Translations under genes and position numbers: made by a program
Part shown: positions 1-43,607 of the stretch, in pieces
How the letters are laid out: each line of letters starts with the position of its first letter
Numbering within the stretch: position 1 is the stretch's first letter
Notes under the pieces: generated by a model
The model's database searches: none
Told to the model about the DNA's origin: nothing
The model's input: the letters and a program-made list of their open reading frames with translations, nothing else
Source: an uncultured Neomegalonema sp.
GTDB taxonomy: Bacteria; Pseudomonadota; Alphaproteobacteria; Rhodobacterales; Rhodobacteraceae
Length of the DNA: 43,607 nucleotides
Assembly (NCBI GenBank): GCA_937958345.1
Contig: CALGNW010000005.1
Coordinates: 1-43,607, forward strand
Reading direction: 5' to 3'

Positions 1-4
1 TGCC

Positions 5-901
5 TCACACCCTAAGCCGGTCTTTTTTGCGCGTCCGCAAACCCGCCAGAGGCTCGACCAAACTCGCGCCCACGATCATCAGCACACCGGCCAGCTCGCG
101 CATGCCAAAGGGTTCATCCACCAACAGCGCGGCTGAAACCGCGCCGACAACAACCTCGGTCATCAACAACAGCGCCACGACGCTCGGGCTGAGAAATTTC
201 GGGGCCCACAATGATGCGTATGTTCCGGGCAGAACGAACAATACCATAAAGAACAGCAGCACCGGCATGACCGGCATTGTCTGTGCCACCGTGGGGATCG
301 CTTCGGGCGCCAGAACCAGCGCCGCGCCCGTCGCGATAATCAGGGACCACACAAAAAAGCCGACCGTCAGATCAATCGACGACCGCGCCTCATCCAAACG
401 CAACCGAACGGTTGTGATTGCCCAGAAAAGTCCGGCGGCCACCCCCAGCCAGTCCCCCAGATTTCGCGGCACGGGAAAACTCAACCCCAGCCCGAAGATC
501 GTCAGCATGCCCAGCGCCGCCAGCGCCAGCGCGATGATCCGGGTTGCGGTAAACGGCTCGCCCAACACAAACCGCGCCAACAGCGTGCACCAGATCGGCA
601 TCAGATAGAACAGCAGGATCGCGCGCACGACGTCGGTATAAACGATGGCCGCAGAGTAACATGTCAGCGCCAGTCCGCTGGAAATCACCGTCAGTTGCAG
701 GCCGATTCCCCCTCCGGCAACCGACCGCCAGCGGGCAATCAGAACCGGAAACAGGCACAGCGCCGGAACCAGAAAATAGACCACTGTGGTCCATAACGGA
801 TGCAGACCCGCATCACTCAGCGCGCGCAGCGGAACCCAGAACAGCCCCCAGCAGGCTCCCGCATACAGGCACGCGATTTTCGCCTTGAATTCGATCGTCA
901 A
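5..901 (-). CDS. EamA/DMT-family (drug/metabolite) transporter
   Basis: 298 aa and about 10 hydrophobic helices. Two-halves architecture typical of EamA-domain permeases. ATG start at 899-901 checked. Confidence 0.8.
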   Translation of the reverse strand: MTIEFKAKIACLYAGACWGLFWVPLRALSDAGLHPLWTTVVYFLVPALCLFPVLIARWRSVAGGGIGLQLTVISSGLALTCYSAAIVYTDVVRAILLFYLMPIWCTLLARFVLGEPFTATRIIALALAALGMLTIFGLGLSFPVPRNLGDWLGVAAGLFWAITTVRLRLDEARSSIDLTVGFFVWSLIIATGAALVLAPEAIPTVAQTMPVMPVLLFFMVLFVLPGTYASLWAPKFLSPSVVALLLMTEVVVGAVSAALLVDEPFGMRELAGVLMIVGASLVEPLAGLRTRKKDRLRV

Positions 902-929
902 TGCCAGATGCCCCCCGGACGGTCAGGGG

Positions 930-1937
930 TCAGCGCGCGGCCAACCGCTTTGCGACATCGACGGCGTAATAGCTCAGCATCCCGTCGCACCCCGCGCGCT
1001 TAAAGGCGGACAGCGCCTCCAATGTCACGGTATCGCGGTCCAGCCATCCGTTGGCCGCCGCCGCCTCCAGCATCGCGTACTCGCCGCTGGTTTGATATGC
1101 AAATGTCGGCACGGCGAATTCGTCTTTCACGCGGCGGCAGATATCCAGATAGGGCATGCCCGGTTTTACCATCACCATGTCCGCGCCCTCGGAAAGATCC
1201 AGCGCCACCTCGCGCATCGCCTCGTCCGAATTCAGCGGGTCCATCTGATAGGTTTTCTTATCTCCCGTCAGCTTTCCGGCGGCCCCGACGGCATCACGGA
1301 ACGGGCCGTAGAAAGCCGAGGCATATTTCGCGGCATAGCTCAGCAGCATGACGTTCTCATGCCCGCCCGCCTCCAGCGCATCGCGCAACGCCCCGATCCG
1401 GCCATCCATCATATCGGACGGGCCGATAATATTCGCCCCCGCCTCGGCCTGCACCAGAGCCTGTTTCACCAACGCCTCGACGCTCAGGTCATTGACGATC
1501 TGATCCCCGACAACAATCCCGTCATGGCCCAGCGCATTATAGGGGTCGAGCGCGACATCCTCCATCACGCCGATCTCGGGCACGGCGGCCTTGATCGCGC
1601 GCGTGGCGCGGCAGATCAGGTTATCGGGGTTCCATGCCTCCTCGCATCCCGGCGTGCGCAGGCTGGCGTCGATGTTCGGAAACAGCGCAACGCACGGAAT
1701 ACCCAGCGTCGCCGCCTCCTCGACCCGCCGCACGGCAATATCAATGGTCACCCGATCCACGCCGGGCATCGACGCGACGGGTTCGATCCGGTTCTCGCCC
1801 TCGATCACAAAGATCGGCCAGATAAAATCCGCCGCCGACAGCGACGCCTCCGCGACCATAGCCCGTGACCAGGGCGCCTGCCGTGTGCGGCGCATGCGGG
1901 TTCGGGGATAACTGGGGTTCGGCGGGGTCTGAGACAT
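930..1937 (-). CDS. hemB: Porphobilinogen synthase (delta-aminolevulinate dehydratase)
   Basis: Strong HemB-like sequence throughout (RRTRQ..., IWPIFV.EG, GIPCVALFP, GPSDMMDGRIGALR, YAAKYASAFYGPFRDA, MVKPGMPYLDI). Start moved to the internal ATG at 1937, which is preceded by GGAAG. The ORF track extends to 1979. Confidence 0.9.
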   Translation of the reverse strand: MSQTPPNPSYPRTRMRRTRQAPWSRAMVAEASLSAADFIWPIFVIEGENRIEPVASMPGVDRVTIDIAVRRVEEAATLGIPCVALFPNIDASLRTPGCEEAWNPDNLICRATRAIKAAVPEIGVMEDVALDPYNALGHDGIVVGDQIVNDLSVEALVKQALVQAEAGANIIGPSDMMDGRIGALRDALEAGGHENVMLLSYAAKYASAFYGPFRDAVGAAGKLTGDKKTYQMDPLNSDEAMREVALDLSEGADMVMVKPGMPYLDICRRVKDEFAVPTFAYQTSGEYAMLEAAAANGWLDRDTVTLEALSAFKRAGCDGMLSYYAVDVAKRLAAR

Positions 1938-2109
1938 CGGACACTTCCGGTTCGGCTGACGGATAGCCTTTTCGGCCATGTGCGCCCTGCGTTGTCAATC
2001 CGCAATCACGGCTCCTAAACGGCATATTAGGCTTTCCGCGATAAAAAACAGCGTACACACGGGGTGGCTGAAGGGATGCAGCCATCGGGATATCGGGGGA
2101 TATACCGGC

Positions 2110-2772
2110 ATGACCAACAATTTCGCACGCACTTTCAAGGTGTTGACTGCATCGGCAATCGCACTGGCGAGCGTCGCGGCACAGGCCAGCAACAATGCCG
2201 GTTCGGTCAGTATCATCGATATGACGACCGACAGCACTGTCAGCAGTGACTTCATCATCACCACCGGCTTTCTGCACGAGCTTGATCTGGTCGCCTTCGA
2301 AGAACCCGCGACCTCCCTCGCCGCCGACGTGCCGGTCTTCGATACGGAATCCGAGGTCCCGAAAAGCGGCTGGGCCGGACTGGTCGAGGTTGATATGAGC
2401 GACGAGGCAACGCTTCCGATGGACGAACTTTCTTCGTTCTCCGACAGCTTCGACACGACCGACCGCGAAAAGAAAATGAGCGGTTTTTACACCATGCGTT
2501 ACGCGTTCAACAGCGACATGCCCTTCCGCCCCTATGCGGGCGCAGGTCTGGGCCTCGTCGCAACCAGCAACGATACGCAAACCTCCGGCGTCTTTGCCGG
2601 ACGCGCAACAGCCGGTTTTGACATGACCGTCGGCAACAACGCCGCGATCTTCGCCGAATACGCCTTCGTCAAAAGCGGCGGCCTCAATATCGGCACGGCA
2701 AACACAACCGCCGCCAGCGCGATCCCAAACACCGAACACAGCCTGAAACTAGGCTTCCGCCGCACGTTCTGA
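2110..2772 (+). CDS. Outer-membrane beta-barrel protein (OmpW/porin-like surface antigen family)
   Basis: Internal ATG at 2110 gives the signal peptide MTNNFARTFKVLTASAIALASVAAQA. The C-terminal half has alternating beta-strand pattern and ends in F (..KLGFRRTF), a typical OMP C-terminal signature. Confidence 0.7.
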   Translation: MTNNFARTFKVLTASAIALASVAAQASNNAGSVSIIDMTTDSTVSSDFIITTGFLHELDLVAFEEPATSLAADVPVFDTESEVPKSGWAGLVEVDMSDEATLPMDELSSFSDSFDTTDREKKMSGFYTMRYAFNSDMPFRPYAGAGLGLVATSNDTQTSGVFAGRATAGFDMTVGNNAAIFAEYAFVKSGGLNIGTANTTAASAIPNTEHSLKLGFRRTF

Positions 2773-2915
2773 TACCGGACGCGGCGACCCACGGGGCGCT
2801 GCGGACAAAACTGCCTCCGATAAAGATTTCCTGCCAAGCATGCTGGCGTCAGCGCCAGGCAAAATGATATGCAGGAATCAGGCGGGTATCGGATGTAGAC
2901 GCGGGATAGACGCAA

Positions 2916-5021
2916 ATGCTGTTCTCGATCAAAGCAACAATTTTGGCGTCGCTGATCGGGCTTCAACTCATTGCAGCCGGAATTATCATCTCGTCATCCT
3001 TTGTAACGTCAGAGGCGGCGATGTTGCATCAGGCCGAACGTTTGATGACCGGGGCCGCAAAGAACACGATCCGTCACACGCGCTCGTTTCTCGCAACTGC
3101 CGAACACGCGGTCAGGCTTTCAAAAGGGCTTCGTCAGGAGAGCGTCTTTGACTCGGAAAACAGAACGGGACTCGAACGGTTCTTCTTCGAGCATCTGAAG
3201 GTTTCGCCGAGTATCAGCGGATTATACTACGGCGATCAGGACGGGCATTTTACATTTGTCAGCCGCTCTTCCGGGGTCGCCGGAGCGGAGTTTCGCACCA
3301 AGCTGATTTCGTCCGCTGACGAGGGCGCGACGATTACATTTCGAAACAGCACGTTCCAAAACGTCGCATCAGAGGCCGATCCCAACGACCTTTACGACCC
3401 AAGGGACCGGCCCTGGTACGAACAGACAATCGCGGCGGGCGAGATAACCTGGACGCCCCCTTATATTTTCTACACGTCCCAGGAGCCGGGCATCAGTGTC
3501 GCCGCGCCGGTGCTTGGCTCTGACGGAACCGTCGAGGGCGTTCTCGGGATTGATATGGAGATATCCTCCATATCGAATTTTCTCGGTCAACTCGGCATTG
3601 GCGATTCCGGCGCGGCGCTGATCCTCAATAACAACGGCGATGTCATCGCCCACCCGGACCCGACGAAAATCAAGAAACTCCGGAACGACGGCGAAACCGG
3701 ATTGAGGTTCGCCAAGATTGACGAAATCGACGATCCGATTGCCAAGGCCGTGGTCAGCACGGTCACGACCGAACAGGGCGCGATTGATTTTTCGGTCGAT
3801 CAGTTTGCCCGCGTCAGTGTTGGCGACGAGGTCTACAACGCCGTCTTCGCGCCTTTTTCAATCGGCAATCTGGATTGGACAATCGCGATCTTTGTTCCGC
3901 AAAACGACTTTCTCGGATCAATCGTCGAAAGCCGCACACAGAACATCATCATCGCCATTTCCATCGCGTGCCTCACGGTCCTGTTGGGGTGGTTGATTGC
4001 GCTGCGCGTCACCTCGCCGCTGACCGCTCTATCGCAATGCGCCGACCAGATAGCGCGCGGGGAAACACCGGACACGCGCTCGCTGCCGGAGAATTTCGTT
4101 GAACTGAAACACGTCTCAACGGCGTTCCGGCGTATGACACGCTGGCTCGACGACTATCGCACCCAGAATTCAAGAATGCATGGCGAGTTGGTCGCGTCGG
4201 CGGAAAAACTAGAAGTCCGTGTCAAAGACCTGCGTGCGGAAATCGTGGAAAGACAACGCGCCGAAGCGCAAAGCCAACAGCTTCAGGGCGAGTTGGCGCA
4301 CGTCACCCGTTTCAGCACCACAGGCGAAATGGCGGCCAGTCTTGCCCACGAACTGAACCAGCCCCTCACGGCAATCACCCAGTATTGCGACCTCATTCTC
4401 AGCACGACGAAATCGGGGGGATACGCCGATCAAGAGGTCACCGAATGCATTGAAGAAATGCAGGATCAGGCCTTTCGTGCCGGAGAGATCATCCGCCATT
4501 TGAGGCAGTTCATACGCAAAGGGGAAACCGATGCCGAGTTGGTAAACCTTGGACAGCTTATCCGACAAACGTCCCGCCTGATCGAACCTCAAGCACGCGA
4601 AAAAAATATTGAAATCGTAATCCAAGCCGATGAAGACGCACCGATGATCCTGATAAACCGAGTCCAGATCGCTCAGGTCCTGGTGAATCTGCTGAGAAAC
4701 AGCGTCGAGGCAATTTCGAATGCCGGTTCAGACGAACGTGTCATCACCATACAGGAAACCCGAACCGGCGATGTTGTTGAAATTTCGGTTCGCGATACCG
4801 GCCCCGGCATCACTTCGGTTGAAAACGCATTTAAGCCGTTCGAAACGAGCAAACCGGAGGGCATGGGCATGGGGCTTTCGATCAGCCGCTCAATCGTCGA
4901 GGCCCATCAGGGACACCTGACCGCCGACCGAAATCTGACTCAGGGTGCGTGCTTCCGCATCACCCTGCCCAACCGCGCCACGCCATCCGTCCAACAATCA
5001 GCAGCCCTACCAGTCCAATAA
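2916..5021 (+). CDS. Sensor histidine kinase (N-terminal TM, dCache-like periplasmic domain, second TM, HAMP, coiled coil, HisKA, HATPase_c)
   Basis: 701 aa. H-box SLAHELNQPLTAI. N, G1 and G2 boxes present (LLRNSVEA, RDTGPGI, GMGMGLSISR). Two TM segments flank a periplasmic region of about 300 aa. Confidence 0.85.
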   Translation: MLFSIKATILASLIGLQLIAAGIIISSSFVTSEAAMLHQAERLMTGAAKNTIRHTRSFLATAEHAVRLSKGLRQESVFDSENRTGLERFFFEHLKVSPSISGLYYGDQDGHFTFVSRSSGVAGAEFRTKLISSADEGATITFRNSTFQNVASEADPNDLYDPRDRPWYEQTIAAGEITWTPPYIFYTSQEPGISVAAPVLGSDGTVEGVLGIDMEISSISNFLGQLGIGDSGAALILNNNGDVIAHPDPTKIKKLRNDGETGLRFAKIDEIDDPIAKAVVSTVTTEQGAIDFSVDQFARVSVGDEVYNAVFAPFSIGNLDWTIAIFVPQNDFLGSIVESRTQNIIIAISIACLTVLLGWLIALRVTSPLTALSQCADQIARGETPDTRSLPENFVELKHVSTAFRRMTRWLDDYRTQNSRMHGELVASAEKLEVRVKDLRAEIVERQRAEAQSQQLQGELAHVTRFSTTGEMAASLAHELNQPLTAITQYCDLILSTTKSGGYADQEVTECIEEMQDQAFRAGEIIRHLRQFIRKGETDAELVNLGQLIRQTSRLIEPQAREKNIEIVIQADEDAPMILINRVQIAQVLVNLLRNSVEAISNAGSDERVITIQETRTGDVVEISVRDTGPGITSVENAFKPFETSKPEGMGMGLSISRSIVEAHQGHLTADRNLTQGACFRITLPNRATPSVQQSAALPVQ

Positions 5022-5621
5022 TTTCGAAACTTCCGCCAGCTCTGTCAGGGATGTTACATCCAGCTTTGCCATTGCGCGGGCACGATGATGCTCGACTGTG
5101 CGGTGACTGATGTCCAACTCGCGGGCAATCGCCTTGTTGGAAAGTTGAGAACCCGAGCCGGTCAACAGCTTCAGAACATCTACTTCGCGGTCTGTCAGGC
5201 GGGCCGCACGTTGGCGTATCGCAACAGGATCTTTTTTAAGATCGGCCCGAACCTTCTGATTGGCAAACGCTTCATCAATACGATCAAGCAGGGCCTTTTG
5301 ACGGAAGGGCTTTTCAATAAAATCCAGCGCCCCCGCGCGCAGGGCCTGAACGGATTGGGGAATGTTTCCGTGACCGGTGATAAAGATGATCGGCAGCTCG
5401 GGTGCTTTTTTACCCAGATGGCGCTGCAACTCCAAGCCGTCCATTTCAGGCATACTCAGATCTAACACAAGGCATCCCGCGCGACTGCTGTCATAGGCGT
5501 TCAGGAAATCCTGCGCGCTTGCAAATGCCTCGACAATATATCCGCGACTTTGCAGCGCGCGCGGCAGTGACTTACGGATCGCGGGGTCATCATCGACCAG
5601 AAAGACTGTCGGCTCAGACAT
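5007..5621 (-). CDS. FixJ/LuxR-family response regulator (REC + HTH_LuxR)
   Basis: 204 aa. Starts VFLVDDD. Has the phospho-acceptor context CLVLDLSMPEMDG and a C-terminal LTDREVDVL....NKAIARELDISHRTVEHHR helix-turn-helix. The stop overlaps the kinase 3' end by 15 nt (convergent). Confidence 0.9.
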   Translation of the reverse strand: MSEPTVFLVDDDPAIRKSLPRALQSRGYIVEAFASAQDFLNAYDSSRAGCLVLDLSMPEMDGLELQRHLGKKAPELPIIFITGHGNIPQSVQALRAGALDFIEKPFRQKALLDRIDEAFANQKVRADLKKDPVAIRQRAARLTDREVDVLKLLTGSGSQLSNKAIARELDISHRTVEHHRARAMAKLDVTSLTELAEVSKLLDW

Positions 5622-5645
5622 GTACGATCCGCTTTCTCTAGGCCG

Positions 5646-6074
5646 TCAATTGCGAAGCAAAACGACCGAACACTTTGCATGACGCATGACGCGGGCCGCA
5701 TTATGTCCGAGCAGAAAATCACCCGAATCCGTGCTTCCCGGTCCGAGAAAGATTACATCGGCAGCGTTCTCTGCCGCCGCCTTTACAATCTCTTTATACA
5801 CCGAGCCGTGTCCGACAAGGTGCTTGTCAACAATCGGCGATCCTGCCTGTTCCGCGACGAAATCCATCAGCGCGGCACGCCCCTGCTCCAGCGCCTTTTT
5901 CTCGTAGTCAGCCGGAAAAAACGAGGCAACCATCGGCATCGAAAAACTGGGCACGACAGTCAGAACATGAAGGGTCGCGCCCATCGTGCTGGCCATTTCG
6001 CTTGCCGCGGCAAACAATCGTTTGGACTCGGGCTCATCCCCCAAATCAAGTGGCAGCAATATCGATTTAAACAC
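5646..6074 (-). CDS. Universal stress protein (UspA family)
   Basis: GTG start at 6074 preceded by GAGGAGG. The product begins FKSILLPLDL and ends GSVYKEIVKAA...DVIFLG..G...LLGHNAARVMRHAKCSVVLL, a USP ATP-binding signature. The longer ORF-track N-terminus is Arg-rich junk that overlaps the permease gene. Confidence 0.8.
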   Translation of the reverse strand: MFKSILLPLDLGDEPESKRLFAAASEMASTMGATLHVLTVVPSFSMPMVASFFPADYEKKALEQGRAALMDFVAEQAGSPIVDKHLVGHGSVYKEIVKAAAENAADVIFLGPGSTDSGDFLLGHNAARVMRHAKCSVVLLRN

Positions 6075-8940
6075 GGGCAGCCTCCTCTTCACGCGCGTTC
6101 GACGCCGGCGCCGCTCTCGCAAGACGACCTTGCTGAAGCCAGTAAATGAAACCAAGCAGCAGCAATGCCGGAATAAAGAACAACTGCCTCGGCGGCTGTG
6201 CGGACGGCACGAGAACTTCTTTGATTTCCTGATCGAAATCGAACCCGGCTTTCTCCGCAGGCGAGTCGAACGTTGCACCGTCAACGATCAGTTTGCCGTC
6301 TTCTTCGAGGAAGTCAGCACCAAACGCCGCAAGGCGTTCCTCGCCATCCGCACCCTCAGGCACGTTGATAATCAACGTCAGGGATACCGGCTCACCAACG
6401 TCATCCAGCCCGTCGGCCTTCAGCCGCACCTCTGATCCGGGCTCCGCTTTCCCGACAATCTCGGACAATTGGGCGGGTGGTTGGGTTTTGTAAGGCGTCA
6501 CAATCATGTCCATCCAGAAACCGGGGCGGAACAGCGTAAAGGCCACAAGGATGAGCGCCAGCGATTCCCAAATTCGGTTCTTCGCAAAGAAATATCCCTG
6601 CATGCCCGCTGTAAAGATCAGCATTGCCGCCGTCGCGATTATGAAAATCGGTATCGCCTGCAAGGCTGTCACATCATAAAGGATCAGATCGGTGTTAAAG
6701 ATGAACAGGAACGGCAACAGTGCCGTGCGCATGCTATAGAAAAACGCGATGAAGCCGGTTTTGATCGGATCACCGCCGGAAACGGCAGCGGCGGCAAACG
6801 ACGCCAACCCGACGGGCGGCGTCACATCAGCCATAATACCGAAATAGAAGACGAACAAATGCACGGCAATGAGTGGCACGATCAGACCGTTCTGTTGTCC
6901 GAGCGTCACGATAACCGGTGCGAGCAGTGACGACACGACGATGTAATTCGCCGTCGTCGGCAGGCCCATCCCGAGGATCAAACTCAGGATTCCCGTCAAA
7001 ACCAGCATCGCCAGAATATTCCCCTGGCTCAGAAACTCGACCAGCGCCGCAAGCACGGCCCCGACACCTGTCTGGCTGACAGCGCCGACAATAATACCGG
7101 CGGTCGCCGTGGCGATACCGATACCGATCATGTTCCGCGCGCCGGTGATGAGACCGTCAATCAATTCATCGAAACCGAGCTTTATCGTCCCTGCGGTGCT
7201 TTCGCGTCGGAAGATCGCCTTCAGAAAGTTCTGCGTCAGCAAAATGAATATCATCAACAGAGTCGCGTAAAACGCTGACAGAGTCGGCGACAGGCGCTCG
7301 ACCATCAAGCACCAGATCAGCAACAACACAGGCAAAAGATAGAACAGACCGGCATTAATCGTTGGGCCCGGCTCCGGCAGTGCCGTGATCGGGGCATTGG
7401 GATCATCCAGCTCGAGCACAGGATAGTTTGAACCGTGCCGAAGCAAAAAGATGTAAGCGACCGCCAAAATACCCGAGATCACCCAGACCGCAGAGTCTCC
7501 GGCAAATGCGCGAACGCCGCCCAAAAGATAGAACAGCACGAACGAACCGACGACCGCATAACCCAGCACTAATGCGCCCATCGACACATAACGCCACTTG
7601 CTGTCTGGGCTGAGACTGCTGTGGATAAAGCGGTGAATGACGACAACCAGTGCCAACGCCGCAAGCGCGGCCAAAGCCTGCTGTACCGGGTCGGTAATCG
7701 ACAGGAACGACGACATCGCCCAGCCGATCGCACCGGCAACAGCAAAGAATGCAGCAGCAGTTGTGAGGAACGCGATCAGCGCCCATTTACCCGGTTTGCT
7801 TTCACCTGCGCGCGGCAGGCCCTGCATATTTGCCTTCATCGCTTCCAGATGAACGATATACACCAGTGCGATGTAGGAAATCACCGCCGGGACAAAGGCG
7901 TGCTTGACGACTTCAAAATAACTGATGCCGACATACTCGACCATCAGAAAGGCAGCGGCCCCCATGACAGGCGGCATGATCTGTCCGTTGACCGACGAGG
8001 CGACTTCGACCGCTCCGGCCTTCTCTGACGAAAACCCGACGCGGCGCATCATCGGAATTGTAAACGTGCCCGTCGTGACGACGTTGGCGATTGATGACCC
8101 TGAAATCAAACCGGTCATTGCCGACGCGACAACCGCCGCCTTCGCAGGCCCACCGCGCAAATGCCCCATCAGGGAGAACGCAACCTTAATGAAGTAATTG
8201 CCTGCGCCCGCTTTCTCCAGCAACGCGCCGAACAGCACGAACAGAAATACCAGATCGGTCGAGACACCCAATGCGATGCCGAACACGCCCTCGGTCGACA
8301 GCCATTGGTGGTCGGCGACCGCGCCGAAACTTGCCCCCTTCCAGGCCAACAAGCCCGGAGCATACGGTCCAAGGAACGTATAGCCGATGAACACAAGCGC
8401 GACCACGGCGAGCGGCGGCCCAAGCGCCCGCCGCGTTGCCTCAAGCAAAATCAGGATACCGACAACGGCGACCCCGATATCAAACCAGTTCGGGTTCGCG
8501 GGCCGGTCAGACAGAGTCGTACCGAAGACCCAGCCCATGTACTGCCGACTGAACAAAAACAGGTAAAATGCGCAAAAAGCTCCGAGGATACCCAAAACCC
8601 AATCAGGAACAGGCACAAAACCTCGGGGAGAATCTTTGAATGCAGGGTAGCTCAGGAAGCAAAGCAAGATTGCAAAGGCGAGGTGAATCGAGCGCGCTTC
8701 GCCCGAGTTAAACGCCGTCATATTCGCAATCCAGCGGGTCGACTCGTACTGCGACAGGATCGAAGGGATCGGGGACGCAAACCAAAGCTGAAACAGGGAC
8801 CACGCCAGTGCCAATCCGGCCATGAGCAAATAAATAGTCCGGTTGCTCGGGTTACGCCCACCCGTGTCGCTTGATGCAACCAGATCATCGAGTTCGGCGT
8901 CGCTTAACGCTTTCCCGGCGGATTCATCTGTCGATGCCAC
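6067..8940 (-). CDS. TAXI-type TRAP transporter fused (4TM/12TM) permease with C-terminal DUF3394-like extracytoplasmic domain
   Basis: 957 aa and highly hydrophobic. DctM-like segments with a soluble insert near the C-terminus, followed by a last TM. GTG start at 8940 with GGGGAGAA upstream. Confidence 0.9.
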   Translation of the reverse strand: MASTDESAGKALSDAELDDLVASSDTGGRNPSNRTIYLLMAGLALAWSLFQLWFASPIPSILSQYESTRWIANMTAFNSGEARSIHLAFAILLCFLSYPAFKDSPRGFVPVPDWVLGILGAFCAFYLFLFSRQYMGWVFGTTLSDRPANPNWFDIGVAVVGILILLEATRRALGPPLAVVALVFIGYTFLGPYAPGLLAWKGASFGAVADHQWLSTEGVFGIALGVSTDLVFLFVLFGALLEKAGAGNYFIKVAFSLMGHLRGGPAKAAVVASAMTGLISGSSIANVVTTGTFTIPMMRRVGFSSEKAGAVEVASSVNGQIMPPVMGAAAFLMVEYVGISYFEVVKHAFVPAVISYIALVYIVHLEAMKANMQGLPRAGESKPGKWALIAFLTTAAAFFAVAGAIGWAMSSFLSITDPVQQALAALAALALVVVIHRFIHSSLSPDSKWRYVSMGALVLGYAVVGSFVLFYLLGGVRAFAGDSAVWVISGILAVAYIFLLRHGSNYPVLELDDPNAPITALPEPGPTINAGLFYLLPVLLLIWCLMVERLSPTLSAFYATLLMIFILLTQNFLKAIFRRESTAGTIKLGFDELIDGLITGARNMIGIGIATATAGIIVGAVSQTGVGAVLAALVEFLSQGNILAMLVLTGILSLILGMGLPTTANYIVVSSLLAPVIVTLGQQNGLIVPLIAVHLFVFYFGIMADVTPPVGLASFAAAAVSGGDPIKTGFIAFFYSMRTALLPFLFIFNTDLILYDVTALQAIPIFIIATAAMLIFTAGMQGYFFAKNRIWESLALILVAFTLFRPGFWMDMIVTPYKTQPPAQLSEIVGKAEPGSEVRLKADGLDDVGEPVSLTLIINVPEGADGEERLAAFGADFLEEDGKLIVDGATFDSPAEKAGFDFDQEIKEVLVPSAQPPRQLFFIPALLLLGFIYWLQQGRLARAAPASNAREEEAARV

Positions 8941-9005
8941 TGAACCATTCTCCCCGCTAAAATTTCAGGTGCAGCCTTTCATTCGACGAAGACCGCTGAA
9001 AAGCA

Positions 9006-9032
9006 GAGAGCCCCGCACTTTGCGGGGCTCTC
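9006..9032 (-). terminator. Intra-operon hairpin (attenuator/terminator) between the TRAP binding-protein and permease genes
   Basis: Perfect 12-bp stem (gagagccccgca / tgcggggctctc) with a 3-nt loop. On the minus strand it is followed by TGCTTTTC. Confidence 0.6.
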
Positions 9033-9045
9033 GTTCGCTGTGCAG

Positions 9046-10014
9046 TTAGAGCCAGCCTTTTTCTTTGTAGTACTTGACCGCACCCGGATGCAGCGGCGCG
9101 GACAGATTGTTCGTGATCATATCCTCTTCCTTCAAATTCGCGAAGGCAGGGTGCATCTTTTTAAAGCGACGAAAGTTCTCGAAAACAGCTTTGACCATTT
9201 CGTAGACAACCTCGTCCGAGGTGTCTGTCGATGCGACAAAGGTCGCGCCGACGCCGAAGGTTTCCGTGTCCTCGTCTGATCCGCGATACATCCCGCCGGG
9301 AATGCTGGTCATCGCGTAGAAGTCGTTATCTTCAGCGAGTTTCTTAGCCGCGTCATTGTTAGCGCTGATAAGTTTTGACTCGCACGAAGTCGTCGCTTCT
9401 TTGATCGTGCCCGCCGGGTGGCCAACGGTAAAGACGATTGCATCGACCTTGTCATCGCAAAGTGCTGCGGCCTGTTCGGCGGACTTAAGTTCAGATGCGA
9501 GTGCGAAGTCACTCATCTCCCATCCCATTTCCTTCATATAAACTTCAAAGGTCGCCCGGGCGCCCGAACCGGGATTCCCGACATTGACACGCTTGCCTTT
9601 GAGGTCATCGATACTGTCGATGCCGGAGTCGGCGCGCGCAACGACAGTCATCGGTTCCGGGTGAACGGAAAAGACGGCCCGAAGATCTTCGTATGCACCC
9701 TCGGGAAACTTGTCAGGCGCGGTTCCGTTATAGGCGTGATACTGCCAATCCGACTGCGCAACCCCCATGTTAATGTCGCCATTGCGGATGCCGTTGATAT
9801 TTGCGACCGAACCACCGGTTGTGTGGGTACACTTGATGTCGTGATCTTTCGTGCCCTTGTTCACAAGTCTGCAGATCGCACCACCGACCTGGTAATACAC
9901 ACCTGTTTGTCCGCCGGTTCCAATCGTGACAAACGTTTCGGCTGACGCCACCGTCACTCCGGCTCCGATCAGAATTGCCGAAACGCACGAAGCACTGACC
10001 AATCTTTTAAGCAT
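9046..10014 (-). CDS. TAXI-family TRAP transporter solute-binding protein
   Basis: 322 aa. Signal peptide ending VASA. TAXI hallmark FVTIGTGGQTGVYYQVGGAIC. ATG at 10014 with GGGAGAA upstream. Confidence 0.9.
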   Translation of the reverse strand: MLKRLVSASCVSAILIGAGVTVASAETFVTIGTGGQTGVYYQVGGAICRLVNKGTKDHDIKCTHTTGGSVANINGIRNGDINMGVAQSDWQYHAYNGTAPDKFPEGAYEDLRAVFSVHPEPMTVVARADSGIDSIDDLKGKRVNVGNPGSGARATFEVYMKEMGWEMSDFALASELKSAEQAAALCDDKVDAIVFTVGHPAGTIKEATTSCESKLISANNDAAKKLAEDNDFYAMTSIPGGMYRGSDEDTETFGVGATFVASTDTSDEVVYEMVKAVFENFRRFKKMHPAFANLKEEDMITNNLSAPLHPGAVKYYKEKGWL

Positions 10015-10294
10015 ACCGTTCTCCCTGAGATTGTTGTTCAGGAATTAAGAAACGATTTTCTGTTGTGGTCAACCGGCCCCGTTGAATCTAAAACTACCTA
10101 GGTAATCTGGGAATGTGGATTAGGGACGGTGGATCAATCTACGCTCCGTCTGTCGCGATTCACCGTCGAAAGACGTCGCGCGGCTTCCCCTTGGCTTTTC
10201 AAAGCCCGACCAAGTCCCAGGGGATGCCGCGCGATTTTTCTGTTATTTGATCGTCCTGTTTTGATGGCCCGGTTTCCGGCGGCGGGCGGTTTAT

Positions 10295-11920
10295 TTATAT
10301 CCGGCCATCATACGCCCGCCGACCTACCACTGCGGAAATCAATGTGAACGTGTCACGCTCGAATGCTGCAGTGATGGCAGCGTTTAGGCCGTTGCGGTCG
10401 GTGCAGACTGCGCCGTAACCGCCCATTGCCTCGGCCACCTTTGCAAAGTCGGTTCCCGGAAAATCTACACCCAGATTTGCCATCTGACTGTTGCGTTGCT
10501 TTAGTTCAATCAGGCCCAACTGTTCATCGATGAACGTGACAATCGGGATTCCCAGTTTCAAATCGCGGGCGGTGGCCAATTCGCCAAGGAACATCTCGAC
10601 ACCGGCATCGCCGACAAACGCGATGACCGGACGCTCCGGTTCCGCTAGTTTCCTTCCGATGGCCAGCGGCACTGCGCAACCCATCGTGCAAAGCGCCGTC
10701 GACTGTAAAGTCCCATGCGGCACATCCGCCTGCCAAACCTGAGACATCACAATCCGATGCGCGCCGCTGTCCACAGTCGCAATCGTACCGGCGGGACAGG
10801 CCTTGCGCGCCTCATCCACGATTCCCGCCGGTCCCCACGCCTCGTCGGATTTGAACGCAGTGTGCAGCGCCGCTTTCGCCGCCGCGATCTCGCCATCAGG
10901 CCAATGCACCTGCGGAGCAGGACTGGCGGCAAGCGAGCCGAGTGTCCCGGCGACCGACCCGACAATATTAAGCGCGGACTGGTGCATATAATGCGTGTTG
11001 CCCTCGGCGGTGATATCAATAACACGATGGTCGGGCGTCACCACGTCGCGCCAACCGATGCGCATTTCGATCGGGTCATATCCGGCAAGGATAATGCAAT
11101 CAGAGGCCGCGATCAGGGGCAGCAGAATGCCGTCGGCAATGGGAGACAGCCCTGCCCCGCCGAGCGACAGATCATGGTTTTCAGGCAAGATGCCCTTGGC
11201 CTTGTAGGTTGTGATCAGCGGGATAGAGCGGCTGACGCAGAACTCCGCAACCGCTGCCGCATCCTCCGCTCCGATGGCATCGACACCGGCAATCATAATC
11301 GGTCGTGCAGCGCCGGTCACCCAGTCATCCGCGCGCTTTAAGACCGGGGGCGCGGGAACCATCGCACTCTCGGGTTGATGGCGCGGCATCATCCATTCTG
11401 CGGAAACCTCGCGCTGCACATCAATGGGGACATCCAACACAACCGGCCCGGGCCTGCCCGACGTGGCGATTTTCAGCGCCTTGTCGATCAGAATGCCCGC
11501 TGTGCCTGGCTCAACCCGAAAGACGGCTTTTGTGATCGGTTTCAGAAACGCGACGTGATCGAACACCTGATGGGTATACGTGTGCGCCTCGACCGCCGGA
11601 ACGCAGCCCGTCAGCACGATCATCGGCACGCGGTCCTGCCACGCATTGGCGATGGCATTGGCCGCATTGGCAATGCCGGGTCCGATGGTCGCGAACAAAA
11701 CACCCGGCGCACCATTGGCGTGATACGTGCCCTCGGCCATGAACCCGCCGGAGTTTTCATGCTTGACCAGATTCACCGACAACCCGGCATGGCCCAGCGC
11801 ATCCATCAACGAAAGAACTTCACCGCCGGGGATACCGAAGGCATGCCTGCATCCTGCCCCGAACAACCGCCTTGCGATCACTTCCGAAGCTGAGAGGGCG
11901 GGGTTATCCTCGTTCATCAT
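10295..11920 (-). CDS. Thiamine-diphosphate-dependent enzyme (acetolactate synthase large-subunit-like)
   Basis: N-terminal PYR domain (FGIPGGEV...HENSGGFMAEGY) and C-terminal ThDP motif GDAGVEMFLGELATA. The start is uncertain: ATG at 11920/11917 is preferred, and the ORF track extends to 12001. Confidence 0.8.
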   Translation of the reverse strand: MMNEDNPALSASEVIARRLFGAGCRHAFGIPGGEVLSLMDALGHAGLSVNLVKHENSGGFMAEGTYHANGAPGVLFATIGPGIANAANAIANAWQDRVPMIVLTGCVPAVEAHTYTHQVFDHVAFLKPITKAVFRVEPGTAGILIDKALKIATSGRPGPVVLDVPIDVQREVSAEWMMPRHQPESAMVPAPPVLKRADDWVTGAARPIMIAGVDAIGAEDAAAVAEFCVSRSIPLITTYKAKGILPENHDLSLGGAGLSPIADGILLPLIAASDCIILAGYDPIEMRIGWRDVVTPDHRVIDITAEGNTHYMHQSALNIVGSVAGTLGSLAASPAPQVHWPDGEIAAAKAALHTAFKSDEAWGPAGIVDEARKACPAGTIATVDSGAHRIVMSQVWQADVPHGTLQSTALCTMGCAVPLAIGRKLAEPERPVIAFVGDAGVEMFLGELATARDLKLGIPIVTFIDEQLGLIELKQRNSQMANLGVDFPGTDFAKVAEAMGGYGAVCTDRNGLNAAITAAFERDTFTLISAVVGRRAYDGRI

Positions 11921-12141
11921 AGGGGCACTTCTTTCCATCGCAGCGCAGCGCCGGGCCGGCTTTTTTTCAATCAAATCATCCAATACCGAAATTGACCGCA
12001 TTGCATAGCACCTGTCTTACGCCTCCGCTTTTTGTGAGCGCGCCGAAGCAGTCCAACCGCGCAAAGCGGCGCGCCATCCATCACGCTCAGACAGCCCCCG
12101 ATACCGGCGCTCGACGGATGGGTACAGTGTAAGGTTGATTA

Positions 12142-12155
12142 CGAAAGCGCTTTCG
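12142..12155. promoter_or_regulatory. Candidate LacI-family operator (perfect 14-bp palindrome CGAAAGCGCTTTCG)
   Basis: Perfect palindrome with a central CG, 28 nt upstream of the lacI-family start codon. It fits the generic LacI/GalR operator pattern. Confidence 0.5.
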
Positions 12156-12182
12156 GATTAGCGTTCCGGCAGAGGGAAGAGA

Positions 12183-13250
12183 ATGCAGCGGACGAATCTC
12201 AAGATGCTTGCCGAACACCTGAGCCTGACTCAGGGCACGGTTTCGCGCGCCCTTAACGAATATCCCGACATCAGCAAATCAACGCGAAAGCGGGTTCGCG
12301 AAGCCGCAAACGCCATGGGTTACGCGCCAAACCCAACCGCAAGACGGCTCGCAACAGGCGTGGCCGAAGTTGTCGCCTATGTCTTGCCGGAGCGGCACAG
12401 CGGCATGTCAGAATCCTTCATCGCGCCGCTGTTGCAGGGCATCGGAGAATCGCTGTCCGAGCGCGGGTGGGACTTGCTGGTAACGCAGGCGCGAAACACC
12501 GAAGACGAGATTGCGGCCCTGAGGCGGCTAACCACATCGCGGCAGATAAGCGGAGTCGTCCTTTCAAGGCCGCATAAGAAAGACCCGCGCATCGACTTTC
12601 TGCGCACGACAAACTTTCCGTTCGTGGTCCATGGCCGTTCAGACGACTGCGATGATTACGCTTGGTATGACGTCGACAACAAGGCCGCTTTTACCGACGC
12701 GGTTGAAAGGCTCATCAAGCTGCGGCACAGGCGCATCGGGCTGATCGGCGGGCCGCTGCATTTCAGCTTTGCGCAAATGCGGGCCGAAGGATACGCGGAC
12801 GCCTTGGCACAGCACGGGATCGCCTTTGATTCGGCGCTGGTAAAAACTGCCGCACTCAGTGAAGAGGCTGGCGAGTCGGCTGCCGGTGAATTGCTCGACC
12901 GGAAACATCCCCCGACCGCATTGCTGTGTACGACCGATACACAGGCCCTCGGCGCGTTAACCGCACTTCGCCGCCGCGACCTTATCCCGGGCGAAGATGT
13001 TTCGCTGATCGGCTACGACGGCCTCGCAATAGGCCGCCATACCAATCCCCCGCTCACCACAATGGCACAGCCGCAGGCGGATTCAGGTCGGCGATTGGGA
13101 GAGATGTTGCTCGCCATTATCGACGGCGGAACACCAACCGATTTTCAGGAATTGCACAGCGCAGATTTCCTGAACCGAAAAACCCTCGGCCCCGCGCCGG
13201 AGGGGAAACGAAAGACAACCAACAAAGATACGGAAAAGGGAGAAGACTAA
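12183..13250 (+). CDS. LacI-family transcriptional regulator
   Basis: N-terminal HTH (LKMLAEHLSLTQGTVSRALN) plus a periplasmic-binding-protein-like sugar-binding core. The stop overlaps the next start (TAATG). Confidence 0.9.
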   Translation: MQRTNLKMLAEHLSLTQGTVSRALNEYPDISKSTRKRVREAANAMGYAPNPTARRLATGVAEVVAYVLPERHSGMSESFIAPLLQGIGESLSERGWDLLVTQARNTEDEIAALRRLTTSRQISGVVLSRPHKKDPRIDFLRTTNFPFVVHGRSDDCDDYAWYDVDNKAAFTDAVERLIKLRHRRIGLIGGPLHFSFAQMRAEGYADALAQHGIAFDSALVKTAALSEEAGESAAGELLDRKHPPTALLCTTDTQALGALTALRRRDLIPGEDVSLIGYDGLAIGRHTNPPLTTMAQPQADSGRRLGEMLLAIIDGGTPTDFQELHSADFLNRKTLGPAPEGKRKTTNKDTEKGED

Positions 13251-14590
13251 TGAACCAGTTCACAAAATTCGCCGCAGGAGTGCTGTTGTCCAGCACCATG
13301 CTTTCGCCCGCATGGGCCGATGAGATCACCTTCTGGACGATGGAAGAACAACCCGACCGCATGGAGCGCCAGCAGCAGATCGCTGATGCCTTTAAGAAAG
13401 AGACGGGCCACACGGTCAAAGTTGTGCCGGTCACGGAAAAAGACATCGCAACCCGCGCAACGGCTGCATTTGCCGCAGGCGACCTGCCGGATGTTCTGAA
13501 CCACACCGTCCAGCACCTGTTGCCCTTCGCCGAAGCCGGCATTCTTGATCCGGGCGCGGCGACGGACGTCGTCGAAAGCCTCGGCGCGGACACCTTTGCT
13601 GCCGGTCCGTTGAACATGGCGAAATCCAACGGCGAAATCGTCTCGGTCCCGACCGATGGCTGGACGCAGCTTGTCGTCTATCGCAAAGACCTGTTCGAAG
13701 AGGCCGGTCTCGCCGCGCCCACGACGTTCTCCGACATCACGACGGCAATCAGCGCGCTGCATAATCCGCCATCGCGCTACGGCTTTGTGACCGCAACGAA
13801 GATCGACGAAACCTATATGATGCAGCTGATCGAGCACATCTCGCTCGCCGCAGGGTATTCGCCGGTCAACGACGACGGCTCGGTCAACGAGGACACAGCG
13901 GCGCTGAAAGAAGTCCTGAAATTCTACAAGGCGATTGCCGATGCTTCGCCGGAGGGCGACCTGTACTGGAAGCAATCGCGCGAGCTTTATCTGGCGGGTA
14001 AGGCTGCAATGATTATCTGGTCGCCATCCCTGCTCGACGAGCTGGGCGGCCTGCGCGATTCCGCGCCAGTCACCATCGACGACGATCCAACGTCCAAAGA
14101 GCTGGCGGGCAACACAGGCTTCGTCACTGTATTCTCGGGTTGGGGTCCGAATGACGGCGCGGCCTATGCCGACGTTCGCTATCTCGGGATCACCGCCGAT
14201 GCGAACAGCGAAGTTGCCGGCGAGTTTGTCGAGTTCGTCCTGTCCGAAGGATACAGTGACTGGCTCGGAATGGCCCCCGAAGGCAAGTTTCCGGTGCGCC
14301 GTGGCGACAAGGCCGGCGACACCTCTTACGAGGCTATGTGGTCCGGTCTCGACGTCGGCGTCGACCGCAAGGCTCCGCTGGGTGACATCTACGAAAAGGC
14401 CGTCATAGACGACATCGTAGCCGGACTGTCTGTCGCCGACCGCTGGGGTGCATCCTCGGGGCAACTCGCAACTGCATCCAAGATGGTCAACGCGCGCGTG
14501 ATGTCGCAGGTCATCCGCAAATATATTGACGGCGAAGTGTCGCTCGATGACGCGGCGGAAGAGATCATCGCCAAGCACAAAGCACTTTAA
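13250..14590 (+). CDS. ABC transporter extracellular solute-binding protein (family 1, carbohydrate type)
   Basis: Start set at the ATG at 13250 (AAGGGAGAAG upstream), which gives the signal peptide MNQFTKFAAGVLLSSTMLSPAWA. The ORF-track N-terminal extension overlaps lacI. Confidence 0.85.
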   Translation: MNQFTKFAAGVLLSSTMLSPAWADEITFWTMEEQPDRMERQQQIADAFKKETGHTVKVVPVTEKDIATRATAAFAAGDLPDVLNHTVQHLLPFAEAGILDPGAATDVVESLGADTFAAGPLNMAKSNGEIVSVPTDGWTQLVVYRKDLFEEAGLAAPTTFSDITTAISALHNPPSRYGFVTATKIDETYMMQLIEHISLAAGYSPVNDDGSVNEDTAALKEVLKFYKAIADASPEGDLYWKQSRELYLAGKAAMIIWSPSLLDELGGLRDSAPVTIDDDPTSKELAGNTGFVTVFSGWGPNDGAAYADVRYLGITADANSEVAGEFVEFVLSEGYSDWLGMAPEGKFPVRRGDKAGDTSYEAMWSGLDVGVDRKAPLGDIYEKAVIDDIVAGLSVADRWGASSGQLATASKMVNARVMSQVIRKYIDGEVSLDDAAEEIIAKHKAL

Positions 14591-14601
14591 GGCCCGATGA
14601 A

Positions 14602-15894
14602 ATGATCGAGGCAGAAGCACCCAAGCCGCCAAAAGAAGCGGGAGCATTGGCGAAGCGTGAAACGCGCCTCGCTTATGCGATGCTTCTGCCTACCTTCCTG
14701 ATCGTCCTCGGTATCGTTCTCGGGCCGTTGCTCGCGAACTTCTGGATCAGTTTCAAGCCGGTTGAATTGGCCGACCTGCGTGCCGCTGCTCCTGTCGTCA
14801 ATGAACAACTTCGTCCGCGCCCCAGCACGGCGGGCGAAGCAGTCATCCTTCGCTATCGCCTCAGGAATTCTTCTCAGAAAGATCCAATAACAGGCGTCAC
14901 TCTTAAAGATGAACTTCCCGTGGGAATATCCGTCACGGTGAATGACGAGCGGTGCTCGCTCGTCGGCCGGACGCTGGATTGCGACTTTGGCAGGCTGGAC
15001 GCGAAAGAGCGGCTGGAACTGAAATTTCCCACCATCGTTTCCCAAGCTTACCTCGACAGCGGAATACGCGCCCGCGACACAAAGCCAATTCTCACTGGCG
15101 GCGGGCGCAACGTTCTGACGTCATTTGATTTCACGCTGGATAATTTCCGTAAAATATTTGCATCGGACGAGTTCTGGACGATCCTGAAAGTCTCGCTCTA
15201 CTACACAATTTTCGGCACAATCGGCGCGTTGGTTCTGGGTCTCTTCGCGGCACAGTTGCTGAACACTGCATTTGCGGGCCGCAATATCCTGCGCGGCCTG
15301 TTCCTCTTTCCCTATGTCGCACCTGTCATCGCTGTTGCGTTTGCATGGGTTCTGCTGCTGGACGCCGGACCCGGCGGGACGCTCAATGCAATTTTCCAAC
15401 GGATGGGAATGACGGAAGGGCCGATCAACTTTCTCGGCCAAAAATCGATACCATTCACAATATTCGGCATGTCATTCGAGTTTCCGCTGGCGCTGACGAC
15501 GGTGATCGCTTTTGAGGCATGGCGTTATTTTCCCTTGTCGTTTCTTTTCATTCTGGCCCGCATGCAATCCATCTCGTCCGAGATGTACGAGGCAGCCGAG
15601 ATGGACGGCGCGACACCATTGCAGCAATTTTGGTCAATCTCCCTGCCGCAACTGGTTGGTATTCTCGCGGTCCTGTTCCTGCTGCGCTTCATTTGGACCT
15701 TCAACAAGTTTGACGACATCTTCCTGCTGACCGGCGGCGCCGCCGGAACCCGGACATTGACCGTCGATGTCTATGAACAGGCATTCGCGGTATCGAATCT
15801 GGGGGCCGGGGCAGCAGTTGCGGTTGTCGTCTTCGCCGTCTTGCTCTTCTTCGCGCTGATCTTCTTCAAATTCTCACCACAGGATGATCGATAA
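14602..15894 (+). CDS. Carbohydrate ABC transporter permease (MalF/UgpA-like) with a large periplasmic loop insert after TM1
   Basis: 430 aa. EAA-type loop (EAAEMDGATPLQQFWSISLP). About 130 extra residues lie between TM1 and TM2. Confidence 0.85.
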   Translation: MIEAEAPKPPKEAGALAKRETRLAYAMLLPTFLIVLGIVLGPLLANFWISFKPVELADLRAAAPVVNEQLRPRPSTAGEAVILRYRLRNSSQKDPITGVTLKDELPVGISVTVNDERCSLVGRTLDCDFGRLDAKERLELKFPTIVSQAYLDSGIRARDTKPILTGGGRNVLTSFDFTLDNFRKIFASDEFWTILKVSLYYTIFGTIGALVLGLFAAQLLNTAFAGRNILRGLFLFPYVAPVIAVAFAWVLLLDAGPGGTLNAIFQRMGMTEGPINFLGQKSIPFTIFGMSFEFPLALTTVIAFEAWRYFPLSFLFILARMQSISSEMYEAAEMDGATPLQQFWSISLPQLVGILAVLFLLRFIWTFNKFDDIFLLTGGAAGTRTLTVDVYEQAFAVSNLGAGAAVAVVVFAVLLFFALIFFKFSPQDDR

Positions 15895-17124
15895 ATGCGG
15901 GGCGGTTTGATCTTTGTCAGCACACTCACCGTCGGCGCACTTTGGGGTGCGGTCTGGATGATCGTTGTCGGACTGCTGCTCATGCTGATCTCCGGCGCCG
16001 TTGCTGCGCCTCCGGTCGGTCTGGCGGCACTGACCGGTGTGATCGGCGCTATCGCCTATCTGCTAACTCAGAGGCAACAGCGCACCCGTAAGACCCTTGT
16101 GATATACGGCGCAGGAATTGCGGTTGTCTTGCTGGCGCTCACGCGGTTTGCGCCGTTCGGTCTGTCGTTTGAAACTGCTCCGATGTATCAAGCCGCTGCG
16201 CTATGCGCATTTGCCCTGCTTGTTATCGTCTCGGTCCATCGCTGCCTTGATGGCTACGCGCCGGAGCGGATCGGGCGGTACGCCTTTGAAGTCCTGTTGC
16301 TCCGCCTTCTGAAGGGCATAGGCTTTGTTGTCTTTTCGATTGTTGTCGTCCTGCCCTTCTACGTGATGGTGATGACCAGCTTGAAAAGCCAGCAGTCGCT
16401 CATGGCAAACCCGCTGGATTTCTCCATCGACATCGGTCAGGGCGCGAGCAGTCTTTTCCGATCTTACCGCGAGTTATTTACCGAGTTCCATTTCGGTTCA
16501 TTCCTGCTCAATTCGGCGATTGTCTCGGTTGTGACAGTGATCGTGACGCTCGCCTTTGCAATCCCCGGTGCATACGCCGTGGCAAGACTGAAATTTCCGG
16601 GGCAGGCATTTTTGTCCCGCTCGATCCTGCTGATCTACATGGTTCCCGCTATCGTGCTGGTGATCCCGCTCTATGCCGTTTTCTCACAGATGGGCCTGCG
16701 TAATTCGCTAACCGGCCTGATGATCGTCTATCCGGCCACCACGATCCCCGTCGCGCTCTATATGCTGCAAGGCTATTTTCGCGGCTTACCCGCCGAACTG
16801 GAGGATGCAGGACTGATGGACGGGCTCACGCGCATTGGCGTGATCTGGAAAGTCACTCTGCCGCTGGCACTGCCCGCACTGGCCTCCGTCTCGCTGTATG
16901 TCTTTATGATCGCATGGAACGAGTTCCTGTTCGCGTTCATGTTTCTGGACGATCTGGATATATTCACCCTGTCGCGCGGCGTGGTATCTCTTAATTCGTC
17001 CGAAGTGCCACGCCAGCATTTGATGGCGGGCGCAGTCGTCGCAACTGTTCCTGTGCTGGCACTTTTCCTCTGGTTCGAACGGTTCTTGGTCGGCGGGCTG
17101 ACCGCAGGGAGTGTCAAGGGATGA
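15895..17124 (+). CDS. Carbohydrate ABC transporter permease (MalG/UgpE-like) with N-terminal multi-TM extension
   Basis: 409 aa. EAA loop (EDAGLMDGLTRIGVIWKVTLP). The ATG follows the upstream TAA directly. The first ~125 aa are additional hydrophobic helices, and no internal Met sits at the canonical start. Confidence 0.8.
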   Translation: MRGGLIFVSTLTVGALWGAVWMIVVGLLLMLISGAVAAPPVGLAALTGVIGAIAYLLTQRQQRTRKTLVIYGAGIAVVLLALTRFAPFGLSFETAPMYQAAALCAFALLVIVSVHRCLDGYAPERIGRYAFEVLLLRLLKGIGFVVFSIVVVLPFYVMVMTSLKSQQSLMANPLDFSIDIGQGASSLFRSYRELFTEFHFGSFLLNSAIVSVVTVIVTLAFAIPGAYAVARLKFPGQAFLSRSILLIYMVPAIVLVIPLYAVFSQMGLRNSLTGLMIVYPATTIPVALYMLQGYFRGLPAELEDAGLMDGLTRIGVIWKVTLPLALPALASVSLYVFMIAWNEFLFAFMFLDDLDIFTLSRGVVSLNSSEVPRQHLMAGAVVATVPVLALFLWFERFLVGGLTAGSVKG

Positions 17125-18401
17125 ACGACCTAGACGAACAGGCCCGCGCGATCCTGCGAAAAAACGACCGCGGCGGTTATACCGTCCCGACAGCAAGACT
17201 GTACCCCTATCAGTGGAACTGGGACTCGGCCTTTGTTGCCCTCGGCTTTGCGACATTTGACCGTCAGCGCGCATGGCAGGAATTAGACATGCTGTTGGAG
17301 GGACAATGGCCTAACGGCATGGTTCCGCACATCCTGTTCCGGCGCGACGATCCCGACTATTTTCCGGGGCCGAGTGTGTGGCAGGCCAATCGGGGGCCGA
17401 TCCCGTCGGGTGGTATTTCGCAGCCTCCGGTCCTGTCTTCGATCGTTCAGGCACTTGTTGACACAGGCGGCGAGGCGGATGCGCGGCGCGCCGAGGCCAT
17501 GTTCGATAAACTCTGCCTGTGGCACCGGTGGTGGCATACCGAGCGCAAGCCAAAGGGCTGTCCGGTGGTCGCAACGGTTCACCCGTGGGAAACGGGCCGC
17601 GACAACTGTCCCGACTGGAATATCGGTATGGACGCGATGGCCGTTCATGCCGATCTCGAACCTTACACCCGCATGGACACCCAGCACGCCAATCCGGCGC
17701 AACGCCCCAGCAAAGATCAGTATGACAAGTTCGTCACGATCATAAAGTTCGGGCGCGATTGCGGCTGGGACCAGAGTATCCTGACCAACGAGGGGCCGTT
17801 CCTGATGGCCGACCCCGGCATTCATTTCATCTTGCTGCGCGCAGACCGGGACTTGCAAAAGCTGGCAGCCCGGTTCGGGCGGGGCACGTCCGAAATCGAA
17901 AGCTGGATAGACGCAGGGACAACCGGCAGCGACTACTTTTGGAACGCGCAGGCCAATGCATTCTGCGCGCGCGATGTCCACAGCGGAAAGTTCTCCGACG
18001 GCTTCACCAATGCCAGCGCGCTCTGTTTTTATGCGGATGCCGGTTCCGAAGATCAACGCGCGGCCACCGTCGCTCACATCGAACGTATCGGTGCGGCGGC
18101 AAAATACATGCTCCCGAGTTGGGACCCCGAAGCGCCGATGTTCGAGGCGCAACGCTACTGGTGCGGACCGATATGGACCCAGATGAACTATATCGCCGCC
18201 AAGGGATTGGCCGAGGCAGGGCATGCCGATCTCGCAAGTCGCCTGCGATCCGACTTACGCGCAATGATCGAACAATCCGGTTTCTACGAATGCTTCGATC
18301 CGATGACAGGCGCCGGGTGCATCGGAACTGATTTTTCATGGACTGCCGCGATGTGGTTGACATGGGCATCGCCGACGGCGCTGTCCGCAGGGGAGGCATA
18401 G
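17121..18401 (+). CDS. GH63-like glycoside hydrolase (mannosylglycerate/glucosylglycerate-hydrolase-like, (alpha/alpha)6 barrel)
   Basis: Motifs YPYQWNWDSAF and HPWETGRDNCPDW are typical of MGH1-like/GH63 enzymes. ATGA overlap with the upstream permease gene. Confidence 0.7.
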   Translation: MNDLDEQARAILRKNDRGGYTVPTARLYPYQWNWDSAFVALGFATFDRQRAWQELDMLLEGQWPNGMVPHILFRRDDPDYFPGPSVWQANRGPIPSGGISQPPVLSSIVQALVDTGGEADARRAEAMFDKLCLWHRWWHTERKPKGCPVVATVHPWETGRDNCPDWNIGMDAMAVHADLEPYTRMDTQHANPAQRPSKDQYDKFVTIIKFGRDCGWDQSILTNEGPFLMADPGIHFILLRADRDLQKLAARFGRGTSEIESWIDAGTTGSDYFWNAQANAFCARDVHSGKFSDGFTNASALCFYADAGSEDQRAATVAHIERIGAAAKYMLPSWDPEAPMFEAQRYWCGPIWTQMNYIAAKGLAEAGHADLASRLRSDLRAMIEQSGFYECFDPMTGAGCIGTDFSWTAAMWLTWASPTALSAGEA

Positions 18402-19457
<1,056 letters not shown>

Positions 19458-19462
19458 CTGCG

Positions 19463-20680
19463 ATGGTGCATTTCGATCCGCTGTCGTCCGCTTTCGCCGC
19501 CGATCCCTACAGCGCCTACCGCAAGCTGAGGGAGGCAGACGCGCCCTACTATTATGCGGATCAGGATATGGTGCTGCTGTCGCGGTATGAAGATGTCCGC
19601 GCGGTCGCCGCAAATCCGATGATGGTGCGGTCACTCGACGGCATCGAAACCGGCGCCGAAGCCCGCGAACGGCAAGTGCGGGCAAATTGGCATGACATGC
19701 CTTTCCATGAACGCGTGGTTCAATTCAGCCTGCTGGACAGTGATGGCGCAATTCACCGACGCCTGCGCAAGCAGGTTTTCGGTGCATTCACCAACGCCGG
19801 ACTGGAGGGTATGGAGCCGACCATCCAAGCCTTCGTAGACTCACTTCTCGACGGCCTTGCGGACCATGAGCAGTTCGATTTCATCGCGGATTTTGCCGCA
19901 CACATCCCCGGTTTTGTCATCGGCCATCTGCTCGGCGTTCCGGCGGAACACGCGACGCAACTGCGAGTTTGGTCGGAACAGGTGGTCCAATTCTTTGACG
20001 TTGATCGCAGTGAGGCCCGCAAGGCAACCGCCGAGAACGCGACCCGCGAATTCTACATCTTCCTGTCAGAACTCAAGGCCGCCCGCACACGTTCACCCCG
20101 CCGCGATCTTATCTCGAAAATGATCGCAGACGAACAAAACGGCCTCTACACCGAAGATGAGTTCATTTCGACATGTATGCTCATCCTGATGGCGGGGCAT
20201 GGGTCGACCATCGACGTGCTGGGCACAGGAATGTACGCGCTGCTGACCCATCCCGCAGCAACCGCTAACCTCCGGCGCGATCCGTCCGCCCTGCCCCGGG
20301 CGATCCAGGAAATGTTCCGTTACGAGGCGCCCTTGCCCTTCTTTCACCGGCACGCTCTCAGCGAGACATCCCTGCGCGGTCATACCTATCCTGCCGGAAC
20401 CACGTTCGGCCTGCTATACGGGGCCGCCAATCGTGACCCGGATATATTCGACGCACCTGATCGATTTGACATAGACCGGCAGCCGAACCGCCACCTCGCC
20501 TTTGGCCTCGGCGCGCATTTATGTCTCGGAAACAACCTGGCCCGTCTGAATATGCGCGTAATCTTTGAGACATTGCTGGCACGCTTTCCCGCCATCGAAC
20601 TTGCTGGGGATCACGTGACCTACAAAGCCGGGCTGTCAGTGCGCGGCATTAAGACACTGCCGGTTTCGACCTCGGCGTAA
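19463..20680 (+). CDS. Cytochrome P450
   Basis: Heme-thiolate loop FGLGAHLCLGNNLA, I-helix MAGHGST and EXXR (EMFR). Starts 5 nt after the ABC ATPase stop. Confidence 0.9.
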   Translation: MVHFDPLSSAFAADPYSAYRKLREADAPYYYADQDMVLLSRYEDVRAVAANPMMVRSLDGIETGAEARERQVRANWHDMPFHERVVQFSLLDSDGAIHRRLRKQVFGAFTNAGLEGMEPTIQAFVDSLLDGLADHEQFDFIADFAAHIPGFVIGHLLGVPAEHATQLRVWSEQVVQFFDVDRSEARKATAENATREFYIFLSELKAARTRSPRRDLISKMIADEQNGLYTEDEFISTCMLILMAGHGSTIDVLGTGMYALLTHPAATANLRRDPSALPRAIQEMFRYEAPLPFFHRHALSETSLRGHTYPAGTTFGLLYGAANRDPDIFDAPDRFDIDRQPNRHLAFGLGAHLCLGNNLARLNMRVIFETLLARFPAIELAGDHVTYKAGLSVRGIKTLPVSTSA

Positions 20681-20923
20681 TGGCCGTTTCACAAGCCAAC
20701 TGCACAGCGTCGTTGCCTCATCTGAATATGATTCTAAACGGTCTACCCTCTTGAATTTACTCAAATTCGTATTTTTCATTGAATTGCTAAAATTTTAGGC
20801 AATTAGATTAAGTAATGTTTTTCAATACCATAGCGCCTTTTCCGTACAATTAGGTAAAATTTACCGCCTGGCCCCTTTGACAAATTGTCACATAAACCCC
20901 TTATTCCTTTTATCGAATGAAAG

Positions 20924-21334
20924 ATGTGCGGGGGCACCACTGTTAAGGCCCGAACAATGTTTCACTCCCGACTGAATATCCCGATTGAGAAAATGCCTAG
21001 TGCACAACTCAATACAGACCCCGAAGAAACACGTAAAAGGCTCGTCGCGACGGCTCAACGCGCGGCGCTTGAGAACAAAATCTGCGCACGAGAAGAAGCG
21101 ATGCGCGGGTCATTCCGGTTTGCAAAAATTCACGAAGCGGCCAGCATCGAATACGAACAGGATGCACTGGCGATGGCTGATGCGCACATGCCGCCTCATC
21201 ATCCCATCACCCACTACATGGAAACCGCGAACTCATACGATCGCTACGATGAGCGCCGACGGAAGGAAAAAGACAAAGACCGCCAACTGACCTTCGGTCG
21301 GTTAAACGGTTCGGCCCATCGGACCGGAACGTAA
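20924..21334 (+). CDS. Hypothetical protein (no recognisable family); start ambiguous (20924, 20957 or 20993)
   Basis: The only sizeable ORF between P450 and the VanZ-like gene. Charged, His-rich product. Preceded by a strongly AT-rich region. No convincing RBS. Confidence 0.4.
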   Translation: MCGGTTVKARTMFHSRLNIPIEKMPSAQLNTDPEETRKRLVATAQRAALENKICAREEAMRGSFRFAKIHEAASIEYEQDALAMADAHMPPHHPITHYMETANSYDRYDERRRKEKDKDRQLTFGRLNGSAHRTGT

Positions 21335-21342
21335 CGACCGCG

Positions 21343-21738
21343 TCAGCTTCGGGGAAACAATACCCGCCTCGCGATCAGCGAGGCGGCAACGCCTGCAAAC
21401 GCGCCGCAAGCATTTGCGAGGCCGTCATACCATTCGAACGAGCGCCCGAACTCCATGACACCCTGGGCAAACTCAAGGCTCATTCCAAACAGCGGCATCG
21501 AAATCAACAAGGCGTGTCGACGCTCCGGCCATCCTGTTCCGCCGAGCAGCCCCAGGCCAAAATACGCTATAAAATGCAGAACCTTATCATCCCACGTACC
21601 GCTCACCGGAATCGCTTCTGATGGCATAACGGTTGCTGCGACGACGACGATTAAGGCCGCAAAAAATAAGAACTGAACGGTGCGGAGGGTCGAGTCCCGA
21701 CCTGCAAACGGCATTGGCAAAACGTATACATTCCCCAC
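21343..21738 (-). CDS. VanZ-like family membrane protein
   Basis: 131 aa with 4 TM segments. Motif DKVLHFIAYFGLGLL is typical of VanZ-like proteins. Start is GTG at 21738 or ATG at 21714. Confidence 0.65.
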   Translation of the reverse strand: MGNVYVLPMPFAGRDSTLRTVQFLFFAALIVVVAATVMPSEAIPVSGTWDDKVLHFIAYFGLGLLGGTGWPERRHALLISMPLFGMSLEFAQGVMEFGRSFEWYDGLANACGAFAGVAASLIARRVLFPRS

Positions 21739-21753
21739 GCGGTGATACGGCGG

Positions 21754-22326
21754 CTAACCGGAAAAAAGGTGGAAGCCAACTGCGAATGTAAACTCGACTA
21801 CCAACCCGACGGCGATCGCGCCGCGCGCAACACTCCCCTTGAACCGGCGCAAAAGTATGACCGCCAGCGCCAAACACAGACCCGCCTCCAGCAAACCGGC
21901 CTCAAACCCATGATGGTTCGGGTCCCAATAACTGACGGGACTGACATAAATCCAATCGGTAAACGGCCAAAAGTGCGGGTGTCCGTCATCGTTGTGCAGC
22001 GGCAGGTCAAGCAATGCATGAACCATGGCCGCGAGCCCGAACGCCCACAGCCAGTCAATGCGCAGCAAAAGTCCGAGTCCTAAAATCAGGGCGAACATCG
22101 GTGCGGAATTATTGATCGCGAAGATTTCCTGCCAAAAGGCCGAAAAATACGCCTCGCTGAAAATCTTTTCGAGGTTGAGACCATTTACCCACCGCTCCCA
22201 TGCAACCATGACGAACATCATCAGATCGGGGAACACAGCACCGAAAATCAGTGCAGCGTTGCGCGCTTTCGCGTCGGGTTTCGCGGCAATCGCTGCTGCA
22301 AGGAAGATATGTGCTGGCGTATTCAA
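21754..22326 (-). CDS. Integral membrane protein with conserved His/Asp motifs (possible membrane-bound metal-dependent hydrolase)
   Basis: 190 aa. TTG start with GAGAAG upstream. Early His (TPAHIF), FPDL, HALLDLPLHNDDGHPHFWP. The family assignment is tentative. Confidence 0.5.
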   Translation of the reverse strand: MNTPAHIFLAAAIAAKPDAKARNAALIFGAVFPDLMMFVMVAWERWVNGLNLEKIFSEAYFSAFWQEIFAINNSAPMFALILGLGLLLRIDWLWAFGLAAMVHALLDLPLHNDDGHPHFWPFTDWIYVSPVSYWDPNHHGFEAGLLEAGLCLALAVILLRRFKGSVARGAIAVGLVVEFTFAVGFHLFSG

Positions 22327-22436
22327 TGACTTCTCACAAACGATGGGAAATGGGCAAACGAGGGCGTGATTTGGGTGGCGGCACGTGCGAATAGTACTAA
22401 ATGTCGCACATCATTGGTTGAAAAGGAGTCCCCAAA

Positions 22437-22901
22437 ATGCGTTCACGTTATGCCGTCCTGGCCTTCGCAAGTGCCGTTGCCACTCTGACGCCGGCGCTGG
22501 CCGATGATGTCGACGACGCGATCAAGGCCCGCCAAGGCTACTATCAGGTTGTCAGCCACAATTCCGGGGCGCTTTTTGCCATGGCGAAGGGCGGGATTGA
22601 GTATGATGCGGACAAGGCGCTCGCTCATGCAAAGAACCTCGATGCTCTGGCCAACATGAACAACTCCAGCATGTGGATGCCGGGTTCGAGCAAAGAGGAC
22701 CGCAAGGGCAAAACACGCGCCCTGCCCGTTATCTGGACCACCTTCCCCGCGATTGGCGAGAAAGGTCAGGCATTTAAGGATGCAACGGCAAACCTGGTCG
22801 CCACTGCGGGCGACGGCATCGACAGTCTTCGCGCAAATGTCGGCCCGCTCGGCGCATCGTGCAAAGGGTGTCACGAGACCTATCGCGCGAAGGATTTCTA
22901 A
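22437..22901 (+). CDS. Cytochrome c' (class II c-type cytochrome)
   Basis: 154 aa. Signal peptide ending ALA. Single C-terminal heme site CKGCHETYR. AAGGAG RBS. Confidence 0.9.
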   Translation: MRSRYAVLAFASAVATLTPALADDVDDAIKARQGYYQVVSHNSGALFAMAKGGIEYDADKALAHAKNLDALANMNNSSMWMPGSSKEDRKGKTRALPVIWTTFPAIGEKGQAFKDATANLVATAGDGIDSLRANVGPLGASCKGCHETYRAKDF

Positions 22902-22903
22902 GC

Positions 22904-23518
22904 ATGTCAGCGGCGACGCCCGGGCCGGAAGGTTCGGGCGATACGATGGAGCAACGGCGCGTCTGGGATCTGCCAACGCGCTTGTTTCACTGGGCGTTGG
23001 TCGGCACTGTTGCGACCGGACTTTACCTTGGCGAGTACCGCAGTTTCACGACCATCGAACTGCACTTTTATTTCGGGTATGCGACGGCGGCACTTCTTGC
23101 CTTTCGGGTTCTGTGGGGCGTCATCGGTCCGCGTCCTTCGCGCCTGAAATCATTACTGCCCTCGCCTAAGCGGTTGTTTTCATACCTTTCCCGTGTCGGG
23201 CGGCGTGAGCCGAGCGGGACCGAGGGTCATAACCCGCTCGGAGGGTTGTCGGTTGTGGCCATGCTGCTCGCGTTAAGCGTGCAGATTGTGACCGGACTTT
23301 TTGCGCAGGATGACGGGCTTTTCTCCGAGGGTCCGCTGGCGGAATACGTTTCCGACTCGACGATTTTGACTATGAATTCAATTCACTACATCACATCGCG
23401 GGTAATCCTCGGGCTGATTGCCCTGCATATTGCGGCGATCCTTTTCTACTTGGTTTGGAAGCGTGAAAACCTCATCAAACCAATGGTTTCAGGCCGCAAG
23501 TGGGTCAGGCGCCGCTAA
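22904..23518 (+). CDS. Cytochrome b561 family protein (CybB-like, di-heme membrane cytochrome)
   Basis: ATG at 22904, 2 nt after the cytochrome c' stop. [14 protein letters not shown] and later conserved His residues. 4 TM segments. Confidence 0.85.
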
Positions 23519-24231
23519 AGCGAAGCCATGGTGATGATTTTGCTGACATAATTTTTCGTCTCGCGGATATTCGGCACACGTCCCAGACGGGCAACCCGCG
23601 TCGGCCCCGCATTATAGGCCGCCAGCGCCAGTTGCCACGTTCCGAACCGCTCGTACTGCAACCTCAGATAGCGCGCGCCACCGACAAGGTTTTGCATTGG
23701 ATCATGGGGGTTTACCCCGAGTTCTTTAGCCGTCGCAGGCATCAACTGGGTTAAACCGATTGCGCCGACGTGACTGCGCGCGTTGGGGTTGAACGAGCTT
23801 TCGGCATGCACCAGCGCGAGAAACAGCTCGGGGGGCACGCCCTGCCGGATTGCGATGTCCGCGGCGGCGGATTGCAGCGCGCTCTTGCGGGTTTTGCGAA
23901 GTGTTTCAGGCTTTTGGCGCGGCATCGGGTCCACACGGGGCAGCGGTGCAAACACATGCTGCGACAACGCATCCAACCGCGCGCCATAGGCCGGACGCAC
24001 CGGTGTATTCACACTTTGTTCCATATAATTCAGAGACTTATACGCCGTCCCGTCCAGATGCAGCGCGCGATCGGACAGTCCGCCCTCCTGCACCCGTGCG
24101 ACGCCATGCGCGACCGGCAGCATCATCGCGAAGACGAGCGCGGCGGCCATCAGGCCTCCGCCGGAAAGGGTGTCTAGCGCCGTGCGGGGCTGGGCGGCGG
24201 CACGGGGGGCGACTTTACAGTTCTGAGCCAT
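23515..24231 (-). CDS. Lytic transglycosylase (SLT domain)
   Basis: Catalytic motif [30 protein letters not shown] followed by AYNAGP. N-terminal signal/anchor. Confidence 0.85.
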
Positions 24232-24483
24232 TTCAACATCCTACGTCTAATTCCTAAGATGTTCTTTTAGTGTTCGATGAACGATCCCGAGTCAACACCT
24301 TTTGTTCCCATACGGATGATCGACGCGCAAACGAGAACAAAAAGCGCCCATATCCTGCGGTTTCGGACCATCCGGCCTCCGCAGAAATTTTCGTCCCTGC
24401 TCTGCCATCGGGATAAAAATTTACGAAAATTTTTAGAATCGCCGCGTCCGGCATCACCGATTCTCTTCCCCGCGGCGCGACGG

Positions 24484-24589
24484 AAAACCCGTGAAATCCG
24501 ACGCAAAACTCTGAAAGCGTCAGGGAAAACCCTTCAAAACCCGCTGAAATCTCTGAAATTCGGCATTCAAACCTGTAAAATCCCGCAAA
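24484..24589. repeat. Array of about 11 helically phased A-tracts (predicted intrinsically bent DNA) in the SLT/MFS divergent intergenic region
   Basis: A3-A4 runs begin at 24484, 24494, 24505, 24514, 24526, 24536, 24547, 24556, 24569, 24577 and 24587. Spacing is 8-13 nt, mean about 10.3. Several runs are followed by CCC/TCC. Confidence 0.6.
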
Positions 24590-24692
24590 GCCCGCTCATC
24601 TGGGCCAATCGCCGCGTCGAACTGGCGCTATGGACCGCCGCAAAACGCCCTACGGTCGAAAGCACAACTTCTGATCCGGGGAACAAGCGATC

Positions 24693-25868
24693 ATGTCGAG
24701 GCCCGTCGTTCTGGCGCTCTTTTTCCTCGCCGCATTCCTGCAATCGGGAACCTACGGCCTGACATTTCTGTTGCCCGAACTTTTTGCCCAATTCCAAGCG
24801 GACGAAAAAGACGTTGGCGCAACGCTGATGGTCACGGCCTTGGTCACGCTGGTGACGGTTTACTTTTCGGGGCATCTGTCCGATGCCCTGGGCCGGATGA
24901 CGACGCTCGGGATCTCGGGCTTGGCGATTACGGTTTCGCTGACGCTTTACAGCACCGCCTCCGGCATCGGCCCTGCCCTCTTTATCGCCAGCGCGCTGCT
25001 CGGGTTCGGCTGGGGGCTGATGTACACGCTGGCGCCGGTGGTTCTGACTCGGCTCAGCGGCCCGGATAACCGCGTTCGTATGTTCTCGCTGTACTCGGTT
25101 TTTCTAATGGCGGGGTTTGGCCTGTCGCCGGTTTTCGGATCATGGATGCACGGGGCGGGTTACGGCATCCGCGAAGCGTTCAGAGTCGTCGCTGTCTTTT
25201 GCGCGATCAGCGGCACGCTGTTTCTGTTGCTGCGAAAACCGATTGCGCGGCACGCCGCCGCCGAACCGGCAAGCGCACGCTCTCGGTTGTCGTTCTATGC
25301 CGTTGCCGCAATCTTCCGGTCAAAGGGCCGGTGGCCCGTGATCATGGTGTGCCTCGGGGCGGCTGTGTTTGCGGGGGTGAACAATTTTCAGACCTCGATT
25401 GCCGGAGCCGAGGGACTGAACTACGCCGACTATTTTCTGGTTTACACGATCACGACAATCATCTGCCGCGTCGCCTTTGCGGGGTTCAGCGGCGGGCCGT
25501 CGCCCTACCGCATTATCGCGCTGCTGCAATACATCATGTGTGCGGGCGTGCTGTTGTTTCTGTTCATCGGCGGCAATCAGGCACTCTACATCGCCTGTGC
25601 CGTCCTCTTCGGTATCGGGTATGGCGCATCTTATCCCATACTGGCGGCGATGACCGCGAATGATGCGGACGCGGACCTCGTGCCGCAAACGCTGCAACTG
25701 TTTGCCCTGACGTATTTCATCGGCATCTTCGGTTTTCCGTATATCGCGGGCTGGCTGATTGTTGACGTCGGCATCGGCGCGATGCTGATCTGTGTGGCCT
25801 GTCTCGCGGCGACAGAGGCAACGATGGCCCTGATACGCTCCCGAACCGGCACAAAGCCAAACGCCTGA
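24693..25868 (+). CDS. MFS transporter
   Basis: 391 aa and about 12 TM segments. SDALGR motif in loop 2-3. Confidence 0.85.
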   Translation: MSRPVVLALFFLAAFLQSGTYGLTFLLPELFAQFQADEKDVGATLMVTALVTLVTVYFSGHLSDALGRMTTLGISGLAITVSLTLYSTASGIGPALFIASALLGFGWGLMYTLAPVVLTRLSGPDNRVRMFSLYSVFLMAGFGLSPVFGSWMHGAGYGIREAFRVVAVFCAISGTLFLLLRKPIARHAAAEPASARSRLSFYAVAAIFRSKGRWPVIMVCLGAAVFAGVNNFQTSIAGAEGLNYADYFLVYTITTIICRVAFAGFSGGPSPYRIIALLQYIMCAGVLLFLFIGGNQALYIACAVLFGIGYGASYPILAAMTANDADADLVPQTLQLFALTYFIGIFGFPYIAGWLIVDVGIGAMLICVACLAATEATMALIRSRTGTKPNA

Positions 25869-25911
25869 CGCGGCACTGGCAAAGCGGCGTTCGCTGTTGC
25901 AGGGTCAGGCG

Positions 25912-27288
25912 ATGAAAACCAATGCTCTGCTTTCGGACCTCGCGGCGATCACGGGTGAACAGCACGTCCACACCGGCGCGGATCTGGCCGCGCGTGACCC
26001 CGGCTTTCACCCCGGCAATCTCGGCGCGGACCTCGCGGTTTATCCTGACACAACCGAACAGGTCGCCCGGATTGTCACCCTCTGCGCGGCACATAAAATT
26101 CCCGTCGTTCCTCAGGGCGGCCTGACCGGCCTGTCGGGCGCGGCCAGTTCGGATTCGGACAGCCTGATCCTCGGCCTGCGCCGCATGACAAAGATCGAGG
26201 CGCTTGATCCCCGCGCCAATACCGCCATCGTCCAATGCGGTGCGACGCTGCAATCGGTCGAGGCGGCGGCAAACGAACACGGCCTCAGCGTCGGCATTGA
26301 TCTGGGCGCACGCGGCACGGCAACGATCGGCGGCATGATCGCCACGAATGCGGGCGGGATGGAGGCGTTCCGAAACGGGTCGATGCGCGCCCGTGTTCTC
26401 GGGATCGAGGCGGTCACCGCGACGGGCGCGGTTCTGGATGACCTGACAGAAGTTCCGAAATGCAACGAGGGCTATGACCTCAAACATCTGTTCTGCGGGG
26501 CCGAGGGAACGCTCGGCATCGTCACCCGCGCTGTCCTGCGGCTGACCCCCGCCACCACGGCAACAACGACGCTGCTGATTGGGGTCGGCGACGCCGCCGC
26601 CGCGCTTGCGATCACCCGCGCCTGCCGCGCCGTACCGGATGCAGAGGTGCTGCAAACCGAGATTATGTGGCGCAACTATGCCGTTACGGTCGCCGCCGAA
26701 ATCGGCCTGTCCCACGTCCTTGGCTTTTGCGACGCGCCCGCGTATCTGCTGATCGAACTGTCGGCGGGTGATCCTGATGCCGCCCTCGAAACCCTGTTCG
26801 GTGATCCGGCGGTCGGCGCGGCAATGATCGACGCTGTCGTTGCCAAGAACGAGAAAGAGCGCGCCGAGATTTGGCGTATCCGCGAAGAAAGCTTTATCGT
26901 CGATAACACGGTTGCCCATTGCCAATGGTATGACATCTCGGTTCCGCTGGGCCGGATTGACGACACGATCACCGCCATCGACACGCGCCTCAACGCCCTT
27001 GATCCGGATTTAGGCATCTGGGTTATGGGCCATCTCGGTGACGGCAATCTGCACTACACCATCGGCAACGGCCAACCCCAGCCGCCCGCGCGACAGGCGG
27101 AAATTGCGGATGCGGTCTATGACGGGCTGAAAAAAACCGGCGGGGCGTTCTCTGCCGAACACGGCATCGGGACGGAAAAACGCGCCAGCCTCGCCAAATA
27201 CGGCGACCCCGAAAAACTGCGCCTGATGCGGGCGATCAAACACGCCTTCGATCCGCAGGGTATTATGAATCCGGGTAAGGTGCTGTGA
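25912..27288 (+). CDS. FAD-linked oxidase (GlcD / D-2-hydroxyacid dehydrogenase family)
   Basis: FAD_binding_4 features (VVPQGGLTGLSGAA, TIGGMIATNAGG) and C-terminal SAEHGIG.EK...DP.GIMNPGK. The ORF-track start at 25897 is TTG, so ATG at 25912 is preferred. Confidence 0.9.
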   Translation: MKTNALLSDLAAITGEQHVHTGADLAARDPGFHPGNLGADLAVYPDTTEQVARIVTLCAAHKIPVVPQGGLTGLSGAASSDSDSLILGLRRMTKIEALDPRANTAIVQCGATLQSVEAAANEHGLSVGIDLGARGTATIGGMIATNAGGMEAFRNGSMRARVLGIEAVTATGAVLDDLTEVPKCNEGYDLKHLFCGAEGTLGIVTRAVLRLTPATTATTTLLIGVGDAAAALAITRACRAVPDAEVLQTEIMWRNYAVTVAAEIGLSHVLGFCDAPAYLLIELSAGDPDAALETLFGDPAVGAAMIDAVVAKNEKERAEIWRIREESFIVDNTVAHCQWYDISVPLGRIDDTITAIDTRLNALDPDLGIWVMGHLGDGNLHYTIGNGQPQPPARQAEIADAVYDGLKKTGGAFSAEHGIGTEKRASLAKYGDPEKLRLMRAIKHAFDPQGIMNPGKVL

Positions 27289-27293
27289 CCGGC

Positions 27294-27324
27294 GCGGCGG
27301 CAGAGACATGCCCTCTGCCGCCGC
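27294..27324. terminator. GC-rich hairpin between convergent genes (possible bidirectional terminator)
   Basis: 12-bp perfect stem gcggcggcagag / ctctgccgccgc with a 7-nt loop, extendable by ccgg/ccgg. No clear T-tract. Confidence 0.45.
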
Positions 27325-27342
27325 ACCGGTACGCCTGAACAA

Positions 27343-28005
27343 TCATTTCAGGATGCGCGTCGTCTTGGTAGGGCGCGCCGCATAGGACGCCGCAAGCGTA
27401 TAATTCCCGAGCGCGCCGCTGTTGAAAAAGCTCTTATGCACTTTCTGAACATAGACGACGATGCCGAATGCGCCGTCCGGCAGCGCCTCGTCAAACAGGG
27501 ATGTGGGCGCGGCCACGTCAACGTCGCCATAGGGCTGCCATGTCCAATCGGTACGGTATGTGCCGCCGTCATTGGTAATTCCGGCGACCAGCACCTTCAT
27601 CTTCGGGTCGGCTCCGTCGAACGAAATCGCGGGTTCGAATGACAACGAACTCATACTGTTCATCGGCGAAGCCAGAGGATTCGTCTCAGTAACCAGAGGG
27701 TTGGTCGTCGTAATCGGAGGGTTCGTGCGCCCCGCCCCCGCCTCGCCCGCAATCATTGCGCCCAATCCGTTGCGCACGATCTGCTGGCGCTCCAGATCAA
27801 ACCGCGTTCCCGAAACGACGATTGACGCGATTGATGCGGCGGCGCGGTCAAGGTCGCGGTTCAGTCGGCTGGCGCTCGACAAATCCGTCAGACCGATGAA
27901 AACCGAAACGACCAGAGGCAGGATAATCGCGCCCTCGATGGCGGCAACGCCGCGCCGGTCACGGGTGAATTTTTTCGACAGCCCGTTGATTATTTTATTG
28001 CGCAC
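27343..28005 (-). CDS. TadE/TadF-like pseudopilin (Flp pilus assembly family)
   Basis: N-terminal RRGVAAIEGAIILPLVV TadE-type hydrophobic segment. GTG start with AGGAGGG upstream. Confidence 0.7.
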   Translation of the reverse strand: MRNKIINGLSKKFTRDRRGVAAIEGAIILPLVVSVFIGLTDLSSASRLNRDLDRAAASIASIVVSGTRFDLERQQIVRNGLGAMIAGEAGAGRTNPPITTTNPLVTETNPLASPMNSMSSLSFEPAISFDGADPKMKVLVAGITNDGGTYRTDWTWQPYGDVDVAAPTSLFDEALPDGAFGIVVYVQKVHKSFFNSGALGNYTLAASYAARPTKTTRILK

Positions 28006-28459
28006 TGGTGAACCCTCCTGCCCGTAAAATCAAATCATCACGCTCCAATCCCGGTGCAACCTTCGACACACGGTAAACCAGCGTCGCAATCGTCGCGCCG
28101 CCGCCTGTCGGCAGATTGATCGCAAAACTTCCCGGTGCAGGCGGTGGCGGCGCGCCTTGGACTGTAAGCGGCGCGACATTCACGCCCAGTCTTTCGGCAT
28201 CGCAATAGGCAAGGCCGAGGCGTGTACAGAAATTACCCTGCGTCAGGGTGGCCGCTTCACCCGACCGTATCTCTTCGGTCAACGCAGCCGATGCACCATC
28301 CAACGAGGACGCAATCATATACGTGTTGCCCAGATCAATCGCGAACAGCGACGCAAAGATCAGCGGCGGAACCAGAATGGCGAATTCAATCGCGGTCGCC
28401 CCGCTGTGCGCATGCCGGAACTGGCGGGCGCGTGAACGGCACTTGGCAAAAGGGATCAT
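27995..28459 (-). CDS. TadE-like pseudopilin
   Basis: N-terminal GATAIEFAILVPPLIF, the canonical TadE-like motif. ATGA overlap with the upstream gene. Confidence 0.8.
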   Translation of the reverse strand: MIPFAKCRSRARQFRHAHSGATAIEFAILVPPLIFASLFAIDLGNTYMIASSLDGASAALTEEIRSGEAATLTQGNFCTRLGLAYCDAERLGVNVAPLTVQGAPPPPAPGSFAINLPTGGGATIATLVYRVSKVAPGLERDDLILRAGGFTSAQ

Positions 28460-29658
28460 TGCCGCCCCCTGCCGTTGCCGTTGCCGTTGCCGCCGCGATC
28501 ACGGTTATTGCCGTTGCGGTTGCGGTTGGCGTTCGGATTGCCGTTGGCATACCCTGTGATAACCCCGCGCACCGTTGTCCCATTCTCATCGCTGGTTTCG
28601 GTAATATCCGTGCTGGTATGGGTCGTTTCCCCTTGAGCGGTCGCAACAGCAACGCCCCGGGCGTTCTCGGTCACGATTTCCGCACAGGACGACGACGACC
28701 CGTCACCGACACTCGCCGAGCCGGTGGCAAGACCGGGACCATCCAGCGATGCACTGCTTGTTGCCGTTGATCCGGCCCTGTTGTCGACGGCGACTTCGCC
28801 CGACCCATCGGTGATAAAGGCCTGATACGTGCCATCAGTCGCAAAGGACAACTCACGCCCCGCCGCCGCACCGGATATATTGCCGGTCAGGCACGCGCCG
28901 GAGCCGGAACCTCCGCCCGGATTTCCGGGGTTCGCGACGGTGGTCGGCGGCGGCGCTGTCGGAATACAGACAACCGGCGCGGCTGCACCGCTGACAATCG
29001 GTTGAATAATCACACTGTCCGAGCGCGACATGCCGGTTCTGGCGAAACTCGGTTGCCCGTCATCCCCAACGATAACGCGATCCAGCAAATTGTCGTCGCG
29101 GTCAACAATCGCAATCGAGATCGTGCGCGACGAGGTCAACTGCTCCGCCGTATCACCATCCGCCGAGAACCGCGTCGCATTCGTCACAATAATCGCGTCA
29201 CCGGCACAGCCGACGACCGGATCATCGACGTTGATCGGCGCGCTTGTGATCGGGCATGTCGTTTGCGCACTGATCTGGCCCAAATCATCACCAAGCAGCC
29301 CGCCGAAGGCCAGCTTCACATTGCCCGTCCCCTGAACATCGACCTCGGCACCGCCATTCGGAATGGTAATCCGAACCGCCGTGCCCTCGTTCAGCAAGAT
29401 CGATTCAGTGATCGAGTTTTGGGCAAGCTTCCCCGCAACGGTGCGCGCCTCCTGCTGGGATTGGCTGGACGCCATCGCCACAGCCGCGCTTTCACAGCTG
29501 AAGCGGGTTATCTGCATCAACTCCGTTTTCGCGCTGGATATCCGCGACAGATCAATCGCTGCCCCTGCGCCGACGACCATGACCGACAGGATAGACGCGC
29601 CGAGAATAGCCATCGAGCCGCTTTCATTCCGGCAAAAGCGAGCGATTGTTTTGTTCAT
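28456..29658 (-). CDS. TadG-like (Flp pilus-assembly TadE/G-like N-terminus) large pseudopilin with Asn/Gly/Arg low-complexity tail
   Basis: Start set at ATG 29658, giving MNKTIARFCRNESGSMAILGASILSVMVVGAGAAIDLSR. Gly/Ser/Thr-rich, beta-rich body. C-terminus is NGNPNANRNRNGNNRDRGGNGNGNGRGRQ. Confidence 0.7.
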   Translation of the reverse strand: MNKTIARFCRNESGSMAILGASILSVMVVGAGAAIDLSRISSAKTELMQITRFSCESAAVAMASSQSQQEARTVAGKLAQNSITESILLNEGTAVRITIPNGGAEVDVQGTGNVKLAFGGLLGDDLGQISAQTTCPITSAPINVDDPVVGCAGDAIIVTNATRFSADGDTAEQLTSSRTISIAIVDRDDNLLDRVIVGDDGQPSFARTGMSRSDSVIIQPIVSGAAAPVVCIPTAPPPTTVANPGNPGGGSGSGACLTGNISGAAAGRELSFATDGTYQAFITDGSGEVAVDNRAGSTATSSASLDGPGLATGSASVGDGSSSSCAEIVTENARGVAVATAQGETTHTSTDITETSDENGTTVRGVITGYANGNPNANRNRNGNNRDRGGNGNGNGRGRQ

Positions 29659-29903
29659 TGGGATACCTGAATTTGATGTACAACCAAAACCTAGCGGAAT
29701 CCCCCTGCCACAAAGTTTACGAACCGCGTAAAAATGCGAGTTTTTCTTCGTATCACGGCAATGTGAGCGCATTTGTTCAGAAACGTCCCTCTTCGGACGA
29801 ACCGAAAGAAAGTAACGGGGCGTTTCCGCATTGATTAATGTAACTAATTATCGCCGCGTTTGATTTCTATACAACTCGCGCAAACAGAGACCGTGATTCC
29901 GAA

Positions 29904-30323
29904 TTACGCAACCCGCGCATTGATCTCGATCAGGTTGCCTTCCGGGTCCTCGACATAGATATGCCGCATGCCCGGTATCGCGAAGGTTCCGGCATCGGAA
30001 TACCGGATACCCGCCGCGGTCAGCCGCGCCATCACGGCGTCCAGATCATCAACCTCGAACGCGACATGCCCGCCGACCGACGGGTTATGGCTCAGATTGT
30101 TCTTGCGGGCGAAGTCGTCATCGGGGGCAATCAGGTGCAGTCCGCTATGACTGTCGCGCCCGTCCGCAAACAGCGCCAGCCTGTCGGGATCGCCGGGGAT
30201 ATAGCCGCGCGCCTGCGGAAACTCCCACGCCTTTTCCTCCATGCCCATGATCGCGGCATAGAACGCCGCCGTCTTGCGGACATCGCGCGCCTGCAAGTTC
30301 ACATGGTGAATAGACCACGCCAT
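29904..30323 (-). CDS. VOC-family (glyoxalase/bleomycin-resistance/dioxygenase) protein
   Basis: 139 aa. HHVNLQARDV...FY and HVAFEVDD...YVEDPEGNLIE metal-ligand pattern. Confidence 0.85.
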   Translation of the reverse strand: MAWSIHHVNLQARDVRKTAAFYAAIMGMEEKAWEFPQARGYIPGDPDRLALFADGRDSHSGLHLIAPDDDFARKNNLSHNPSVGGHVAFEVDDLDAVMARLTAAGIRYSDAGTFAIPGMRHIYVEDPEGNLIEINARVA

Positions 30324-30703
30324 CAGGTTTCGGCCCGCTGCACCATGCGCCCGATCCGCCGCCCGCCGAGAATATGCACATGCAGGTGCGGCACTTCCTG
30401 TACGCCATCCTCGCCCGCATTGGCGATCATGCGAAATCCGTTGCCTCCTGCAACGGGCGCAACGCCCTCGGCCCGCGCGACCTTGCCGATGGCCCGCACA
30501 TAGGCGGCCAGCTCGGCATCCGACGCGTTCTCGGCGAAATCATCAAAGGACACATACGGCCCCTTCGGGATCACCAGCACATGAGTCGGCGCCTGAGGCT
30601 GAATGTCCCGAAAGGCCAGAACGTGATCGTCCTCGTACACGGTATCGTTCGGGATTTCGCCGCGCAGGATCTTTGCAAAGATATTCTGGTCGTCATAGCT
30701 CAC
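30323..30703 (-). CDS. HIT-family (histidine triad) protein
   Basis: GTG start at 30703 preceded by GGAGAA. IFAKILRGEIP and the histidine triad HLHVHILGG. The ORF-track N-terminal extension overlaps the accessory gene. Confidence 0.85.
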   Translation of the reverse strand: MSYDDQNIFAKILRGEIPNDTVYEDDHVLAFRDIQPQAPTHVLVIPKGPYVSFDDFAENASDAELAAYVRAIGKVARAEGVAPVAGGNGFRMIANAGEDGVQEVPHLHVHILGGRRIGRMVQRAET

Positions 30704-31029
30704 GTCGCATTCTCCAATTCCACCGGCGCGCCGTGGGGCGTCGCCTCGTATGCCCGCGCCCACGCATCGCGCCGCGCCTCGATCTCGGCTCCCGGCAGCG
30801 CACCGCGATCGAGCAGGCGTTCCAGCGCCGACAGCACCGCGCGGTAATATCCCTCGGTCGTGTCCTCGTGTTCGCGCACGGCAACGCCCAGCGCCTCGGC
30901 CCAATCGCCTGCCGAAAACACGTCGGCCCGCACGAGGCAATCCGCCATCGCGAGCGCCTGCGCCTGCCACGCCTCGTCAAAGACGGCATCGCCGTCGCGC
31001 CGCACGAGCGGGCCAAGCGGCCCGGACAT
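30700..31029 (-). CDS. Nitrile hydratase accessory (activator) protein
   Basis: About 109 aa from the ATG at 31029, 2 nt after the nthB stop. FDEAWQAQALAMA... is characteristic of the beta-homologue accessory protein. The stop overlaps the HIT start (GTGA). Confidence 0.8.
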   Translation of the reverse strand: MSGPLGPLVRRDGDAVFDEAWQAQALAMADCLVRADVFSAGDWAEALGVAVREHEDTTEGYYRAVLSALERLLDRGALPGAEIEARRDAWARAYEATPHGAPVELENAT

Positions 31030-31030
31030 G

Positions 31031-31684
31031 TCAGGCGGCGGCAAGGTAACTCTCCCACAGATCGAGGTAGATCACATCGTCATTGGTGACTTCGGGGAAC
31101 AGGTCCGCCGCCCGAAACGCCACCGTATAAAGGTGCTGCGCAATATCCTCGCCCCGCGCCTCGGCATCGGGCAAAGGGTGCGCGCCGTGATGCGCATGGA
31201 TCACCCCGACCGCATTACGGGCATAGGCAGGCAGGCGCGTATGCCCGCTATGCCCCTGTGCCGCCGTGCGCACCGAACCGCCCACGGCAAACGCCGCCTT
31301 CACATCCGTCTTGCGCTCGAAATTCGGCGGAAAGAACACCATCTCCCGCACATCTTCGCGGGTCAGTGCTTTAACATCCGCAGGCGCGGGGCCGGGGGCC
31401 TTGTGTCCGGTCACCTCGGCCAACTCCAGCACACCGTTATCAATCGCCATCGCCACCGAAGTCTGGAGCCACGAATCAAAGTAAGGCCGCGTCAGATAAT
31501 CCACCGGGTCAATCAGCTCGCGCACATGACGGAACCAGTCAATCGGGTTGGGCCGCTCGGCGCGCAGCGAGACGCTCAGCCCATAGGCCCGTGCATCATG
31601 CTCGCCGTGATAGGGGTCGTCCTCATGGGCGCGGTCAATCCGGCCAAAGCCCTCTTTGCCGCCGAGGTCATGCACACCATCCAT
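31031..31684 (-). CDS. nthB: Nitrile hydratase beta subunit
   Basis: MDGVHDLGGKEGFG N-terminus, 217 aa. Coupled to the alpha subunit gene (TAATG). Confidence 0.9.
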   Translation of the reverse strand: MDGVHDLGGKEGFGRIDRAHEDDPYHGEHDARAYGLSVSLRAERPNPIDWFRHVRELIDPVDYLTRPYFDSWLQTSVAMAIDNGVLELAEVTGHKAPGPAPADVKALTREDVREMVFFPPNFERKTDVKAAFAVGGSVRTAAQGHSGHTRLPAYARNAVGVIHAHHGAHPLPDAEARGEDIAQHLYTVAFRAADLFPEVTNDDVIYLDLWESYLAAA

Positions 31685-32325
31685 TATGCAATCCCCTTCG
31701 ACAGATCACGGTCGGTTCCGATCATCGCGTTACGCGTCACCAGCCTGGCCAGCGCCTCCTGATCCCACCCGTCTGTTCCGGCGGGACGCTGGGGCAGCAC
31801 CATGTAGCGCAGCTCGGCGGTCGAATCCCAAACCTTCACCGCCACATCATCGCCCAGCGCAACATCAAACTCCGCCAGCACCCCGCGCGGATCACGCACG
31901 GCACGGGCGCGGTATTCGGCGGCCTTATACCACGCCGGCGCCATCCCCAGAATCCCGAACGGATAGCAAGAGCACAGCGTACACACGACGAGGTTATGCA
32001 CCCCGTCGGTATTCTCGACCGCCTGCAAATGCCCCGTCGCCTGCCCCTGCACACCCAGTTCGGTGACGGCGGCGGCGGCATCGCTCAGCAACAGCGCCTT
32101 GAAATCCGCATCCAGCCAAGCCCGCGCCACCACCTGCGCCCCGCGCTTGGGACCGATTTCCTCGGTATAGGCTTCGATCCACGCATCCACCGCTTCGGGA
32201 TCAACCAGACCCTTTTCGACCAGCAGGCTCTCAATCGCCTTGACCCGCAGCGCCGGTTCGGGCGGCAAATGGCTGTGCAGATGGCGATGAATGTCGGTGA
32301 TTTTCTTCGGATCGAATGATGGCAT
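31684..32325 (-). CDS. nthA: Nitrile hydratase alpha subunit, cobalt type
   Basis: Metal-binding claw VVCTLCSCYP. The Thr/Tyr variant (VCTLCSCY) is the Co-type signature. GGAGAG RBS. Confidence 0.95.
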   Translation of the reverse strand: MPSFDPKKITDIHRHLHSHLPPEPALRVKAIESLLVEKGLVDPEAVDAWIEAYTEEIGPKRGAQVVARAWLDADFKALLLSDAAAAVTELGVQGQATGHLQAVENTDGVHNLVVCTLCSCYPFGILGMAPAWYKAAEYRARAVRDPRGVLAEFDVALGDDVAVKVWDSTAELRYMVLPQRPAGTDGWDQEALARLVTRNAMIGTDRDLSKGIA

Positions 32326-32375
32326 GGCAACGCTCTCCGTGATTCACGTCAGAGCGTAGCAAGCCTTTGGCACTT

Positions 32376-32399
32376 GTCATACCCCGCGTCATACCCCGC
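32376..32399. repeat. Perfect tandem 12-mer (gtcataccccgc x2) between the hxlR stop and nthA start
   Basis: Read directly from the sequence. Lies 51-74 nt upstream of the nthA ATG on the coding strand. Confidence 0.85.
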
Positions 32400-32410
32400 T
32401 GAAAGTCACC

Positions 32411-32779
32411 TCATTGACGTTTCAGCGCGTCCTCAATGCCCCACCTGTGCAGCGCTTCGACGATCGGAGAGAGACGGTGACCTTTCTCGGTCAAACTGTA
32501 CTCGACCTTTGGCGGCACGACCGGAAAGACCTTTCGGTCAACGATGCCGTCCCCCTCCAGCTCGCGCAGTTGTTTGGTCAGGCTGCGCTGCGTGACATCG
32601 CCGATCCGGCGCTTCAGTTCTGAAAAACGCAACGTACCGTCCAGCAGGTGATAGATCACGAGGCCCTTCCACTTGCCGGAAATCTGTTCCAGTGCCGCCT
32701 CGACAGGACAGCCATCGCTGCAATCATAGCTCTCGAATCTTTGCGGTTTCGGCCCGGCCAGCGGCCTCACGGTATCCAT
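32411..32779 (-). CDS. HxlR-family (MarR-like winged-helix) transcriptional regulator
   Basis: 122 aa. CPVEAALEQISGKWKGLVIYHL..GTLRFSELKRRIGDVTQRSLTKQLRELEGDGIV.R, the canonical HxlR pattern. Confidence 0.9.
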   Translation of the reverse strand: MDTVRPLAGPKPQRFESYDCSDGCPVEAALEQISGKWKGLVIYHLLDGTLRFSELKRRIGDVTQRSLTKQLRELEGDGIVDRKVFPVVPPKVEYSLTEKGHRLSPIVEALHRWGIEDALKRQ

Positions 32780-32806
32780 TATGTACCTATAGTCACAATT
32801 TGTGCG
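32743..32806. repeat. 64-bp direct repeat, copy A (hxlR codons 1-12 plus 27 nt upstream)
   Basis: 62/64 identical to 33924-33987. Contains the palindrome CACAA-T-TTGTG at 32794-32804. Confidence 0.95.
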
Positions 32807-32902
32807 ATGTTATACTTTCCGCACCCAGAGCGTTGAGTAGCTGTTATGGGTAGGAATGCAAAGTTCTACACGATCAAAAGTCTTTCATGTTCGTTTGACA
32901 TT

Positions 32903-33550
32903 ATGAGATTTTATCTGGTTTATCGCGGCCCGCTTTCGTCAACCCAAGGAAGGCGGGGTAAGCGCAAATGCGAGCGTATCGCAATAAGGCAACAGATCGC
33001 CCCACAAATGGAACGTCTGTGGGCGACGAACGAGAGCCTTATCAAACTTCAATACGATGCGCGCGTGCCCAGTCCTGAAAAGGCAGGCGGGTTCTTGGGT
33101 AGTACAAACAGCCCGTTTGATGGCCGTCGTGACGCACCGCCCAGCCACCCACCGCAAGATGGCTTTATCGACCTAACCGATCCAATCCAGAAAAAAGGAA
33201 AACTTTTTAAGCCTCTAGTTCGCGAGTCTCTCGATTTAACCTGCACTTTGAACATTCTGTTCTTGAGGCAAGAGCAGCCCGGTTCTTTGCTAAAGCAGGG
33301 CGGCGACATCGATAACAGGATCAAGACATTCATTGACGCGCTGGAGATGCCATCAGACGAATTGGAGGGCGACGAGAAAGATGGGATCAACTACCCGCTT
33401 TTGGAAAACGACACGTTGGTTCGCGGCATTGAAATTGATACTGAGCGCCTTCTCCTGCCAGAGGAAGATTTTCCAAACCAAGTGCATTTGGTTGTCGAAG
33501 TAGTGGTGCATGTGGAGCGGGTAGGTGAGTGGAATATCGCGCTCTTATGA
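32903..33550 (+). CDS. Orphan hypothetical protein with RusA-like motif spacing (GDIDNRIKTFIDAL ... ENDTLV); alternative start 32846
   Basis: Only long ORF in the AT-richer cassette. MRFYLVYRGPLSS... N-terminus, an acidic DxDN..K...DAL motif, then a downstream (E/D)ND..V strand. Confidence 0.5.
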   Translation: MRFYLVYRGPLSSTQGRRGKRKCERIAIRQQIAPQMERLWATNESLIKLQYDARVPSPEKAGGFLGSTNSPFDGRRDAPPSHPPQDGFIDLTDPIQKKGKLFKPLVRESLDLTCTLNILFLRQEQPGSLLKQGGDIDNRIKTFIDALEMPSDELEGDEKDGINYPLLENDTLVRGIEIDTERLLLPEEDFPNQVHLVVEVVVHVERVGEWNIALL

Positions 33551-33553
33551 GCG

Positions 33554-33712
33554 TCAGTCTTTTTGAGCGGGCGATGCGATCTTATCCAGCGCCCGCTCAA
33601 ACTTCTCATCAGCCTCTGTGGGGTTTAGTTCGCCATCGGCTTCGAGGCTTTCGAAGGCCTTCAGGAACCGCGTCGACTGCTCTTGCGTTTCTTCGCTCTT
33701 TTTTTTCGGCAT
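33554..33712 (-). CDS. Small hypothetical protein (52 aa, MPKKKSEETQEQSTRFLKAFESLEADGELNPTEADEKFERALDKIASPAQKD); not in the ORF track
   Basis: Hand-translated: ATG at 33712, TGA at 33554-33556. It resembles small charged ORFs seen in alphaproteobacterial mobile DNA. It contains a 12-bp-stem inverted repeat (33562-33573 / 33590-33601). Confidence 0.35.
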   Translation of the reverse strand: MPKKKSEETQEQSTRFLKAFESLEADGELNPTEADEKFERALDKIASPAQKD

Positions 33713-33727
33713 CAGTTCGCCCGTGAA

Positions 33728-33925
33728 CTATGTTTCACAAGTGAGGCGCTCGCCGACGATGCAGCCCAAGGCAAGATCAGCGCGCGCTTCGTCGTTCACG
33801 CCCTTGCCGACGCGGTTTGAGTAACGGAAATCAGACTCGGCAAGATAGCGGTGAAGGTGTGCTTCACTGCAATGATGATAGACACCGCACATCCCGCGTT
33901 TGTAGATCGAAAAGAACCCTTCGGC
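33728..33925 (-). pseudogene. IS1595-family (ISXO2-like) transposase, C-terminal fragment only
   Basis: Hand-translated: AEGFFSIYKRGMCGVYHHCSEAHLHRYLAESDFRYSNRVGKGVNDEARADLALGCIVGERLTCET*. This matches the conserved C-terminal block of IS1595 transposases. No N-terminal zinc-ribbon or DDE region is present, and the fragment abuts repeat copy B. Confidence 0.7.
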
Positions 33926-33987
33926 GGTTTCGGCTCGGCCAGCGGCCTCACGGTATCCATTATGTACCTATCGTCACAATTTGTGCG
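33924..33987. repeat. 64-bp direct repeat, copy B (orphaned hxlR 5' fragment, ATG at 33960, plus upstream palindrome at 33975-33985)
   Basis: 62/64 identical to copy A, offset 1181 bp. The fragment encodes MDTVRPLAEPKP and then runs out of frame into the transposase remnant. Confidence 0.95.
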
Positions 33988-34054
33988 TACTTGCTTAAAC
34001 CGTATCCGAATGACAGGTCTGGTCAACATTCACGCTGCACAAAGGGCAATGACC

Positions 34055-34342
34055 ATGGCGCTGACAATTCTCGCACAGATCACAGCCGTTCCGGGCAAAG
34101 AAGACCTTGTTCGGGCCGAGTTGCTGAAACTCGTTCCGATTACCCGCGCCGAACAGGGCTGTATCCAATACGACCTGCATGTCGATAACGAAAATCCGGG
34201 CTTCTTCGTCTTTTATGAAAACTGGGAAACCCGCGCGTTGTGGCAAACGCATATGAGCGCGCCGCACCTTGCCGCTTACATGGCGGCGACGGACGGCGCG
34301 GTATCGGATTTCGTTCTCAATGAAATGAGCGCAATCGGCTAG
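34055..34342 (+). CDS. Antibiotic-biosynthesis-monooxygenase (ABM/YgiN-like quinol monooxygenase) family protein
   Basis: 95 aa from the ATG at 34055 (AAAGGG 8 nt upstream). ...GCIQYDLH......F.FYENWE...AL..H..APH..A, the typical ABM ferredoxin-like fold pattern. Confidence 0.8.
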   Translation: MALTILAQITAVPGKEDLVRAELLKLVPITRAEQGCIQYDLHVDNENPGFFVFYENWETRALWQTHMSAPHLAAYMAATDGAVSDFVLNEMSAIG

Positions 34343-34385
34343 AATCCCGCGCCATCAAAAACCGGCGCGTATCGCGGAATGTGCC

Positions 34386-35546
34386 CTACCCGCGTTTCAA
34401 CGCCAGCGACGCCATGCGCGATTGCTGATCGGGTGCAAAGCGGTACGCGCCGTGCGGCTGGGCATAATCCAGCAGGTCTTCGGCCCGCACACCAGCACCG
34501 AGGTTATGCACGATCATCGGATTGCCGGTTTTCGGATCGCGCCGGTTGACCACGACACCGATATGCGGCTCGCCGCCGCTCAGACGCCACGTAATCACGT
34601 CGCCGGGCTGATAATCCGACCCCAGCGGAATGGCCGCGCCGACCCGCTCGAAAAACGCCTCCAGATTCACCACGCGGCGGTGGTCGATATTCGGGTCGGC
34701 TTTTTTCAGGCCGTAGATTTTCTTGCTGGGATAGGCGGAAAACGCGCGCTTCATATCCTCGTGGACCATGCTTTGCAGGTCGATGCCGAGGCCGCGGTAA
34801 CTGCGGATGACAACATCGGTACACACGCCCGTATCCTCGGAAACATCTCCCCACGGATAGCCGATTTTCTTATAGGCGGCGACATACGCGACATTCGGGT
34901 TCAGCCGCGACAGCGCGGAATCCGACAGTTGATTGCCGAACGCGGGCGTATGCGCATTGCGCACGCGCGGGGCGGGGGCCGCGATGCTGCGCGCCTCTGA
35001 CGGTTGATAGGCCGCCTTCAGCGCGGCGACATTATAGGTCGTTGAACGGGGTACGCGCGGCGCGTCGGTATCGACCGGATCATCGCGCACCGGCGCCATC
35101 TGGCCCCGGCCCAGCGGTCGGGCCTGTTGCGTAAAGCCGGGCGATGCCAGCGTATAGGCGGGCGCCGCACTGACGGTCCGCTCGGGAACAGCCGCAACCG
35201 TTGCGGCCGGAACCTCGGTATAGGCAACCGCCTGAGTCTGCACCACCACCGGAACCGGAGCCGGAGCAGCAACGGATACAGGCACAGCCGCCACGGCGGT
35301 CGGCGCATCATACGGCCCCAGATCAATATCCTGCGGCACGGGCGCGGCGGCGGTGTTTTGCGGTTCGGGGGCCGCCTCGATAAATTCGGGCAGCGCCACA
35401 GCGCCCGCCGACAATCCTGCGTCCGTCTGCACAACAGGCACAGTGTCAACGGCTGCTGTCTCTACGGGAACAAATGACGGCGTGGCCGCACATCCCGCAA
35501 CGCCAAAACCCAGCGCCAGCGCGCTGACAACACGGATCGGTTTCAT
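34386..35546 (-). CDS. DUF1287-domain lipoprotein with long Ala/Pro/Val-rich linker
   Basis: ATG at 35546 (AAGGA upstream) gives [19 protein letters not shown], a lipobox. The C-terminal [22 protein letters not shown]...DHRRV...GDVITW...PHIGVV matches DUF1287. Confidence 0.8.
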
Positions 35547-35745
35547 GGTTTCGTCCTTTGCCTGCCTGCCCTTTGCGGGGCTTCGGATCAGGCTATACAC
35601 TGAAATCCCTTACAGTTCATCTTTCAGTAGCCATACAAATCAAGAACACGGGCAACACCCTGTCACGTTTTCGCAAGAAACCGCGCAAGCCCTTGGAGCG
35701 GCCCGCCCCGACACCGTAACAAGGAACCAACCGCAGGAGGATTTT

Positions 35746-38049
35746 ATGCGCCGCACCGCCATTCTCGTCTTTTCCCTCATGGCTCTCTCCAACGCCGCCA
35801 TCGCTGATCCTCTGCCCGGCGCACGGCTTGATGCCGATGCACTGGCCCGGATCGCGAATGCGCCGCCGGTCTCGCCGCCCCGCACCCGCTATGTCGATGC
35901 GTCGGGCGCGCCGGTTTATACGAACCGTCTGGTCTTTGAACGCTCGCCCTATCTGCGCCAGCACGCGCATAATCCGGTCAACTGGCGACCGTGGGGGCCG
36001 GAGGCGCTGGCCGAGGCCGAAGCGCGCGGCGTGCAGGTCTTTCTCTCGGTCGGGTATGCGACCTGTCACTGGTGTCACGTGATGGAGGAAGAAAGCTTTG
36101 ACAACGCCGACATCGCCCGCGTGATGAACGAGAATTTCGTGCCGGTCAAAGTCGACCGCGAGACCCTGCCCGACATCGACTCGCAATACATGCTGGCGAC
36201 GCAAATCCTGACGGGGCGCGGCGGCTGGCCGAACAACCTGTTCCTGATGCCCGACGGACAGCCCATCGTTTCAACCAGCTATCAGCCGCCGAATGCGTTT
36301 CTTGATACGCTCACCAATCTCTCGCAGGACTGGCGCAACCCCGAGGGCCGGACCGCGATGGCCGAACAGGCCGCGTCCGTCTCCGAGTTTGTCCGCCTGA
36401 TTGCCGGATCACGCAGCGCCGCGCAGGACATCACCGAGGCGACATTCGAAAAGGCAACGGCGGGCCTGCTCGAAGATCACGACAATTTTCTGGGCGGTTT
36501 CGGCAAGGGGCCGAAATTCCCGAACGAGACAATGATCCGCTATCTGCTCGACCGGTACGAGCGCACGGGCGACCGCAGCGCAGCCGACGCGGCACTGGTG
36601 ACCTTGCGCCATATCGCGGCAGGCGGGATTCACGATCACGTCGGCGGCGGCTTTCACCGCTATGCGGTTGATGTGAACTGGCGCACCCCGCATTTCGAAA
36701 AGATGCTCTATAATCAGGGATTGCTGACGCGCAATTACCTGCAAGCCTATCGCCTGACCAAAGACCCGGTTTTCGAGCGCGCCGCGCGCCGTGCGCTGGA
36801 TTATGTCATCCGCGACATGACCGCCCCCGAGGGCGCGTTCTACGCCGCCGAGGATGCCGTCAGCCCCGTTACAGCGGGCGGCAAAACCGAAGAGGGCGCG
36901 TATTACGCATGGACCTACGACCAGCTCGACGCCGCACTCGGCGGTCAGGCGGACATGATCCGCAGCGCCATCGGCCTCGACCAGCCGCCGACGATACCGG
37001 CAGGCTCGGTTGTGCATGTCAGCCCGGATCGCCCGTCGGATTTTGCTGCGCTTGATCCGGCACTCGAACAAATGCGTCAGGCCCGCGAAGGCCGCCCGCA
37101 TCCGATCATCGACACCAAACTGATTGCGGGCTGGAACGGCCTGATGATCCGCGCACTGGTGGACGGGGCCGAGACACTGAACCAGCCGCGCTATCTTGAT
37201 GCGGCCAAGCGCGCGACCGAATTTGTGACAACCCGCATGCTGTCCCCCAACGGCGATCTTGCCCGCGCATGGGCCTCCGGCCCGCTCGAAGACGGCGCGC
37301 TGCGCGATTATGCGTGGATGGGCCTTGCTCTTGTAGCCCTTGCGGATGCAACGGACGACACGCGCTATCTCGGGCTGGCGCAAAAGATGAGCGACGAGAT
37401 TATCGCGCGCTTTGTCGATGCGCCGAACGCCCCCCTGCGCATGGCGCAACAGGCCGGACCGCTGGGGTCGACGTATGATGTGATCGAGGGATCGACGCCG
37501 ACGGGCAACGCCGCCGCCCTCGAACTTTTCGGCATGCTGTCACGGCGCGGCGAGGACAACGAGGCCGTCGATAATATCCAGCGCGCCGACAACCTGCTGG
37601 GCGCATTGTCCGGCTCCATCGTGCAGGCGCCCGAGGCGAATATCTCGTCGGTGACGGCGGCGGCGGTGTACCGCGACGGCGAGACGGGAACCACCCGTCG
37701 CCTCGGCGGCGGCACGGCAACCGCGCGCCTTGATCTGCAAGGCGACCAACTGACTTTGCATCTCGATTTTGCCCCCGGCTGGCACGCCAATTCGCATCAG
37801 CCGCTGAACCCCGACCTGATCGCAACCGCGCTCAGCGGGTCGGGACTGGGCAGTGTTGCGTATCCCAATCCGAAAATGATCTCGCTCGGATTTCAGGACG
37901 AACCGCTTGCGGTGCTGGAGGATCAGGCGAAAATCAACGCCACCGTCACGCCCGAAACCGAAAGCGCCGAGCTGACAATACAAATCTGCGGAACCGACCG
38001 CTGCCTACCGCCTGAACAACACTTGTTCCGACTGCCCGGCTCGATCTGA
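35746..38049 (+). CDS. Secreted thioredoxin-domain protein (DUF255/YyaL-like, (alpha/alpha)6 domain) with C-terminal DsbD-alpha-like domain
   Basis: ATG at 35746 with AGGAGG upstream. Signal peptide ...[24 protein letters not shown] thioredoxin-like motif. C-terminal ...WHANSH...[12 protein letters not shown]. The ORF-track extension to 35353 overlaps the neighbouring gene. Confidence 0.85.
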
Positions 38050-38079
38050 GGGGGTGCGGTTCGTCCCGCGCGGCGCGGC

Positions 38080-39141
38080 CTAACCTGCTGCGTCCGCGCT
38101 GGAGGTCAGAGCGGCGGCGCGGCGCGGGAACAGGCGTGGCATCGGAATCCGCGCCCAGCGTTGTTCCTGTTCGGTCGGAACCCCTGCCGCCTTCATCGCA
38201 TCGATTGACCACGCGCGGCGGTCGCGCAAAATACCGGCATAGAAATCGAGTGCGCCGGGCCGGTTATAAACGCCCCAATGGCACACTTTTCGGGGCGGTC
38301 CGCCGCCAATCACGACACCGCGCACCGACAGCCATTCCTGCAACGCCGGACTGTCGAGTTGCAGATCGAGCCAGCCGTCAAAATCCTCGCCCATGCCGTG
38401 TGACCCGACGCAAATCGGCGTCACGCCCTTGATCTTTGGCGCGAAGCGTTCGACCAGCACATCGAAAAAATCATTCTCCCGCGCGACCACGCTGTAAATC
38501 TCGGGCTTGCGCGCAGGGGCGGCGAGATCAATCGCCTGCATCGTGTCGCGGGCCACGCTGACCAGTTCAGCCGGTCCCAGCAGCAGCACGCGCCCGACCC
38601 GCTCCAGCACATCCGTCCGGCCCCGCCGCGCCGCAACACGCAACGCCGTCAGCGCAACACGCGCGCCGAGGCTGTGCACAAAAATGTCGATGTCGCGCGC
38701 CGGATAAGCTTCGGCCAGCATTTCGAGCGTGCGCAGCAGGGCACGCCCCGCCTCGCCCGCCTCCTGATAGGCACGGCAAAACGCGCCCATGCGCTGGTTC
38801 GGACGGCTCGACCATGCGAACCCGACACAAAGGCCGTCGATGCCCCACGGGTCGCGCTCGCGAAACCCGAGGCCGGCGGGCCAGCTTGCGGGCCGTTGCC
38901 AGCGGTCGGCCTCCACACGCTCCGGGTCAAAATGATAAAGGTAATCGTGCGGATTGGCAGCGTTGGGGTCGTAGGGGTCGAATTTATACCCGTGGACCAT
39001 CACGACCAGCGGCTGTGATTTTCGAAGGGCGGGCGCGGCGGCGCGAATGGTGGCAGGCGAAATTTCAGGAGCCTCCGCGCCCAGCGCGGGGTCGAAAACC
39101 AAGGGGCTGCGCCCCGAAACGGCGAGCCTGAGCATCGCCAT
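38080..39141 (-). CDS. Alpha/beta-hydrolase-fold protein (DUF900-like esterase/lipase)
   Basis: PLVVMVHGYKFDP and the nucleophile elbow FVHSLGARVAL. AGGAGG RBS. Confidence 0.65.
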   Translation of the reverse strand: MAMLRLAVSGRSPLVFDPALGAEAPEISPATIRAAAPALRKSQPLVVMVHGYKFDPYDPNAANPHDYLYHFDPERVEADRWQRPASWPAGLGFRERDPWGIDGLCVGFAWSSRPNQRMGAFCRAYQEAGEAGRALLRTLEMLAEAYPARDIDIFVHSLGARVALTALRVAARRGRTDVLERVGRVLLLGPAELVSVARDTMQAIDLAAPARKPEIYSVVARENDFFDVLVERFAPKIKGVTPICVGSHGMGEDFDGWLDLQLDSPALQEWLSVRGVVIGGGPPRKVCHWGVYNRPGALDFYAGILRDRRAWSIDAMKAAGVPTEQEQRWARIPMPRLFPRRAAALTSSADAAG

Positions 39142-39373
39142 AAGTCACCTCCTGTTTGGCCCGTATCGTACTGCCGGTTCCGCTTTGCCCGGCTTAACCG
39201 GTGTAACGACGATCCCGCGGCGTTGTTCCAACCTGAAACGGCCCTTGACGCGGGCGGTTACACATCTAGCCTTGCACGTATGATCGCGGCGTTTCCGTCG
39301 CTCGTGCTCACATCTTACATCGCTGATGCTCGCGTCATCTGTGCGCATGCTCACATAATGCAGGAAATATTCC

Positions 39374-41701
39374 ATGAAGTTCGGAATCGGACAGTCCGTT
39401 TCGCGTGTCGAAGACCCCCGATTGCTGAAGGGTGCGGGCAATTATGTTGATGACATTACCTTGCCGGATCAGCTTTACGGTATGGTATTTCGCTCGCCCT
39501 ATGCGCATGCACGCCTGATTTCATTGGATATTTCGGACGCTGTTGCCACGGCGGGCGTTCACGCCGTCTATACGGCGGGCGATCACAGATTGCGTGGATT
39601 AGGCGAACTTAAGACTCAAATGCCCGTTAAAAATGCCGACGGAACCGACGGCGCGTATCCCGGCCTGCCCCATCTGGCCGAGGGCATCGTCCGCTATGTT
39701 GGACAACCCGTCGCCTTTATCGTGGCCGACAGCATCCGCGCCGCCAAGGATGCCGCCGATCTGATTATGGCTGATTTCGAGGACTTGCCCGTTGTCGTCG
39801 ACGGCGAGGCGGCTCTGAACAGCGACGCGCCGCAACTGTTCGATGATATTCCCCGCAACCGCGCCTATGATTGGGAGGTCGGAGATAAGGCCGCGACCGA
39901 TGCCGCCTTTGCCGCCGCTGCGCATGTGTCAACGCTGCGGATGGAGAACACGCGGGTGATCGTCAACGCGATGGAACCGCGCGCGATCAACGCGGCCTTT
40001 GCGAACGACCGCTGGGATATTCACGTCTCGACTCAGGGCGCACACGCAATGCGCGGGCAAATTGCAGCCGTGCTGGGCGCGGACCCCCAACAACTGCGCG
40101 TGCGCGTGCCCGATGTCGGCGGCGGGTTCGGCATGAAGCTGATGCTGCATCCCGAATACGGCCTCGCCTGCGCCGCCGCGCGCGATTTAGGCCGCCCTGT
40201 GAAATGGACCGGCGACCGTTCCGAATCCTTCCTCAGCGATCTTCAGGGCCGCGATCTGACCACCTATGCCGAGGCGGCCTGCGATGCAGACGGAAAGATA
40301 CGTGCGATGCGGTTGAGTTCGGTCTCCAACCTCGGAGCGTATCCATCGCGCGCGGGACCGTCTTGTCACACCACATTCTGCGGAGACCTCGCGCCCACGG
40401 TCTATAACATCCCGACGATCCATAACCGTGTGCAGGGTGTCTATACCAACACGACCCCGACCGACGCCTATCGCGGCGCAGGCCGGCCCGAACAGAACTA
40501 TATTATGGAGCGGCTGATCGACCGTGTCGGCGCGGACCTCGGGATTGCGCAGGACGAGATCAGACGCCGCAACCTCGCCACCCCCGATATGATGCCGTGG
40601 ACAACCGCGCTGGGTATCCCGTTCGACAGCGGCGATTTCCCCGGCATTCTGGAGGCAACCGTCGAGCGCGCCGATGTGAAGGGCTTCCCCGCCCGCCGCG
40701 CCGCCGCCGAGGCACGCGGCAAGCTGATGGGCATGGGCGTCGTGTCCTATATGGAGCGCACCGGCGGCGCACCCGAGGAAACAGCGCGTATTGAAATCTT
40801 CCCCGCCAAGGACGGTCAGCCCGACCGCGTTCGGATCGAGGTCGGCACACAGTCCACCGGCCAAGGCCATGAAACCGCGTTCCCGCAACTCGTCCACGCC
40901 AAACTCGGCGTGCCCTATGAGTGTATCGAATGGGTGGCGGGGGATTCCGACAGCCTGCCCCAAGCTGGCGGGACGGGCGGATCACGCTCGGTCATCATGG
41001 CCAGCAAGTCATTTTTTGCCGCCTCGGATGAAGTGATCCGGCTTGCGAAGCCCGGCGCTGCGGATGAGTTGGAAGTCTCAGAAGCGGATCTGGAATTTGA
41101 AATCGAAAACGGCGGGCAATTCCGCGTGGTCGGAACCGACAAAACCGCGACGCTGTTCAGCGCCGTGTCGCGGCTGGAGGGCGGGACGCTGAAAGGCGAG
41201 GCAAAGGTCGGCGGGGGCAGCAAGTCTTTCCCGAACGGATGCCATATCTGCGAGGTTGAGATCACGCCCGAAACCGGCGACGTCAGGCTGACGAAGTATA
41301 CCGTCGTTGACGATTTCGGCACGCTGCTGAACCCGATGCTGGCCATCGGACAGATCGTCGGCGGCGTGGCACAGGGCGTCGGAGAGGCGCTGCACGAAGC
41401 GGCAATTTATGACCCCGAAAGCGGCCAGCCTCTGACAGGATCGTTCATGGATTACCAGATGCCGCGCGCCTACGACCTGCCCGCCATCGACGTCGATTTC
41501 CGTCCGACTTTCTGCACGACAAATCCGCTGGGCGCGAAAGGATGCGGCGAGGCGGGGACTGTCGGCGCGGCGGGCTGTACCGTCATTGCCGTGCTGGATG
41601 CCCTGCGCCCGTTCGGCATTAAAGAGATCGACATGCCCGTCACACCTGCGAAAGTGTGGCGGGCGTTGCAGGGCGCGTCGTACAAAGAGGCAGCGGAATG
41701 A
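39374..41701 (+). CDS. Xanthine dehydrogenase/aldehyde oxidase family molybdopterin-binding subunit (form-II CoxL-like)
   Basis: 775 aa. The active-site loop AYRGAGRPE matches the form-II CoxL-type AYRGAGR rather than the CO-dehydrogenase form-I AYRCSFR. Starts MKFGIGQSV.RVEDPRLL.G.G.Y.DD. Confidence 0.9.
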   Translation: MKFGIGQSVSRVEDPRLLKGAGNYVDDITLPDQLYGMVFRSPYAHARLISLDISDAVATAGVHAVYTAGDHRLRGLGELKTQMPVKNADGTDGAYPGLPHLAEGIVRYVGQPVAFIVADSIRAAKDAADLIMADFEDLPVVVDGEAALNSDAPQLFDDIPRNRAYDWEVGDKAATDAAFAAAAHVSTLRMENTRVIVNAMEPRAINAAFANDRWDIHVSTQGAHAMRGQIAAVLGADPQQLRVRVPDVGGGFGMKLMLHPEYGLACAAARDLGRPVKWTGDRSESFLSDLQGRDLTTYAEAACDADGKIRAMRLSSVSNLGAYPSRAGPSCHTTFCGDLAPTVYNIPTIHNRVQGVYTNTTPTDAYRGAGRPEQNYIMERLIDRVGADLGIAQDEIRRRNLATPDMMPWTTALGIPFDSGDFPGILEATVERADVKGFPARRAAAEARGKLMGMGVVSYMERTGGAPEETARIEIFPAKDGQPDRVRIEVGTQSTGQGHETAFPQLVHAKLGVPYECIEWVAGDSDSLPQAGGTGGSRSVIMASKSFFAASDEVIRLAKPGAADELEVSEADLEFEIENGGQFRVVGTDKTATLFSAVSRLEGGTLKGEAKVGGGSKSFPNGCHICEVEITPETGDVRLTKYTVVDDFGTLLNPMLAIGQIVGGVAQGVGEALHEAAIYDPESGQPLTGSFMDYQMPRAYDLPAIDVDFRPTFCTTNPLGAKGCGEAGTVGAAGCTVIAVLDALRPFGIKEIDMPVTPAKVWRALQGASYKEAAE

Positions 41702-42123
41702 AGCATCTTCTCATCACGATTACAGGCTGCGCCGTGATGGCGGGTTGCGGCGTCGGACCGGCCTTTGAAGATACAAGACCGATGCGCAACACCAATGATA
41801 TGCAGCAACAGACCATTGCGGGCGCGACCTGTACGCGCGGCGAAAAACCGTTCACGCTGATCGTTGACCGCGACGGAACCGCGACAGGCCGCCTGATCGC
41901 GCCGCCGCCGCCCAAGGGCGAAAAGCGCAGGATCATGCCCGAATTTGCCGCTGCGCTGACCCCGATCGACCGCGACACGGTCGAGTTGGTGGTCGCAGAC
42001 GGCATCGTCACGGGCGAGGCCGTGCGCGAGCGCATGACGGCGGTTCTGAAAAACGGCGAGGCCATCCTGCGCGGTGACAGCTTTGACTGCACCGGCATCC
42101 GCGTGCGCCCGGCAGGAGCATAA
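41698..42123 (+). CDS. Hypothetical lipoprotein
   Basis: ATGA overlap with the molybdoenzyme stop. MKHLLITITGCAVMAGCG signal peptide with lipobox. Confidence 0.55.
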   Translation: MKHLLITITGCAVMAGCGVGPAFEDTRPMRNTNDMQQQTIAGATCTRGEKPFTLIVDRDGTATGRLIAPPPPKGEKRRIMPEFAAALTPIDRDTVELVVADGIVTGEAVRERMTAVLKNGEAILRGDSFDCTGIRVRPAGA

Positions 42124-42179
42124 TGGCGGCGATTATTGCCGCTGTTACGCAACTCCCGAAAGCGGATCAGCGCAGGCGG

Positions 42180-42536
42180 CTATTTGCGCGCGATGTTCAG
42201 CTTATGCGTGCGAAGCTGTCCGTCGGGCCATACACTCGACTTGCGCGAGGTTGCGACCTTCGCGGCCGCACAATCACAGGGCTTCTCGCCGATTGCGCCC
42301 TCGTGGTGCAACTCCAGCGTCGCCTCATGCGCACCGACGTCCAGCTTTACAAAAACAGGGCCGCGGTCGCTCAAACGATAGGCGCGCTCTGACACCGCAA
42401 CCGCGCTGTCCCCCACGCAATGCGCAAGGCGGCGCGCTTCTTCGGGTGTCCACCCCGACGAGGTCGCACACTCTGTTACCCACGAAATCGCGTCGCTTGA
42501 ATCAAAGCTTTCCGGCAAAAATCGGCAGTCGTTCAT
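42180..42536 (-). CDS. Hypothetical protein (weak resemblance to small HATPase/anti-sigma-kinase-like proteins); start 42536 or 42551
   Basis: The only plausible ORF in this gap. No firm motif. Confidence 0.35.
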   Translation of the reverse strand: MNDCRFLPESFDSSDAISWVTECATSSGWTPEEARRLAHCVGDSAVAVSERAYRLSDRGPVFVKLDVGAHEATLELHHEGAIGEKPCDCAAAKVATSRKSSVWPDGQLRTHKLNIARK

Positions 42537-42765
42537 AGCCTGTATCCCCATACAGTATTCTCGGACGCCCCCTTTTCAAAACAATGCAAGGCGCGCGCCC
42601 GAAGTCTGATGCCCCAGCAATTTCAGTGTCTCAAGCTTTGCCTTCAATCACGTTAAAAATAAGAGATTTGCATCACATTCTCTTCATTTATCTGGCGGGA
42701 AAAGTCCGCTTGTCAGGCCGTAAGTTGTGGTGCAGCGTGGCGGTCCTTTTTACCCGGAGAGTCCT

Positions 42766-43607
42766 ATGAAAGCTGCCGTATGCCGCGCCTTTGGCGCACC
42801 GCTCATCATCGAAGATGTGGCGCTCGCCGCGCCCAATTCGGACGAAGTCAGGGTGGACATAAAGGCGTGCGCGATCTGCCACAGTGACCTAACGTATATT
42901 GATGGCGGCTGGGGAGGAGACTTGCCTGCGGTCTTCGGCCACGAGGCGTCGGGCATCATTGACTCTGTCGGGGCGGGAGTGACCGATTTTGCACCGGGGG
43001 ACCGTGTCGTCGTGACACTCATCCGGTCTTGCGGAACCTGTCATTGTTGTACGCAGGGCGCGCAGGTCGCGTGCGAAACGTCGTTTCCGCTCGACGCAAA
43101 ATCACCGCTGAGCGTCGGGGGCGAGACGCTGAAACACGGGCTGCGCACAGGCGCGTTTGCCGAACAGGCGGTGGTCCACCAATCGCAAATCGCAAAGATC
43201 GACGACGATATCGGGTTCGACGTCGCGTCCCTGCTGGCCTGCGGTGTCATCACGGGTTTTGGCGCCGTGGTTAACACGGCGGCGGTTCCGGTCGGCGCGA
43301 CGGTGGCGGTGATCGGCCTCGGCGGCGTCGGCATGAACTGTATTCAGGGGGCGGCGGTGGCGGGCGCAAGCACGATCATCGGACTGGATATCGCAGCGGA
43401 TAAAATGGCCCTCGCCAAAGACTTCGGCGCGACCCACGCCGTCGATGCCGCCGCCGATGATGTCGCCGCGCAGGTCAAGGCCCTGACGAACGGGCGCGGT
43501 GCGGATTACGTCTTTGTCTCCGTCGGCTTGAAACGGGCGATTGAAAGCGCGCCGGATATGCTCGCGCCGCTGGGGTCGATGGTGATTGTCGGGATGCCGC
43601 CAACGGG
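42766..43607 (+). CDS. Zinc-dependent alcohol dehydrogenase (MDR superfamily), 3'-truncated by the window edge; not in the ORF track
   Basis: Hand-translated: MKAAVCRAFGAPL...CAICHSDL...FGHEASGII.SVG...GDRV...CGTCHCC...VIGLGGVGMN. GGAGA RBS at 42756-42760. Confidence 0.85.
   Translation, partial: MKAAVCRAFGAPLIIEDVALAAPNSDEVRVDIKACAICHSDLTYIDGGWGGDLPAVFGHEASGIIDSVGAGVTDFAPGDRVVVTLIRSCGTCHCCTQGAQVACETSFPLDAKSPLSVGGETLKHGLRTGAFAEQAVVHQSQIAKIDDDIGFDVASLLACGVITGFGAVVNTAAVPVGATVAVIGLGGVGMNCIQGAAVAGASTIIGLDIAADKMALAKDFGATHAVDAAADDVAAQVKALTNGRGADYVFVSVGLKRAIESAPDMLAPLGSMVIVGMPPT

Follow-up and report, generated by a model that had tools for sequence, protein, structure and literature searches.

Transposons of the IS1595 family have been divided into the groups ISPna2, ISH4, IS1016, IS1595, ISSod11, ISNwi1 and ISNha5 (Siguier et al. 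2009, via PMC8101967), and an 8-bp target-site duplication (TSD) is the norm for the family (PMC8101967). In homology-facilitated illegitimate recombination (HFIR), a RecA-dependent process, foreign DNA is joined via one homologous anchor and 3-10 bp of microhomology (PMC6382021; de Vries & Wackernagel 2002, Prudhomme et al. 2002 and Meier & Wackernagel 2003, via PMC6382021). Here, we analysed a stretch of 43,607 nucleotides of an uncultured Neomegalonema sp., hereafter called the window, in which an insert bounded by 64-bp direct repeats separates the regulator gene hxlR from an ABM-domain monooxygenase gene. The features of the locus are listed in Table 1. The insert is best read, in our opinion with fair probability, as a truncated IS1595-family transposon closed by an illegitimate join, the likeliest route being a single-step HFIR event between two alleles. 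The feature is real but fairly ordinary.

A preliminary description of this DNA, made from the sequence alone, had reported the two 64-nt repeats with 62 identical positions and an offset of 1181 bp. These figures are confirmed; 1117 bp lie between the copies, and a 34-nt core of the repeat occurs exactly twice in the window against none expected (100 shuffles). Both copies contain the ATG of hxlR, 12 of its codons and 27 nt of upstream DNA. The G+C counts given for two 60-nt segments, 23 in the insert and 34 in hxlR, are exact, and the insert is indeed AT-richer, with 51.6% GC against 61-63% in the flanks and 59.3% in the whole window. The gene calls made there also hold, by Pfam for hxlR and the ABM gene and by tblastn for an IS1595 remnant that lies below the Pfam cut-off. 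The HxlR protein is 98% identical to P0109 on the empty-site contig L087, from which the gene differs by 5 synonymous and 3 conservative non-synonymous codons. Its native upstream region is retained to -27 only and is split off by the insert beyond that point. In the left repeat, the transposon end sits at the slash of the operator-like motif CAAGTA/CGCACAAATTGTGACgATAGGTAC. A 77-aa open reading frame (ORF; 33796-34029) contains the hxlR' stub in frame. Rfam and tRNA scans were both empty, and a promoter scan gave no signal over the shuffle expectation. A DUF1287 segment (35262-35422) that looked hypervariable in an ungapped comparison proved to be an artefact, for which a 6-bp indel was responsible.

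Table 1 Coordinates of the features at the hxlR/ABM locus (positions in the window; slash, transposon end in the left 64-mer).
Feature	Positions	Strand	Remarks
hxlR	32411..32779	-	Intact; 122-aa HxlR-family regulator; Pfam HxlR E 1.2e-33
Left 64-mer	32743..32806		First base of hxlR codon 13, codons 12 to 1, 27 nt upstream; C (position 12), A (position 49)
Terminal inverted repeat, passenger-side end, IS1595-family	32803..32826	+	TGCGATGTTATACTTTCCGCACCC
Passenger gene	32903..33550	+	Longest ORF, from 32846, 234 aa; start at Met 32903 (215 aa) in most homologues
Small ORF	33554..33712	-	52 aa, acidic; immediately 3' of transposase
Inverted repeat	33562..33601		15 nt, 93% complementary; between convergent passenger gene and small ORF
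Transposase gene 3' remnant, IS1595-family	33728..33923	-	Last 65 codons, EGFFSIYKRGMCGVYHHC...CET, stop
hxlR' stub	33796..33960	-	Native hxlR start and 12 codons, then out of frame into transposase remnant; 54 aa
Illegitimate junction	33923..33924		Transposase codon ~240 joined to hxlR codon 12/13
Right 64-mer	33924..33987		Continuous with native intergenic region; T (position 12), C (position 49)
Operator-like motif, hxlR/ABM intergenic region	33961..33996		hxlR orientation CAAGTA/CGCACAAATTGTGACgATAGGTAC; kept in 7 loci of different genera
ABM-domain monooxygenase gene	34055..34342	+	Pfam ABM E 4.7e-19; ancestral divergent partner of hxlR

Close relatives of the locus were obtained via the 90% cluster of HxlR. 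Neither the HxlR nor the ABM protein of the window gave anything usable in an exact look-up. A scan of genome contigs for HxlR found relatives of at most 77% identity and hence deep empty sites only, and a relaxed 35-nt operator/start pattern, used on metagenomes, found one locus, L086, in another genus. The check for empty sites proposed in the preliminary description succeeded in two contigs of the same species, L087 and L088, which are 98.4-99.2% identical to the window; the species is represented by three genomes only, and the window and its relatives are metagenome assemblies. In both contigs hxlR is directly divergent from the ABM gene, and the two flanks of the window overlap on one 64-mer. 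Over 24405-41951, the window is collinear with these contigs on both sides of the insert. Direct divergence of the two genes is also found in seven more distant loci (L006, L008, L012, L013, L015, L017 and L086), and the insertion site is thus free in 9/9 other hxlR-ABM loci. The head-to-head order that had been proposed as ancestral is borne out by these sites, and the alignments show a genuine insertion into such a pair. The 64-mer occurs once in each relative and twice in the window, which rules out a generic repeat family, one of the outcomes that had been named as refuting a duplication of this target.

The insert is the ~1.12-kb portion, distal to the transposase, of an IS1595-family transposon that measures ~1.9 kb when complete. 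At its left end lies a terminal inverted repeat (IR) that shares 19 of 24 positions with the IRs of two intact elements, those in L092 and L001, and 16-18 of 24 with those of six others. No other site on either strand of the window matches as well (the runner-up has 16/24), and no second IR copy with up to 3 mismatches was found there. The GCG at 32804-32806, which forms the last 3 nt of the left 64-mer, may already belong to the IS terminus. The transposase remnant matches positions 131-152 of the 153 positions of Pfam DDE_Tnp_IS1595 (E 7e-5; 23.3 bits, below the 27-bit cut-off). Against full-length IS1595-family transposases, tblastn gives 58-67% identity with E values of 1e-22 to 1e-24; the remnant aligns to residues 239-301 of the 305-aa transposase of L001 with 67% identity. 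The blastn alignment with the intact element of L092 ends exactly at 33923, which is position 1112 of 1893 of that element. The N-terminal Zn_ribbon_IS1595 domain, which is present in the intact relatives L001, L091, L092, L095 and L096, is absent here because it was deleted along with transposase codons 1 to ~240. The family transposase is thus present as a remnant and not as a functional gene, and the truncated element has one IR instead of two.

Intact elements with identical gene order occur in L092 (1893 bp), in L095/L096 (1914 bp) and in L001 (2828 bp, with an extra DUF3800 gene). TSDs of 8 bp flank the elements in L001, L095/L096 and L090; the duplicated sequences of the intact relatives are CCTTGACG, TTTTTTTT and AAAAAAAA. 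Since intact elements of the same layout have 8-bp TSDs elsewhere, the left junction is a true transposon end, and the partner of the TSD was lost here together with the missing end of the transposon. The flanking repeat measures 64 bp instead of 8 bp, and the earlier judgement that this is too long for an IS target duplication agrees with the TSDs of the intact relatives. A long TSD is further ruled out because the right copy has no adjoining IS end. In a BLAST search of the insert for other copies, which had also been suggested, blastn matched plasmids over the transposase stub only, at 70-74%, and phages gave no match. No near-identical copy of the insert was found in the plasmid and phage collections. 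The search for a closer full-length transposase gave only fragments of 52-112 aa, with at most 74% identity over at least 95% of the query.

The 234-aa ORF of the insert had been described as an orphan. This does not hold, since its product has 107 homologues at E<=1e-3, the best with 80% identity, and the ORF is a conserved passenger gene of this IS1595-family transposon type. The homologues are transposon-borne, phage genes or solitary chromosomal genes. In tblastn, the protein had two distant plasmid matches, annotated as hypothetical, and no match among phages. The invariant residues of the family are G153, D154, D156, N157, R158, K160, D164 and D189, and they include a RusA-like motif, D-x-D-N-x-x-K...D. 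Pfam RusA matches are found in 18 of 38 family members and are weak, with a best E of 0.039. The motif aligns by hhalign to residues 67-85 of E. coli RusA. The AF2 model of the protein has a pLDDT of 87, and its top neighbours in BFVD by Foldseek are RusA-like resolvases, with E values of 3e-3 to 1e-2; searches of the PDB by profile and by Foldseek gave no RusA match. The small ORF that follows is a conserved accessory ORF of this element group, as homologous ORFs of 46-53 aa occupy the same position in L001, L089, L090, L093 and L096 (..QLDRFKEAARELE..; ..STRFLKAFESLE.. in the window). It had no match in Pfam, PHROG or PADLOC, and the passenger gene had none in PHROGs or PADLOC. A terminator-like hairpin with a T-run is located at 33539-33554.

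At the right junction, the minus strand reads ...CCGAAACCGC/CGAAGGGTTC, while the empty site reads ...CCGAAACCGC/AAAGATTC, the slash marking the junction. The transposase frame runs ...EGFFSIYKRG up to this point, where homologous transposases have ACC GTT/GAA GG (L001) and ACC ATC/GAA GG (L092). The relevant side of hxlR reads ...GAAACCGC. From these sequences we infer a microhomology of 3-4 nt, ACC(G), with hxlR ...AAACCGC; the nearest passenger protein and the nearest transposase fragment are 80% and 74% identical, respectively, to those of the insert. The right end of the insert is a mid-transposase break and not a recombinase core site. This is at odds with the proposal, made in the preliminary description, of a small integrative element with att sites, since the left end is an IS1595-family IR and the right end such a break. 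In one form of that proposal, a once-larger, phage-like element would have integrated at an att site in the 5' end of hxlR and decayed, leaving the 64-mers as attL and attR. That the boundaries of the repeats coincide with a transposon IR, inserted as in the relatives with 8-bp TSDs, and with a cut transposase codon is not predicted by site-specific recombination. Neither an integrase nor an excisionase is encoded in the insert, nor need an integrase be postulated; the search of all insert ORFs with Pfam found no integrase or recombinase and bore out the earlier remark that no integrase remains. The flanks are collinear with the empty sites, none of the nine other hxlR-ABM loci has an insertion, tRNA is absent and there is no similarity to phage records. 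The inclusion of a gene 5' end in the repeats, as in some att sites, and the lower GC of the insert do speak for this proposal, which we nevertheless find scarcely credible. The att-site reading is rejected, and the 64-bp repeat is best seen as a recombination scar, neither a TSD nor an att site.

The two mismatches between the copies carry information on its origin. At both sites the left copy has the allele of L087 and the right copy that of L088, and at position 49 the C is derived, as the outgroups read tatag. The mismatches are thus population SNPs in phase, which points to recombination of the HFIR type between an IS-bearing and an empty allele. SNPs private to the window number 20 in ~1.9 kb of flanking DNA (31729 to 34668) and 13 in ~7.2 kb outside this region. 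From L088, the window diverges by 2.5% in 31717-32806 but by 0.62% elsewhere (Fisher p = 4e-8). This clustering around the insert is consistent with an imported tract, and because SNP density is raised on both sides, the whole rearranged locus may have been imported after its formation. The population is a mosaic in which further divergent patches are present, and later homologous recombination could have introduced the same allele difference between the copies. An assembly chimaera, in which the contig would fuse two strains via shared IS sequence and no single genome would have both 64-mers, might be suspected from metagenome assemblies and from copies that carry the alleles of two strains. 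It would need two independent events of the same IS type within 64 bp in different strains, which is far less parsimonious. Moreover, the junction of the transposase and the 64-mer shares few bases at most, so that a k-mer graph could not create it and it must have been present in real reads. We therefore regard a chimaera as most improbable.

Starting from the directly observed empty site, transposon end, truncation point and two alleles, a single-step HFIR route can be proposed, of which the step itself, its direction and its microhomology are deduced. A ~1.9-kb IS1595-family transposon, with the layout inverted repeat, RusA-like passenger gene, small ORF, transposase and inverted repeat, would have landed in the operator-like motif 27 nt upstream of hxlR. 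Two alleles would then have met in a single event, either a fragment from an IS-bearing strain and an empty-site allele or the reverse. One side would have been resolved by homologous recombination in the flank and the other end by an illegitimate join at the short microhomology, and the join to hxlR codon 12/13 would have taken the place of ~780 bp that held transposase codons 1 to ~240 together with the second IR. Because this join lies 61-64 bp behind the insertion point, the target between the breakpoints was doubled, which explains the 64-bp repeat on both sides. The flanks are seamless with respect to the empty sites, while 33923/33924 joins unrelated sequences. The alleles of the L087 and L088 types are found in phase, a pattern that later recombination could mimic. 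The full-length insertion, an intermediate that this route presupposes, is present in none of the three genomes of the species.

A two-step route within the lineage would lead to the same structure, with a true IS end to the left and a junction inside the transposase to the right. Illegitimate exchange between sister chromosomes, each with the full IS, would give a tandem A-64-IS(1..X)-64-IS-B; or a transposase-induced break at the transposase-proximal end would be followed by repair synthesis primed from the 8-bp TSD. The complete IS would then disappear, either through precise excision or through homologous recombination with an empty allele, and this second step would account for the allele difference. 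Recombination is frequent in the population, as seen from the mosaic SNP patches, so that later import of the right copy and its flank from an L088-like empty allele is plausible. However, this route requires two or three rare events instead of one, no genome with an intermediate structure was found, and it is awkward to require that the second IS be lost precisely and the truncated one be kept. We consider it rather unlikely. The proposed Campbell-type integration fares worse. It assumes that a 1181-bp circle, made of the 64-mer and the truncated IS, was illegitimately excised in an IS-bearing strain and integrated by a single RecA crossover in the 64-bp homology of an empty-site strain. The circle would lack functions for replication or transfer, RecA acts very poorly on a stretch of 64 bp, and circle formation itself needs the same earlier illegitimate join of transposase and hxlR. 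A circle with 64 bp of homology could not deliver a divergent tract that reaches ~1 kb into the flanks. The direct repeats do enclose exactly one unit and carry different alleles. Neither copy is chimaeric, which is compatible with a crossover within the outer 11 or 15 nt, but chimaeric copies are expected from 60% of the crossover positions. We judge this integration to be very unlikely.

If the HFIR reading holds, the locus is a clean natural case of recombination between strains that can be reconstructed from the combination of an empty site, a transposon end, a truncation point and allele phase. It also cautions that foreign DNA may be enclosed by long direct repeats that are neither att sites nor target duplications. 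The comparison defines a recurrent type of IS1595-family transposon whose RusA-like gene and conserved small ORF are both uncharacterised. The regulator gene hxlR has been cut from the conserved operator-like motif while its ABM target keeps it, which predicts altered hxlR/ABM regulation in this strain. A more far-reaching reading, which we think quite unlikely as a whole, would make the locus a natural, datable footprint of HFIR between co-existing marine alphaproteobacterial strains. A gene transfer agent, or a similar route for small fragments, would be in keeping with the size of the fragment; the passenger half alone would have been captured, and the intact RusA-like gene would have been retained because it benefits the host. 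By way of the 64-bp repeats, RecA would be able to remove the insert and restore native hxlR/ABM control.

Compared with IS1595-family elements, the insert has the C-terminus of a DDE_Tnp_IS1595-type transposase and a terminal IR that begins with (G)GCG, where the IRs of relatives start with GG. The relatives also have passenger ORFs between the 3' end of the transposase and the distal IR. Unlike them, the copy described here is truncated, has one IR, lacks the Zn-ribbon and the DDE core and is immobile, and its 64-bp flanking repeat was not made by a transposase. The passenger protein resembles RusA resolvase (Pfam PF05866) in the motif D-x-D-N-x-x-K-x-x-x-D-A-L followed by an acidic (D/N)D, in the predicted beta-alpha-beta-alpha-beta-beta order and in its top BFVD neighbours. 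It differs in being ~90 residues longer, with a large insertion, and no curated threshold is reached (best E in Pfam 0.039, E >1e-3 in Foldseek). As at the att sites of prophages and genomic islands, gene-end direct repeats flank foreign DNA of lower GC and the gene is intact; here, however, a recombinase is lacking, the insert ends in a transposon IR on one side and in a truncated gene on the other, and the site is not reused in relatives. HFIR is usually accompanied by the loss of some recipient DNA, while the outcome here is a 64-bp duplication. It was defined experimentally in naturally transformable bacteria, whereas a gene transfer agent, conjugation or transformation would be speculation for this locus. 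What the locus shares with HFIR is one side of the insert that passes seamlessly into the homologous flank and another that is a non-homologous join, different alleles on the two sides, and a divergent tract that abuts the insert.

Two 64-nt direct repeats, identical at 62 of 64 positions and offset by 1181 bp, flank an insert of 1117 bp. Each copy holds the hxlR start codon with 12 codons and 27 nt of upstream DNA. The identity and spacing reported in the preliminary description were reproduced when re-measured, its GC counts proved exact, and its calls of hxlR and of the ABM monooxygenase gene stand by Pfam. A 34-nt core of the repeat occurs exactly twice within the window, against none in 100 shuffles. 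At 51.6% GC, the insert lies below the window as a whole (59.3%) and below the flanks (61-63%).

The HxlR protein of the window clusters at 90% with two further proteins, whose contigs are L087 and L088. In both contigs the gene order is that of the window (DUF1287, ABM, hxlR, NHase alpha and beta), with hxlR and the ABM gene divergent and directly adjacent. L087, reverse-complemented, aligns to window positions 27673-32806 at 98.7% and 33924-41951 at 98.4%, and these two blocks share exactly 64 bp of L087; L088 shows an equal two-block pattern at 99.1-99.2% identity. The two loci are same-species empty sites with one 64-mer each. Together with the directly divergent pair in more distant loci (L006, L008, L012, L013, L015, L017 and L086; HxlR 66-78% identical), they confirm the earlier proposal of an insertion into an ancestral head-to-head hxlR/ABM pair. 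The 64-mer was found in no further retrieved locus beyond its two copies in the window and one each in L087 and L088, and a relaxed pattern run against metagenome contigs returned the single orthologous site only, which excludes a repeat family.

Features of the hxlR/ABM locus in the window and their counterparts in comparison contigs
Feature	Window position	Strand	Counterparts	Remarks
Nitrile hydratase alpha and beta	left of repeat locus			
hxlR	32411-32779	minus		Pfam HxlR, E 1.2e-33
64-nt repeat, left copy	32743-32806			
Passenger-side terminal inverted repeat	32803-32826			TGCGATGTTATACTTTCCGCACCC; 19/24 to L092 and L001 repeats
Passenger gene	32903-33550		L001:3197-3904; L092:1579-2280; L095:4001-4726; L002:5253-5897; L005:6001-6642	
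Small acidic ORF	33554-33712		L090:3916-4056; L089:4975-5121; L001:3910-4056; L093:2009-2170; L096:1109-1258 (positional)	52 aa in window; family 46-53 aa
Transposase remnant	33728-33923			residues ~239-305; frame ...EGFFSIYKRGMCGVYHHC... open up to right 64-mer
64-nt repeat, right copy	33924-33987			
Near-palindromic motif	33961-33996			CAAGTACGCACAAATTGTG..TATAGGTAC; just upstream of hxlR
ABM monooxygenase gene	34055-34342			Pfam E 4.7e-19
DUF1287 gene	right of repeat locus			

For the 234-aa ORF of the insert, first described as an orphan, 107 homologues were found, up to 80% identical, and their contexts account for the insert. The intact relatives of 1893 bp (L092) and 1914 bp (L095/L096) have, after the homologue, a small ORF convergent with it and then a 308-aa IS1595-family transposase, and are bounded by 24-nt inverted repeats starting GGCG. 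Among intact elements, the one in L001 (2828 bp) is closest to the transposon of the window; it has the same set of parts and an additional DUF3800 gene. Target duplications of 8 bp, which are the norm in the IS1595 family (PMC8101967), flank the elements of L001, L095/96 and L090, the last a related element on a plasmid (CCTTGACG, TTTTTTTT and AAAAAAAA). In the window, the terminal repeat of the insert is the top match to the L092/L001 repeat on both strands, with the runner-up at 16/24. The blastn alignment of the insert to the intact L092 element stops exactly at 33923, element position 1112 of 1893. This repeat, the small ORF, the transposase remnant and the end of the L092 homology identify the insert as what is left, ~1.12 kb on the transposase-distal side, of a ~1.9-kb IS1595-family transposon. 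The missing ~780 bp hold the second inverted repeat and the transposase gene from codon 1 to codon ~240; the window showed neither another transposon end nor any further transposase fragment. The 58 database proteins found with the 64-aa transposase stub (P0232-P0289) are all short themselves, at 52-112 aa; this may mean that annotated genes often are C-terminal fragments of IS1595 transposases, or that word-based candidate selection prefers short proteins.

In the passenger family a GGDxDNRxK...D motif is invariant, and an acidic pair comes after it. IS1595-family transposons carry members of the family in at least four independent contexts; other homologues lie in the phage contigs L002-L004, where terminase and portal genes are close by, and one, in L005, stands alone on a chromosome. 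RusA (Pfam) matched weakly in 18 of 38 family members (best E 0.039), and hhalign maps the motif to residues 67-85 of E. coli RusA. The AF2 model is confident (pLDDT 87, pTM 0.83), with a beta-alpha-beta-alpha-beta-beta order, and its top BFVD neighbours are RusA-like resolvases, though only at E values of 3e-3 to 1e-2. Searches of the PDB with the protein gave no match; the family is unannotated, with no PHROG or PADLOC match and no Pfam family assigned. We describe the protein as RusA-like and do not place it within the RusA family. The small ORF (consensus ..QLDRFKEAARELE..) lies directly downstream of the transposase in every examined element of this IS1595 subgroup and looks like a conserved transposon accessory gene; it matched none of the family libraries searched. 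The cargo of this group is modular, since in L001 the DUF3800 gene (L001:4071-4880) separates the transposase from the small ORF. The L089 element holds four different passenger ORFs.

The left junction (about 32803-32807) is a genuine transposon end. A GCG at this point is assignable to the target or to the inverted repeat, which makes the insertion point ambiguous by 3-4 nt. The end falls within a motif upstream of hxlR that is kept across genera, CAAGTA/CGCACAAATTGTG..TATAGGTAC (slashes mark junctions). The near-palindromic motif is kept in L006, L008, L012, L013, L015 and L017, where HxlR is just 66-77% identical, and it is presumably the HxlR operator/promoter region, common to the divergent ABM gene. 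At the right junction, 33923/33924, mid-transposase codons are joined to hxlR codon 12/13; the minus strand reads ...CCGAAACCGC/CGAAGGGTTC, and the empty site ...CCGAAACCGC/AAAGATTC. A 3-4-nt ACC(G) microhomology is plausible here because homologous transposases read ACC GTT/GAA GG or ACC ATC/GAA GG. Neither the homologues of the passenger nor those of the transposase stub included a close copy of the parental IS. The right junction is an illegitimate joint rather than the product of a transposase or the core site of a recombinase, and the positions of the two breakpoints make the 64-mer the target stretch between the insertion point and this joint, kept on both sides. A long target-site duplication is out, as the right copy does not abut an IS end. 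With a transposon end on one side and a mid-transposase joint on the other, the site-specific or Campbell-type integration of a small circle, favoured at first, is not supported; Campbell insertion of an 1181-bp circle by homologous recombination stands as an unlikely rival. An att-flanked element that later decayed fails on these features: a recombinase is absent, the insert ends in an inverted repeat and a cut ORF, a tRNA scan found no tRNA, the site is not reused in the nine other hxlR/ABM loci, and no similarity to phage records was found.

At 64-mer positions 12/49, the left copy reads C/A, as does L087, while the right copy reads T/C, as does L088. Position 49 is A in outgroups (tatag), which makes the C there a derived base common to the right copy and L088. 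Two random post-duplication mutations would match sites, bases and phase by chance with a probability that we estimate at the order of 1e-4, so the two copies stand for two population alleles. The base directly 5' of the hxlR ATG (window 32780 and 33961; 64-mer position 38) is tri-allelic in three strains of about 99% identity: both copies in the window carry T, L087 has C, and L088 has G. Comparison with outgroups suggests an ancestral T.

The window has 20 private SNPs in ~1.9 kb of flanking DNA (31729-34668) versus 13 in ~7.2 kb elsewhere, and over the 1.09 kb that borders the insert on its left it diverges from L088 by 2.5%, versus 0.62% elsewhere (Fisher p = 4e-8). hxlR is still intact, its differences being mainly synonymous or conservative. 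Between 24405 and 37943, where the window and L088 are ~99% identical, divergence is patchy, with 8 SNPs in 25007-25306, 7 in 25907-26206, long stretches of 0-1 per 300 bp, and 6-bp indels at 28525-28530 and 35256. This pattern indicates frequent homologous recombination in a population that is visibly mosaic.

The simplest account is that an allele bearing the IS and an empty allele took part in a single event. Its rivals include a contig chimaera and a history in two steps, a tandem duplication and then the loss of the full IS copy. The exchange would be homologous in one flank and joined illegitimately at the opposite end, a combination known as homology-facilitated illegitimate recombination (PMC6382021). 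Its topology would be plain replacement: for example, a donor fragment that runs from within hxlR through the 64-mer and into the IS as far as transposase codon ~240 would take the place of the hxlR segment that reaches to codon 12/13 in the recipient. In the mirror image, which is equally possible, the recipient would bear the IS and the donor fragment, from an empty allele, would end 56-64 nt past the insertion point. Since the SNP cluster flanks the insert on both sides, the finished structure may have been brought into the window genome later by ordinary homologous recombination.

Of the native DNA upstream of it, the intact hxlR is left with just 27 nt; the ABM gene retains the entire intergenic region and the 5' stub of hxlR, which would encode a 54-aa nonsense fusion. 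Promoter prediction at the locus found nothing convincing. Regulation of the hxlR/ABM pair is probably altered in the window strain, and the 64-bp repeats would permit a rare RecA-mediated return to the native arrangement. The insert is thus a truncated IS1595-family transposon and the repeats around it are a scar of illegitimate recombination; the locus is a fresh example of already known kinds of event.
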